Positions 1-64,000 are shown, numbered from the stretch's first letter. The stretch: DNA of 64,000 bases from an uncultured Acidimicrobiales bacterium (GCA_963759225.1 CAVWYL010000022.1:311642-375641), one strand, 5' to 3'. Numbers and translations are program-made. Notes: a model not told the origin generated them from the sequence alone.

Positions 1-488
1 CGGGCCGACGACTCGCCGGGCGTCACGGCGCCGAGGTCGGCCAGCCGCCGGTCGACCTCCGCGATGTCGATGCCGCGGCGGGCCTCCACCAGCGCCTCGC
101 CCCGCTGGGCCACCTGCCAGCACTCCTCCACGCCGACCTCGACGCGCCCGGCGATCTCCCGCAGGCGGTCCTGCAGGGGGCCGGACGGCGCCCGGCCGGC
201 GGCCTCGGTGAAGCGGGTGCGGGCCTGGAGGGCGTCCTGGACGAAGCGCCGCCACGGGTCGTGGAGCGTGAACGGGTCGATGCGGGGGCGCCGCGGCGCG
301 CGGGGGATCAGCCGGATCACGTTGGCCAGCCACGCCACCAGGCCGAGCACGAGCGCCCCGGCCAGCGGGACGCCCACCACGACCGCCACCACCGCCACCA
401 CCACGGCGAGGGCGATGCCCACCGGCGACGTGACCGCCCGCGCCCCGCCGGCCGAGAGCAGGCGGTCGCGGAGCGAGGGCGTGGCCAT
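1..488 (-). CDS. Membrane protein, N-terminal part (gene continues beyond left edge)
   Basis: Minus-strand ATG at 486-488. Hand translation MATPSLRDRLLSAGGARAVTSPVGIALAVVVAVVAVVVGVPLAGALVLGLVAWLANVIRLIPRAP... has one clear TM helix. Third codon positions are almost all G/C. It is absent from the ORF track because there is no stop inside the window. Confidence 0.5.
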   Translation of the reverse strand, partial: MATPSLRDRLLSAGGARAVTSPVGIALAVVVAVVAVVVGVPLAGALVLGLVAWLANVIRLIPRAPRRPRIDPFTLHDPWRRFVQDALQARTRFTEAAGRAPSGPLQDRLREIAGRVEVGVEECWQVAQRGEALVEARRGIDIAEVDRRLADLGAVTPGESSA

Positions 489-553
489 AGGTGGTGATCA
501 CGTTACGCGGGGCGGTGGACCGTGCGGCGCATCGCCGGGCCCCGCCCGGCCCG

Positions 554-2020
554 TCACTCGGCGCCGTAGCGTTCGAGCGACTCCGTCACCCCGTCCCGCG
601 CCTCGGCGAGCGCACCGTCGATGGCGGCGCCGTCGAACAGCACCGCCTCCATCGCCGCCTCCACGTCGTCGCTGAAGTCGATGTACGGCCCGATCAGCGG
701 GCCCGGCTCGTCGGGGTCGGCCGCCGCCTGCTGCTCGACGGCCACCTTCACCAGCACCCCGGCCAGCGAGTCCTCCCAGAACGCCTGGACCTCGGGCTCC
801 TCGCTCACCGACTTCACGATGGGCAGGTAGGTGCCCTGGATGTGCCAGGCCTTGGCGTTGGCCGGCTCCAGCATGTAGCGGAGGAAGTTCCACGACCCGG
901 CCTGCTGGGCGGGCTCCGAGGCGTTCACGATGTAGAAGGCGCCGCCGCCCGGGTGGACCTGGCCCGCCGCCCCCAGCCCCGGGAACGGACCCGACCCGGG
1001 CACGAGCTGCGTGCGGTCGACGACCGACTCGTCGAAGTTCGAGCCGACGTCCTCGGGCGTCAGCTGCCCGCCGAGCGCGGCGGCGATGGCGCTCGACGCC
1101 GTGGACGTCTCGATCAGCATCGACGAGTCCTGGGTGACGAGGGCCAGGAACTGGTCGACGCCGCCCTCGGTGTTGGCGAACGGGTTGAGCAGGCCCTCGT
1201 CGTTCATCTGCTTCAGCAGCTCCAGGGCGTCGACCGCCTCGGGGGTGTCGAAGGTGGCCTCGGTGGCCAGGCCGTCCCGGCCGTTGTTCTGGTCGACGAC
1301 GTCGACGCCCTCGCCGCTCAGCCAGTTCTCGAACGTGCTGTGGCTGACCTTGAACGACAGCGGCTTGGGGATGCCGGCGGCCTTGAGCGCCTTGGCGGCC
1401 TCGTAGACCTCCTGCATGGTGCCGGGCGGGTCGTTGGGGTCGAGCCCGGCCCGCAGCCAGTGGGCCTGGTTGTAGAAGAGGACCTGGGACGACACGTTCA
1501 TGTAGCCGGGGTAGAGCACGTCGTCGACCGAGAACGTCGAGCGGACCGCGGCCTCGATGTCGGTCATCTCGTACCCGTCGGCCTCCATGCACGACTGCGC
1601 GGGGAGGACGAGGCCGCTGTCCGCCAGCACCTGGAGCTGGGTGTTCTCCAGGTACACGATGTCGGGCAGCTGGCTCTGGTCGGCGGCCGCCGCGCTCTCG
1701 AACTTGCGGTACACCTCGGCGTAGGACTGGCCCTGGTCGCTGGCGGTGAGCACGACGTCGTCCTGGCTGGCGTTGAAGCCGGCCACCATCTGCTCCATCG
1801 TGTCCTTGACCGGGCCGCCGATGCCGCCGTACCACAGCGTGATCTCGGTGGGGCCCTCCGCCTGCGCCAGGGCGTCGAGCGGGCACTCGGGCAGGTTGAC
1901 CTCGCCGTCCTCGGTGACGACCTGCTCGCCGCCCCCGCCGGAGGTGGGCGGGTCGCTGCAGGCCACGGTCACGGCCAGCAGCCCCAGCGCTGCGAGGGTG
2001 GGCAGGGTGCGGTGCGACAT
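554..2020 (-). CDS. ABC transporter substrate-binding lipoprotein (CUT1 sugar / glycerol-phosphate type)
   Basis: 488-aa ORF with lipoprotein signal LLAVTVAC-SD and the general look of a CUT1 solute-binding protein. It is the last gene of a co-directional ATPase-permease-permease-SBP operon. Confidence 0.85.
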   Translation of the reverse strand: MSHRTLPTLAALGLLAVTVACSDPPTSGGGGEQVVTEDGEVNLPECPLDALAQAEGPTEITLWYGGIGGPVKDTMEQMVAGFNASQDDVVLTASDQGQSYAEVYRKFESAAAADQSQLPDIVYLENTQLQVLADSGLVLPAQSCMEADGYEMTDIEAAVRSTFSVDDVLYPGYMNVSSQVLFYNQAHWLRAGLDPNDPPGTMQEVYEAAKALKAAGIPKPLSFKVSHSTFENWLSGEGVDVVDQNNGRDGLATEATFDTPEAVDALELLKQMNDEGLLNPFANTEGGVDQFLALVTQDSSMLIETSTASSAIAAALGGQLTPEDVGSNFDESVVDRTQLVPGSGPFPGLGAAGQVHPGGGAFYIVNASEPAQQAGSWNFLRYMLEPANAKAWHIQGTYLPIVKSVSEEPEVQAFWEDSLAGVLVKVAVEQQAAADPDEPGPLIGPYIDFSDDVEAAMEAVLFDGAAIDGALAEARDGVTESLERYGAE

Positions 2021-2030
2021 GTCGGTCCTC

Positions 2031-3320
2031 TCAGCCCTTGACCGCGCCGGCGGTCAGGCCCCGGATGATCTGGCGCTGGAACGCGACGAGCAACGCCACC
2101 ACCGGCAGCGCCACGATCAGCGCGGCGGCGACGCCGCGGTTGAACTCCTGGACGTTGGTCCCGATGATCGTGCGCAGGGCGATCTGGGCGGTCTGCTGGC
2201 GGCTGTCGTCGATGACGGCCTGGGGCCACAGGTACTGGTTCCACGCCCCCAGCGCCGCGATGACGGTGAACGACGCGATCACCGGGCGGGTCAGCGGCAC
2301 CGCGAACTTCCACAGGAACGCCATGTGGCCGTAGCCGTCGAGCCGGGTGGCGTCCTGGATCTCCGGGGGCACGCCCTTGAACCCCTGGCGGATGAGGAAC
2401 GTCCCGAACGCGGTGGCCGCGAACGGCAGCACGAGGCCGGCGTTGGAGTTGACCCACCCCAGCTCGCGGATGGTCTGCACGTTGGCGAGGAGGGTGACCT
2501 CCAGCGGGAGCAGCAGCGTGCCCATGAAGAACGCGAAGAACAGCGTCTTCAGCGGGAAGCGCAGGAAGGCGAAGGCGTAGGCGGCCAGGATCGCGGTCAC
2601 GACCTGGGCGCTGGTGATCAGCACGGTGATCACCACGCTGCGGGTCATGGCGTCGCCGATGTTGCCGGCGTTCCAGGCGGAGTTCCAGATGGCGGCGCCG
2701 AAGGCGATCACCGTCACCACCACCGCCACGAGGCCGGTCACGAGCGCCAGCACCACGGGGCGCCACAGGGGCCGGTGCTCGCCGAAGCCGATGAGCTGCG
2801 TCGCCGCCACCGCCCCGACGGCCGCCAGCCACCACAGCGGGGTGGAGGTGGAGCCGTCGAGGGAGGCGACCCACACCCGCCCGGCCAGCACCGCGACCAC
2901 CACGGTCCCGGCCACGACGGCCACGATCCGCCGGGGAGCGAGGAGCAGGCCCAGGCTGCGGAGGGTGCCGCCCGCCACCTTGAGCTGGACCCACGCCAGC
3001 GCCAGCACCACGATCGCGGTGCGCAGGACCACCGACAGCGCGCCGCCGTCGAGCCAGCTGCGGCCCTTCCAGTCGATGTTGACCGGGTGGAGGGGGCGGC
3101 CCGCGGCGATGTAGTCGAACGGGGGCGACAGCGCCATCACCACCGAGAACGCGACCGGCGCCAGCACCACGAACGCGATCGCGACGAGCAGGGCGTACTG
3201 CCCGGTCAGCCCGGCGATGCGTCGTGCGCGCGACCGGCCGATGGTCGTCGCCGCCAGGTCGCGGTCGGGCACCGCCAGGACGTCGTCCGCCGGCTCGGCC
3301 ACGAGGGTGTCAGCGGGCAT
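2031..3320 (-). CDS. ABC transporter permease (MalG/UgpE-like) with long N-terminal membrane extension
   Basis: 429-aa ORF. The C-terminal ~270 aa form a binding-protein-dependent permease core (EAA-loop region IQDATRLDGYGHMAFLWKFAVPLTRPV, ending RGLTAGAVKG). The N-terminal ~150 aa add extra hydrophobic helices. It overlaps the upstream permease by 11 nt. Confidence 0.8.
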   Translation of the reverse strand: MPADTLVAEPADDVLAVPDRDLAATTIGRSRARRIAGLTGQYALLVAIAFVVLAPVAFSVVMALSPPFDYIAAGRPLHPVNIDWKGRSWLDGGALSVVLRTAIVVLALAWVQLKVAGGTLRSLGLLLAPRRIVAVVAGTVVVAVLAGRVWVASLDGSTSTPLWWLAAVGAVAATQLIGFGEHRPLWRPVVLALVTGLVAVVVTVIAFGAAIWNSAWNAGNIGDAMTRSVVITVLITSAQVVTAILAAYAFAFLRFPLKTLFFAFFMGTLLLPLEVTLLANVQTIRELGWVNSNAGLVLPFAATAFGTFLIRQGFKGVPPEIQDATRLDGYGHMAFLWKFAVPLTRPVIASFTVIAALGAWNQYLWPQAVIDDSRQQTAQIALRTIIGTNVQEFNRGVAAALIVALPVVALLVAFQRQIIRGLTAGAVKG

Positions 3321-4178
3321 AGTGGACCCTCCGGTCCAGCAGCGCGAACTGCGTGGTCGTCACCACCAGGGTGACGAAGAACAGGCCGACCGAGTAGACG
3401 GCGCCGATGCCGATGTTGTCGGGGCGGTTGAGCCGGTTGATCTTGTAGACGAGCGTCTCGGTGGCCGACACCGGCCCGCCCTTGGTCAGCAGGTCGACCT
3501 GGGCGAAGGCCTGGAGGCCGTGGATCACGAGCACCACCAGCAGGAACAGCAGCACGGGCGAGATCAGGGGCAGCGTGACGCGCAGCAGCCGCCGGGTGGC
3601 GCCGTAGCCGTCGAGGGTGGCGGCCTCCATCACCTCGTCGGGCACGGTCTGCAGGCCGGCCAGCACGATGACGAACGACAGGCCGAGGTTCTGCCAGATC
3701 GACGACAGGGCCACGGCCATCATCGCCGTGTCCGGGTTCTCCAGCCAGTTGACCTTGAACAGCCCCACCGTGTCGTTGAACAGGTAGAAGAACAGCACCG
3801 ACGTGACGGCCACCGAGCTGGCGAGCGTCGAGCTGAAGACGGCCTGGAAGACCTTGATGCCCTTCAGCCGGCGGTGGGCGGCCACCGCCAGCAGCACGCC
3901 GAGCGCGATGCCGGGCGGCACCGTGTACAGCACGAACTGCACGCTGTGCCACAGGCCCTCGAGGAAGTCGTCGCCGATGAGCTGCTCGCGGTACTGGGCC
4001 AGCCCGACGTTCTCGAAGTAGGCGCCGTTGCGGCGGCTCTCGAACCGACCCCAGTGCACGAGGTTGAGGAACGGCCGGTAGAAGAACGCGACGAACACGA
4101 CGATCGACGGGGCGAGCAGGGCCAGCCCCAGCGCCGACTCCCTCAGCGTGTAGCGGGGCCGCCGCCGGGCGGCCGTGC

Positions 4179-4182
<4 letters not shown>
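3310..4182 (-). CDS. ABC transporter permease (MalF/UgpA-like)
   Basis: This is the C-terminal 290 codons of track ORF 3310..5301. The real start is GTG at 4180-4182, forming a GTGA overlap with the ATPase stop. EAA loop: VMEAATLDGYGATRRLLRVTLPL. The upstream part of the track ORF is the antisense shadow of the ATPase gene. Confidence 0.8.
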
Positions 4183-5276
<1,094 letters not shown>

Positions 5277-5417
5277 GTGCGACCTCCCACCCCTCGGCCA
5301 CGCCGTCGTGCGCCGGGCGTCGCGAACTTAGAACATCCGCCCATCTGCCACGCGTCGCGCCGGTGTGACCCGTGACCCGCAGCGGTCGTCGACCACAGAT
5401 CGTACGCTGTCCGCCGG

Positions 5418-5972
5418 ATGACGGACTTCGAGTGGCCGGAGGAGCGGGCGGGCCTCGAGCGCGCCACCGCTCGGTGGTGGTTGTACCTGCTGCTCGGGGC
5501 GGCGTCGGTGGCGGTGGGCATCCTGCTGCTGCTCGACCTGTTCGCGGCGGTGCGGACGGTGGCGCTGCTGGCCGCGCTGGGCCTCGTCCTGACGGGCGTC
5601 AGCGAGCTGACGGCCACCGGCCGGTACCGCAGCGTGCTGGGGATCGTGGCCGGCGTGGTCCTGATCGTGGGCGGGGTCGCGGCCGCGGTGTGGCCCGGCA
5701 TCACGCTGTGGATCCTGGCCGTGGTCGCGGGCATCGGCCTCGTCGTGTCGGGGGTGGCCCGCATCATGGGCGCGCTGGCGCTGCGGATCGAGGGCTGGGG
5801 CTGGCTGCTCACGGGCGGCATCGTCAGCGTCGTCGTCGGCCTCATGGCGCTGGTGTGGCCGGAGGCGACGATCCTGGCGCTCGGCATCCTGCTCGGCGTG
5901 CGCATGGTCATCTTCGGCGTGTCCGAGATCATGTTCAGCGTGGCGCTGCACGCGGGCCGCACCATCCGCTAG
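5418..5972 (+). CDS. HdeD/DUF308-type small integral membrane protein
   Basis: 184-aa ORF made of six evenly spaced hydrophobic helices with the repetitive G/V/L-rich pattern of the DUF308 family. Confidence 0.65.
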   Translation: MTDFEWPEERAGLERATARWWLYLLLGAASVAVGILLLLDLFAAVRTVALLAALGLVLTGVSELTATGRYRSVLGIVAGVVLIVGGVAAAVWPGITLWILAVVAGIGLVVSGVARIMGALALRIEGWGWLLTGGIVSVVVGLMALVWPEATILALGILLGVRMVIFGVSEIMFSVALHAGRTIR

Positions 5973-7389
5973 GCGGCGGGCTCGGCCCCGGGCGCCGGGA
6001 CGTCCTCGGCCGTCAGGGTCGTGAGCTGCTCGTCCGTCGGGTCGGCGAGCGCCACCAGCCGGGTCGCCTGGTTGGCCACGGCCGCCTCGAACAGGTTGCG
6101 GGCCAGCCGGCCGTTGCCGAAGCCGCGGTCCCGGGGCTGGGCCGCCAGCCATGCCCGCACGGCGGCCCGCGCCCCGTCGTCGAGGCCGTAGCGGCCCTTG
6201 GCGCCGAGCGCCTCGACGATGGCGACGAGCTCGTCGTCGTCGTAGTCGGGAAAGTGGATCGTCCGCGGGAACCGGGACTTCATCCCCGGGTTCGCCTCCA
6301 CGAGGTCGGCCATCTCGTCGGGGTAGCCGGCCAGGATGACCACGAGACGGTCCCGGCGGTCCTCGACCAGCTTGACGACGGTGTCGATGGCCTCACGACC
6401 GAAGTCGTTGGCGCCGCCCCGGGCCAGGCTGTAGGCCTCGTCGATCAGCAGGACGCCGCCCTCGGCCCGGTCGAACGCGGCCACGACCCGCCCGGCGGTC
6501 TGGCCCACGAACCCGGCGACGAGGCCGGCCCGGTCGGTCTCGGTGAGGTGACCGCGGGCCACGACGCCGAGCGTGCGGTAGATCTCGGCCAGCAGCCGGG
6601 CCACGGTGGTCTTCCCGGTGCCCGGGTTGCCGGTGAAGATGAGGTGGCGGCTCTGGTCGAGCACGGGGAGCCCCCGCTCGCGGCGGATCTGCTGGACCCG
6701 CAGCAGGTTCGTGACCAGCCGCACCTCCTGCTTGACCCCGGCCAGCCCGACGAGCGCGTCGAGCTCGGCCAGCAGCTCCTCCAGCGGTCGCGCCGGCGGC
6801 AGTGCGGCGGGCGGCGCCTCGCCCTCGCTCCGGCTCGCGGGCGGTGGCGGTGCTCCCGTCGCCGTCGCCCGTCGCCGCCTGTCCCGGCCGCGGACGTCGC
6901 CTTCTGCCCGGCGCGGGCCACGGTGGTGCGGAACTCCTCGATGGCGGCCAGCTCCGTCCGGGAGGGGAGCAGGTCGAGCGCGGCCACCGTGTGGCCGATC
7001 CCGGCCCCGAGCCGGCCGAAGCGCTCGATGCGGCCGCCGCCGTCCCGGGCGTCGGCGCCGGCCAGCACGTCGAGCAGCGCCGACGGATGGCCGAGGTGGG
7101 CCCGGCGGCCCACCAGCAGCCCGGCGTCGCGCACCTGGGCGGGCGTGGCCCGGCCCAGGTCCGACGGCAGACGGTGGCCGAAGGCGCCGATGAGCGCCCA
7201 CAGCTCGTCGTCGGTGTGGAGCCCGTCGGCGTCGATGAAGGCGCAGGTCAGGTTGTACGCCTCGACCTCGACGTCGGCCCGCAGCCGCGCCCGGTCGATG
7301 CCGTCGACGCCGGCGCCCAGGGCCTCGACCTCGGGGGCGAGGTCGTCGACGAAGGCACGGACGGCCTCGTCGAGGGTGGCGGCGATCAT
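5969..7389 (-). CDS. AAA+ ATPase (CbbX/SpoVK/EccA-like module) with distinct N-terminal helical domain; one frame break
   Basis: The N-terminal ~170 aa lie in the frame of track ORF 6445..7938 (MIAATLDEAVRAFVDDL...DADGLHTDDELWALIGAFG). The AAA module lies in the frame of ORF 5969..7201 (Walker A GNPGTGKTT, Walker B LLIDEAY). Frames switch near 6850-6900. The ATG at 7387-7389 overlaps the upstream GNAT stop (ATGA). Confidence 0.75.
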
Positions 7390-7938
7390 CGGGGGTCCCG
7401 CCACATGGGCCACAGTGGGGGACCGGCGGGCAGGTCGATCCGGCCGGTGACGCCGAAGCCGAAGCGCTCGTAGTAGGGCAGGTTCTCGGGCTTCGACGAC
7501 TCGAGGTAGGCGCCGAGGCCCTCGGCGTCGCACCGGTCGAGCACGGGATCGATCATCGCCCGGCCGGCCCCGGTGCCCCGGTGCGAGGGGTCGGTCCCGA
7601 CGAAGGCCAGGTACCAGTGCGGCTCGCGGGGGTGGGACCGCTCGATGAGCCCGAACCCCTGCACCGCCCGGGGAATGCGGACCCCGACGGCGGGCACCAT
7701 GATCGGCGCGAAGCGCAGCGAGTCGATCCACGCTGTGCGCCAATGTCCGGGCCGGGCCCAGAACGCCGCCCCGGCGTGGCCGTCGGCCGTGAGGACGGTG
7801 TCCCGGCCCACGCAGGTGGCGCCGCGTCTCCGCCGCGAAGAACCGGGTCAGCCGCGTCAGCCGGGGCCGGTCACGCTCGCCGAACAGCCAGGTCATGACG
7901 GGATCGTCGTGGAACGCCCGGGCCAGCGTCCCGGCCAC
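7386..7938 (-). CDS. GNAT family N-acetyltransferase; one frame break
   Basis: The N-terminus MAGTLARAFHDDPVMTWLF... is in the frame of ORF 6445..7938. The acetyl-CoA binding core (LAFVGTDPSHRGTGAGRAMIDPVL...YERFGF) is in ORF 7386..7811. The switch lies near 7800-7830. Confidence 0.7.
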
Positions 7939-8250
7939 GGCACCGCACGTCCCCGGCCCGTGCGGGCCTAGCGTCGGTCATCCCCGGAGCCTGCCACGCC
8001 CCCGCCGGCCACGGCATGTCGTCCGCCACCGCGGGTCGGCGCGGACCGTGCGCTCGGTACGGCGTATCGGCGCTCGGCCAGGTCTCGGTCGGCCCCGGTC
8101 CTGGGTCGGCCCTGGTCACGGTCGACCGCGGCCTCGGTCGGGCTGACGCAGCCGCGCCGGTCTGGCGTGTCTGCCCTGGCCTGTGGTCGGCCCGGCTGGC
8201 GTGTCGGCCCGGCTTGTCGGCCTCGGGCGACGCGCTCGTAGCATGGCGCC

Positions 8251-9499
8251 ATGTCTGCTGTCGCCGACCTCGGTCGCCGGGCCCGCGCCGCCGGGCGGGT
8301 GCTGGCCACCGTGTCCACCGAGGCCAAGGACGCCGCGCTGCTGGCGGCCGCCGACCTGCTGGTGGAGCGCACCGACGACCTGCTGGCGGCCAACGGCGAG
8401 GACGTGGCCCGCGAGCAGGCGGCCGGGGCGTCCACCACCGTCGTCGACCGGCTCCGGCTGTCGCCCGCCCGCGTCGAGGGCATGGCCGGCGGGTTGCGCC
8501 AGGTGGCGGGGCTGGCCGACCCGGTGGGGGAGGTCACCGAGGGGTGGACCCGGCCGAACGGCCTGCGCATCACCAAGGTGCGGGTCCCGCTCGGGGTGGT
8601 GGCGATCATCTACGAGAACCGGCCCAACGTGACGAGCGATGCCTTCGGGCTGTGCCTCAAGTCCGGCAACGCCGCGTTCCTGCGGGGGTCGTCGGGGGCC
8701 ATCCGGTCGAACATGGCGATCGCCGGCGTGCTGCGGGAGGCGCTGGCCAAGGCGGGGCTGCCCCAGGACGCGTTGGTCCTGGTGGAGGACACCTCGCGGG
8801 AGGCCGCGGTCGAGTTCATGCGTCAGCGTGACTTCGTCGACTGCCTGATCCCGCGGGGCGGTCCGTCGCTGATCCGATCGATCCTCGACAACGCCACCGT
8901 GCCGTACGTCATCGACGGCGACGGGAACTGCCACGTGTACGTGGACGCGTCCGCCGACCTGGACATGGCGGCCGGCATCGTCGTCAACGCCAAGACGCAA
9001 CGGCCGTCGGTGTGCAACGCGGCCGAGACCGTGCTGGTGCACGAGGCGGTGGCGGGGGACGTTCCTGCCGGCCGTCGCGGCCCGGCTGGAGGGGGTCGAG
9101 CTGGTGGGCGACGATGCGGCCCGGGCCGTGCTGGGCGCCGACCGGGTGGGCGTGGCGGGCGAGGACGACTGGGCGAACGAGTTCCTGGCGCTGAAGCTGG
9201 CGGTCCGCGTGGTGCCGTCGCTGGGGGCGGCGGTCGAGCACATCGCCCGCTACGGCTCGGGGCACAGCGAGGCGATCGTGACCCGCGACCTGGCGGCGGC
9301 CGACCGGTTCACCCGCGAGGTCGACGCGGCCGCGGTGCTGGTCAACGCCTCGACCCGGTTCGTGGACGGCGAGGAGTTCGGGTTCGGGGCCGAGATCGGC
9401 ATCTCGACCCAGAAGCTCCACGCCCGGGGGCCGATGGGCCTGCGGGAGCTGACCACCGAGAAGTACGTCGTCCGCGGCGAGGGCCAGATCCGCAGCTGA
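8251..9499 (+). CDS. proA: Gamma-glutamyl phosphate reductase; one frame break
   Basis: Track ORF 8251..9555 matches ProA up to [20 protein letters not shown]. The rest is ORF 9104..9499 ([42 protein letters not shown]). Hand reading shows that removing one G from a G-run at about 9055-9060 restores ...[21 protein letters not shown]... Confidence 0.9.
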
Positions 9500-9504
9500 G
9501 CAGG

Positions 9505-9520
9505 CCCAACACATTTGGGG
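9505..9520. repeat. Short inverted repeat CCCAAC-ACAT-TTGGGG (site 1 of a small motif family)
   Basis: Read directly from the sequence. It is an A/T-containing palindromic arm pair (CCCAA / TTGGG) in a GC-rich intergenic region between proA and the repeat-protein gene. Confidence 0.4.
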
Positions 9521-9634
9521 AGGTGCGGCCCAGCCTGCCCGGGGTAGGTGGTTGATACCCACCCAGCACAGGCCGGGGGACGGTAGGGAGCCTGGTCCGC
9601 GTCGTACCGTCCCTCGGCCCGCCACCTACGGCGG

Positions 9635-9649
9635 CCCAAGATTGGGGGG
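9635..9649. repeat. Short inverted repeat CCCAAG-A-TTGGGGGG (site 2)
   Basis: Read directly from the sequence, about 40 nt upstream of the 9685 start. Confidence 0.4.
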
Positions 9650-9656
9650 TGTAGGG

Positions 9657-9671
9657 ACCCCAAGATCGGGG
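9657..9671. repeat. Short inverted repeat CCCCAAGATCGGGG (site 3)
   Basis: Read directly from the sequence, immediately downstream of site 2. Confidence 0.4.
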
Positions 9672-9684
9672 TAGACCACCGGGA

Positions 9685-10995
9685 ATGCTGGTGGCCGGAT
9701 CTACCCACCGGGCGCGCGCCCCTTGGTGGATCCCGGCCGCCGTGCTGGCCGGAGGGCTGGCGCTGGCGGTGCTCCTGCTGCTCCGTGACCGCCCGGCGGC
9801 GGCCGAGTCACCCCTCGACCCGCTGACCCAGGCGGTGAGCCCGGTGCTCGACCAGGTGTCGACCCTGGTCGCGCCCCCGCCGACCGCCACCCCGACCCTG
9901 GTCGAGCCCGTCGCCGACGATGTGGCGGCCCCGACAGCAGCTGGTCTGCTGGACCCGATCGCGGGGACCGTGGCCCCGGTGGTTGCGGACGTGGTCGCCC
10001 CCGCTCCCGGCGATGCCATGGCCCCGCTCGTGCCCGATCCGTCGGCCCCACTCGTCGACGACGTGGTGGCGCCGCTCGTGTCCGATGCGGCGGCTCCGCT
10101 GGTCGATGACGTCGTGGCTCCGGTCGTGTCGGATGTGGTGGCGCTGGTCGATCGATGTGGTGGCTCCGCTGGCGGATGGCGTGCGTGGGCCCCGCTGGTT
10201 GATGGATGTGGTGGCTCCGCTGGCCGATGGCGTCGTGGGCTCCGCTGGTGGATGGCGTGGTGGCGCCGGTGGTGTCGGATGTGGTGGTGCCCCTCGTCGA
10301 TGGCGTGGTGGCTCCGGTCGTCGAGCCAGTGGTTTCCCTGGTCGGTGACCTGGTGGGGCCGGTCGTCGGGGACGTGGTGGCGCCTGTCGTCGCCGACGTC
10401 GTGGGGCCGGTCGTGTCCGACCTCGTGGCGCCGGTCGTCGTCTGACGTGGTGGCTCCGCTCGTCACCGATCTGGTCGGGCCCCTCGTCGACGGTGTCGTG
10501 GTCCCGCTGGTCGAGCCGCTCGTCACCGAGGTCGCCCCCGTGCTCGGCGGGGTGCTCGGTCCGGTGACGGATCGTGTCGTCGTCCCCGGGCTGGGGCAGC
10601 GCTCGTCCGGGGCCGTGCGTTCGTCTGTCCTGGTGACCGTTGCCGTGGACGTGGCGGGCGACGCCGCGATGGCGACCACTGGCGTGGTCGTGGATGGTGT
10701 CCGGCCGCCCGGTCCCGGGCTCGCCGGGCGTGGGGCGGGGTGCGGGTCGGGCTGTTCGTTCTCGCCGCCGTTGGCGGCAGGGCCGGCTCCGGCCGGTCCG
10801 CAGGTGCCCTCGCCGGTGGGTCCCGTCGGCGCCGCGGGCCCTGCTTCCTCCCCGGGCGCCTCCGCCGCCTCGGGGATCTTCGCCGTCCTCGCCGCCGGGG
10901 TGCTCGCACTGCACCTCGCCCGCGGCGGGGTCGTGCGTGAGCGCGTGGACCGGCTCGCCGGCCTCCTCCACGCGCCCGTGTGCCTTCCCGGCTGA
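9685..10995 (+). CDS. Membrane-anchored/secreted repeat protein built from ~8-residue (A/G)P(L/V)V(D/S)D(V/L)V units; several frame breaks
   Basis: It starts with an N-terminal signal/anchor (WWIPAAVLAGGLALAVLLLL) followed by runs such as APLVDDVVAPLVSDAAAPLVDDVVAPVVSDVV. The same repeat continues in two other frames (track ORFs 9920..10348 and 10206..10445). The C-terminus is Pro/Ala/Gly-rich and ends in a hydrophobic segment, GIFAVLAAGVLALHL. Confidence 0.6.
   Translation: MLVAGSTHRARAPWWIPAAVLAGGLALAVLLLLRDRPAAAESPLDPLTQAVSPVLDQVSTLVAPPPTATPTLVEPVADDVAAPTAAGLLDPIAGTVAPVVADVVAPAPGDAMAPLVPDPSAPLVDDVVAPLVSDAAAPLVDDVVAPVVSDVVALVDRCGGSAGGWRAWAPLVDGCGGSAGRWRRGLRWWMAWWRRWCRMWWCPSSMAWWLRSSSQWFPWSVTWWGRSSGTWWRLSSPTSWGRSCPTSWRRSSSDVVAPLVTDLVGPLVDGVVVPLVEPLVTEVAPVLGGVLGPVTDRVVVPGLGQRSSGAVRSSVLVTVAVDVAGDAAMATTGVVVDGVRPPGPGLAGRGAGCGSGCSFSPPLAAGPAPAGPQVPSPVGPVGAAGPASSPGASAASGIFAVLAAGVLALHLARGGVVRERVDRLAGLLHAPVCLPG
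9960..10560 (+). repeat. Tandem ~24-nt coding repeat array (octapeptide repeats)
   Basis: GTGGTGGCNCCGCTGGNNGATG-type units recur head to tail. The protein-level periodicity of 8 residues is visible in all three forward frames. Confidence 0.7.
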
Positions 10996-11050
10996 TCCGA
11001 CGTCACCCGTCGATCAGCCCGTTCACCCTTGAACATGGGAAGGAAGCACC

Positions 11051-11681
11051 ATGCAGCGGCACATCCCTGCCGTCGGGGCCTCCGCCTACCCTGCGGAGTC
11101 CCCGAGAATCACCCGGCTCGTCCTCGTCGACGAGCCCCAGCGCCTCGTGCGCGACGCCCTCGTGGCCGCCATCGACGCCGCGCCCGGTCTGTCGGCCGTG
11201 GACGGCTCCATCGCCGATGCCACCCTGCTGGCCCGGGTCGACGCCGCCGTCGTGGCCGGCAGCCTGCTGGACACCGGCTGGCACCGGGTGCTGGCCGACG
11301 GCACATGGGACGACGGACCGTCGCCCGTGGTCGTCATCACCGACCACGGGCCCGTGGCCCCGTCCACCCCCCGGCCCGGTCTCGTGGTCGTGTCCCGGGC
11401 CACGCCGCTCGCCGCCGATCGTCGACAGGCTGCGCGCGCCCGCCGGGCCGTGGTGCGGGTGGCCGGACCCCCGGCCCTCGCTGACCGAGCGCGAGCACGA
11501 GGTCCTCGGCCTGCTCGCCGCCGGCCTGAACCCGACGGAGGTGGCCCGCAACCTGTCGATCACGACCCACACCGCCCGGGACCACATCAAGGCCATCCGC
11601 GAGAAGTTGGGCCGCCCGACCGCCATGGCGGCGGTGCTCGAGGCCCTGCGGCAAGGACTGGTGCGCCTCGACCGCGTCTGA
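11051..11681 (+). CDS. LuxR/FixJ-family response-regulator-like transcription factor; one frame break
   Basis: A receiver-like N-terminus (RLVLVDEPQRLVRDALVAAIDAAPGL) lies in ORF 11051..11737. The LuxR HTH (LTEREHEVLGLLAAGLNPTEVARNLSITTHTARDHIKAIREKLG) lies in ORF 10980..11681. The switch is near 11410-11430. Confidence 0.75.
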
Positions 11682-11697
11682 ACGCCACGAGGCGTAA

Positions 11698-11709
11698 CCC
11701 AATTTGGGG
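11698..11709. repeat. Short inverted repeat CCCAA-TT-TGGGG (site 4)
   Basis: Read directly from the sequence, about 17 nt downstream of the LuxR gene stop. Confidence 0.4.
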
Positions 11710-11744
11710 AGTGCGTGCGTCGCTCAGCGTGTCTTGACTTGTGC

Positions 11745-11796
11745 GACCGGTGATCGTCCTGGTGCCGGGCGGGAGGCTCTGGGACGATCGCCGGTC
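11745..11796. terminator. Long GC-rich hairpin between convergent LuxR and aldo/keto reductase genes
   Basis: GACCGGTGATCGTCC ... GGACGATCGCCGGTC forms a 15-bp stem with one mismatch and a ~22-nt loop. It lies 7 nt beyond the reductase stop. There is no U-tract. Confidence 0.4.
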
Positions 11797-11802
11797 CAGC
11801 GT

Positions 11803-12840
11803 TCAGCGAGCGCCGACGGGGCGGCGGCGCCGCCAGGACTGCGCCACTGCGGGCGACACCCATCCGGCATCGTCGGCGTTGACGTTGGTGCCCGGAGGCA
11901 CCAGCTTGTCGATGCGGTCGAGCGTCTCGTCGTCGAGCGACACGTCGCCCGCCCCCAGCAGGCCCTCGAGCTGCTCCATCGTGCGCGGGCCGATGATGGC
12001 CGCGCTCACCGCCGGGTGGGCGAGCGTGAAGGCGAGCGCCATGTGGGCGAGCGGCATGCCGGCGTCGCTCGCCACCTCCTCCAGCCGGGGGATCAGGTCG
12101 AGCTTGCGCGCCACCCCCGGCCGCTCGGGGTCGAAGCGCTGGGGCATCCGCGCCGCACGCCCCGTCGCCGGTGGGGCCTCGCCCGGCCGGTAGCGACCGG
12201 TCAGAAATCCTCCGTTCAGAGGGCTCCAGGGGATGACGCCCATTCCGTAGCGCTCACAGGTCGGCAGCACCGAGGCTTCGATGCCCCGCACGAACAGCGA
12301 GTAGGGCGGCTGCTCGACCCGGAACCGCTCGTGGCCCCGGCGCTCGGCCGTCCACTGGGCCTCGACGATGGTCTCGGCCGGGAAGGTCGAGGAGCCGAGG
12401 TACCGGACCTTGCCCTGGTGGACCAGGTCGCTGAGTGCGGACAGCGTGTCGTCGAGGTCGGTGTTCGCGTCGGGTCGGTGCACCTGGTAGAGGTCGATGT
12501 GGTCGGTGCCGAGCCGGCGCAGGCTGTCCTCGACCGCCCGCACGATCCACCGGCGCGAGTTGCCCTGGGCGTTGGGGTCCTCGCCCATCGGGCCGTGGAA
12601 CTTGGTGGCGAGCACGACGTCGTCGCGGCGGCCGGCCAGCGCCTTGCCGACGATCTGCTCGGACTCGCCCGCCGAGTAGACGTCGGCGGTGTCGACGAAG
12701 TTGATGCCGGCGTCGAGCGCCCGGTGGATGATGCGGACGGATTCGTCCTGGTCACGGTTGCCGATGCGGCCGAACATCATGGCGCCCAGGCACAGCGGGC
12801 TGACCTTGACGCCGGTGGTGCCCAGCGAGCGGTTGCGCAT
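11803..12840 (-). CDS. Aldo/keto reductase
   Basis: This is the C-terminal 345 codons of track ORF 11803..13104, starting at MRNRSLGTTGVKVSPLCLGAMMFG. AKR motifs present: GINFVDTADVYS, HIDLYQVHRPD, IPWSPLNGGFLTGRY. Confidence 0.9.
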   Translation of the reverse strand: MRNRSLGTTGVKVSPLCLGAMMFGRIGNRDQDESVRIIHRALDAGINFVDTADVYSAGESEQIVGKALAGRRDDVVLATKFHGPMGEDPNAQGNSRRWIVRAVEDSLRRLGTDHIDLYQVHRPDANTDLDDTLSALSDLVHQGKVRYLGSSTFPAETIVEAQWTAERRGHERFRVEQPPYSLFVRGIEASVLPTCERYGMGVIPWSPLNGGFLTGRYRPGEAPPATGRAARMPQRFDPERPGVARKLDLIPRLEEVASDAGMPLAHMALAFTLAHPAVSAAIIGPRTMEQLEGLLGAGDVSLDDETLDRIDKLVPPGTNVNADDAGWVSPAVAQSWRRRRPVGAR

Positions 12841-12854
12841 GGTGACTGGTCCTC

Positions 12855-13106
12855 TCAGGTGCGCGCGGCGATGCGGCGCAGGGGCGGGAGCGTGGGCGGG
12901 GGCTGGCGGCGTTCGGGCAGGACGGCGAGCAGCTCGGTGGTCGCCTCGGCGATGCGGCGGACGGCGAGCTCGAAGGGCGCCTCCGTGGCCGGCGAGGTCT
13001 TCTGCACCCCGCTGACCTTGCGCACGTACTGGCGGGCCGCGGCCTCGATCTCTTCGGTTGTCGCCTGCGGATCGAGGCCGCGCAGGGTCGTGATGTTGCG
13101 GCACAT
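12855..13106 (-). CDS. DUF2277-family small protein
   Basis: 83 codons starting MCRNITTLRGLDPQATTEEIEAAARQYVRKVSG, the typical opening of this family. The upstream part of the track ORF is low-complexity shadow. Confidence 0.65.
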   Translation of the reverse strand: MCRNITTLRGLDPQATTEEIEAAARQYVRKVSGVQKTSPATEAPFELAVRRIAEATTELLAVLPERRQPPPTLPPLRRIAART

Positions 13107-13116
13107 GGGCCCGAGG

Positions 13117-13395
13117 CTAGCGACGGCCCCCCGGCGTTGGGCCCGGGGGATCGGGGTGGTCGGGCCGCCCGTCCCCGCCCGACCGGGAGTCGTGGTCGCG
13201 GGTGCGCCACCGGTCCACGTCGTCGGCCATGAGCTTGAGCTCGCCCGCGATGCGGTAGGCGGGGAGCCGGCCCGTGTCGATGAGCCGGTACAGCTCGCGG
13301 AGGGTGAGGCCGAGCTGCCCGGCGGCCCTGGCGGCCGACAGCCAGCGGTAGGACGGGAACCCACCCCCGGCGCGGGAGCCGGTCACGGAAAGCAC
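13117..13395 (-). CDS. Excisionase-family (MerR-like) helix-turn-helix DNA-binding protein
   Basis: WLSAARAAGQLGLTLRELYRLIDTGRLPAYRIAGELKLMADDVDRW fits the excisionase-type HTH pattern. The start is uncertain (GTG at 13395 or 13386). Confidence 0.55.
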   Translation of the reverse strand: MLSVTGSRAGGGFPSYRWLSAARAAGQLGLTLRELYRLIDTGRLPAYRIAGELKLMADDVDRWRTRDHDSRSGGDGRPDHPDPPGPTPGGRR

Positions 13396-13621
13396 GCCGG
13401 CCGGCGCTCGGCCGTCCGGGGATGCCGTCGGTGGGGCGTGGACGTGGTGGTTGGCATGGCAGTCGCCTCGGGTCGAGTGGAGAGGGAAGGGGCCGCACAC
13501 GTTGTGCCCCTCATGATGGTCGTCATGTCAGTGAGAACACTTTAGGTATTTTTCATGCTACGGTGATGCACATGACGAAACACCACGGCGACCAGGGCCC
13601 GGGACCTGCGATGATCGGCAC

Positions 13622-14032
13622 GTGCCCCTCACGACCGGCTTCAACCACGTGGCCACCCAGACAACCGACGCCGACCGGATCGTCGCCTTCTACGGCGAGG
13701 TGTTCGGGGCCGAGGTCACGGACGAGATCAAGGCGGAGGGCGACCATCCGCGCCTGGTCATCATCGATCTGGGCGGCGGCTCGGCCCTCAACGTGTTCGA
13801 GACCGACGGGGCCGGCATCCTCGGCGAGCGGCGGGGGATCGGTGGGCGCGGCGCCATCGACCACTTCGGGCTGGCCGTCGACTCCCTGGCCACGCTCGAG
13901 GGCGTGCGTGACCGGCTGGTCAAGGCGGGGGCCGACATCGGCGAGATCCAGCGGCTCGGGGGCGAGTGGTCGCTGTTCTTCCGCGATCCCGACGGCATGG
14001 AGCTCGAGGTCTGCTGCCACGCGGACGGCTGA
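13622..14032 (+). CDS. VOC/glyoxalase-family protein
   Basis: 136-aa ORF with FNHVATQTTDADRIVAFYGEVFG ... IDHFGLAV ... FFRDPDGMELEV, a paired beta-alpha-beta-beta-beta pattern. Confidence 0.8.
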   Translation: MPLTTGFNHVATQTTDADRIVAFYGEVFGAEVTDEIKAEGDHPRLVIIDLGGGSALNVFETDGAGILGERRGIGGRGAIDHFGLAVDSLATLEGVRDRLVKAGADIGEIQRLGGEWSLFFRDPDGMELEVCCHADG

Positions 14033-14035
14033 CCC

Positions 14036-14389
14036 GTGGCGCCGGCGCTGCCCGGACGGCTTCGCCGGCACGGTGTCGCAGGGGAACGGGTCCGCGGGGC
14101 GACGCTGGCTCGCCGACCTGCCTGTGCTGGTGTGGGCCTCGGCCCAGCGCTGGGCACTGACGCTGGGCAATCGCTGCCCGCGTGTGGTGTACGGCTACGG
14201 CGCGGCGCGCCTGCTCGCCTCGACCGCGGGCGGGTTGACGCCGCCGTCGACGTCGTTGCGGAGGGGTTCGGCGCCGACGCGGCGTGGGCCGTGTGGTCCT
14301 ACGAGGTGGGCGAGGACCCGGGCGAGCGTCTCGCGCTCGCCCGGGTCCTCACGGCTCCGGACCGGCTCAGCCGGCGGCTACCGCGTTGA
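14036..14389 (+). pseudogene. Remnant of an aminoglycoside/hydroxyurea-kinase-family (APH(6)/Hur-like) gene with large internal deletion
   Basis: An N-terminal-like piece (LPDGFAGTVSQGNGSAGRRWLADLPVLVWASAQRWALTLG) lies in one frame. A C-terminal-like piece (AAVDVVAEGFGADAAWAVWSYEVGEDPGERLALARVL) lies in another. Only ~118 codons remain, where I recall this family being considerably longer. Confidence 0.4.
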
Positions 14390-15633
14390 TGTCGCCGATG
14401 CTGCCGCCCAGGTCGGGATGCTCGGAGCTGAACAGCCCCCAGCGGCTCTCCCAGCCGGGGACGTTCCACATGTGGCTCATCCACAGGCCCTCCAGCGGGA
14501 CGACCCGGCCGCCGCGGGAGGTGCACTCCTCGTCGGTGGCGTTCTCGTCGCCGAGCACGCCACCCCCGCCGAGGCACAGCTGGCGGTGGACGTGCCACGG
14601 GTCGTTGCCGCCGGCGAAGCCCTCGGGCTCGATATCCGGGCCGGTGAACTGGAGGTAGCTCAGGCCGACGATGCCACTGTCCGGGGCGGTGCCCTCGAAC
14701 AGCAGGATCTCGGGGTTGGCGGGGTCGAACGTGCCGTCGAGCACGAGCTCTTGATGTAGTGGGCGGCGATGCAGGGCACGTACGGGGTGATGCGCCTGTA
14801 GCCGGCGGCCTCGGCGGCCGCCACGTTCGGGATGGCGACGACGACGGCATTGGACTGCGCCACCTGCGCGGCCAGGGTGTCACGGGTGGCGGCGTCGACC
14901 GGCTCGAACGGGACGGGGCCCCGGTGGCCGTGGCCGCTGTTGCCCTCGTTGGACACACCCGCCTGCTCACACGCCGACGTGCCGTCGGCCATGATCATCG
15001 CGTTCGTGTGGCCCTCGACCGCCTCGGTCCCGGCGGCGTGCTCGGCGGCGTGGTCGTCGGTCGTGGCGGCCTCGTCGGTCTGCCGTGGCCGAGTGGGCGT
15101 GGCCGTCGGACCCGCTCTCCTCGCTGCCGTGGCCGTGCTCCGAGGCGAAGGCCGGCGACAACGCCATCGTGGACACGACGGCGATCGCCACGCCGGTGAC
15201 CCCGATGCCGGCGAGCCCGACGGACGTCGGGACCGTGCGCTGGGCCACGGCCGGGCGGAACAGCACGGCCAGCGACACCAGGACGATGGCGGCCTCGAAC
15301 CCGGTGGCGAGGGCGTCGACGAGGGCGACGGGCTCGGTCGTCCAGGGGTCGGGCCCGACCGGGCACGCCCCACAGGCGGGACATCAGCCAGGTGCCGATC
15401 ACGATCGTGTTGCCGATCGCCGCGGCGGCCAGCAGCTTGCGGGTGGGCGCAACCAGGAAGGCGACCCCCCAGCTGATCTGGAGCCAGGCGACGACGGCGA
15501 AGAAGGTGCCGTGCATCCACGACACGTCGAAGTGGGTGCCGCTTTCGGCGAAGTGGATGGCGCCGGCGGCCAGGGACAGGGCGACGAGCAGCCACCGCAG
15601 ATAGCGGCCGATCGTGCCGTCGGTCGTCGTCAT
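14367..15633 (-). CDS. Integral membrane protein with His-rich linker and conserved extracytoplasmic C-terminal domain; about three frame breaks
   Basis: The gene is pieced from four track ORFs. These are 14995..15660 (MTTTDGTIGRYLRWLLVALSLAAGAIHF..., TM helices), 14967..15278 (HGHGSEESGSDGHAH), 14660..15709 (AEHAAGTEAVEGH...RRITPYVPCIAAHYIK) and 14367..14744 (DGTFDPANPEILLFEG...WHVHRQLC). Confidence 0.55.
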
Positions 15634-15801
15634 CGATTCCCCTCCAAAATTCCGATGCACGCCTTGTGCAACAAGAATACGCCCTCTGTCGAGTGGCCGC
15701 CCTCGGCACCTTCCTGTGCGGGGTTGACCGCCACCGTCCCCAACGTGCTAGACCACCTACGTTCGGTCATGGCGGCGCGGAAATGAGAGTTGGGGAACCT
15801 C

Positions 15802-17452
15802 ATGCGCTTCGTCACCGAGCCGCGCCGTGCCTTCATGGCCGGTGCCCTGCTGCTCGTCCTGATCGTGACCGCGGTGGCGGTCCAACCGGTCTCGGCCCAC
15901 CAGGCGGGCCCGTCGGGTCACGCCCACGCGCCGCAGCAGGACCGCGACCTGCCCGGCAACCGTCCGGGTCAAGGGCTCGTCTACAACGACCTCGAGGTGG
16001 CCGACGCCGCCCGGTGCGAGGGCCTGCTCACGATGGAGGGCGCCGACCGCTGCACCCACGGGCCCGACGCCCCGCCGGCCGGCTACACGATGGCGGCCGA
16101 CGTCGCCCCGCTCGCGCCCGACGGGGCGGCCGGCCCCGCGGCGCTGGCCGCCGTCTGCACGGGCGACGGCACCAGCGGGAACCGGGTCGAGGCGCTCTAC
16201 GTCCACGCCCCGGGCAACGACCGGTACGCGCAGTACCAGGCGTCGCTCGTCCAGTGGGTCGCCGGCATCGACACGATCTACAACGAGTCCGCCATCGAGA
16301 CCGGCGGCACCCGCCACGTGCGCTTCGTCCACGACGCGAGCTGCGCCCCCGTGGTCAGGAACGTCGAGATCAGCTCGGCCGGCCTCAGCAGCTTCTCGCG
16401 CATGGTGTCCGAGCTCGAGGCGCAGGGCTACAACCGCCGCGGACCGGAAGTACATCATCTTCGGCGACGCCCGGGTGTACTGCGGCATCGGCGAGTTCGC
16501 CGGTGACACCCGCAAGACCGACGCCAACCGGTCGAACTCCGGCCCGTCGTTCGCCCGGGTCGACTCGAGCTGCTGGAACTCGTCGACCGCCGCCCACGAG
16601 CTGGGCCACACGCTCGGCGCCGTGAACAACAACGCCCCCAACACCAGCGGGGGCGGGCACTGCACCGACGAGTGGGACGTCATGTGCTACTCCGACGCCC
16701 CCAACTACCCGCAGATGCGCACGGTGTGCGCGGACCGCTCGCACGACGCCCGGCTCGACTGCGGGCACGACGACTACTACCACACCAACCCCGACCCCAG
16801 CAGCTACCTCGGGCGCAACTGGAACGTCGCCGACAGCCTGTTCCTGGTGGAGGGGAGCGACCCGCCGCCGCCCACCACGGCGCCGACCACGACGACGGCG
16901 CCACCGCCGCCGCCGACCACCACCAGCACGTCGACCACCACGACCACGACGACGCAGCCGACGACCACCGTGCCGCCGACGACGGTCCCGCCGTCGACGA
17001 CCACGACGTCGACGACCGAACCGACGTCGACCACGGAACCGACGACGACCTCGTCCACCGCGCCGCCGACGGTGCCCCCGACCCAGGTGCCGACCACGGT
17101 CGCCCCGACGACCACGACCACCGAGCCACCGCCACCGCCGGCGCCGTGCGACGGCTACGCCCGGCTGGTGACCGGGACGCTCGAGGAGGGCGCCAGCCAG
17201 GTCCAGCCCGGCGGCCGCTACTACTTCGCCCGCTCCGGGTTCCACGCCGCCTGCCTCGACGCTCCCGACGGCACCAACTTCGACGTGAAGCTCCAGCGCT
17301 TCGCCGGCATGCGCTGGGTCGACGTGGCCGCCACCTCCGGCTCGAGCGGCGACGAGACCGTCACGTTCAACGGCCGCTACGGGATCTACCGCTGGGTGGT
17401 CACGGCGGTGTCGGGCTCGGGTGCCTACACCCTCGGGATCAAGCGGCCGTAA
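15802..17452 (+). CDS. Secreted zinc metalloprotease (HExxH) with Thr/Pro-rich linker and C-terminal PPC-like domain; one frame break
   Basis: Signal peptide MRFVTEPRRAFMAGALLLVLIVTAVAV. The catalytic region AAHELGHTLGAV...GGGHC...DVMCY is in ORF 16475..17452, with the switch near 16445-16475. A ~100-aa T/P linker is followed by a beta-sandwich tail (GRYYFARSG...YRWVVTAVSGSGAYTL). Confidence 0.8.
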
Positions 17453-17463
17453 GGTCGCGGGTG

Positions 17464-18323
17464 ATGCGCGGCCTCCGGTGGCTGGTCCCCCTCGCGCTGT
17501 TCGTCGGTGCTGGCGGCCTCGGCCTGCGGCGACGACGGCGACGACGTGTCCACCGGTGACCCGGACGAGGAGGAGCCGTCGGGGTCCGGCGGCGTCGAGT
17601 ACCCCACCGGCGCCGACGACGTCGTGATCGAGATCGCGTCCGAGGGCGGGTTCGCCGGCCCGTCGGCCATGCCGCCGCCGCCGAGCCTGCTCGTGACTCG
17701 GCGACGGGCGGCTGGTGCAGCCCGGCGTGACGACGATGCAGTACCCGGGCGCCCTGGTGCCGGCCGCTGCAGGAGCGCTCGATCAGCGAGGACGGCATCG
17801 AGCAGCTGCTGGCCCTGGCCGCCGAGCACGGCCTGCTGGCCGAGCGGACCTACGACTCGCCCGACAACGTGATGGATGCGCCGGACACGGTGGTGACGGT
17901 CACCGCCGGGGGGCAGACGTACGAGCACCGGGCCTACGCCCTCGGGATCGGCCCGGGTGACGACGGACGCGAGACCGACCCCGCCCGCGCCGACCTCCAG
18001 GCCTTCGTCGAGGCCGCCAGCACGTTCGCGTCGTCGCAGGATCCGGCGCTCGGCACGGAGGCGCCGTTCGCCGCCGACGCCTACCTCGTCCGGGCCGTCC
18101 CCGACGACGGCACCCCCACGCCGGACGGCATCGAGCCGTCCACCGCCGAGTGGCCCGCGGACGCGCCCGTGCGGCTGGCCGACGCCGGCGAGTGCGCCGA
18201 GGTGCCGGCGCAGCGGTCGCCGGGGCGTTGGCCGACGCCGACGAGCTGACCCGGTTCGTCGACGGCGGTGTCGCGTACGCCGTGTCGGTCGTCCCCCGGT
18301 TGCCCGGCCAGTCCTGCGCCTGA
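17464..18323 (+). CDS. Lipoprotein of unknown function; about four frame breaks
   Basis: MRGLRWLVPLALFVGAGG then ...AASACGDDGDD (lipobox). The rest is pieced from ORFs 17507.., 17715.. and 17869.., and ends ...FVDGGVAYAVSVVPRLPGQSCA. Confidence 0.5.
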
Positions 18324-18341
18324 ACCGGGGACCGCCGGCCG

Positions 18342-18906
18342 TCACGTGGGGCAGGGCGCCCCGCTGTCGCCGCCGGCCGCGGCCTGCTGGCGGGCGACCG
18401 TGGACCGCAGGCTGTCGAGGGCCTCGCCGTCGGGGCCCGGCAGGTGGAGGTCGGGGTTGGCGACCAGCCCGTGGACGCCGGCCACGCCACCCGAGCCGGC
18501 GGCCTCCTCCAGGGCGGTCAGCAGACCGGGGGTGGCGAGGTCGGGCCGGGCGGCGAGGTCCACGATCACGGCCACGTAGGTGCCCGCCGGCGCCTGCGGG
18601 CCCGCGTCGTCGGGATGGGCGTCGTGGAACCGGGCGGCGGCGCTCACGATGCCAGCCACCTGCGGGCTCGCGGCCTGCACCGAGCGGGACACCGCCACCG
18701 CCTCGACCTCGTCGACACGGTGGGCCTCGCACGGTCCGGTCCGCTCGCCGTCGCGGCGCCGCCCAGCGGTAGCCGGCGACGCCCGCCGCTGCGGCGGTGA
18801 CGGCCAGCGTGGCCGCGAAGGCGGCCAGCCCGACACGGGGTGGCCGCGGGTGGGCGGCGGGCGCGGGCTCGTCGGTCGGGACTCCCAGCACGTCTGTCAC
18901 GGGCAC
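18342..18906 (-). CDS. Membrane-anchored hypothetical protein; one frame break
   Basis: The TM segment VGLAAFAATLAVTAAAAGVAGY is in the frame of ORF 17425..19068. The globular part is ORF 18342..18836 (TYVAVIVDLAARPDLATPGLLTALEEAAG). Confidence 0.45.
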
Positions 18907-18977
18907 GTACAGTAGTACCACCGCTACGCCACGCCGACGCGCCCCGCGCCCCGGGTCCGCCACTAGGTTCACGCCCT

Positions 18978-19942
18978 GTGCTCCGTCCCCTCGCGGTCGC
19001 CGTCGCCGCCGCAGTGCTCGCCGCCGCCTGCTCCGGTGGGGACGGCGAGGACCCGGCGAGCGAGCCACCCGCCTCGACGACGACCACCGAGCCGCCGGCC
19101 CCGGCGGCCGCGGAGCTGTGCGCCGGGGCCCGGCCCGCGTGCGGCCCCGTAGCAGCGGCGAGAGTCGCCCAGCCCGCCCTGGTCGAGGTGTCGGGGCTCG
19201 CCACCAGCCGCACCCAGCCCGGCCTGCTGTGGGCCCACAACGACTCCGGCGGCGGGGCCGAGGTCTTCGCCCTCGGCGAGGACGGCAGCGACCGCGGCCG
19301 CTGGACGGTCGCCGGGGCCGCCGCCCGCGACTGGGAGGACATGGCCCGCGGGCCCGGGGCCGCCGACGGCGACCCCGACGTCCTGTACCTGGGCGACATC
19401 GGCGACAACGCCGCCCAACGCCCGGAGGTCGTCGTGTACCGCGCCGCCGAGCCCGAGGTGCCGCCGGGGGCGGTCGGGGGCGAGATGGCCGGCGCCGAGG
19501 CGCTCACCCTGACCTACGCCGACGGTCCCCGGGACGCAGAGGCCCTGCTGGCCGACCCGGTCACCGGTGACCTGTGGGTCGTCAGCAAGGAGTGGGCGGG
19601 CGGTCCCGCGGGCGCCTACCGGGTCCCGGCCGGCGCCGACCCGGGCGCCCCGCTGGCCATGGCCCGGGAGGGGGACGTGGCGGGCAGCGCGGGCGCGCTC
19701 GTCACCGGCGGCGACATCTCGCCGGACGGATCGGTCGTCGGCCTCCGCACCTACACCGCGGTGCTGCTGTGGGACCGTGCCCCGGGCCAGACCGTGGCCG
19801 AAGCCCTCGCCGGCCCGTCGTGCACCGCGCCGTCGGCGGCCGAGCCCCAGGGCGAGGCCCTGGCACTGGCCGCCGACGGCCGCGGCTACATCACGGTCAG
19901 CGAGGGCGCCAACCCGCGGTCAACGTCTTCCGCCTGCCCTGA
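18978..19942 (+). CDS. Lipoprotein, probable beta-propeller fold (SdiA-regulated/phytase-like look); one frame break near the 3' end
   Basis: GTG start, lipobox AAVLAAAC-SGG, then SGLATSRTQPGLLWAHNDSGG and YLGDIGDN. The last ~10 codons (...NPPVNVFRLP) are in the frame of ORF 19574..19942. Confidence 0.6.
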
Positions 19943-19950
19943 CCACGCGC

Positions 19951-22051
19951 TCAGCCGAACGGCAGGAACGTGGTCCCGCCCAGGGTGGCCAGGTCGCTCG
20001 CGGCCAGGCCCTCGCTGGACAGGGTCCAGAGCGTGTCGCCCACGACGAGCGACCGCATGATCGGCGGCGTGAACGTGAAGGGCCGGTGGTCGGCGGGCTC
20101 CCGGGGCTCGATGACGACGTCCCCGCCCGGCTCGACCGGCATCGGCCCGATGCCGGGCTCGGTGATCGCCGGGTGCGACACCCGCCCCACCTCGGCGATG
20201 GCGCCGGCGCCGGCATCGATGCCGAACCCGACGACGCCCGAGAAGCTCTCGCCGTCGTAGGCGCTCACGGGCACCGCCGCCAGGGACGTCTCGGGCCACC
20301 ACAGGAAGGCGTGGTGGTCCCACTCGGCGTCGGAGCTGGCCGACGGCAGCACCGCCTGCGCCACCCGCTGGGGCGACGCCGGGTCCCGCACGTCGTACAG
20401 GGCCACCTGGGTGCCCAGCCGCGTCCCGTCCTCGGTGGCGTCCTGGCCGACGCCGATCAGGCGCCCGTCGCCGATCGGGTGCAGGTACGCCGAGTAGCCG
20501 AGGATCTTGAGCTCGCCGGTCACGGCCGGGGCGGCCGGATCGGACAGGTCGACCGTGTACAGCGGGTCGGTCTGGCGGAAGGTCACGACGTAGCCGACGT
20601 CGCCGAGGAAGCGGACCGAGTGGATGGTCTCGCCCCGGCCCAGGCCCGACACCGAGCCGACCTGGGTGAGCGCCCCGTCGCCCGGCCCCAGCACCACGAC
20701 GTGGCTCTCGGTGACGTCGTCCGCGGACCACATCTGGCCGGTCGTGGTGGCCACCCGCAGGTAGCCGTCGTGCTCGTCCATCGCGAACTGGTTGAGCAGC
20801 GTGCCGTCGACGTGGCCGGACAGCTCGTAGGTGGCCCGGCCCGGCTCGGTGATGTCGAAGCGGTGGATGTCCGTGCCCTGCTCGACCTGGGCCGGCGTGT
20901 CGCCGCCCTCCTCCTGGAGCGCCGCCCAGTCGATCCACTCGGGGGCGGCGACGTAGAGGTGCTCGGGGGAGGCGTACACGGTCTGGCCGCTCGCGAGGAC
21001 CCCGGCCCCGGCGGAGGCCGCCAGGCCGGCGCCCACGCCCTCGGACACGTCGATCGTGACCACCGACACGATGCCGGACCCGGAGAAGGTGTTGGGGGCG
21101 TGCGTGTCCTCGCAGGACAGCAGCCGGCCCTCGGCCGTGGTCTCGCCGCCGGCCCCCAACTGGCGCCAGTCGGGGAGCAGCTCCTCGGGGTCGGCGTCGG
21201 CGACCACCTGGCGGTTGACGGCCGTGGCCTGCGCCTCGGCGTCGGGCCCCGGCGTGGCGGGCGTGACCATCGGCAGCTCGGCCACGGGGTCGCCGTGGAG
21301 CACGATGCGGGCGACGTCGCCGGTCATGCGGGCCGACACGTAGGAGCCGTCGAGCTCGTAGGTGTCGCCCGCGACCAGCGTGTCGCCCTCGATGGCGACC
21401 TCGACCACGCGGGTGACCGAGCGGGGAGAAGACCATCCGCGAGCTGGCGTCCGGGGACTCGGGGAGGGGGACGACCCCGTCGCTCGACCCGAACACCAGC
21501 ACCCGGTCGCCCGAGAGCAGCATCTGTGCGTCGTACATCTCGTCGGGCAGGTCGACCGAGGAGGTCACGGCGCCGCCCTCGACCGAGGCGAGGTGCAGCC
21601 GGCTCTCGGCGATGGCGACGATGCGCCGGCCGTCGGTCTTGACGATGTCGGGCTCGTCGACGCCCTCGACCTGGACGTTGGTGGTGGAGAACCCGCCGTC
21701 CTGGGGGGCGGGGACCGCCGCGTCGCCGGCGACGCTCCGCTCGGCACCCGCCGACTCGGCGGTGGCCGAGTCCTCCATCAGGATCTCGCCGCCCCGCCCG
21801 GCGAGCGGGACCACGCCCCCGCCGCCCGGGTAGCCGTAGGCGCCCACCCGGGGCGCCAGCTCGTCCCGCATCCAGGTCTGCAGGTCCTCGCACGAGTCGA
21901 GCTGCCGGAGGCTGCTGGCGAGCTGCAGGTTCGGCCGGACGTCGTCCGCGCCATCGCCGCCGGGTCGGGCCGCGCCGTCGTCGCCGCCGGACGAGCAGGC
22001 GGTGCCGAGCACGGCCAGTGCCGCGCCCGCCGCCAGGAGCCGCATCCGCAT
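19951..22051 (-). CDS. Secreted beta-propeller-domain lipoprotein (COG4880/Beta_propel type); one frame break
   Basis: The N-terminus MRMRLLAAGAALAVLGTAC-SSGG and the first ~200 aa are in ORF 19886..22084. The propeller is in ORF 19951..21408 (IHSVRFLGDVGYVVTFRQTDPLYTVDLSDPAAPAVTGELKILGYSAYLHPIG). The switch is near 21410-21440. Confidence 0.8.
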
Positions 22052-22127
22052 GGTGGTACCCCTCGTGTGCCTGTGCGCTGTCATCGGTGGTTCGACGGCG
22101 GGGGGAGCCGTTCCGGTTCCCGGGAAC

Positions 22128-22691
22128 TCAGGCGCCGGCGTGGGCCCGGTCCAGCGCGTGCTCGACCAGCGAGATCAGCACCGCGATGACCGTGTCCTCC
22201 TGCCGGGCATCGCAGGTCACGAGGGGCACGTCGGGGGCGAGGGCCAGCGCCGAGCGCAGCGACGCCTCGGAGTGGCGGGCGGCTCCGTCGAACAGGTTCA
22301 CGGCCACCACGAACGGGACGCCGCGGTCCTCGAAGAAGTCGATGGCACCGAAGGCGTCGGTCAGCCGGCGGGTGTCGATGAGCACGACCGCCCCCACCGC
22401 GCCCCGGGTCACGTCGTCCCACATGAACCAGAACCGGTCCTGGCCCGGCGTCCCGAACAGGTAGAGGACGAGCTCGCGGTCGATGGTGCGGCGGGCGAAG
22501 TCCATCGCCACGGTGGTGGTGCGCTTGGCGCCCACGCCCGACAGGTCGTCGACGCCCACCGAGAGCTGGGTCATCGCCGCCTCGGTGGTGAGGGGCGTGA
22601 TCTCGGACACCGCCCCGACGAAGGTCGTCTTGCCCACGCCGAAGCCGCCGGCGATGACGATCTTGACCGAGATCGGACCTTCCATAATCAC
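22128..22691 (-). CDS. cvnD: Conservon GTPase (MglA/Ras-like ATP/GTP-binding protein)
   Basis: 187-aa ORF with P-loop GGFGVGKTT, switch II FGTPGQDRF and VAVNLFDG. It is the last gene of the four-gene conservon arrangement. Confidence 0.88.
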   Translation of the reverse strand: MIMEGPISVKIVIAGGFGVGKTTFVGAVSEITPLTTEAAMTQLSVGVDDLSGVGAKRTTTVAMDFARRTIDRELVLYLFGTPGQDRFWFMWDDVTRGAVGAVVLIDTRRLTDAFGAIDFFEDRGVPFVVAVNLFDGAARHSEASLRSALALAPDVPLVTCDARQEDTVIAVLISLVEHALDRAHAGA

Positions 22692-22695
22692 CGTG

Positions 22696-23058
22696 TCACC
22701 GTGTCCTCAAACCGCTCAGGAGGCGCTCCAGCACCTCGGTCCGGAGGCGGCCGTCGCTCGTCACGGCCGGCCGGTGGATGGTCAACATGCCGTCCGCGTG
22801 CATGTCCGACACCAGCACACGGGCCACGCCGAGCGGCACCCTGAGCCGTGCGGCCACCTCGACCACGGAGATCGGTTCCAGGCACAGGTCGACGAGGCGG
22901 GCCTGCTCGAAGCGCAGGCGGGACCGGGAGGCGACACCCTGGTCGGTCGTGGTCACGAGGGTCTCGAGCCCGAGGTCCTGCCCATGTGACCGGGCGCGGC
23001 CGCCGGTGATGGCGTAGACGGGGACGACGCGGGGGTCGTTCCCGTCCCCGGGGATCAT
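22696..23058 (-). CDS. cvnC: Conservon DUF742 protein
   Basis: 120-aa ORF with VPVYAITGGR ... ISVVEVAARLRVPLGVARVLVSDM, a winged-helix-like DUF742 pattern. It overlaps the cvnB stop by 4 nt. Confidence 0.85.
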   Translation of the reverse strand: MIPGDGNDPRVVPVYAITGGRARSHGQDLGLETLVTTTDQGVASRSRLRFEQARLVDLCLEPISVVEVAARLRVPLGVARVLVSDMHADGMLTIHRPAVTSDGRLRTEVLERLLSGLRTR

Positions 23059-23438
23059 GGACCGGGTCGCATCGACAGCTCCGCCCGCAGCGCCGGGGTC
23101 AGGACCTGGCCGATGCGGGCGACGAGCATGCTCATCTCGTAGCCGATCAGGCCGATGTCACACTCCGCACCGCACATGACCGCCAGTGCCGATCCCTCGC
23201 TCACCGTGGTGACGAACAGGTAGCCCCCGTCCATCTCCACGATCACCTGGTTGACGTTGCCGGCGCCCATGTGGCGGGCGGCTCCGGCCGTCAGGCTCGT
23301 CAGCCCGGACGTGACGGCGGCCATCGTGTCGGCCGTGTCGCGTGCGAGCCGGTTGGACAGCGCCAGGACGAGCCCGTCGGTCGACAGGACGACCACGCTC
23401 TCCACCCCCGGGATCCGCTCGGCGAAACTGGTGATCAA
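23055..23438 (-). CDS. cvnB: Conservon roadblock/LC7-domain protein
   Basis: 127-aa ORF with GVESVVVLSTDGLVLA ... VIVEMDGGYLFV. The start is uncertain because the in-frame LPLADNSPDLDWL lies just upstream, after the kinase stop. Confidence 0.85.
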   Translation of the reverse strand: MITSFAERIPGVESVVVLSTDGLVLALSNRLARDTADTMAAVTSGLTSLTAGAARHMGAGNVNQVIVEMDGGYLFVTTVSEGSALAVMCGAECDIGLIGYEMSMLVARIGQVLTPALRAELSMRPGP

Positions 23439-23474
23439 CCAGTCGAGGTCGGGGCTGTTGTCGGCGAGCGGAAG

Positions 23475-25842
23475 TCACCTGGTCTCCTCGGGCGGGTGCC
23501 GGACCGGGGGATCAGCGGCGACCCGCCCGGCGTGCTGGCTGGCCTGGAAGCGTGACAGCATCGCCCGGACGCGGTCAACGTCACGGCCACCGCTGTCCGC
23601 GGCCGGGCTGGCATGCTCGGCGTCACGGCGGAGGGCCGGCGCCAGGTGGGAGCCCGGCACCCGGCGGGCGAGGCCGTCGCCGGGTGCGGGCGGGATGACC
23701 GGCGGTGCGGCCGGCGTCGCGGTCACGTCGACGGGCGCGGACCGGGCCCCGGGCGACGGCCACACGGAGCGACGCTCGGGGGTGGTCGTCTGGTCGGTGA
23801 CGACGAGGGCGGCCCACCACGTGGTCGTCGTGGCCGGCTCGGCCGGGGTGGCGGTGGGCGCCTGGTCGGGGGTGGCGGGCCCGCGGCGGGGCGTCGCGGG
23901 GACGTCGACCCAGTCGGCGACCGGCCCGAGCCGCGTGCCGGGCAGCACCGGATCGGCCACGGGTCCCATCCGGGGACGGGACAGGCCGGCCTCGGGGTCG
24001 CACCGGCCCGGCCGGCATCGGCGGCGAGCGTGAGCCAGCTCGGGTCGGCGGTCGGTGCGGGGCCGCCCGGGGTCGCGGGGGGCGCGAGCCGCCCCGGGAG
24101 GGCGGGCCGGCCGGGGTCGGTGGCGGCGGGCGGCGGCGCCTGCCGGGGACGGCGTCGTGGGGGCCGGCGGCGTCGCGGTGAGCCATTCGGGCACGGGCAT
24201 GGCCTCGAGCCACGCAGGCGCCTGCGCCGTGTGGGCGCGCTCCGGCAGGGCGTTCGGCTCGATCTCGGCCTCGAACCAGGGCCTCGCCGACAGCGCGGAG
24301 GCCGCGTTGGCGAGCTCGGGGCGTCGGCCCGCTCGTGCCGCTCCAGGCGAGGGCGGCCCGGTGGTAGCGGTCGGCGGCACCGATGGTGGGCGCGGGCGGC
24401 GGGGCGTCGGCCGGCCGATCGCTGATGAGCTCGCGGGGCAGGCTGACGAGGGCGGTGAGGCCGCCGCCGGGGGTCGGGGCGAGCCGGACGACCACGTCGT
24501 AGCGGTGGGCGAGCCGCGCCACGACGTGGAAGCCGAGCATCGTGGCCCGCCGCAGGTCGACCTCCGGCGCCTCGGCCAGCACCCTGTTGGCCGCCTGGAT
24601 GTCGTCGTCGGACATGCCGATGCCGATGTCCTCGATGGTGACGACGAACCGGGTGGCCTCGCCGGGGGAGAGGTGGCTGCGGATGCGCACCTCGGAGGTC
24701 GGCGGCGAGAAGGTGGTGGCGTTCTCGATGAGCTCGGCCAGCAGGTGGGCGAGGTCGGCCACGGCCCGGCCGGCCACGTCGATGTGGTCGTTGACCAGGA
24801 CCTCGACCCGGCGGTAGTCCTCGACCTCGGCGGCCGCGGCCCGCACGACGTCGGCCAGCGGGACCGGGTTGCCCCAGCGCCGCGGCGGGTCGTCGCCGGA
24901 CAGCACGAGCAGCGACTCCGCGTTGCGGCGGATGCGGGTGGCGAGGTGGTCGAGCCGGAACAGGTCCTCGAGCACGTCCGGCGTCTGCTCCCGCAGCTCG
25001 AGGTCGGTGATGACCTCGAGCTGGCGGTTGAGGAGCGACTGGTTGCGCCGGGCGAGGTTGACCAGCAGGCCGGACATGGCCTCCTGCCGCTCGCGCTCGG
25101 ACGCGGCGAGGTCGGCGGCCAGCCCGATGTTGTGCCGCTGCACGTCCTCGGTGTTCTTCCAGAACACGACGACACCGGCGCAGGCGGCCAGCACCGCCAC
25201 GCCGTGCACGAGCGCCCAGGTCCAGGGGCGGTTCTGGCCGGCGGTGTGGTTGAAGATGAGGTCGGCGGCGATCGAGCTGCCGCCCCAGTGGGACACCACC
25301 GTGAAGATCACGTTCCACAGGAACGGCACCCAGTCCTGGTAGAGGGCGATGAGGCCGATGAGGATGAAGAAGTGGAAGTGGGCCTCGATCATGCCGCCCG
25401 ACAGGTGGACGAGGACCACCGAGCAGTAGACGAGGCCGAACGTGGTGAAGAACGACGCGAGGCGGTGGCGCGGGGTGGCGACCCACGCGAACAGCACGGC
25501 GGCCGCGGGCACGGCGACCTCGACGGCCACGTGGCCGGGGTCGTAGCCGCGCACCACGCCGAGGATGAACAGGGCGGGGACGTGCGCCGCCAGGATCCAG
25601 CACAGGAGGTGGTGCCGGTGCCGGAACGTCCTCTCGTCGAGCGTGTTGCCCTTCGGGAGGTAGTCGATGACCGCTCGGACCGCCCGGGAGATGGCCCCGG
25701 GCGACCGGGCTTCGTCGACGGCGGGGGCCGCGGCCGGTGCCGACGCGGCCGCTCCCCCGGCGGTGTGCTTCGCCCGCCGTCGCTCTCTCTCCCGGACCCC
25801 GAGCGCGGCCTCTTGCGGGCCGCTCTGTGTCACCGTCCCCAT
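23475..25842 (-). CDS. cvnA: Conservon sensor histidine kinase-like ATPase with polytopic N-terminal membrane domain; at least one frame break
   Basis: ORF 23623..25842 carries multiple TM helices (HFHFFILIGLIALYQDW), a coiled linker and a HATPase core (LAELIENATTFSPP, IEDIGIGMS). The Pro-rich tail ends RVRAMLSRFQASQHAG in the frame of ORF 23475..25175. The switch is near 24300-24400. Confidence 0.8.
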
Positions 25843-25978
25843 TGGGGTTCAAGTGATAGCCGATTTCGCGCCCTCATGCCCCGCCACGGGCACATGTCAC
25901 CTGGGTAACTGCACAAGATGTAACGATTGTTACCGCTATCCCACGCATCCTGGCCGCCCGGGGGCGTAGAACGGGGCG

Positions 25979-27104
25979 ATGGAGCCGTCTCCGCTCGCCG
26001 TGCCCGCCGCCGACCTCGACGACCTGCGGGACCGCCTCCGCCGCACCCGCTGGCCCGAGGCCGAGACCGTCGACGACTGGTCGCAGGGCATCCCGCTCGC
26101 CTACGTGCGGGAGCTGTGCGCCCACTGGGCGGAGGCGTACGACTGGCGGGCCACCGAGGCGCGGCTCAACGCGCTCGGCCCGTTCCGCACCGAGGTCGAC
26201 GGCCTCGGCATCCACGGCCTGCACGTGCGCTCGCCGGAGCCGGGGGCCCTGCCGCTCGTGCTGACCCACGGGTGGCCGGGGTCGGTGGTCGAGTTCCTCG
26301 GGGTGATCGGTCCGCTCACCGACCCGGTGGCCCACGGCGGCGAGGCGTCCGACGCCTTCCACGTGGTGTGCCCCGCCCTGCCGGGCTACGGCTTCAGCGA
26401 CAAGCCGTCGGCGCCCGGGTGGAACGTCGAGCGCACCGCCCGGGCCTGGGCCGAGATCATGGCCCGGCTCGGCTACGACCGCTACGGCGCCCAGGGCGGC
26501 GACTGGGGCGCCATGGTGACCACCGCGCTCGGCGCACGCCGACCCGGACCGCGTGGCCGGCGTCCACGTGAACATGCCGGTGGCCACGCCGGTGGCGGGG
26601 GAGGGCGGCCTCGACGAGGAGGCGGTCCGGGCCCTGGCCGACTACGAGGAGCACCGGCGCTGGGGCACCGGCTACTCGAAGCAGCAGTCGACCCGGCCCC
26701 AGACCCTCGGCTACGGCCTCGTCGACTCGCCCGCCGGGCAGTGCGCGTGGATCGTCGAGAAGTTCTGGGCCTGGACCGACTGCGACGGGCATCCCGAGAA
26801 CGCGGTCGCCCGGGACACGCTGCTCGACAACGTGATGCTGTACTGGCTGCCGGGCGCCGGCGCGTCGTCCGCCCGCCTCTACTGGGAGAGCTTCCGGTCC
26901 CCGTCGCTCGAGGCGGTGACCGTGCCCGCCGGGGTCTCGGTCTTCCCCCGGGAGATCATGCGGACGCCCCGCGCCTGGGTCGAGGCGCGCTTCACCGACC
27001 TGCGGTGGTGGAACGAGCTCGACCGGGGCGGGCACTTCGCGGCCCTGGAGCAGCCGGCGCTGTTCGTGGACGAGCTCCGCAGCTTCTTCCGCCTGGTGCG
27101 GTGA
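25979..27104 (+). CDS. Epoxide hydrolase (alpha/beta fold with EH N-terminal domain); one frame break
   Basis: The N-terminal part of ORF 25979..28108 carries LTHGWPGSVVEF and GGDWGA. The C-terminal part is ORF 26553..27104 (YWESF..., ELDRGGHFAALEQP). The switch is near 26530-26555. Confidence 0.85.
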
Positions 27105-27134
27105 CGTCACGCGGCAGACCGGTAGAAAGGCCCG

Positions 27135-28097
27135 ATGACCACACGGGCGATCACGTTCGGGGCGTTCGTGCCCCAGGGCTGGAAGATGGAGCTGGCCGGC
27201 ATCGAGGGCGCCGACGCCAAGTGGGCGAAGGCGGTCGAGGTCGCAGTGCAGGCCGAGGCGCTCGGGTACGACTCGATCTGGGTCTACGACCACGTGCACA
27301 ACGTGCCTGTCCCGGCGCACGAGGCCGTGTTCGAGTGCTGGACCACGCTCGCCGCGCTCAGCCAGCGCACGACCCGGGTGCGGCTGGGCCAGATGGTCGG
27401 GTGCGCCTCGTACCGGAACCCGGCGCTGCTGGCCAAGATCGCGGCCAACATCGACGTGATCAGCGGCGGGCGTCTCGACTGGGGCGTCGGGGCCGGCTGG
27501 TACCAGCAGGAGTACGAGGCCTACGGCTACCCGTTCCCCCCGGCCCGCGACCGCATCGCCATGCTCGCCGAGACGGTCGAGATCGTGCGGTCGCTGTGGA
27601 CCGAGCCCGACACGACCTTCGCCGGCCGGCACTTCACGGTGCGGGACGCGCAGGGCGACCCCAAGCCGCTGCAGTCGCCGCACCCGCCGATCCTCGTCGG
27701 CGGCGGCGGCGAGCAGCTGACGCTGCGGGTGGTGGCCCGGCTGGCCGACCGGTCGAACTTCGGCGGCAACCCGGAGGAGTTCGCCCACAAGTGCGACGTG
27801 CTGCGCCGCCACTGCGACGCGGTCGGCCGGGACTACGACGAGATCGAGAAGACGTGGTCGCCCGAGATCTACGTGCGGGAGACCGAGGCGGAGCTGACCC
27901 TCCGCACGTCCACGTTCGGCGAGCCGTTCGAGAGCTGGCAGGCGGGCAACCTCGTGGGGACGCCCGAGCAGGTGATCGACAAGATCGGCCGCTACCGCGA
28001 GATGGGCGTCACGGCGTTCCTGCCGTGGTGCCGCGACTACCCGTCGACCGACACGCTGACGCTCGTGGCGGAGCAGGTGATTCCGAGCGTTCGCTGA
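27135..28097 (+). CDS. LLM-class (luciferase-like) F420-dependent oxidoreductase
   Basis: Intact 320-aa ORF with GYDSIWVYDH, RLGQMV, ISGGRLDWGVGAGW and the Rv1855c-type overall pattern. Confidence 0.85.
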   Translation: MTTRAITFGAFVPQGWKMELAGIEGADAKWAKAVEVAVQAEALGYDSIWVYDHVHNVPVPAHEAVFECWTTLAALSQRTTRVRLGQMVGCASYRNPALLAKIAANIDVISGGRLDWGVGAGWYQQEYEAYGYPFPPARDRIAMLAETVEIVRSLWTEPDTTFAGRHFTVRDAQGDPKPLQSPHPPILVGGGGEQLTLRVVARLADRSNFGGNPEEFAHKCDVLRRHCDAVGRDYDEIEKTWSPEIYVRETEAELTLRTSTFGEPFESWQAGNLVGTPEQVIDKIGRYREMGVTAFLPWCRDYPSTDTLTLVAEQVIPSVR

Positions 28098-28450
28098 GAG
28101 AACACTGAGAGTGACGTTCTTCACGTTTGGGAACGCGCAGAGTGATCGCTAGCCTGTACCGGACCTGACCGCCGGACGGCTGTCGGGCGGAAGCCACTCA
28201 CAGCTAGGGACGGCGTCACCTGACGCCCTGGGGCCTCGTGCTGGGGGTCTCGTGAGCGGGCTACGAGCAGCGACCGGTGGTCGCTCCTCCGCGCGCGCCC
28301 CGATGTCGCTGTGGCCGGCGACCCGGGAGGTGAGCGCCACGTGACAACCGAGCGATCCGCCACGTGCGCCACCGCACCGGGTGTCTCTGCACCCAACCCC
28401 GAGGCTCCTCCCCGCCCCACCGCGGGCCGGTGGGAGCCGCCCTACACATC

Positions 28451-29716
28451 ATGTCGGACCCTGTCCCGTACCCCCGCCGGCGCCTGTTCCGGCGGCTCTC
28501 GACGGCCGCGCTGGCGGCGACCGTCACCCTCGCCGGCGGCGCCGGCGTAGTCCCCGGGCCCTTCGGCGGCGACCCCGCCGACGCCCAGCCGGTCCCCGCC
28601 GGCTCGCCCGGGGTCACCCGCTACTTCGGCCGCGGCGCCTACGACGGCATCCGGGCCGCGGTGGCCGCCACGCCGCGGGCGTGCCCGCTGTCGGACGACG
28701 AGCTCACCGCGCTCGTCATGGCGCCGGTGTTCAAGGAGGTGTCGATGGCGGAGACGCCGGAGACCGCCCCCTCGCCCATGACGCTGTCGCGGTGGGACGA
28801 GTGGACCGGCGTGCTGTCCGGCTCCAACAACCTGAACGCCAACTACGGCCTCTATCCCTTCGCCGACCCCCACACCGCCTACCCCCGGGCCTACTGGACG
28901 CCGGGCATCGGGATCTTCCAGTACGACCCGGCCGGCGTGGGCGCCCCGTTCACGGCCGCCGAGCTCATGGACGTCCAGTACGTGGCGGGCGACGTGGCCG
29001 CCGGCATGGCCAACCGCTACTGCGCCGCCGGAGGCGACGGGTACGCCCAGCGGGCGGCGGCCTGGCAGCCGTGGCAGGCGCTCGGCGGCATCGCCAAGAG
29101 CGAGGCCCTGTTCCAGGAGATGGTCGGCATCGGCACCCCGCCGTTCTCGCGCATCGGCCTGGTCGACGGCATCGAGGTCGGCGGCGGGATGCAGGCCCGC
29201 ACCTGCATCCTCGGCGGGCAGGCGCAGCCCTGCTGGTACGTCGACCCCGCCCGGGCCCAGGGCGCCAACTGGTGGGCGCTCGACGACCCGACCGGCGGCG
29301 CCGTGGCATCCGGCGAGGCCCCGCTGCCCGCGCCGTTCTACGTGGTGAAGCGGAACGGGTACGAGGAACGCCACTTCATGGCCGTCGACACGGGCTACGG
29401 GGTGAACCTGGCCGGCAGCCGCCTGCTGGGCATGAACGCACGGCCCCGCGACGGGCAGCCCGGGTCCGGCGTGGCGTGGTCGCTGAACGCCACCGACCTG
29501 TGCGACACCGCCCGGCCCGAGATGGGCTGCACCCCGCCGCCGCCGGCGCCCGAGCCCGAGGCGGCCCCGGCCCCCACCGACGGCCCCGACGCGCCCGCGG
29601 CGGGTGCGGCGCCGGCGCCGCCGGCCCTGCCGGTCCCGCTGGCCGAGCTGCTGCACATGCCCTTCGACTTCGACGCGGCGCGGGAGCGGGACTTCCCGTT
29701 CGCCGAGGTCTTCTAG
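28451..29716 (+). CDS. Secreted protein of unknown function with Pro/Ala-rich C-terminal region
   Basis: ATG at 28451 with an Arg-rich signal (RRRLFRRLSTAALAATVTLAGGAG). High GC3 and no frame break. WTPGIGIFQYD and EVSMAETPE loosely recall lytic-transglycosylase motifs; this is unverified. Confidence 0.6.
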   Translation: MSDPVPYPRRRLFRRLSTAALAATVTLAGGAGVVPGPFGGDPADAQPVPAGSPGVTRYFGRGAYDGIRAAVAATPRACPLSDDELTALVMAPVFKEVSMAETPETAPSPMTLSRWDEWTGVLSGSNNLNANYGLYPFADPHTAYPRAYWTPGIGIFQYDPAGVGAPFTAAELMDVQYVAGDVAAGMANRYCAAGGDGYAQRAAAWQPWQALGGIAKSEALFQEMVGIGTPPFSRIGLVDGIEVGGGMQARTCILGGQAQPCWYVDPARAQGANWWALDDPTGGAVASGEAPLPAPFYVVKRNGYEERHFMAVDTGYGVNLAGSRLLGMNARPRDGQPGSGVAWSLNATDLCDTARPEMGCTPPPPAPEPEAAPAPTDGPDAPAAGAAPAPPALPVPLAELLHMPFDFDAARERDFPFAEVF

Positions 29717-29810
29717 GCGCCTGTATCACCTCGCGCGCCCGGCGACTCTCTAGGGGTGACGGAGTGCGGAACCACGACACGGGCGGCGGCCCGGACGTGA
29801 GGCGGGCGGG

Positions 29811-31196
29811 ATGCACGACAGCGTGGTCGTGCGTCCCGCGCCCCGCACGTCACCGGCCCTCGGGGCCGGCTCCGTAGGCTGGTCCCGAGTGAGACCGAGA
29901 CCCCCCACGCGCTTGTTGCTGGCCGGCGCGGCGTCGGCCCTGGCCACGGCCAACGCCCTCCGCCCGTTCGACCGGTTCGGGCCCGGGGCCGCGCCGTCGT
30001 TCGCCCAGGGTGTCCCGGTGTCGGAGCTGCCGCTGCACGCCGGGGCCGCGCAGGCGGCGGTCGGGCTGCTGCTGGCCCGGGGCGGGGGGCTCCGCGGGCT
30101 GCCGGGCCTGGCCGGCCTGGGGCTGTCGGTGGCGTCGGGCGCGGGGCTGTGGCGGCTGTACCGCGACGCCCAGGCGTCGGCGCAGGTGCTGGAGGAGGCG
30201 CTGGTCGAGGGCCTGGGCGCCGGCTACCGCGACCGCATCACCGCGCCCTACGCCCTCGCCCCCGACGTGCCCCTCACCCGGCGCTCGCTCGTGGTCCCGG
30301 ACGTCCGGGCCCGGCGGCGCTACGTGTCCAGGACCGGGCGGGACCTGTCCTACGGCGAGGCCGGCCGCCGCAACCGCCTCGACGTCTGGCGGCGGGCCGA
30401 CCTGCCGGCCGACGCCGGCGCCCCGGTGCTGCTGCAGATCCACGGTGGTGCCTGGGTGATGGGACAGAAGCAGGGGCAGGCCCACCCGCTCATGGCCCAC
30501 CTGGCCGAGCGCGGCTGGGTGTGCGCGACGATCAACTACCGGCTCAGCCCCCGCGCCACCTGGCCCGACCAGATCGTCGACGTGAAGCGGGCCATCGCCT
30601 GGGTCCGGGCCACCATCGCGGCCCACGGCGGCGACCCGGGGTTCCTCGCCGTCACCGGCGGGTCGGCCGGCGGGCACCTGACGGCCCTGGCCGCGCTGAC
30701 CCCCAACCTGCCCGACTACCAGCCCGGGTTCGAGGACGCCGACACCACCGTCCAGGCGGCCGTGCCGTTCTACGGCGTGTACGACTTCGCCGGGCGCCCG
30801 GCCTCGGCCAACCCGGGCCTGGAGCGGCTGCTGGCCCGCAGCGTGTTCAAGACGTCGCTCGACGACGACCGCGCCCGCTGGGAGCTGGCCTCGCCCGTCA
30901 GCCACGTCGGGCCGGAGGCACCGCCGTTCTTCGTCCTGCACGGCACCAACGACACGGTCGTGCCCGTGGAGGCGGCCCGCGACTTCGTCGGCCGGCTGCG
31001 GCCGGTGGCGTCCGCACCGGTGGTCTACGCCGAGCTGCCCCGGGCCCAGCACGCGTTCGACGTGCTCCCGTCGATCCGGGCCCACCACACCGTGCACGCC
31101 GTGGAGCGGTTCCTGGCCGTGGTCCGCAGCGATGCGGGACCCCCGGCCGCGGGGCCGGGCGCCGGGGCCGATGCCGCGGCCACGATGCCGGGTTGA
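29811..31196 (+). CDS. Membrane-anchored alpha/beta hydrolase (HGG-type esterase/lipase)
   Basis: Intact 461-aa ORF with hydrophobic N-terminal segments, oxyanion motif HGGAWVMG, nucleophile elbow GGSAGGH and a late HAF histidine. Confidence 0.85.
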   Translation: MHDSVVVRPAPRTSPALGAGSVGWSRVRPRPPTRLLLAGAASALATANALRPFDRFGPGAAPSFAQGVPVSELPLHAGAAQAAVGLLLARGGGLRGLPGLAGLGLSVASGAGLWRLYRDAQASAQVLEEALVEGLGAGYRDRITAPYALAPDVPLTRRSLVVPDVRARRRYVSRTGRDLSYGEAGRRNRLDVWRRADLPADAGAPVLLQIHGGAWVMGQKQGQAHPLMAHLAERGWVCATINYRLSPRATWPDQIVDVKRAIAWVRATIAAHGGDPGFLAVTGGSAGGHLTALAALTPNLPDYQPGFEDADTTVQAAVPFYGVYDFAGRPASANPGLERLLARSVFKTSLDDDRARWELASPVSHVGPEAPPFFVLHGTNDTVVPVEAARDFVGRLRPVASAPVVYAELPRAQHAFDVLPSIRAHHTVHAVERFLAVVRSDAGPPAAGPGAGADAAATMPG

Positions 31197-31249
31197 CATG
31201 ATGTCCGCCTCGCCGGGGGTGGACGGGCCCGCCGGCAGGAGGGACATCC

Positions 31250-32236
31250 ATGGCGAAGGGGCAGGAGGGCGGAACGCAGGTCCGGCGGGCGCGGTGGCGG
31301 GCCAGGCGCGGGGGCGGGACCGATGTCATCGACCTCGTCGACTCGCGCCTGCGCTACGTCGAGATCCACGGGTACCGGCGCGCCTACCGGATGGCGGGCA
31401 CCGGTCCGGCCCTGCTCCTGCTGCACGGCATCGGTGACAGCTCGGAGAGCTGGCTGCCGGTGTTCGACGCGCTGGCCCGCGACCACACGGTCATCGCCCC
31501 CGACCTGCTGGGGCACGGGGCGTCGGACAAGCCCCGGGCCGACTACGCGGTGGCGGCCTACGCCAACGGCATGCGCGACCTGCTGGACGTCCTCGGCGTC
31601 GAGCAGGTCACGGTCGTCGGCCACTCGCTGGGCGGCGGCGTGGCGGCCCAGATCGCCTACCAGTTCCCCGAGCGCTGCTCCCGGCTGGTGCTCGTGGCGA
31701 GCGGGGGCGCCGGCCGCGACGTGACCCCGCTGCTGCGGCTGGCCTCGGCGCCCTTCGCCGAGGTGTTCCTGGCCCCCCTGCACTGGTCGGTGACCCTGCC
31801 GGTGGTGCGGGGCGCCCTCGGCGTGCTCGGCCTGGTGGGCAACGACCTGGCCCGCGACCGCGAGCACGTGGCCCGCATCCTCGGCGGGCTCCCGGACGGC
31901 GACGCCCAGGTGGCCTTCACCCGCACGCTGCGGTCGGTGGTCGACTGGCGGGGCCAGGTGGTCACGCTGCTCGACCGCTGCTACCTGGCCGAGGGCGTGC
32001 CGGCCCTGCTGGTGTGGGGCGACCGCGACGGCGTGATCCCCGTCGACCACGCCCGCAGCGCGCAGGACGCGATGTCCGGCAGCCGCCTGGAGATCTTCGA
32101 GGGCGCCGGGCACTTCCCCCACCACGCCGACCCCGACCGGTTCGTGGCCCTGGTGCGCGAGTTCGTCGCCTCCACCCGGCCCGCGCGCTACGACCGGGAC
32201 CGCTGGCGGCGGTTGCTGCGGCGCGACGCGGGCTAG
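31250..32236 (+). CDS. Alpha/beta-fold hydrolase
   Basis: Intact 328-aa ORF with LLLLHGIGDS, the GHSLGG nucleophile elbow and GAGHFPH. Confidence 0.85.
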   Translation: MAKGQEGGTQVRRARWRARRGGGTDVIDLVDSRLRYVEIHGYRRAYRMAGTGPALLLLHGIGDSSESWLPVFDALARDHTVIAPDLLGHGASDKPRADYAVAAYANGMRDLLDVLGVEQVTVVGHSLGGGVAAQIAYQFPERCSRLVLVASGGAGRDVTPLLRLASAPFAEVFLAPLHWSVTLPVVRGALGVLGLVGNDLARDREHVARILGGLPDGDAQVAFTRTLRSVVDWRGQVVTLLDRCYLAEGVPALLVWGDRDGVIPVDHARSAQDAMSGSRLEIFEGAGHFPHHADPDRFVALVREFVASTRPARYDRDRWRRLLRRDAG

Positions 32237-33441
32237 TCGCCGCCCGCCAGGGCGAGGCGGGCCATGAGCGCCGGGACCAGCGGGTCGTCGGCGGTCGCGT
32301 GGCGGACGGCCTGCTCGAGGACCTCGACGTCGTAGGGGTGGACGGCGGCGAAGCGCAGGGCGGCGGAGACGTTGGGGTGGCGCACCAGGGCGGTGCGCAG
32401 GGCCACGTCGAGGCGGTGGCGCTCGTCCACGAGCGCGGGCGCCTCGCTGGCGGGGAGGAGCTGGCCCGTGTACAGCCGGGCCGCGCCGTCCACGTCGCCG
32501 ACCGCCAGCCGCTCGTGCAGCTCGGCGGCGTCGAGCCGCACGGGCAGCGTGAGCCGGTAGGGCCGCGACTCCAGCCGGCCGCCGAGCGCCCGCCGGAGAT
32601 GGGAGATCTCGGCCTTGAGGGTGGCGGCGCTGACGCGCCGGTCGCCGTAGAGGCGGGCGTGGAGCATCTCCAGCGTCGCCGTGCCGCTGAGCCCCAGCAG
32701 CGTCAGGATCTCGTACTGGCGCGGCGTGAGCCGCAGCCGGCGGCCGTCGAGGAGGGCGATCGGGTCGCCGAGCACCCGCAGGTCGAGCTGGGGGGCGAGG
32801 GCGTCGGCGGGGGAGCGGTCCAGGGTCCGCAGCTCGTGCTCGACCAGCCGGGCCATCGACGCCACGGTGGTCTGGCCGAGAGGGTTGGCCTGCTTCCACG
32901 TGGTCGACAGGTCGATCACGCCGACCTGGCTGCCGTCCGGGCCGTGCACCGGGGCGCCGTAGCACACCCAGTCGGAGATGGGACCGAGCCAGTGCTCGGT
33001 GGCGAACACGGTCACGGGCCGGTCGGCGGCCAGCGCGAGGCCGATGCCGTTGGTGCCGGAGGTCGCCTCCTGCCACACGCCGCCGGGGAGGAGCCCGATG
33101 CGGTCGGCCCCGGGCTGCAGCCAGCGGGGCGTGTACTGCCACAGCACGCGGCCGTCGGCGTCGGTGATGCAGGCGATGAGGTCGGAGGACCGCGCCGCCT
33201 GCTCGAGCTGGTCGACGAGCCCGGGGACGGCCCGCCGGATCAGCGAGGCGTCCCAGCGCTCGTCGATGTCGTCGGTCGGGTCGACGGGAGCGTGGTCACG
33301 GGCGGTGTCGAGGACCGGGGCACACCGCTGCCACGACGCCCGGACGACGGGGTCGACGAGTTTCGGTGACGGCGAGGTCCACAAGTGGGCCTTGGCCCGC
33401 TCGATCGCCTCGAGTCTGAGAACGACGTCTCGTCGCACCAT
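32233..33441 (-). CDS. GAF-domain transcriptional regulator with C-terminal DNA-binding/BTAD-like region
   Basis: ORF 32233..33531 with probable start at M31 (MVRRDVVLRLEAIERAK). The GAF-like core carries ITDADGRVLW...TNGIGLALA...VHGPDGSQVGVIDLS. LTPRQYEILTLLG suggests an HTH. Confidence 0.7.
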   Translation of the reverse strand: MVRRDVVLRLEAIERAKAHLWTSPSPKLVDPVVRASWQRCAPVLDTARDHAPVDPTDDIDERWDASLIRRAVPGLVDQLEQAARSSDLIACITDADGRVLWQYTPRWLQPGADRIGLLPGGVWQEATSGTNGIGLALAADRPVTVFATEHWLGPISDWVCYGAPVHGPDGSQVGVIDLSTTWKQANPLGQTTVASMARLVEHELRTLDRSPADALAPQLDLRVLGDPIALLDGRRLRLTPRQYEILTLLGLSGTATLEMLHARLYGDRRVSAATLKAEISHLRRALGGRLESRPYRLTLPVRLDAAELHERLAVGDVDGAARLYTGQLLPASEAPALVDERHRLDVALRTALVRHPNVSAALRFAAVHPYDVEVLEQAVRHATADDPLVPALMARLALAGGD

Positions 33442-33620
33442 GCCCCTCTTTGCGGCCGTCGTCGCCCGTCGAGCATACGCCACTTGAACGCGTTCCGCGC
33501 GCACGCGACCCCGCTGGCGGGTTTCCACCAACCTTCGTCCAACCTAGCGGGGTGCATCATCCCGGCGGCGGCGTTCCATGGTGGCGTCGCCAAACTCCCC
33601 CCGGAGCCCCAAGGTGCCGC

Positions 33621-33667
33621 GGGGGACGGAGGCGGATCACGCCCGCCCGCCGCCGCCTCCGTCTCCC
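33621..33667. promoter_or_regulatory. Strong GC hairpin in the regulator/MoxR divergent intergenic region
   Basis: GACGGAGGCGG (33625-33635) pairs perfectly with CCGCCTCCGTC (33653-33663), and flanking G/C pairs extend the stem. Confidence 0.35.
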
Positions 33668-33781
33668 GTCGGTCACTTGGAGCGCGCCGGTCGGCGGCCG
33701 GGACGGCTTCCTCCCCGCTGATCCCCCGCCGCCGGACCGGGGGGAGGACCGCGTCCGGGCCCCGATCCGGGCGATTCTGGA

Positions 33782-33797
33782 TTGACCCCGCGGTCAA
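33782..33797. promoter_or_regulatory. 6-4-6 inverted repeat TTGACC-CCGC-GGTCAA just upstream of the MoxR-like gene
   Basis: Read directly from the sequence, 23 nt upstream of the ATG at 33820. It is a candidate operator and/or -35-like element. Confidence 0.3.
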
Positions 33798-33819
33798 GTC
33801 AGCCGGTAACCTGGGCGCC

Positions 33820-34755
33820 ATGACCGATCCGGCACACCGCTTCGAGTCCGTCCCGGCCGTGCGCGACTCGCTCGCCAAGGTCGACTACCTGGCCGACGAC
33901 GGGATCGCCGGTGTCGTCTACCTCGCCGACCGCCTGGGCAAGCCCGTGCTGATCGAGGGCCCGGCCGGCACGGGCAAGACGCAGCTCGCCAAGTCCGTGG
34001 CCGAGATCAGCGGCGCCCGGCTCATCCGCCTCCAGTGCTACGAGGGCCTCGACGAGTCCAAGGCGCTGTACGAGTGGAACTACAAGAAGCAGCTCCTGCG
34101 CATCCAGGCCGAGCGCAACGACGGCGCCACCTGGTCCGAGGTCGAGGACGACATCTTCTCCGACGAGTTCCTCCTCACCCGGCCCCTGCTCGAGGCCATC
34201 CGGGCCGAGGACCCGGTCGTGCTGCTCATCGACGAGGTCGACCGGGTCGAGGTCGAGACCGAGGCGCTGCTGCTGGAGATCCTGTCCGACTACCAGGTCT
34301 CGATCCCGGAGCTGGGCACGGTCACCGCCAACCAGGTCCCGCTGGTGTTCCTCACCTCCAACAACACCCGCGAGCTGTCCGAGGCCCTGAAGCGCCGCTG
34401 CCTGTTCCTCCACGTCGACTACCCCGACCTCGACCGCGAGCGCGAGATCGTGCTGGCCAAGGTGCCGGGCATCACCACCAACCTGGCCGACCAGGTGGCC
34501 CGCATCGTCCGGTCGATCCGCCAGCTCGAGCTGAAGAAGCCGCCGTCGGTGTCCGAGACCCTCGACTGGGCCCGGACCCTGCTGCTGCTGGGCGTCGAGC
34601 AGGTCGATGCGGCCACCGCCACCGGCACGGCCAACATCCTGCTCAAGTACCAGAGCGACATCGCCAAGGCGACCAAGGAGCTGGAGCAGGACGCGACCCT
34701 CGGCGGCGAGGCGGCAGCGGCGGCCGGGGCCAAGCCCTGGCAGCGCAATGGCTGA
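33820..34755 (+). CDS. MoxR-like AAA+ ATPase (CoxD-like)
   Basis: 311 codons from MTDPAHRFESV with Walker A GPAGTGKT, Walker B LLIDEVDR and FLTSNNTRELSEALKRRC. The upstream part of track ORF 33385..34755 has poor GC3. Confidence 0.9.
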   Translation: MTDPAHRFESVPAVRDSLAKVDYLADDGIAGVVYLADRLGKPVLIEGPAGTGKTQLAKSVAEISGARLIRLQCYEGLDESKALYEWNYKKQLLRIQAERNDGATWSEVEDDIFSDEFLLTRPLLEAIRAEDPVVLLIDEVDRVEVETEALLLEILSDYQVSIPELGTVTANQVPLVFLTSNNTRELSEALKRRCLFLHVDYPDLDREREIVLAKVPGITTNLADQVARIVRSIRQLELKKPPSVSETLDWARTLLLLGVEQVDAATATGTANILLKYQSDIAKATKELEQDATLGGEAAAAAGAKPWQRNG

Positions 34756-36406
34756 TCCCGGCGAGGACGCGACGCCCGCGTCGACCAACGGCAACGGCAG
34801 CGCCGCCGCCGGCATCACCGCGGGCCGCCACGGCGCCCGCGCCGGCGACGGGGCCGCCGCCGGCATCGAGGGCCGCCGGGCAGGGGACGGCGAGCCGGCC
34901 CGGCACGCGCCCCGCACGCTCGACGAGGCCGACCGCCGCCTCGCCGAGATCGGCTCGGGCATCGCGCTGACCGAGCTGCTCAGCGGGTTCATCGCCGAGC
35001 TCCGCACGGCGGGGCTGCCCGTGAGCCTCACCGAGAACCTCGACGCCATGGCCGCCATCCAGCACATCCCGCTGGAGGACCGGGACGCCTTCAAGTACGC
35101 GCTGGCCGCCACGCTGGTGAAGAACGCCGCGCACTGGCGGGTGTTCGAGACCGTGTTCGAGGTCTACTTCTCGCTGCGGGGCCGCGAGTACGCCCTCACC
35201 GACGAGCAGGCCGCGGCGCTGGCCGACCTCGACGAGATCATGGGCGAGCAGGAGGGCCAGGAGGGCGACCAGCGCGGCGCCGGCGGCGCCGCCGACCAGA
35301 TGACGCCCGAAGAGCTGGCCGAGATGCTGTTCAAGGCGCTGGCCCAGGGCAACGAGGCCATGCTCAAGGCCCTGGCCCGCCAGGCCGTGCGCCGCTACGC
35401 GGGCATGGAGCCGGGCCGTCCCGTGGGCGGCACCTACTACCTGTACCGCACGCTGCGGAACCTCGACCTCGACGGCGTGCTGGACCGCCTCATGCAGGAG
35501 GCCCGCCAGCAGGCGCCCGACGACCTGACGCCGCTGGAGGAGCGCCTCGAGCGCGACGAGTACGAGGCCCGGATCGACCAGCTCCGCAAGGAGATCGAGG
35601 CCGAGATCCGCCGCCGGCTCGTGGCCGACCGGGGCGTCGAGGCCATGGCCAGGACGCTGCGCAAGCCGCTGCCCGAGGACGTCGACTTCATGCACGCCAG
35701 CCGCGAGGAGATGGCGTCGCTGCGCAAGGCCATCTACCCGCTGACCCGCAAGCTCGCGGTGCGGCTGGCCCGCAAGCGGCGCCACGGCCGCAAGGGCCCG
35801 CTCGACTTCCGGGCCACGGTCCGCCACTCGCTGTCGACCGGCGGCGTGCCGATCGAGCCCCGGTTCCGCTACCCCCGCCCGTCCAAGCCCGAGATCTTCG
35901 TCGTGGCCGACATCTCGGGCTCGGTGGCCGCCTTCGCCCGCTTCACGCTGCACCTGGTGTACGCCATCTCGAACCAGTTCTCGAAGGTGCGGGCGTTCGT
36001 GTTCATCGACGGCATCGACGAGGTGACCCGGCTGTTCGAGGGCACCGAGGACATCGGCGAGGCGGTCCACCGGGTCAACACCGAGGCCGACGTCATCTGG
36101 GTCGACGGCCACAGCGACTACGGGCACGCCTTCGAGATCTTCTGGCAGCGCTACGGCAAGGACGTGGGACCGAAGACCACCGTCCTGCTGCTCGGCGACG
36201 CGCGCAACAACTACCACGCCACCCAGTCGTGGGTCGTCAAGGAGATGCAGCACCGGGCCCGCCACGTGTACTGGCTGAACCCGGAGCCGCGCAGCTACTG
36301 GGACACGGGCGACTCGATCATCGGCGAGTACGCGACGCACTGCGACGGGGTGTTCGAGTGCCGCAACCTCCGTCAGCTCGAACGGTTCGTCGACCACCTG
36401 GTGTAG
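34748..36406 (+). CDS. VWA-domain protein (CoxE-like)
   Basis: 552 codons from MADPGEDATP, with an 8-nt overlap with the MoxR stop. MIDAS motif VVADISGSV. C-terminus ...WLNPEPRSYWDTGDS...CRNLRQLERFVDHLV. Confidence 0.88.
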   Translation: MADPGEDATPASTNGNGSAAAGITAGRHGARAGDGAAAGIEGRRAGDGEPARHAPRTLDEADRRLAEIGSGIALTELLSGFIAELRTAGLPVSLTENLDAMAAIQHIPLEDRDAFKYALAATLVKNAAHWRVFETVFEVYFSLRGREYALTDEQAAALADLDEIMGEQEGQEGDQRGAGGAADQMTPEELAEMLFKALAQGNEAMLKALARQAVRRYAGMEPGRPVGGTYYLYRTLRNLDLDGVLDRLMQEARQQAPDDLTPLEERLERDEYEARIDQLRKEIEAEIRRRLVADRGVEAMARTLRKPLPEDVDFMHASREEMASLRKAIYPLTRKLAVRLARKRRHGRKGPLDFRATVRHSLSTGGVPIEPRFRYPRPSKPEIFVVADISGSVAAFARFTLHLVYAISNQFSKVRAFVFIDGIDEVTRLFEGTEDIGEAVHRVNTEADVIWVDGHSDYGHAFEIFWQRYGKDVGPKTTVLLLGDARNNYHATQSWVVKEMQHRARHVYWLNPEPRSYWDTGDSIIGEYATHCDGVFECRNLRQLERFVDHLV

Positions 36407-36408
36407 GA

Positions 36409-36548
36409 GGCTGCGCCGATAGGCGTAGCCGTGGCCCGAGCGGCCCGCTGCGAAGCAGCAAGAGCGGGAAGCACAGTTGCCGCGGCTGCGCCGAAGGCGT
36501 AGCCGTGGCCCGAGCGGCCCGCTGCGAAGCAGCAAGAGCGGGAAGCAC
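36409..36548. repeat. 75-bp tandem duplication (about 1.9 copies) of a hairpin-containing element
   Basis: GGCTGCGCCGA(T)AGGCGTAGCCGTGGCCCGAGCGGCCCGCTGCGAAGCAGCAAGAGCGGGAAGCAC occurs at about 36409 and again at about 36484, with a single 1-nt difference. Each copy contains the stem CCCGCT/AGCGGG. It sits between convergent gene ends. Confidence 0.8.
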
Positions 36549-36594
36549 GGACCACGGTGGCCGCGATGGCGTGCCTTGTCCGCGCACGCTCAGG

Positions 36595-37545
36595 TCAGCA
36601 GCGGACCTCCGCGCCGGTGGAGGTGACGTTGTAGCCGGCGTCGATGCTGACGGTGCGGTTGTCGGCCCACGTCATCGAGGCGGCCCCGCACTGGGTGTTG
36701 ACCGTGTAGGCCGGACCGAAGTCCGCGGAACCGCTCACGATGCGGTTCCCGGTGATCCGCCACGGGCCCACGTCCGCCGAGCCCCCGCAGTTGAAGCTGG
36801 ACGTGGCCGCGTTGCCGCTGTCGTCGTGGATGCGGAGCGTGTACGCCCCGCCCTTGAGGAGGTTGTTCTCCACGACGGCGGACACGGAGCAGTCGGCGAA
36901 GAACACGGCCGCGTTGTTGGACGGTCCCTCGGCGTCGATCGTGTTGTGGCGCACGGTCACGTTCTGGCCGCCGAAGAAGCCCTGGACGCCGTCGAGGTGC
37001 AGGTCGCCCGAGGGCGTGGCCTTGAAGTAGTTGTCCTGGATCAGCACGTCGTTCGGTCCGCCCTGCTGGGGCGCCGACACCCGGAAGCCGTCGGAGCCGT
37101 AGACCTCGTTGCGCAGCGCCGTGTACCGGCCCGGGCCGATCGTCCCGTGCTGGGTGACGCCGGCGGCGGAGCCGTTCGGCTCACCGACGGTCGAGTCCCT
37201 GATCGTCATGGCGTACTGATGACCGTCGCCGCCCGAGCAGGTGCCGAGGTCGAACTGGTTCCAGATCCGGCCGTGCACCCGCGAGTTGCGGATCGTCACG
37301 CCCTCGGCGCAGACGTTGACAGAGCCGGTGACCTCGATGCCGTCGAGCACCGCGCCCGGGGTGGTGACGTTGAGGTTGCCGTTGTGCGTGCTGGTGGGCC
37401 GCCAGCCGTCGGGCAGGCCCACCTTGGCCGGCGTCGGGTAGCCCGTGAACGGGGTCGGCTCGGTGGACGGGGCCGGCGCGCAGGCGGCCCCGGTGAGTGC
37501 GAGCCCGGCAAGCGCGGGCGCGAGGGCGAGGGCGAATCGGCGCAT
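36595..37545 (-). CDS. Right-handed parallel beta-helix repeat lipoprotein (pectate-lyase-like fold)
   Basis: Intact 316-aa ORF with lipobox LALTGAAC-AP. Repeated short beta-helix rungs are visible: VTIRNSRVHG, MTIRDSTVG, VLIQDNYF, VTVRHNTI, AVVENNLL. Confidence 0.75.
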   Translation of the reverse strand: MRRFALALAPALAGLALTGAACAPAPSTEPTPFTGYPTPAKVGLPDGWRPTSTHNGNLNVTTPGAVLDGIEVTGSVNVCAEGVTIRNSRVHGRIWNQFDLGTCSGGDGHQYAMTIRDSTVGEPNGSAAGVTQHGTIGPGRYTALRNEVYGSDGFRVSAPQQGGPNDVLIQDNYFKATPSGDLHLDGVQGFFGGQNVTVRHNTIDAEGPSNNAAVFFADCSVSAVVENNLLKGGAYTLRIHDDSGNAATSSFNCGGSADVGPWRITGNRIVSGSADFGPAYTVNTQCGAASMTWADNRTVSIDAGYNVTSTGAEVRC

Positions 37546-37734
37546 CGTGATTCCTCCAGCGCCCGCTCAGACGCGACAAGGCGCCCGCGATGGCGGACCC
37601 CCAGCCAGTGGACTTCACTATGAGAGGTCAGAACTACCACGCAGGATGAATTAGCGCAACCGCTCTCGGCGTGAGCTGCTGCCCGGCGGGCGAGCACGAT
37701 CGGCGGCGGGGCCCTGCACCGCGGGAGGCGATCA

Positions 37735-37787
37735 GGTGTCGTAACCTCCGGCGGCTCGAAAGTTTCGTCGATCACCTGGTGCAGCCG
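37735..37787 (+). pseudogene. Diverged relic of a CoxE-like VWA gene 3' end
   Basis: It encodes CRNLRRLESFVDHLV versus CRNLRQLERFVDHLV at 36358-36406. Most nucleotide differences are at third codon positions, and the stop is replaced by CAG. It runs straight into the ATG of the next gene. Confidence 0.6.
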
Positions 37788-38606
37788 ATGTCCTTCCCCG
37801 ATCCCCCGCCCCCCGGTCCCGGCGCGCCCGGCGGCCCGCCCCCGGGGCAGTACCCGCCCCCGCCCGGTTCCGGCTACCCGCCCGGCCCCGGCTACCCGTC
37901 CGGCGGGTACCCGCAGGACACCGGCCAACCGCCGGGCCCGGGCTACCCGCCCGGCCCCGGGTACCCCTACGGCGGCCCGCCGCCCGCGGCGCAGGGCACC
38001 GACGGCTTCGCCATCGCGGCGCTCGTGTTCGGCATCATCGGCGGCATCCTGCTGGCGGTCATCTTCGCCATCGTCGCCCTCGTCCGCATCGGCAAGAGCG
38101 GCCGCAAGGGCAAGGGCCTGGCCATCGCCGCCCTGGTGCTGTCCGCGCTGTGGGTCGTCGGCCTGGTCGTGCTCATCGCGGCGGCGGCCGAGGACGAGGC
38201 GGCGCGTGACGACTCCGGCGAGATCGTCGAGGAGGGCGACGTGTCGGCCTTCGACGTCTCGGTCGGCGACTGCTGGAACGACATCCCGGCCCAGCAGGAG
38301 GTCGAGTCGATCACCGCGGTGCCGTGCAGCGAGCCCCACGAGAGCGAGGTGTTCGCGACGTTCGACATCGACCTGGGCAGCGACGACTGGCCGGGCGACC
38401 CGGCGGTGATCGCGGCCGCCGAGACCGGCTGTGTCGAGCGGTTCGGAGAGTTCGTCGGCGTGCCCTACGAGCAGTCGACGCTCGAGGTCTTCTACTTCCA
38501 CCCCACGGAGGACTCGTGGACCACGCTCGACGACCGCGAGGCCGTGTGCTCGGTCGTCGACCCCGCCGGCCAGACCACCGGCTCGCTGGCGGGCGTCGCC
38601 CGCTGA
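37788..38606 (+). CDS. DUF4190-type membrane protein with Pro/Gly/Tyr-rich N-terminus and Cys-containing extracytoplasmic domain
   Basis: Starts MSFPDPPPPGPG... with PGYP repeats. It has two TM helices (FAIAALVFGIIGGILLAVIFAIVALV; LAIAALVLSALWVVGLVVLIAAA) and then GDCWND...VPCSEPHESEVF...ETGC, a septum-formation-like domain. Confidence 0.75.
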   Translation: MSFPDPPPPGPGAPGGPPPGQYPPPPGSGYPPGPGYPSGGYPQDTGQPPGPGYPPGPGYPYGGPPPAAQGTDGFAIAALVFGIIGGILLAVIFAIVALVRIGKSGRKGKGLAIAALVLSALWVVGLVVLIAAAAEDEAARDDSGEIVEEGDVSAFDVSVGDCWNDIPAQQEVESITAVPCSEPHESEVFATFDIDLGSDDWPGDPAVIAAAETGCVERFGEFVGVPYEQSTLEVFYFHPTEDSWTTLDDREAVCSVVDPAGQTTGSLAGVAR

Positions 38607-38698
38607 CCGCGTATCACCGCAGCGGCGCCGGCCTCTGACCTCACGCCCCGCAAGGGGATTGCAAGCGTCCTTGGAGGGCGTGGAGCGATGGTGGTGCC

Positions 38699-39325
38699 AT
38701 GAGGAACGCGGCGGACACTCACGCCGGGCGGCGACCCGGGTGCAGGACGGCCGGGACGGGCGCGCCCCGCCGCGTCACGATCGTGCACAGCGACATCGTC
38801 GGCTCGACGGACCTCGTGGCCCAGGCCGGATCCCGCTACCCCCAGGTGCTGTCCCGGCACCGCCGCCTGATCGCGGCGGCCGTGGCCCGGCTGGGCGGGC
38901 GGTTCCTGTCGCACGCCGGCGACGGCACCATGGCGATCTTCGACGAACCGGTGGCCGCGCTGCGGGCCGCGGTCGAGGCGCAGCGGGCCCTGGCGGGCGA
39001 GCCGTGGCCGGCGGGGCTCGCCCCCCGGGTGCGGATGGGCGTGCACGCCGGCGACGTCTACGACCTGGCCGACGGCGAGCCGGTGGGCCTGGCGGTGCAC
39101 GAGGGCGCCCGCATCATGGCGCTGGCCGGCGCCGGGCAGGTGGTGGTGTCCGACGCCGTGGCCGAGTCCGTGCCGGTCGGCGAGGGCCCGTGCCTGGCCG
39201 AGGCCGGTCACCACGCCGTGCGCGACCACCGCGGCCCCGTCCGGCTGCGCCAGGTCGTGGCGGACGGGCTGACCGTCGTGCTGCCGTCGGCGCCGGCCGG
39301 CGCGCCTCTCTGCAGCGTCGCCTGA
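38699..39325 (+). CDS. Class III adenylate/guanylate cyclase domain protein
   Basis: 208-aa ORF with VTIVHSDIVGSTDL, HAGDGTMAIF and RVRMGVHAGDV. Confidence 0.8.
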   Translation: MRNAADTHAGRRPGCRTAGTGAPRRVTIVHSDIVGSTDLVAQAGSRYPQVLSRHRRLIAAAVARLGGRFLSHAGDGTMAIFDEPVAALRAAVEAQRALAGEPWPAGLAPRVRMGVHAGDVYDLADGEPVGLAVHEGARIMALAGAGQVVVSDAVAESVPVGEGPCLAEAGHHAVRDHRGPVRLRQVVADGLTVVLPSAPAGAPLCSVA

Positions 39326-39344
39326 GCGCACCTACGCTGGCGGC

Positions 39345-39831
39345 GTGGCACGCATCCAATTTCCTGAACGCGGGTTCGGCGAGCACGTCGACTGGGCGCT
39401 GCTGCGCCCGGCGATGGCGGCGGGGATGGGCGCGCTGTCCGAGGCCGTGTACGGCAACACCCAGCTCTCCCTGCGGGAGCGGGAGGCCGCCCGCTGGACC
39501 ATCGCGCTGGTCAACGACTGCGTCGTGTGCCAGGACACCCGGGCCCGCGGCGGCGAGGCGGCCGGGGTCGACGAGGGGTTCTACGGCCAGGTGGCGTCGT
39601 GGCGCACGGACGAGGGCCTGTCGGACCGCGAGCGCCTGGCGGCCGAGTTCGCCGAGCGCTTCGCGCTCGACCACCAGGGGATGGACGACGGGTTCTGGTC
39701 CCGCCTGCGGGCGGCCTACGCCGACGACGAGATCGCCGACCTGACGATGTGCTGCGGCACGTTCCTCGGGCCTGGGCCGGATCCTGGCGGTCGTCGGGGT
39801 GCGCGCCCCGGACGACCGCATCCTCGTCTGA
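39345..39831 (+). CDS. Carboxymuconolactone decarboxylase (AhpD-like) family protein; one frame break near the 3' end
   Basis: Carries a CVVC redox motif and REREAARWTIALVNDC. After ...TMCCGTFLG a 1-nt shift near 39770 restores ...LGRILAVVGVRAPDDRILV-stop. Confidence 0.65.
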
Positions 39832-39852
39832 CCCGTGGACCGATGAACGCCG

Positions 39853-39866
39853 TGGAAGCGGTTCCA
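39853..39866. promoter_or_regulatory. LacI/CebR-type operator TGGAAGCGGTTCCA (copy 1)
   Basis: A 14-bp near-palindrome matching the LacI-family TGnnAnCGnTnnCA pattern. It lies upstream of the LacI/ABC locus. Confidence 0.6.
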
Positions 39867-39909
39867 TTGACAGAGTGACGTCGGACACATATCGTTGCCG
39901 CAAGCGGCG

Positions 39910-39923
39910 TGGAAGCGGTTCCA
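39910..39923. promoter_or_regulatory. LacI/CebR-type operator TGGAAGCGGTTCCA (copy 2)
   Basis: An identical 14-mer lies 57 bp downstream of copy 1. The flanks are also repeated (CGTGGAAGCGGTTCCA). Confidence 0.6.
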
Positions 39924-39940
39924 CGACTGCGACATCGGCC

Positions 39941-40984
39941 ATGCACGGCCACGAGGGGGGAAGGTGGTCACGATCGCGGACGTCGCGGCGCAGGCGGGCG
40001 TGGGCGCCGGCACCGTCTCGCGGGTGCTCAACGACAGCCCCCGGGTCAGCGAGCGCACCCGGGCCCGGGTGCTGGCCGCCATCGAGGTGCTCGACTACCG
40101 GCCGAACCCGCTGGCCCGGGGCCTGTCGCGGGGGCGGTGCCAGACCCTCGGGGTGCGTCGTTCCGTTCTTCACCCACGCCTCGGCGGTCGAGCGCCTGCG
40201 CGGCGTCGTCGCCGCGCTCGAGGGCAGCCGCTACGACCTCGTCCTGTTCAACGTCGAGTCGCCGGTCCACCGCGACGAGCACTTCGCCACGCTCACCCGG
40301 CGGGACCGGGCCGACGGGCTGCTCGTCATGTCGCTGCCGCCACCGCCCGGCAGCCTCGCGCCGCCTCGCCGACGCCGGCGTCCCGGTCGTGCTGCTCGAC
40401 GCTCGCGGGCACGGGCGTCCCCGCGGTCGTCACCGACGACGTCGACGGCGGACGCATCGCCACCGAGCCACCTCGTCGAGCTCGGGCACGAGCGCATCGC
40501 CTTCATCGGCGACGATCCCGACAACCCGCTTCGGCTTCACCGCCAGCCGCAACCGCGAGCAGGGCTACCACGAGGACGATGGCCGAGGCGCGGGCGTCGA
40601 CGCCCGACCCGGCTTCGTCCGGCACGGCCCCCACGTGCGCAGCGTGGCCCGCCGGCTGGCCGAAGAGCTCCTCGCCCGGCGCGACCGCCCGACCGCGGTG
40701 TTCGCCTCCTCCGACACCCAGGCCCTCGGCGTGCTCGAAGCGGCCGCGCGCCGCGGGCCTCGACGTGCCCGAGCGACCTGTCGGTCGTCGGCTTCGACGA
40801 CATCGAGGTGTCGGGCTACGCGGGGCTGACGACGGTCCGCCAGCCCCTGTTCGAGAGCGGCCGGCTCGGGGCCCGGGTGCTGCTCGCCGCCCTCGGAACG
40901 ACGGGCATCTGCCCGAGCCGACGCGAGCACAGGCTCACTCTCGAACTCGTCGAGCGGTCGACGACCGCCCCGCCACGGTCATGA
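39941..40984 (+). pseudogene. LacI-family regulator (CebR-like), heavily frame-broken
   Basis: The HTH is [23 protein letters not shown]. The remainder is scattered over all three forward frames in at least 8 pieces ([85 protein letters not shown]). Confidence 0.75.
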
Positions 40985-41000
40985 GAGGAACGGTACGCAC

Positions 41001-42236
<1,236 letters not shown>

Positions 42237-42282
42237 GGGGGCTGCAATCCAGCAGATCACGAGAGCAACAAAGGAGAAGACG

Positions 42283-43604
42283 ATGCGATTGCGGGATGAT
42301 GGCGGTGCCGTTCGTCGTCGTGCATGTTCGTCGCCGCGTGCGGCGACGACGGCGGCGACGGAGAGCGGCGGAGGCGACGACGGGAGGCGCGGTGGCGGTG
42401 AGGACACCGGCACGGTCGATGTGCTGAGCGCGATGGAGCCGGCGGAGGCCGAGCGTCATCCAGGGCATCATCGACGAGCTGATCAACTCCGAGGCCGACT
42501 ACACCGTCGAGATCGAGGCCTCAGCAGACTTCGAGGAGCAGTCCACGATCCGCATCGAGGGCGGCACGCTCGACGTGTGCTGTACCCCCAGCCGGGGGCG
42601 GTGCTCGAGCAGGCCGAGGCCGGGAACGCCGTGTCCCTGGAGGACCTCGGGTTCGACATCGCCGAGCTCGAGGAGACGTTCGGGGAGTACTTCCTCTCCC
42701 TGGCGAGGTACGAGGGTGAGCACTACGGCCTGCCCACGAACATCAACCTCAAGAGCATGATCTGGTACCCGGTGGACGACTTCGAGGCAGCCGGCTACGA
42801 GGTCCCCGAGACCTTCGACGACCTGATCGCCCTCAGCGACCAGATCGTCGAGGACGGCGGCACGCCGTGGTGCGTCGGCTTCGAGAGCGGGGGTGCGACG
42901 GGCTGGCCGGCGACCGACTGGATGGAGGACATCATGCTCGCCACCGCGGGCACCGAGGTCTACGACCAGTGGGTCGAGCCACGAGATCCCGTTCAACGAC
43001 CCCGCCGTCGTGGACGCCGGCGAGCCTTCGGCGAGGTCATGTTCACCGACGGCTACGTGCTCGGTGGGGCCGACCAGACGCCCGGCCATCGCCTTCGGCG
43101 ACGCCCCCGGCCCGATGTTCGAGGACCCGCCGGGGTGCTGGCTGCACCGGCAGGCCAACTTCATCAACGCCTTCTTCCCGGAGGACGCCGAGGCGGGCGT
43201 CGACTACGACTGGTTCCCGTTCCCGCCGATCGACGAGCAGGGCACCCTCTTCGGCGGCGAGTTCACGGCCGTCGTTCCGCAACGCGCCGGAGGTCGAGCG
43301 ACTTCCTCGAGCGCTTCGCGGGCGAGGAGGTCCAGTGCGCCCAGGGTGGCGAGCGGCATCGTCGCGGATCTCGCCCAACGTCAACGTCGGGCCCGGACTG
43401 CTACGTCGACACGGTCCTGGCCGATGCCTCCGGGTCCTGACCGACGCGTTGGCGGAGGGCACGGGGCGCTTCGACGCCTCGGACCTGATGCCGTCGGCGG
43501 TCGGGGCCGGGAGCTTCTGGACCGGGATGGTGGAGTACCTGCAGAGCGGGCCTGACTCGCTCGAGCCGACGCCTGGCCGCCATCGAGGAGAGCTGGCCGT
43601 CTAG
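42283..43604 (+). pseudogene. CUT1 sugar-binding lipoprotein (CebE-like), heavily frame-broken
   Basis: An AAGGAG Shine-Dalgarno precedes the ATG at 42283. Recognisable blocks: [76 protein letters not shown]. They are spread across three frames. Confidence 0.75.
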
Positions 43605-43686
43605 CCGGAGTCACTGCGACTGAAGCCGGGTGGAGCGGGCGCTGCGGCCGTCGACCGACTCGTGCCGAGCAGGAGGAGGAGGCCGC

Positions 43687-44827
43687 GTGACAACGACGGT
43701 CGAAGAGCCGGCAGTCGCCCCGAGCCCCGGCCACCGCCCCGCCGCGTCGGCCGCCGGGCCCGTCGGCTGGCGACCGCGGTGGTCGCTCGCGCCGTCATCG
43801 TCCTGTTCGTGCTGCTCTGGCACGTTCGACTTCCTGCGTGACGCGGACACCAACCGCTTCGCCGTGGTCGCCGTCGCCATCGCCATGGGCGTCGGCGGCG
43901 TCTTCTTCCTGTTCTTCGCGATGGACCGTGTCGTCGACTGCCTGCCTGCGGTCGTCCGCGAGCGGCGTGCGGCCGTACGTGTTCGTCGGGCCGGCGCTGG
44001 TGATCGTCGCCGTCTTCCTCGTCTACCCGGTGATCAACACGATCATCATCAGCTTCCGGGACGCCCGGTCCGAGGGCTTCGTCGGCCTCGACAACTACCG
44101 GTTCCTGTTCACCGACGAGAGCATGCTGCGCTCGATCCGCAACACGCTGGGCTGGATCGTGCTGGTTCCCCTGGTCGGCCGTGAGCGTCGGGCTGGTCTT
44201 CGCCACGCTCGCCGATCGCCTGCGCCGCGGCGAGCCGGTGGCGAAGTCGATGATCTTCCTGCCGATGGCGATCTCGCTCGTCGGCGCCGCCGTCGTCTGG
44301 CGGTTCATCTACAGCTTCCGGCCCGAGGGGTTCGGCACCAACATCGGCCTGCTCAACGGGATCAAGGGGGCTCGGCCAGAACCCGGTGCCGTGGCTGCAG
44401 GAGCAGCCGTGGAACAACCTCCTGCTCATCGTGATCATGGTCTGGATCCAGACCGGGTTCGCCATGGTGGTGCTGTCGGCGGCCATCAAGTCGATCCCCG
44501 ACGAGATCATCGAGGCGGCCCGCATCGACGGGGCCTCCGAGTTCCAGGTGTTCTGGCGCATCATCGTCCCGAGCATCGCTCCCGACGATCGTCGTGGTGA
44601 CCACCTACATGGTCATCAACGCCCTGAAGGTGTTCGACATCGTCTTCGTGATGGGCAACGCCGAGACCAACGGGACCGAGGTCATCGCCGAGCGCATGGT
44701 GAGGTGGTTCTTCATCCTCAACCACGACGGGCGGGGTGCGGCCATCGCCGTGGTGCTGTTCCTGGCCGTGATCCCGGTGATGGTCTGGAACGTCCGCCGG
44801 TTCCGCGAGCAGGAGGCGATCCGATGA
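43687..44827 (+). pseudogene. Sugar ABC permease 1 (CebF/MalF-like), frame-broken
   Basis: Pieces: YVFVGPALVIVAVFLVYPVINTIIISF; MIFLPMAISLVGAAVVWRFIY; WNNLLLIVIMVWIQTGFAMVVLSAAIKSIPDEIIEAARIDGASEFQVFWRIIVP; ALKVFDIVFVMG... They lie in different frames. Confidence 0.75.
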
Positions 44828-45775
44828 CCCTCACGGCACCCCTGCCCAGTGACGTCGAGACGGAGGCACCGCCGGCCGCGCCGATGCGTCCGGCGACGTG
44901 CGCAAGGGCGGCTGGTTCGCCCGCATCACCATCATCGTCATCGTCGCTGGTCTGGCGCGTGCCGACCGTCGGGCGTGCTCGTCAGCTCGTTCCGCCCGGA
45001 GGCAGGAGGTCGACACGACGGGCTGGTGGACCGTGTTCGCCCACCCTTCGACTCGGGCCAGTGGACGTTCGAGAACTACCGCGACGCCCTCGACCGGGGG
45101 TTCGGGAACGCGTTCCTCAACAGCCTGGCCGTGACCATCCCGTCGACGGTGATGCCGATCACCATCGCCGCGTTCGCCGCCTACGCCTTCTCGTGGATGG
45201 ACTTCCGGGGCCGCTACGTGATGTTCGTGGCGGTCGTGGGCCTGATGGTGGTCCCGCTCCAGATGGCGCTGATCCCGATCCTGCGGCTCTACACCGGCGG
45301 TGCCGAGATCGCCGGGGTCCCGGTCTTCCCCGACCTCGACCTCGGCGGCACCTTCGTCGGCGGTGTGGCTGGCCCACACCGCGTTCGGCCTGCCGCTGGC
45401 GGTCTACCTCTTGCGCAACTTCATCGGCTCGCTGCCGTCGTCGATCATCGAGTCGGCCAAGATCGACGGCGCCGACCACTTCACGATCTTCTGGCGGCTG
45501 GTGGTGCCGCTGTCGGTGCCCGCACTGGCGGCGTTCGCCATCTTCCAGTTCCTGTGGGTGTGGAACGACCTGCTGGTCGCCTGCGTCTTCCTCGGCGGCA
45601 CCGAGGACAACCGGGTGCTCACCTCGCGCTCCAGACGCTCGTCGGCGCCCGCGGCGAGAACTGGCACCTGCTCACGGCCGCTGCCTTCATCTCCATGATC
45701 CTGCCGCTCGCCGTGTTCTTCGCTCTCCAGCGGTACTTCGTCCGGGGCCTCACCGCCGGGGCGGTCAAGGGGTGA
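44824..45775 (+). pseudogene. Sugar ABC permease 2 (CebG/MalG-like), frame-broken
   Basis: ATGA overlap with permease 1. Pieces: WTFENYRDALDRGFGNAFLNSLAVTIPSTVMPITIAAFAAYAFSWMDFRG; FGLPLAVYLLRNFIGSLPSSIIESAKIDGADHFTIFWRLVVPLS; ends ALQRYFVRGLTAGAVKG. Confidence 0.75.
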
Positions 45776-45863
45776 CGAGCGTACGGGCGCCCGACGCCGC
45801 CGGGCAGCGCCCCCGGCGGGACTCTCGCCCCTGTCGCCGCAGCGCAAGTGGCGGGCGATCCTG

Positions 45864-46349
45864 GTGGCGACGCTCGTGCTCGTGCCGGCGTTCTGGTCGA
45901 TGCTCGCGGGGCTGGTCGCCGCCGCGTCCGACGACCCCGACGCACCCAACCCGGCCGCCGCGCTGGCGTTCGGGTTGGCACTGATCCCGTTCGTGTTCAT
46001 CGTCCTCGCGTTCATGTCCGAGCACCCCGCGGCGGCGGGGGCGGTGGTGCGGGCCATGGGGCTCGCGCTCCTGGTCGGCATACCGGTATCCGCGCTCGCC
46101 GGCGACGCGGTGACGGGCATCGTCGCCGGTGTCGGGGCCGGGGGGGTGGTCGCGCTTCGCAGGGACTCCGACGAGACGGTGCGGGCACGCGTCCTCGCCG
46201 TCCTTTTCGCCGCCGTGTACACGTTCGTGCTCGTGAGGGTGGCCGGTGGGCTCGTCCTGCTACCGGCGCCGATCTTCCCGTTCACCGCGATCGGCATCGC
46301 CGATCATCTGTCCGAGCGCAATCGAGAGAGGGAGCGCTCGCCGAGCTGA
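45864..46349 (+). CDS. Small polytopic membrane protein of unknown function
   Basis: 161-aa ORF with four hydrophobic helices and good GC3. The start may lie a few codons upstream (in-frame RKWRAIL). Confidence 0.5.
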   Translation: MATLVLVPAFWSMLAGLVAAASDDPDAPNPAAALAFGLALIPFVFIVLAFMSEHPAAAGAVVRAMGLALLVGIPVSALAGDAVTGIVAGVGAGGVVALRRDSDETVRARVLAVLFAAVYTFVLVRVAGGLVLLPAPIFPFTAIGIADHLSERNRERERSPS

Positions 46350-46429
46350 GCTCGGACGCGCTCCGGGACCCCGGAGACCGGCGAGCGCCTGGCCGCCAGC
46401 GGCCGACGTCAGAAGCGGCGCCGGCCGCG

Positions 46430-47433
46430 TCAGGCCGAGCGCCGGACGACCAGCTCGGTCCGCAGCACCACGCCCACGGGGTCCGCCCCGTCGAGCTGGG
46501 CGAGCAGCCCCGCGGCCATCTCGCGGCCCAGCCGCTCGATCGGCTGGCGGACGGTGGTGAGCGGCGGGTCCGCCGACCGGGCCAGCTCGCTGTCGTCGAA
46601 GCCCACCACGGCCACGTGCCCGGGGACCAGGCGACCGGCGTCCCGCAGCGCGTCGAGGGCGCCGAGGGCCATGAGGTCGGACGCCACGAACAGCCCGTCG
46701 AGGTCGGGTCGCCGGGCCAGCAGCAGCCCGGGTGGCGCGGGCGCCGCCCTCCCGGGTGAAGTCCGCCTCCGCCACCAGGTCGTCCCCGGCCGGGCGGCCC
46801 GCGTCCTCCAGCGCCTGCCGCCACCCCGAGCGGCGGTCGACGCCGGGGGCCATGTCCGGCGGTCCCGCCACCGTGCCGACCACCCACCGGCCGCCGGCCA
46901 GCAGGTGCTCGACGGCGGCCCGGGCGCCGCCCTCGTTGTCGGCGTCCACGAAGCCGACCGCGGCGCCCGGCCGGCTGGTGCCCGGCCACCACGGTGGGGA
47001 TGCCGGCGTCCGCCAGCCGCCGGGCCAGCGGGTCGCCGGCCCGCGACGACAGCAGCAGCACGCCGTCGGTCCCGCCCCGCAGGAGGTGGTCCCCGACCCG
47101 GGCCCGGTCGGCGTCGTCCTGGATCATCATCAGCACGAGCTGGTAGGGCGTGGCGGCCAGCTCACCGGTGACGCCGAGCGTGGTCCCGGCGAAGAACGGG
47201 TCGGCGAACAGCCGCACGCTGGGCTCGGACACGACGAGGGCGATGGTCTCGCTGCGGCGGCCGGCGAGCGACCGGGCCGCCCGGTTGGGGGCGTAGCCCA
47301 TCTCCGCCACCGCGGCCTCGACGGCCCGGCGGGCGGCGTCCGACACCCGGGGGCTGCCGTTGACCACCCGGGAGACGGTGGCCCGGGACACGCCGGCCCG
47401 GGCGGCGACGTCCTCCAGCGTGTAGGCGGTCAC
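46430..47433 (-). CDS. LacI-family transcriptional regulator; about three frame breaks
   Basis: The [30 protein letters not shown] is in ORF 46282..47433. The middle is in ORF 46260..46949 ([20 protein letters not shown]). The end is in ORF 46430..46687 ([23 protein letters not shown]). Confidence 0.8.
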
Positions 47434-47457
47434 TGTCCTGGACCTCGCTCCGCTCGG

Positions 47458-48911
<1,454 letters not shown>

Positions 48912-48931
48912 CTAGTCGCTCGGACGGCCGG

Positions 48932-51025
48932 TCAGGGCTCCTCGAGCCGGTCGTCCTCGTCGTCGTGGGCGAGCAGGGGATCGGCGCCCCGGGCCACCTC
49001 GAGCGCATCGCCGAAGCCGTCGGCGTCGCTGTCCTCGTGCAGCGGGTTGGTGCCGAGGCTCGCCTCCCAGGCGTCGGACAGGCCGTCGCCGTCGGAGTCG
49101 AGCACGGCGGTCGCCGCCTGCCCCGCCATCGTCGGCATGACGATGCCGGTGGGGGCGGCCGTGGCGTCGCCGAGGGCCGCCAGCTCGTAGGCGTCGGTCA
49201 GGCCGTCGCCGTCGGAGTCGGCGCTGGAGGCGTTGACGCCGGCCTGCACCTCGAAGGCGTCGGACAGCCCGTCGGTGTCGCTGTCGACGCTGAGGGCGTC
49301 GGTCTGGCGGGCCAGCTCCAGCCCGTCGGTGAGCCCGTCGGTGTCGGTGTCGGCCAGCAGCGGGTTGGTGCCCCGCTCCATCTCGTAGGGGTCGGACACG
49401 CCGTCGGTGTCGGAGTCCGGCCCGGCGGTCGGCGACACCGCGGGCACCAGCGCCGGGTCGGGCGCGCCCACGTCGCCGAGCGTCGGGGTGCCGAGCCCGG
49501 GGATGACCGCCGCGTACTGGAAGCGCTCGCCGGTCTCCCACGTGCCGACCCCGTAGCGGGTGCCGCGGGCCTCGATGGTGGTGCCGTCGCCCAGGCTGAT
49601 GGCGACGTGCGCCGACCCCGGGCGCCCGCCGCTCGCGGTCGGCTCCCGGTCGAAGCTGAACAGCAGGGCGCCCGGCGTCTGGGCCGCCTGCTCGACCGGG
49701 ATGACCGCGCCCTGCTCCTTGAGCTCGAGGTACTGCAGCCACGAGCCGTCGGGCATCTCGACGCCGACCTGGGCCGCGGACCACTGGACCAGCTCGGAGC
49801 AGTCGAACACCCCGGGGTCGGCGTCGTCGGGTGCCGCCTCCGACCCGAACACGTAGCTGTCGCCCGTCTGGGCCAGGGCGTGGTCGAGGAACGTGCGGGT
49901 CAGCCCGGCGTCCTCGCCCCCGGGCGCGGGGCCGCCACCGGGTCGGCGCCGTCGCCGGCGGGCGCCACCGCCGGGGCCACCGTCGTCACGCCGGCGATGC
50001 CGGCGATGCCGGGCGGGGTGACCAGCGTGCTGAGCGGGTTCGGCGGCCCGAGCACCGAGCGCGGCGTCGGGGTCGATGTCGACGTCGTCGACCACGCCGT
50101 CGCTGTCGGTGTCGACCGTGGTGGGGTCGATGCCGGAGCTCTGCTCCAGCGCGTCGCGCAGGCCGTCGCCGTCGCTGTCGGCCAGCGTGGCGTCGGTGCC
50201 GAGCGCGGCCTCGAACGAGTCGCTCAGCCCGTCGCTGTCGGTGTCGGTGGCGTCGACCGCGACGGGCCGGCCGTCGGGCCCGAGCGGGACCCCGGCGGCG
50301 GGGTCCCGGCCCGCGGCGACCTCCGCGGCGTCGCGCATGCCGTCGGCGTCGGTGTCGGCGCTGGTGGCGGAGCTGCCGAGCGTGTGCTCGTAGGCGTCGG
50401 ACAGCCCGTCGGCGTCGGTGTCGAGGGCGAGCGCGTTGCTGCCGTGGTCGAGCTCGAAGCCGTCGGTCAGCCCGTCGAGATCGGAGTCGGCGAGCTGGGG
50501 GTTCGTGCCCTTCGACATCTCGAACGCGTCGCTGGCGCCGTCCCGGTCGGCGTCGGGCTCGGCCGGCGGCGCCGCGCCGGCGGGCGGGGGCGATGCCGAG
50601 CCCGGCTCGTCGCCCCCCATGGGGTTCGGGTCGCGGTAGCCGGACACGCCCGAGAAGTCGCCCTGGTACTGCCCACCCGCGGCGGCCCGGGCCTCGTCCA
50701 TGTACTGGCGGTAGTCGTGGCTGGTGCCGGCGTTCCCGGCGTGGGTGACGGTCCACGGGCGCATGTCGGTGCCCTGGCGGGAGACCTCGTAGGCGGCCCG
50801 GGCGGCGTTGGCGGGATCGGTCAGGTCGCCCCACGGGTTGCCCCGCACGTCGGGCGCGATGTTGATCTGCCACAGTCCCCAGGAGTCCTCGCCACTGGGG
50901 TTGTGGGCGTCCGTGTTGCCCCCGGATTCGGCCATCGCGATGGCGGTCCAGGTGACCGCCTGGTCCGGCGTGAAGCCGGCGGCGAGGCAGACGTTGTAGA
51001 TCTCGTTCGCTGTCAACGTGGGCAC
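48932..51025 (-). CDS. Signal-less bifunctional peptidoglycan hydrolase: lysozyme-like/transglycosylase domain + TSP3-type Ca-binding repeats + NlpC/P60 + more TSP3 repeats
   Basis: Track ORF 48932..51145, with probable start at GTG 51025 (AAAGGGGG Shine-Dalgarno; upstream codons have poor GC3). The lysozyme-like motif is AIAMAESGGNTDAHNPSGEDSWGLWQINI. Many DxDxDGxxD repeats are present. The NlpC/P60 core is FDCSELVQWSAAQ...GHVAISLGDGTTIEARG. A compensated double frame shift lies at about 49925-50045. Confidence 0.8.
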   Translation of the reverse strand: MPTLTANEIYNVCLAAGFTPDQAVTWTAIAMAESGGNTDAHNPSGEDSWGLWQINIAPDVRGNPWGDLTDPANAARAAYEVSRQGTDMRPWTVTHAGNAGTSHDYRQYMDEARAAAGGQYQGDFSGVSGYRDPNPMGGDEPGSASPPPAGAAPPAEPDADRDGASDAFEMSKGTNPQLADSDLDGLTDGFELDHGSNALALDTDADGLSDAYEHTLGSSATSADTDADGMRDAAEVAAGRDPAAGVPLGPDGRPVAVDATDTDSDGLSDSFEAALGTDATLADSDGDGLRDALEQSSGIDPTTVDTDSDGVVDDVDIDPDAALGARAAEPAQHAGHPARHRRHRRRDDGGPGGGARRRRRRPGGGPAPGGEDAGLTRTFLDHALAQTGDSYVFGSEAAPDDADPGVFDCSELVQWSAAQVGVEMPDGSWLQYLELKEQGAVIPVEQAAQTPGALLFSFDREPTASGGRPGSAHVAISLGDGTTIEARGTRYGVGTWETGERFQYAAVIPGLGTPTLGDVGAPDPALVPAVSPTAGPDSDTDGVSDPYEMERGTNPLLADTDTDGLTDGLELARQTDALSVDSDTDGLSDAFEVQAGVNASSADSDGDGLTDAYELAALGDATAAPTGIVMPTMAGQAATAVLDSDGDGLSDAWEASLGTNPLHEDSDADGFGDALEVARGADPLLAHDDEDDRLEEP

Positions 51026-51169
51026 GGGGCCGCCCCCTTTGTCGGGGCTCCAAGGTACTCCCCGTGCCGGTAGGGGGGACGGCGCGTCACTGTAGGGTGG
51101 TGCGAGGGGGAAGGAGGCGGTCGGCACAGACGTGTGCTGCGACAACCAGGGTCAAGAGGAAGCAGCCGC

Positions 51170-51745
51170 ATGATCGTCTGCGGCAAGTGCGGTCACGAGA
51201 ACGAGACGGGCCGGCAATTCTGCGAGGAGTGCGATGCGTTCCTCGAGTGGCACGGCGTCGAGGGTCCGCCCGCGGGTCGCGCCAGGACCCCGAGCCAAGC
51301 GGTTCCGCACCCGACCCGGAGCCCGCCACCCCCGGCCGGACCGACCCCGCGGCCCCACCTCCGACCCCCCACACCGACCGGCGCCCGGCCCCGACCCCCA
51401 GCGAGCCCGCCCGCACCCCACCGCCCCCGTCCGCGAGGGACCCGCACCGCCAGCGCCCATGCGCCCGACCCGGCCCGCCGGGGCCCGCCTCGCACCGCCT
51501 GCGCCCGCGCCAGGCCCGCGCCGGCGCCCGTGCGCCACCCGACCGGCCCGCAGCCGCACCGCCTGCGCCACCCGGCCCGGCCCGGCAGGCCAGCCCGCCC
51601 GCGCCGATCGCCGCAGCCACCCGCGCCACGGCCCGGCAGCGGCCCGCCGCCTGCGCCAGCCCGAGCCCGCAGCGCCCGCGCAGGCGGCCCGCAGGCCCGC
51701 GCGCTGCGCCACCCGACCGCGGCCCGCATCGCCCGCGCCACCTGA
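51170..51745 (+). CDS. Zinc-ribbon protein with long proline-rich tail (occupies the iniB position); 3' boundary and frame uncertain
   Basis: An ATG with AGAGGA upstream opens MIVCGKCGHENETGRQFCEECDAFLEWHG (CxxC...CxxC). Downstream CCG-rich DNA is open in all three frames, so the true tail frame cannot be fixed by eye. Confidence 0.5.
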   Translation: MIVCGKCGHENETGRQFCEECDAFLEWHGVEGPPAGRARTPSQAVPHPTRSPPPPAGPTPRPHLRPPTPTGARPRPPASPPAPHRPRPRGTRTASAHAPDPARRGPPRTACARARPAPAPVRHPTGPQPHRLRHPARPGRPARPRRSPQPPAPRPGSGPPPAPARARSARAGGPQARALRHPTAARIARAT

Positions 51746-51915
51746 CGCGGCCCGCGGCCTGCGTCGCCTGCCCGCCCCACCGTCGGCCCGCCCGGCCGCG
51801 CCCGCCCCGCCGGCGCCCGCGCCACCCGATCCGGCCCGCCCCGAGCCCGGGCGCCTGTTCCGCCTGGGCCGGTCCGTGCGCCGGCCTCGCCGGCGGCCGG
51901 GGCCGGCGCCGCCGC

Positions 51916-53934
51916 GTGGGCTGGCCCGCGGGTGCCCGAGCCGGTTCGCCACGCGCCGGCCGCCAGCCCGCGGTCGGCTCGGCCGGCCGCGCCGCACTCG
52001 CCCTCGCCGCGGGTGCGGCCGGGGACCGGCCGGTCGGCTCCCGCCGAGCCCGCACGGCGCCCGCCGCGGCGCCCGAGGCGCCGCGGGCGCGGACGCCATC
52101 GCCTCCCGCGCTCGAACGGGTCCTGGCCAAGGCCCGTGAGCAGGGGCGTGACGACCTCGTCGAGCGGCTCGAGGAGCTCCGCCGCAGCCTCGGGGAGCAG
52201 GAGCTCACCGTCGTCGTCGCCGGCGAGTACAAGCAGGGCAAGTCGACCCTCGTCAACGCCGTCGTCCAGACCGAGGTCTGCCCCGTCGACGACGACGTCG
52301 TGACCTCCGTGCCCACCATCGTCCACTACGGGCCCCGGGCCGAGGCGCTGGTGCACGTCACGCCCGAGGACGGCGGCCCGCCCGAGCGTGCCGGAGGCAA
52401 CGGGGGCGGGCTCGGGCTGACGGCCGAGGGCGCGCCCATCTCGTTCGAGGACCTCCGCCGCTACGTCCGCGGCGATCCGGTCAACGGGGCCGTCCCTCCC
52501 GGGACGGTCCGGGCCGTCGAGGTGCGTCTCGACCGGCAGATGCTGCGCCGCACGGGCCTCTGCTTCGTCGACAGCCCCGGGGTCGGGGGGCTGGAGTCGG
52601 CCGAGGGCAGCGTCGTGCTCGGCGTGCTCAACCTGGCCGAGGCCATGATCTTCGTGACCGACGCCTCCCAGGAGCTGACCCGGGCCGAGATCAGCTTCCT
52701 GCAGGCGGCCGAGGCGCGCTGCCCGAAGATCGTCTGCGTCCTCACCAAGACCGACCTCCATGCCGAGTGGCGCCGCATCGCGGACCTCGACCGCGGCCAC
52801 CTGGCGACGGCCGGGCTCGACATCCCGCTGGTGCCCGTGTCCTCCTTCCTCCGGATGCGCGCGGCCGCCCGGGTGGACGAGGCCATGAACGACGAGTCCG
52901 GCTACCCGGCGCTCGTCCAGTGGCTCCGCACCCGGGTCGTGGCCGAGGGCGGCGCCGCGCAGGCCGCCCGCGTGGACGAGGAGGTCGCGTTCGTCGCCGG
53001 CGAGCTGGCCAAGGTCGTGCAGGCCAGCGCCGAGGTCGTCGCCCGGCCGGAGCAGGCCGAGGCCGTCGTGGCCCGCCTCGCCGACGAGGCCCGCGTGACC
53101 CGGGCCCTGCAGAGCGGGGGCGCACCCTGGCAGCAGGTCCTGTCCGACGGCATCCAGGACCTGGTGGCCGACGTCGACCACGACCTGCGCATCCGGCTCC
53201 AGGGCGTGGTCCGCTCGGGCGAGGACATCATCTCCCGCAGCGACCCGGCCGAGTCGTGGTCCGAGTTCGAGACGTGGCTGCGCCGCCAGGTCGTGACCGC
53301 GGCCGTCGCCACCTACGACTACCTGGCCGATCGGGCCGCCGAGCTGACCGACCGGGTCGGCCAGCAGTTCCAGCGCGACGCCGACAGCCCCATCGCCTTC
53401 TCGATCAGCGCCCCCGTCGCCGCGCTGGAGAGCATCCACCTCGGCGGCGAGTTCGCCCGGAAGGGGGCACGCACGTCGGCGGTGCTGTCCGCGGCCCGGG
53501 GGTCCTACGGCGGCATGCTCATGTTCGGCATGGCCGGCAGCCTGCTCAGCATCCCCGTGGCGGCGCCGGTCCTGCTCGTCCTCAGCCTCGGGCTGGGACG
53601 CCGGGCGCTCCGGGAGGAGAAGACCCGGCGCCACCAGCAGCACCAGGCCGAGGCCCGCGCCGCCCTGCACCGCTACGCCCAGGAGGTCAGCCTGGTCGTG
53701 AGCAAGGAGTGCAAGGACGCCCTGCGCCACACCCAGCGCCTGCTGCGCGACCAGTTCACCGCCCGGGCCCAGCTGCTGCACGAGACCACGACCACCGCGC
53801 TGGCCAGCGCCCAGGCCGCCCGGGCCCTCGACCCCGGCGAGCGGGCCTCGCACCAGCGCGAGGCCGCCCGCGAGATCGGCGAGCTGGGCCGCCTCGGCAG
53901 CCAGCCCCCGGCGGCTCCGGACGGGACGCGGTGA
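51916..53934 (+). CDS. iniA: Dynamin-like GTPase, IniA type (membrane paddle present); start uncertain
   Basis: In the frame of ORF 51064..53934. P-loop AGEYKQGKSTLVNAV, then VDSPGVGG and LTKTDL. The hydrophobic paddle is GSYGGMLMFGMAGSLLSIPVAAPVLLVLSLGLG. The gene is colinear with my memory of M. tuberculosis IniA. GTG 51916 gives a protein close in length to the Mtb IniA as I recall it, but the ORF could extend upstream and be fused to the zinc-ribbon module. Confidence 0.8.
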   Translation: MGWPAGARAGSPRAGRQPAVGSAGRAALALAAGAAGDRPVGSRRARTAPAAAPEAPRARTPSPPALERVLAKAREQGRDDLVERLEELRRSLGEQELTVVVAGEYKQGKSTLVNAVVQTEVCPVDDDVVTSVPTIVHYGPRAEALVHVTPEDGGPPERAGGNGGGLGLTAEGAPISFEDLRRYVRGDPVNGAVPPGTVRAVEVRLDRQMLRRTGLCFVDSPGVGGLESAEGSVVLGVLNLAEAMIFVTDASQELTRAEISFLQAAEARCPKIVCVLTKTDLHAEWRRIADLDRGHLATAGLDIPLVPVSSFLRMRAAARVDEAMNDESGYPALVQWLRTRVVAEGGAAQAARVDEEVAFVAGELAKVVQASAEVVARPEQAEAVVARLADEARVTRALQSGGAPWQQVLSDGIQDLVADVDHDLRIRLQGVVRSGEDIISRSDPAESWSEFETWLRRQVVTAAVATYDYLADRAAELTDRVGQQFQRDADSPIAFSISAPVAALESIHLGGEFARKGARTSAVLSAARGSYGGMLMFGMAGSLLSIPVAAPVLLVLSLGLGRRALREEKTRRHQQHQAEARAALHRYAQEVSLVVSKECKDALRHTQRLLRDQFTARAQLLHETTTTALASAQAARALDPGERASHQREAAREIGELGRLGSQPPAAPDGTR

Positions 53935-64000: not shown

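Follow-up and report, generated by a model that had tools for sequence, protein, structure and literature searches.

Contractile injection systems (CIS) are common in actinobacteria, where a cytoplasmic, fibre-less CIS has a thick Gram-positive wall to contend with; work on the Streptomyces system itself flags the difficulty of getting past the wall (PMC10066040). The diffocin of Clostridioides difficile, an R-type bacteriocin that must also cross such a wall, is likewise a contractile phage-tail-like machine. Its protein CD1368 (8v3w chain H) pairs a glycan-cleaving lobe with an NlpC/P60 lobe; these are fused to a gp27-like hub in a baseplate subunit that is encoded inside the operon (PMC10996793).

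Wall hydrolases of the CwlT type belong to T4SS conjugation modules. They carry an N-terminal lysozyme-type muramidase followed by an NlpC/P60 DL-endopeptidase, begin with a membrane anchor or signal, and work for a machine that has to open the wall at one site. The mycobacterial hydrolases RipA and Rpf are separate septal proteins, exported by Sec or Tat with signal peptides, whose activities are combined as a complex. Neither carries TSP3 repeats, and we know of no link between them and CIS or dynamin-like proteins.

The CIS-Sc cluster of Streptomyces has a large ATPase-type regulator at one end and no clear tail-fibre homologues, and its accessory protein CisA is bitopic, its N-terminal part lying in the cytoplasm and its C-terminal domain outside (PMC10066040, PMC10020575, PMC12237407). 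Ghost cells retain their wall and particles are not found in the medium, and term searches of these three papers gave no mention of a transglycosylase, NlpC protein or hydrolase in or beside the cluster.

Here we consider a gene in a 64-kb stretch of DNA, the window, from an uncultured Acidimicrobiales bacterium (GCA_963759225.1, CAVWYL010000022.1:311642-375641). Its predicted product is best explained as a two-headed murein hydrolase that is synthesized in the cytoplasm without an export signal. We assign a probability of roughly 0.4 to the reading that it cuts the wall as an accessory to a CIS-related system for breaching the envelope and is inert before it gets there. Its conserved, leaderless family combines a transglycosylase with an endopeptidase, and in most lineages other than Streptomyces the CIS-flanking regulator gene comes next on the same strand. 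The family is thus a concrete candidate for the missing wall-cutting step, which could serve release, outward firing or regulated cell death.

A predicted two-headed hydrolase without a leader

Before a start is chosen, the open frame spans 48932-51145 on the minus strand. Translation from the GTG listed in Table 1 yields a very acidic protein (pI 4.05) identical to the database entry P0001. The initial annotation of this DNA had preferred the same start for its Shine-Dalgarno sequence and the drop in GC3 upstream, and both observations stand: AAGGGGG lies 7 nt 5′ of the GTG, and GC3 is 0.75 in the 40 in-frame codons upstream against 0.95-0.96 within the gene. Starts lie 24-26 residues ahead of a W-T-A-I-A-M/L-A-E-S motif in 93 of 102 homologues, and the start-codon column is aligned in 12 Acidimicrobiales loci, where conserved non-coding blocks precede it. 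The lysozyme-like motif described near the N-terminus, AIAMAESGGN, begins at residue 28.

Across the whole protein the highest Kyte-Doolittle value in a 19-residue window is 1.05, which leaves no hydrophobic segment. An upstream in-frame start with a signal peptide had been named as the alternative; the extension contains no hydrophobic stretch by hydropathy, and a hydrophobic N-terminus is absent from all 102 homologues. Both the choice of the GTG as start and the absence of a leader hold family-wide (102 homologues, aligned starts); in being leaderless the family resembles phage-type endolysins.

Table 1. Positions of the hydrolase, its parts and the neighbouring genes in the 64-kb window.
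Feature	Coordinates	Strand	Basis or detail
Hydrolase ORF, complete	48932..51025	(-)	697 aa + stop codon; GTG start 51025
SLT_3 lysozyme-like/lytic-transglycosylase-like domain, aa 11-92	50750..50995	(-)	Pfam PF18896, E 2.6e-23
SLT_3 catalytic Glu33 (predicted); Ser34	50927-50929; 50924-50926	(-)	
TSP3 block 1, seven DxDxDGxxDxxE units, aa 158-316	50078..50554	(-)	Pfam + motif count
Out-of-frame Arg-rich linker, annotated aa 326-369	49919..50050	(-)	GC3 + alignment to P0002
NlpC/P60 endopeptidase domain, aa 388-494	49544..49864	(-)	Pfam + CwlO/RipC alignment + Foldseek
NlpC/P60 triad (predicted): Cys409; His473; Glu485	49799-49801; 49607-49609; 49571-49573	(-)	
TSP3 block 2, six units, aa 537-676	48998..49417	(-)	Pfam + motif count
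Divergent intergenic region, hydrolase/zinc-ribbon dynamin gene	51026..51169	(.)	Conserved blocks
Zinc-ribbon + dynamin-like GTPase 1, hydrophobic segment; candidate partner	51170..53934	(+)	Pfam
Dynamin-like GTPase 2; candidate partner	53931..55451	(+)	Pfam
Bitopic membrane protein: zinc ribbon, TM ~aa 283, CBM/discoidin-like domain; candidate partner	55470..56912	(+)	
Bitopic membrane protein: TM ~aa 240, then FN3 domain; candidate partner	56919..58643	(-)	
DUF4157 (eCIS_core, HESAH motif) + HET-C toxin-like gene, ~1060 aa	58767..62045	(+)	

The SLT_3 match scores 82.7 bits against a cut-off of 27, and the catalytic domain begins at residue 5-10, with pLDDT values of 93-98 over aa 1-110 of the AF2 model. 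Residues E33, S34, G50, L51 and Q53 are invariant among 91 homologues, the domain contains a GLWQIN motif, and a weak phmmer alignment sets E33 against Glu35 of human lysozyme. Viral matches found with Foldseek include a 'Transglycosylase SLT domain 1' (TM 0.59) and an entry lysozyme; PDB lysozyme matches were weak, with an initial, poor model as the query. The IAMAESGGN motif is like that of Rpf, and NCBIfam RpfC gives a weak match (E 0.054). This lysozyme-like domain, which should cut glycan strands, differs from the diffocin glycosidase lobe, which has been compared with MltA and has a Tyr-Asp-Asp triad (PMC10996793), and from the muramidase of CwlT-type enzymes, which is of another family.

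An NlpC/P60 Cys-His core had been noted in the middle of the protein. NLPC_P60 (PF00877) matches there at E 1.2e-7 (32.1 bits, cut-off 23), and C409 (FDCSELVQW) and H473 (AHVAISLG) line up with the Cys and His that are catalytic in CwlO, and E485 (TIEA) takes the position of RipA Glu444. All three are invariant across 91 sequences and form a predicted RipA-type Cys-His-Glu triad, in place of the Cys-His-His of diffocin. With both cores intact and invariant in the 91 family members, the catalytic residues are not missing on alignment, a possibility that had been raised against the enzyme. This domain should cut peptide stems.

Structure prediction, proposed earlier as a check, recovers both folds: the AF2 model has a mean pLDDT of 82.6, with the catalytic domains above 90. 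Foldseek matches the NlpC/P60 domain with probability 1.0 and target-normalised TM-scores of 0.77-0.84 to Acd24020, SagA and NlpC B3. There are 46 PDB matches at E <= 1e-3. Structures matched include RipA/B, the CwlT-type hydrolases (4fdy, 4hpe; Orf14/Orf16/Orf17 of Tn916-like elements, 9ubf), which match by sequence as well as fold and share the domain order, the diffocin hub-hydrolase (8v3w_H; 136 columns superposed at rmsd 1.9 A) and the phage phi812 baseplate. RipA resembles the domain in its actinobacterial NlpC/P60 sequence and fold and has the same type of triad, but the NCBIfam RipA/B/C/D models score 17-30 bits against cut-offs of 215-625 (for example, 29.7 against 425), which makes the protein a relative of the Rip proteins and not an orthologue. 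RipA- and Rpf-type activities, combined as a complex in mycobacteria, are here fused in one chain. With both domains above their Pfam cut-offs and their key residues invariant (n = 91), the earlier description of a bifunctional murein hydrolase without an export signal is upheld.

Predicted calcium-binding repeats as a family hallmark

Each catalytic domain is trailed by one block of TSP3 repeats, in the order SLT_3-TSP3-NlpC/P60-TSP3, and an acidic C-terminal tail follows the second block. Both blocks lie within the ranges first given for them (about 50060-50590 and about 48950-49440). TSP3_bac (PF18884) matches at E 4e-41, and the protein contains 13 DxDxDGxxD motifs where shuffling gives 0.02 expected (maximum 1 in 2000 shuffles). 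Spacings in the first block are 22 residues in five of six cases and 37 in the other.

The repeat motif suggests Ca2+ binding, and its Asp and Glu columns are invariant in 91 homologues. The initial annotation called this decoration unusual for such enzymes; it is no peculiarity of a single protein but a conserved hallmark of the whole family. Calcium-binding repeats are not described for the diffocin hydrolase (PMC10996793) or for CwlT-type enzymes, and such repeat spacers are a distinctive design among murein hydrolases. Calcium gating, if true, could account for the safe keeping of a cytoplasmic lysin.

Most relatives lie beside CIS clusters

The family is so far known only from Actinomycetota, where its distribution is patchy rather than universal. 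Context was counted in 51 homologous loci, all of them flanked by at least 8 kb of sequence to the left and to the right. A CIS baseplate cluster adjoins the gene in 37 of these (73%), a figure that overstates the number of independent events because the loci are not phylogenetically independent. CIS-linked relatives occur in Kribbella, Nocardioides and Microlunatus. In 10 of the 51, from several lineages and with differing gene orders, a pair of dynamin-like GTPase genes adjoins it. Two contigs carry both kinds of copy, a CIS-linked one about 32 kb from a dynamin-linked SLT_3-TSP3 paralogue, with the CIS genes inward of the first and the dynamin pair inward of the second. The one locus from a MAG labelled Streptomyces (L021) clusters with Kribbella loci in the tree.

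Four annotated CIS loci show, in this order, the hydrolase, the regulator, Tail_P2_I, Baseplate_J, gp25, PAAR, VgrG, CIS_tube and gp19. The large MalT/BTAD-type regulator, which recalls that at one end of CIS-Sc, follows on the same strand a median of 52 nt past the hydrolase stop (36 loci), and a divergent gene for an Hsp70-like bitopic membrane protein lies upstream. In the four loci it is this convergent regulator, not a fibre gene, that comes after Tail_P2_I. The topology of CisA is common to the Hsp70-TM-PD40, zinc-ribbon-TM-CBM and TM-FN3 proteins of the hydrolase loci. A Pfam enrichment survey of eCIS operons did not find NLPC_P60 enriched (odds ratio 0.48); its operon limits may leave out the hydrolase gene.

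Among viral sequences, those nearest to either catalytic domain are actinophage virion-associated lysins, a class that the fold matches also indicate. For NlpC/P60, identity to the tape-measure/lysin A protein of Brevibacterium phage Cantare is 39%; SLT_3 is 37-41% identical to the entry lysozyme of Rhodococcus phage P19, to gp26 of Streptomyces phages Forthebois and WheeHeim, and to gp119 of Rhodococcus phage E3. These lysins carry one of the two domains and not the full SLT_3-TSP3-NlpC/P60-TSP3 arrangement.

Such relatives raise the prospect that the enzyme is itself borne on the particle, docked on the baseplate or spike of the CIS, perhaps by way of its repeats, and driven on sheath contraction into a wall, much as the diffocin hub-hydrolase and tail-associated lysins of phages operate. 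That wall might belong to a Gram-positive neighbour or, on outward firing, to the producer itself. The pair of chemistries is that of the CD1368 lobes, and the NlpC/P60 domain matches both 8v3w_H and the phi812 baseplate (PMC10996793). The nearest viral sequences are a tape-measure protein, tectivirus entry lysozymes and a myophage baseplate/virion protein; viral fold matches include tail lysins, minor tail proteins and tape-measure proteins; and the Phage_GPD/base_V hub encoded in the four annotated loci lacks a built-in hydrolase domain. Yet in annotated loci the gene always lies outside the structural operon, on the opposite strand and beside the regulator, and none of 121 homologues is fused to a hub, PAAR, spike, tape-measure or baseplate domain. 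Among 2.9 million IMG/VR contigs there is no full-length relative, the SLT domain being found by itself, and the Acidimicrobiales copies have no CIS nearby. We regard a particle-borne lysin as rather unlikely. The position beside the regulator and outside the operon fits better with an accessory factor than with a structural subunit or cargo, and the best reading by analogy is that the free-standing hydrolase is a functional counterpart of the diffocin hub-hydrolase and of phage tail lysins.

Dynamin-like and toxin-like neighbours in the window

The Acidimicrobiales clade, this window included, belongs to the dynamin-linked class: here the hydrolase is transcribed away from two dynamin genes, the first with a zinc ribbon, which are accompanied by genes for two bitopic proteins and a DUF4157-HET-C gene. 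In none of the Acidimicrobiales loci is there a CIS structural gene within 10 kb of the hydrolase, and neither tblastn (E < 1e-6) nor Pfam found a CIS gene in the 64-kb window, which yielded no T4SS, T7SS or prophage structural genes either; the link of this copy to CIS is therefore one of descent and of the DUF4157 neighbour only. The initial proposal of a wall-breaching accessory to a machine encoded nearby thus gains from the family, in its CIS adjacency (37 of 51) and virion-lysin relatives, and fails for the window, which holds no such machine. Pfam scans of the window ORFs and the annotated homologous loci found no VirB4, VirD4 or relaxase, and we rejected a conjugation wall hydrolase of a T4SS (VirB1, TraG, CwlT) on this ground. 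Neither a holin-like gene nor another partner that would breach the membrane was identified, and in annotated loci no conserved small multi-TM gene adjoins the hydrolase, its neighbours being bitopic membrane proteins and dynamin-like GTPases.

Between the divergent genes, the blocks CAGCACAC, CACCCTACAGTGACGCG and GGAGTAYCTTGG are conserved among Acidimicrobiales loci. We presume this region to be a shared promoter region for the hydrolase and dynamin genes, a role that is only inferred because a scan for the sigma-70 consensus was blank.

Both GTPases match Dynamin_N alone in Pfam, and the first gene is split over two frames in the assembly. An orthologue of the first (L001) matches PADLOC LeoBC at E 2.8e-15 over nearly the entire profile, and the second matches LeoA at E 1.3e-10 in the P-loop region only. 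Two consecutive dynamin-like genes also make up the Leo/Eleos-type pairs, and one such two-gene operon gives protection against phage; as described, that operon includes neither an N-terminal zinc ribbon nor linked genes for a hydrolase, FN3 or CBM protein (10.1101/2022.05.11.491447). On this basis phage attack might cause the dynamins and membrane sensors to release the hydrolase and the HET-C toxin and so lyse or kill the infected cell. A superficial likeness to GTPase-centred zinc-ribbon/TM/FNIII/Hsp70 conflict systems (Kaur et al., 2020, PMC7159879) points the same way, but it is one of layout only, because just the FN3 protein and zinc ribbons are present; with no DO-GTPase family and no GAP1 domain found by Pfam, a DO-GTPase/GAP1-N2 system was rejected. 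The restricted LeoA match, the lack of a PADLOC match to the hydrolase and the absence of known defence genes flanking the module in the window make abortive infection quite improbable.

The dynamins can also be viewed from the side of cell division. Bacterial dynamins function in septation and membrane repair. (DynA of B. subtilis is cited in 10.1101/2022.05.11.491447.) The hydrolase could then be a division or separation enzyme like RipA and Rpf, acting with the dynamins at septa or in membrane repair after non-classical export, with CIS adjacency reflecting shared regulation only. Its Cys-His-Glu triad of the RipA type and its ESGGN motif of the Rpf/lysozyme type agree with this, as does the fact that the sole conserved partners in the window are dynamin-like GTPases and envelope-spanning proteins. 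We nevertheless consider such housekeeping unlikely: the family is patchy and mostly CIS-linked, known division hydrolases have signal peptides and this family never does, a toxin-like gene is among the neighbours, and the dynamin pair resembles an anti-phage pair and not a demonstrated division factor.

The DUF4157-HET-C gene is interrupted by at least three frameshifts and occupies the same position in two further loci (L008, L013). A distant homologue (34% identity over half of the query) lies within a Kitasatospora CIS operon; in four of five other contexts looked at, the family is an orphan. This toxin-like neighbour is one reason to ask whether the hydrolase, leaderless and CIS-adjacent in relatives, is injected cargo that kills Gram-positive competitors by degrading their walls, in the manner of T6SS muramidase or amidase effectors. 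There are eCIS toxins with predicted peptidoglycan-hydrolase activity (EAT10, PMC8213781), and the T6SS muramidase effector Tse3 is described in connection with calcium binding (PMC3792639). Against cargo, the hydrolase has no DUF4157 domain or disordered N-terminal packaging region, there is no conserved adjacent immunity-like gene, the gene sits beside the regulator and not at the 3′ end of the structural operon, and 697 aa with long extended repeats would be awkward in the tube lumen. Delivery as cargo is distinctly unlikely.

A model for action at the wall

In the reading that we prefer, an accessory wall-cutter of an envelope-breaching apparatus, the hydrolase would be harmless in the cytoplasm because it is unable to cross the membrane unaided; at cytoplasmic Ca2+ levels its acidic TSP3 blocks would probably be unliganded too. 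The producer's own sacculus would be reached only after CIS firing or the dynamin-associated module had breached or remodelled the membrane. At the wall, the TSP3 spacers would bind Ca2+ and stiffen, and with both types of bond cut by the two catalytic heads the wall would open, with regulated lysis or release from within as the result. Conjecture enters at two steps, the gating by calcium and the attack on the producer's own wall: action from within and action on a target cell may each be compatible with the hydrolase data. eCIS particles are freed by lysis of the producer (PMC8213781).

The recurrent association with dynamin-like GTPases and bitopic proteins suggests that membrane remodelling is part of the same process. 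A broader and rather unlikely extension is that monoderm actinobacterial CIS have an undescribed envelope-breaching accessory set, through which a cytoplasmic CIS would fire across, or be released across, thick peptidoglycan. Its members would be the leaderless, calcium-gated, two-headed lysin, bitopic proteins (Hsp70-TM-beta-propeller, zinc-ribbon-TM-CBM and TM-FN3) and, in some lineages, the dynamin-like pair; in Acidimicrobiales the set would stand alone as a lysis, release or cell-death module tied to the DUF4157 toxin.

A frameshifted linker in the deposited protein

The assembly is rich in indels, and the deposited hydrolase protein contains a scrambled segment. The annotated Arg-rich linker, which the initial annotation overlooked, is a frameshift artefact or double frameshift: two compensating indels place it in the wrong frame. 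GC3 in this segment is 1.00 in the alternative frame against 0.73 in the annotated one, alignment to the closest homologue (P0002) scores 169.5 against 30, and pLDDT is below 50 for aa 317-369. The correct linker, as predicted from the alternative frame, is rich in Pro, Ala, Gly and Val and is entered and left through the two indels, one of which is probably an undercalled G-run near CCCGGGGGCGAG.

The hydrolase gene: start codon and leader

The longest form of the hydrolase open reading frame begins at a TTG codon at 51145, and the preferred start is the GTG at 51025. GC3 is 0.95-0.96 within the gene versus 0.75 over the 40 in-frame codons upstream of the GTG, which is preceded at a distance of 7 nt by the G-rich, Shine-Dalgarno-like sequence AAGGGGG. 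The 697-aa product from this codon is identical to a database protein (P0001) whose source assembly is the same or nearly so, and the N-terminus lies 24-26 residues ahead of the conserved WTAIA(M/L)AES motif in 93 of 102 homologues. When 12 Acidimicrobiales loci are aligned as nucleotides, their start codons share a single column, preceded by conserved non-coding blocks that reach the ATG of the divergent neighbour. The start chosen in the initial annotation thus stands. The TTG was rejected on the basis of the GC3 drop, the lack of a hydrophobic stretch in the extension and the conservation of the segment as non-coding DNA, and no upstream in-frame start with a genuine leader was found.

The initial annotation had also proposed that the protein carries no signal peptide, and this agrees with a Kyte-Doolittle mean of at most 1.05 for every 19-residue stretch. 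None of the 102 homologues checked has a hydrophobic N-terminus, and therefore the absence of a leader (Sec, Tat or lipoprotein) is a family-wide trait and not an accident of annotation.

A consensus scan of 48700-51300 for sigma-70 promoters and terminators gave no matches. A perfect 9-bp inverted repeat (51021-51029/51060-51068) would pair the GTG with upstream sequence in the mRNA. A start-sequestering hairpin was considered and dropped, as its folding energy (z -1.16) is equalled by 23 of 200 shuffles; the repeat also lacks clear conservation in the Acidimicrobiales alignment.

Two predicted active sites and two repeat blocks

At the domain level the hydrolase is a member of three Pfam families, as judged by matches to SLT_3 (E 2.6e-23), NLPC_P60 (E 1.2e-7, above the cut-off) and TSP3_bac (E 4e-41). 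In an alignment of 91 sequences, Glu33-Ser34 and Gly50-Leu51-Gln53 of the lysozyme-like domain are invariant, as are Cys409, His473 and Glu485 of the endopeptidase domain. Cys409 and His473 align to the catalytic residues of Bacillus subtilis CwlO, and Glu485 stands where RipA has the third residue of its triad. The protein thereby shows two intact, conserved predicted muralytic active sites, each for a different bond type.

An AlphaFold2 model built from a 12-sequence alignment was poor (pLDDT 64.5) and was replaced by one from the 91 sequences, in which mean pLDDT is 82.6 and exceeds 90 in both catalytic domains. By Foldseek the central domain is clearly of the NlpC/P60 fold, with TM-scores of up to 0.84 (to SagA and Acd24020), and further matches include RipA/RipB, the CwlT-type hydrolases 4fdy and 4hpe, a phage phi812 baseplate protein and the diffocin hub-hydrolase 8v3w_H (rmsd 1.9 A). 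Among viral models, the two catalytic domains match entry lysozymes, SLT-domain proteins, tail lysins, and minor tail and tape-measure proteins.

The repeats comprise 13 DxDxDGxxDxxE units in two blocks, spaced mostly by 22 residues, where 0.02 units are expected by chance. These acidic blocks with their predicted Ca2+ motifs are conserved in the family, and the whole protein is strongly acidic (131 Asp+Glu versus 37 Lys+Arg; pI 4.05). The lysozyme-like, NlpC/P60 and repeat regions recognized at the outset are therefore borne out by the Pfam matches, the invariant catalytic residues and the repeat count, and the two catalytic folds by structure prediction.

Frame breaks in the assembly

The Arg-rich linker between the first repeat block and the endopeptidase (aa 326-369, nt 49919-50050) is out of frame in the annotated reading. 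The alternative frame translates as GPPNPLSTLVTPPGIAGIAGVTTVAPAVAPAGDGADPVAAPRPG, which scores 169.5 against the closest homologue versus 30 for the annotated reading, and its GC3 is 1.00 versus 0.73. The frame around the linker is restored via two compensating indels, one of which most likely reflects a G-run called too short. The shift leaves the catalytic domains untouched. The GC3-rich frame also switches repeatedly within other genes of this indel-rich assembly (see table). Because several of the closest relatives derive from long-read soil MAGs, assembly error is the likeliest cause. Among the proteins deposited for this contig, many are probably truncated or scrambled.

Features of the window and of compared loci (L003, L063, L084)
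Sequence	Position	Strand	Feature	Remarks
Window	19951-21408	-	Beta_propel (PF09826) protein	E 3e-115
Window	22128-25557	-	Conservon-like operon	HATPase_c sensor, Roadblock/LC7 protein, DUF742 protein, ATP_bind_1 small GTPase
Window	33820-36406	+	MoxR-type AAA ATPase, then VWA CoxE-like protein	Gap or frame break between
Window	38025-38606	+	Membrane protein	DUF4190 and Septum_form domains
Window	about 40000-46300		Sugar ABC-transporter permease and ATPase genes	Frame breaks
Window	47458-48896		GH1 beta-glucosidase	Frame breaks
Window	48932-51145	-	Hydrolase, longest form	Preferred start GTG 51025
Window	51170-53934	+	Zinc-ribbon dynamin-like GTPase with hydrophobic segment	Upstream of and divergent from hydrolase; frame breaks
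Window	53931-55451		Second dynamin-like GTPase	Upstream, divergent side
Window	55470-56912		Zinc-ribbon-TM-CBM/discoidin protein	Upstream of hydrolase
Window	56919-58643	-	TM-FN3 protein	Upstream of hydrolase
Window	58767-62045	+	DUF4157-HET-C protein, about 1060 aa	Beyond TM-FN3 gene; at least three frameshifts
Window	62017-62676		GNAT acetyltransferase	Adjoins PETase-like hydrolase gene
Window	62769-63737	-	PETase-like/cutinase-type alpha/beta hydrolase	Strong match; Pfam PETase, E 6e-114
L003	7664-9916	-	Hsp70/actin-like ATPase-TM protein	Upstream of hydrolase homologue
L063	7506-9890		Hsp70/actin-like ATPase-TM protein	C-terminal PD40/Tricorn beta-propeller
L063	9983-12619 and 3999-7457		SLT_3 and TSP3 paralogue, in a module with a TagF-like teichoic-acid polymerase	No NlpC/P60 Pfam hit; weak sub-threshold beta-propeller match
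L084	13325-16363	-	Orphan DUF4157-HET-C homologue	Adjoins Trans_reg_C-BTAD regulator

Genomic settings of the hydrolase family

The SLT_3-TSP3-NlpC/P60-TSP3 architecture was found in more than 100 proteins, and every one that bears an organism name comes from Actinomycetota. The closest set, from Acidimicrobiales MAGs, is 58-77% identical to the window hydrolase; homologues from Kribbella, Microlunatus, Nocardioides, Ornithinimicrobium, Angustibacter and Motilibacter are about 40-45% identical.

Four annotated loci linked to a contractile injection system (CIS) share one fixed gene order. A divergent Hsp70-like single-pass membrane protein (three of the four; absent from L005) is followed by the hydrolase and, in the same orientation, by a large AAA/MalT-WHD/BTAD regulator, and then by a convergent CIS baseplate/spike operon (Tail_P2_I, Baseplate_J, gp25, PAAR, VgrG, CIS_tube, gp19). 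We surveyed homologue neighbourhoods by tblastn over 78 species-level loci and took counts from the 51 that are flanked by 8 kb or more on each side: 37 are CIS-adjacent, 10 adjoin a dynamin pair and four have neither. The distance from hydrolase stop to regulator start (median 52 nt, 36 loci) points to co-transcription of the two genes.

Two contigs carry both a CIS-linked copy and, about 32 kb away, a dynamin-linked SLT_3-TSP3 paralogue, with CIS genes inward of the former and the dynamin pair inward of the latter. At L061 the genes after the hydrolase-regulator pair are those of the dynamin module, not of a CIS. When the two catalytic domains are used for a neighbour-joining tree, the Acidimicrobiales sequences, that of the window among them, form a single clade nested within CIS-linked ones. 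These contexts show linkage of the family to CIS clusters and the accompanying regulator, and to a dynamin-like module in a minority of loci.

Neighbours of the hydrolase in the window

CIS-marker tblastn and Pfam scans of the window ORFs revealed no structural genes of a CIS, T4SS, T7SS or prophage, and the last three settings were rejected on this ground. The initial proposal of a wall-cutting enzyme for a machine encoded nearby is partly right for the family, most of whose well-flanked loci are CIS-adjacent, and fails for the window, where these scans showed no machine gene. Downstream, the GH1 beta-glucosidase, a LacI-type regulator and the sugar ABC transporter share synteny with L001 and seem to have no connection with the hydrolase.

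Upstream lie the two dynamin-like GTPases, with which the hydrolase may have a housekeeping role; alternatively, it may be an effector of a dynamin-based defence island. PADLOC matched the L001 orthologues of the GTPases to LeoBC (E 2.8e-15, over almost the whole length) and to LeoA (E 1.3e-10, P-loop only), and gave no match for the hydrolase, the regulator, the FN3 protein or the zinc-ribbon protein. The DO-GTPase/GAP1-N2 systems (Kaur et al.) were rejected for these neighbours, as the GTPases belong to the dynamin family and GAP1 was not found.

The DUF4157-HET-C gene, unbroken at the equivalent position in L008 and L013, encodes an N-terminal eCIS_core domain (metallopeptidase-like DUF4157 with an HESAH motif; E 4e-12) and, after it, a HET-C domain. 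DUF4157 is reported to be a highly specific marker of toxins associated with extracellular CIS (eCIS; PMC8213781), and a distant homologue (34% identity over half of the query) sits mid-operon in a Kitasatospora CIS cluster. Because only this one of five other contexts is inside a CIS operon, the remaining four being orphan, the gene is no more than suggestive of a CIS link in the window. The regulator beside the L084 orphan has a BTAD domain, a type reported to control eCIS operons (PMC8213781).

A possible accessory role in breaching the wall

We tentatively favour an accessory or release role (probability about 0.4), because the gene adjoins the regulator and is not part of the structural operon. 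The hydrolase would be an accessory wall-cutter that is inert in the cytoplasm because it is unable to cross the membrane, and its TSP3 blocks would probably be Ca2+-free at the low cytoplasmic Ca2+. Only upon membrane breach or remodelling would it get to the sacculus, where it would cleave both bond types, glycan and peptide, together; a precedent for such joint cutting is the diffocin hub-hydrolase, which has been described as a 'pair of scissors' (PMC10996793). The protein may instead be a particle subunit or packaged cargo, and both readings fit the gene position less well. The homologue search revealed no fusions to CIS hub, PAAR or baseplate domains, and in an IMG/VR scan of viral contigs the SLT_3 domain occurs alone, the full-length hydrolase being absent.

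The functionally closest systems to such an accessory enzyme are the diffocin hub-hydrolase, CwlT-type conjugation hydrolases, phage virion-associated lysins and the RipA-Rpf pair. We rate the hydrolase as belonging among machine-associated bifunctional wall hydrolases, a known kind, with no machine encoded nearby in the window. It differs from the diffocin enzyme, which is fused to its hub, in being free of such a fusion; from tail-associated lysins, which are defined by being encoded beside the machine, in that the window shows no such machine; and from the named Rip proteins in being orthologous to none. Within incomplete literature coverage we found no paper tying this architecture to CIS, which is weak evidence of novelty; a text-term search of the Streptomyces CIS papers and two large eCIS surveys gave no mention of such an enzyme, and one eCIS survey reports no enrichment of NLPC_P60 in eCIS operons. 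The family gives a testable starting point for asking how CIS of actinobacteria deal with the cell wall.

The Hsp70-TM gene is the divergent hydrolase neighbour in most CIS-linked loci (35/51), including L002, L003 and L004, and its product ends in a PD40 propeller in Kribbella as well as in L063. Its topology resembles that of the Streptomyces CIS adaptor CisA, with no sequence evidence of homology. The L063 paralogue shares its contig with a CIS-linked full-length copy, about 32 kb away, and belongs to a module of dynamin, Hsp70-PD40, FN3 and zinc-ribbon genes together with a TagF-like teichoic-acid polymerase (GT2 and Glyphos_transf).
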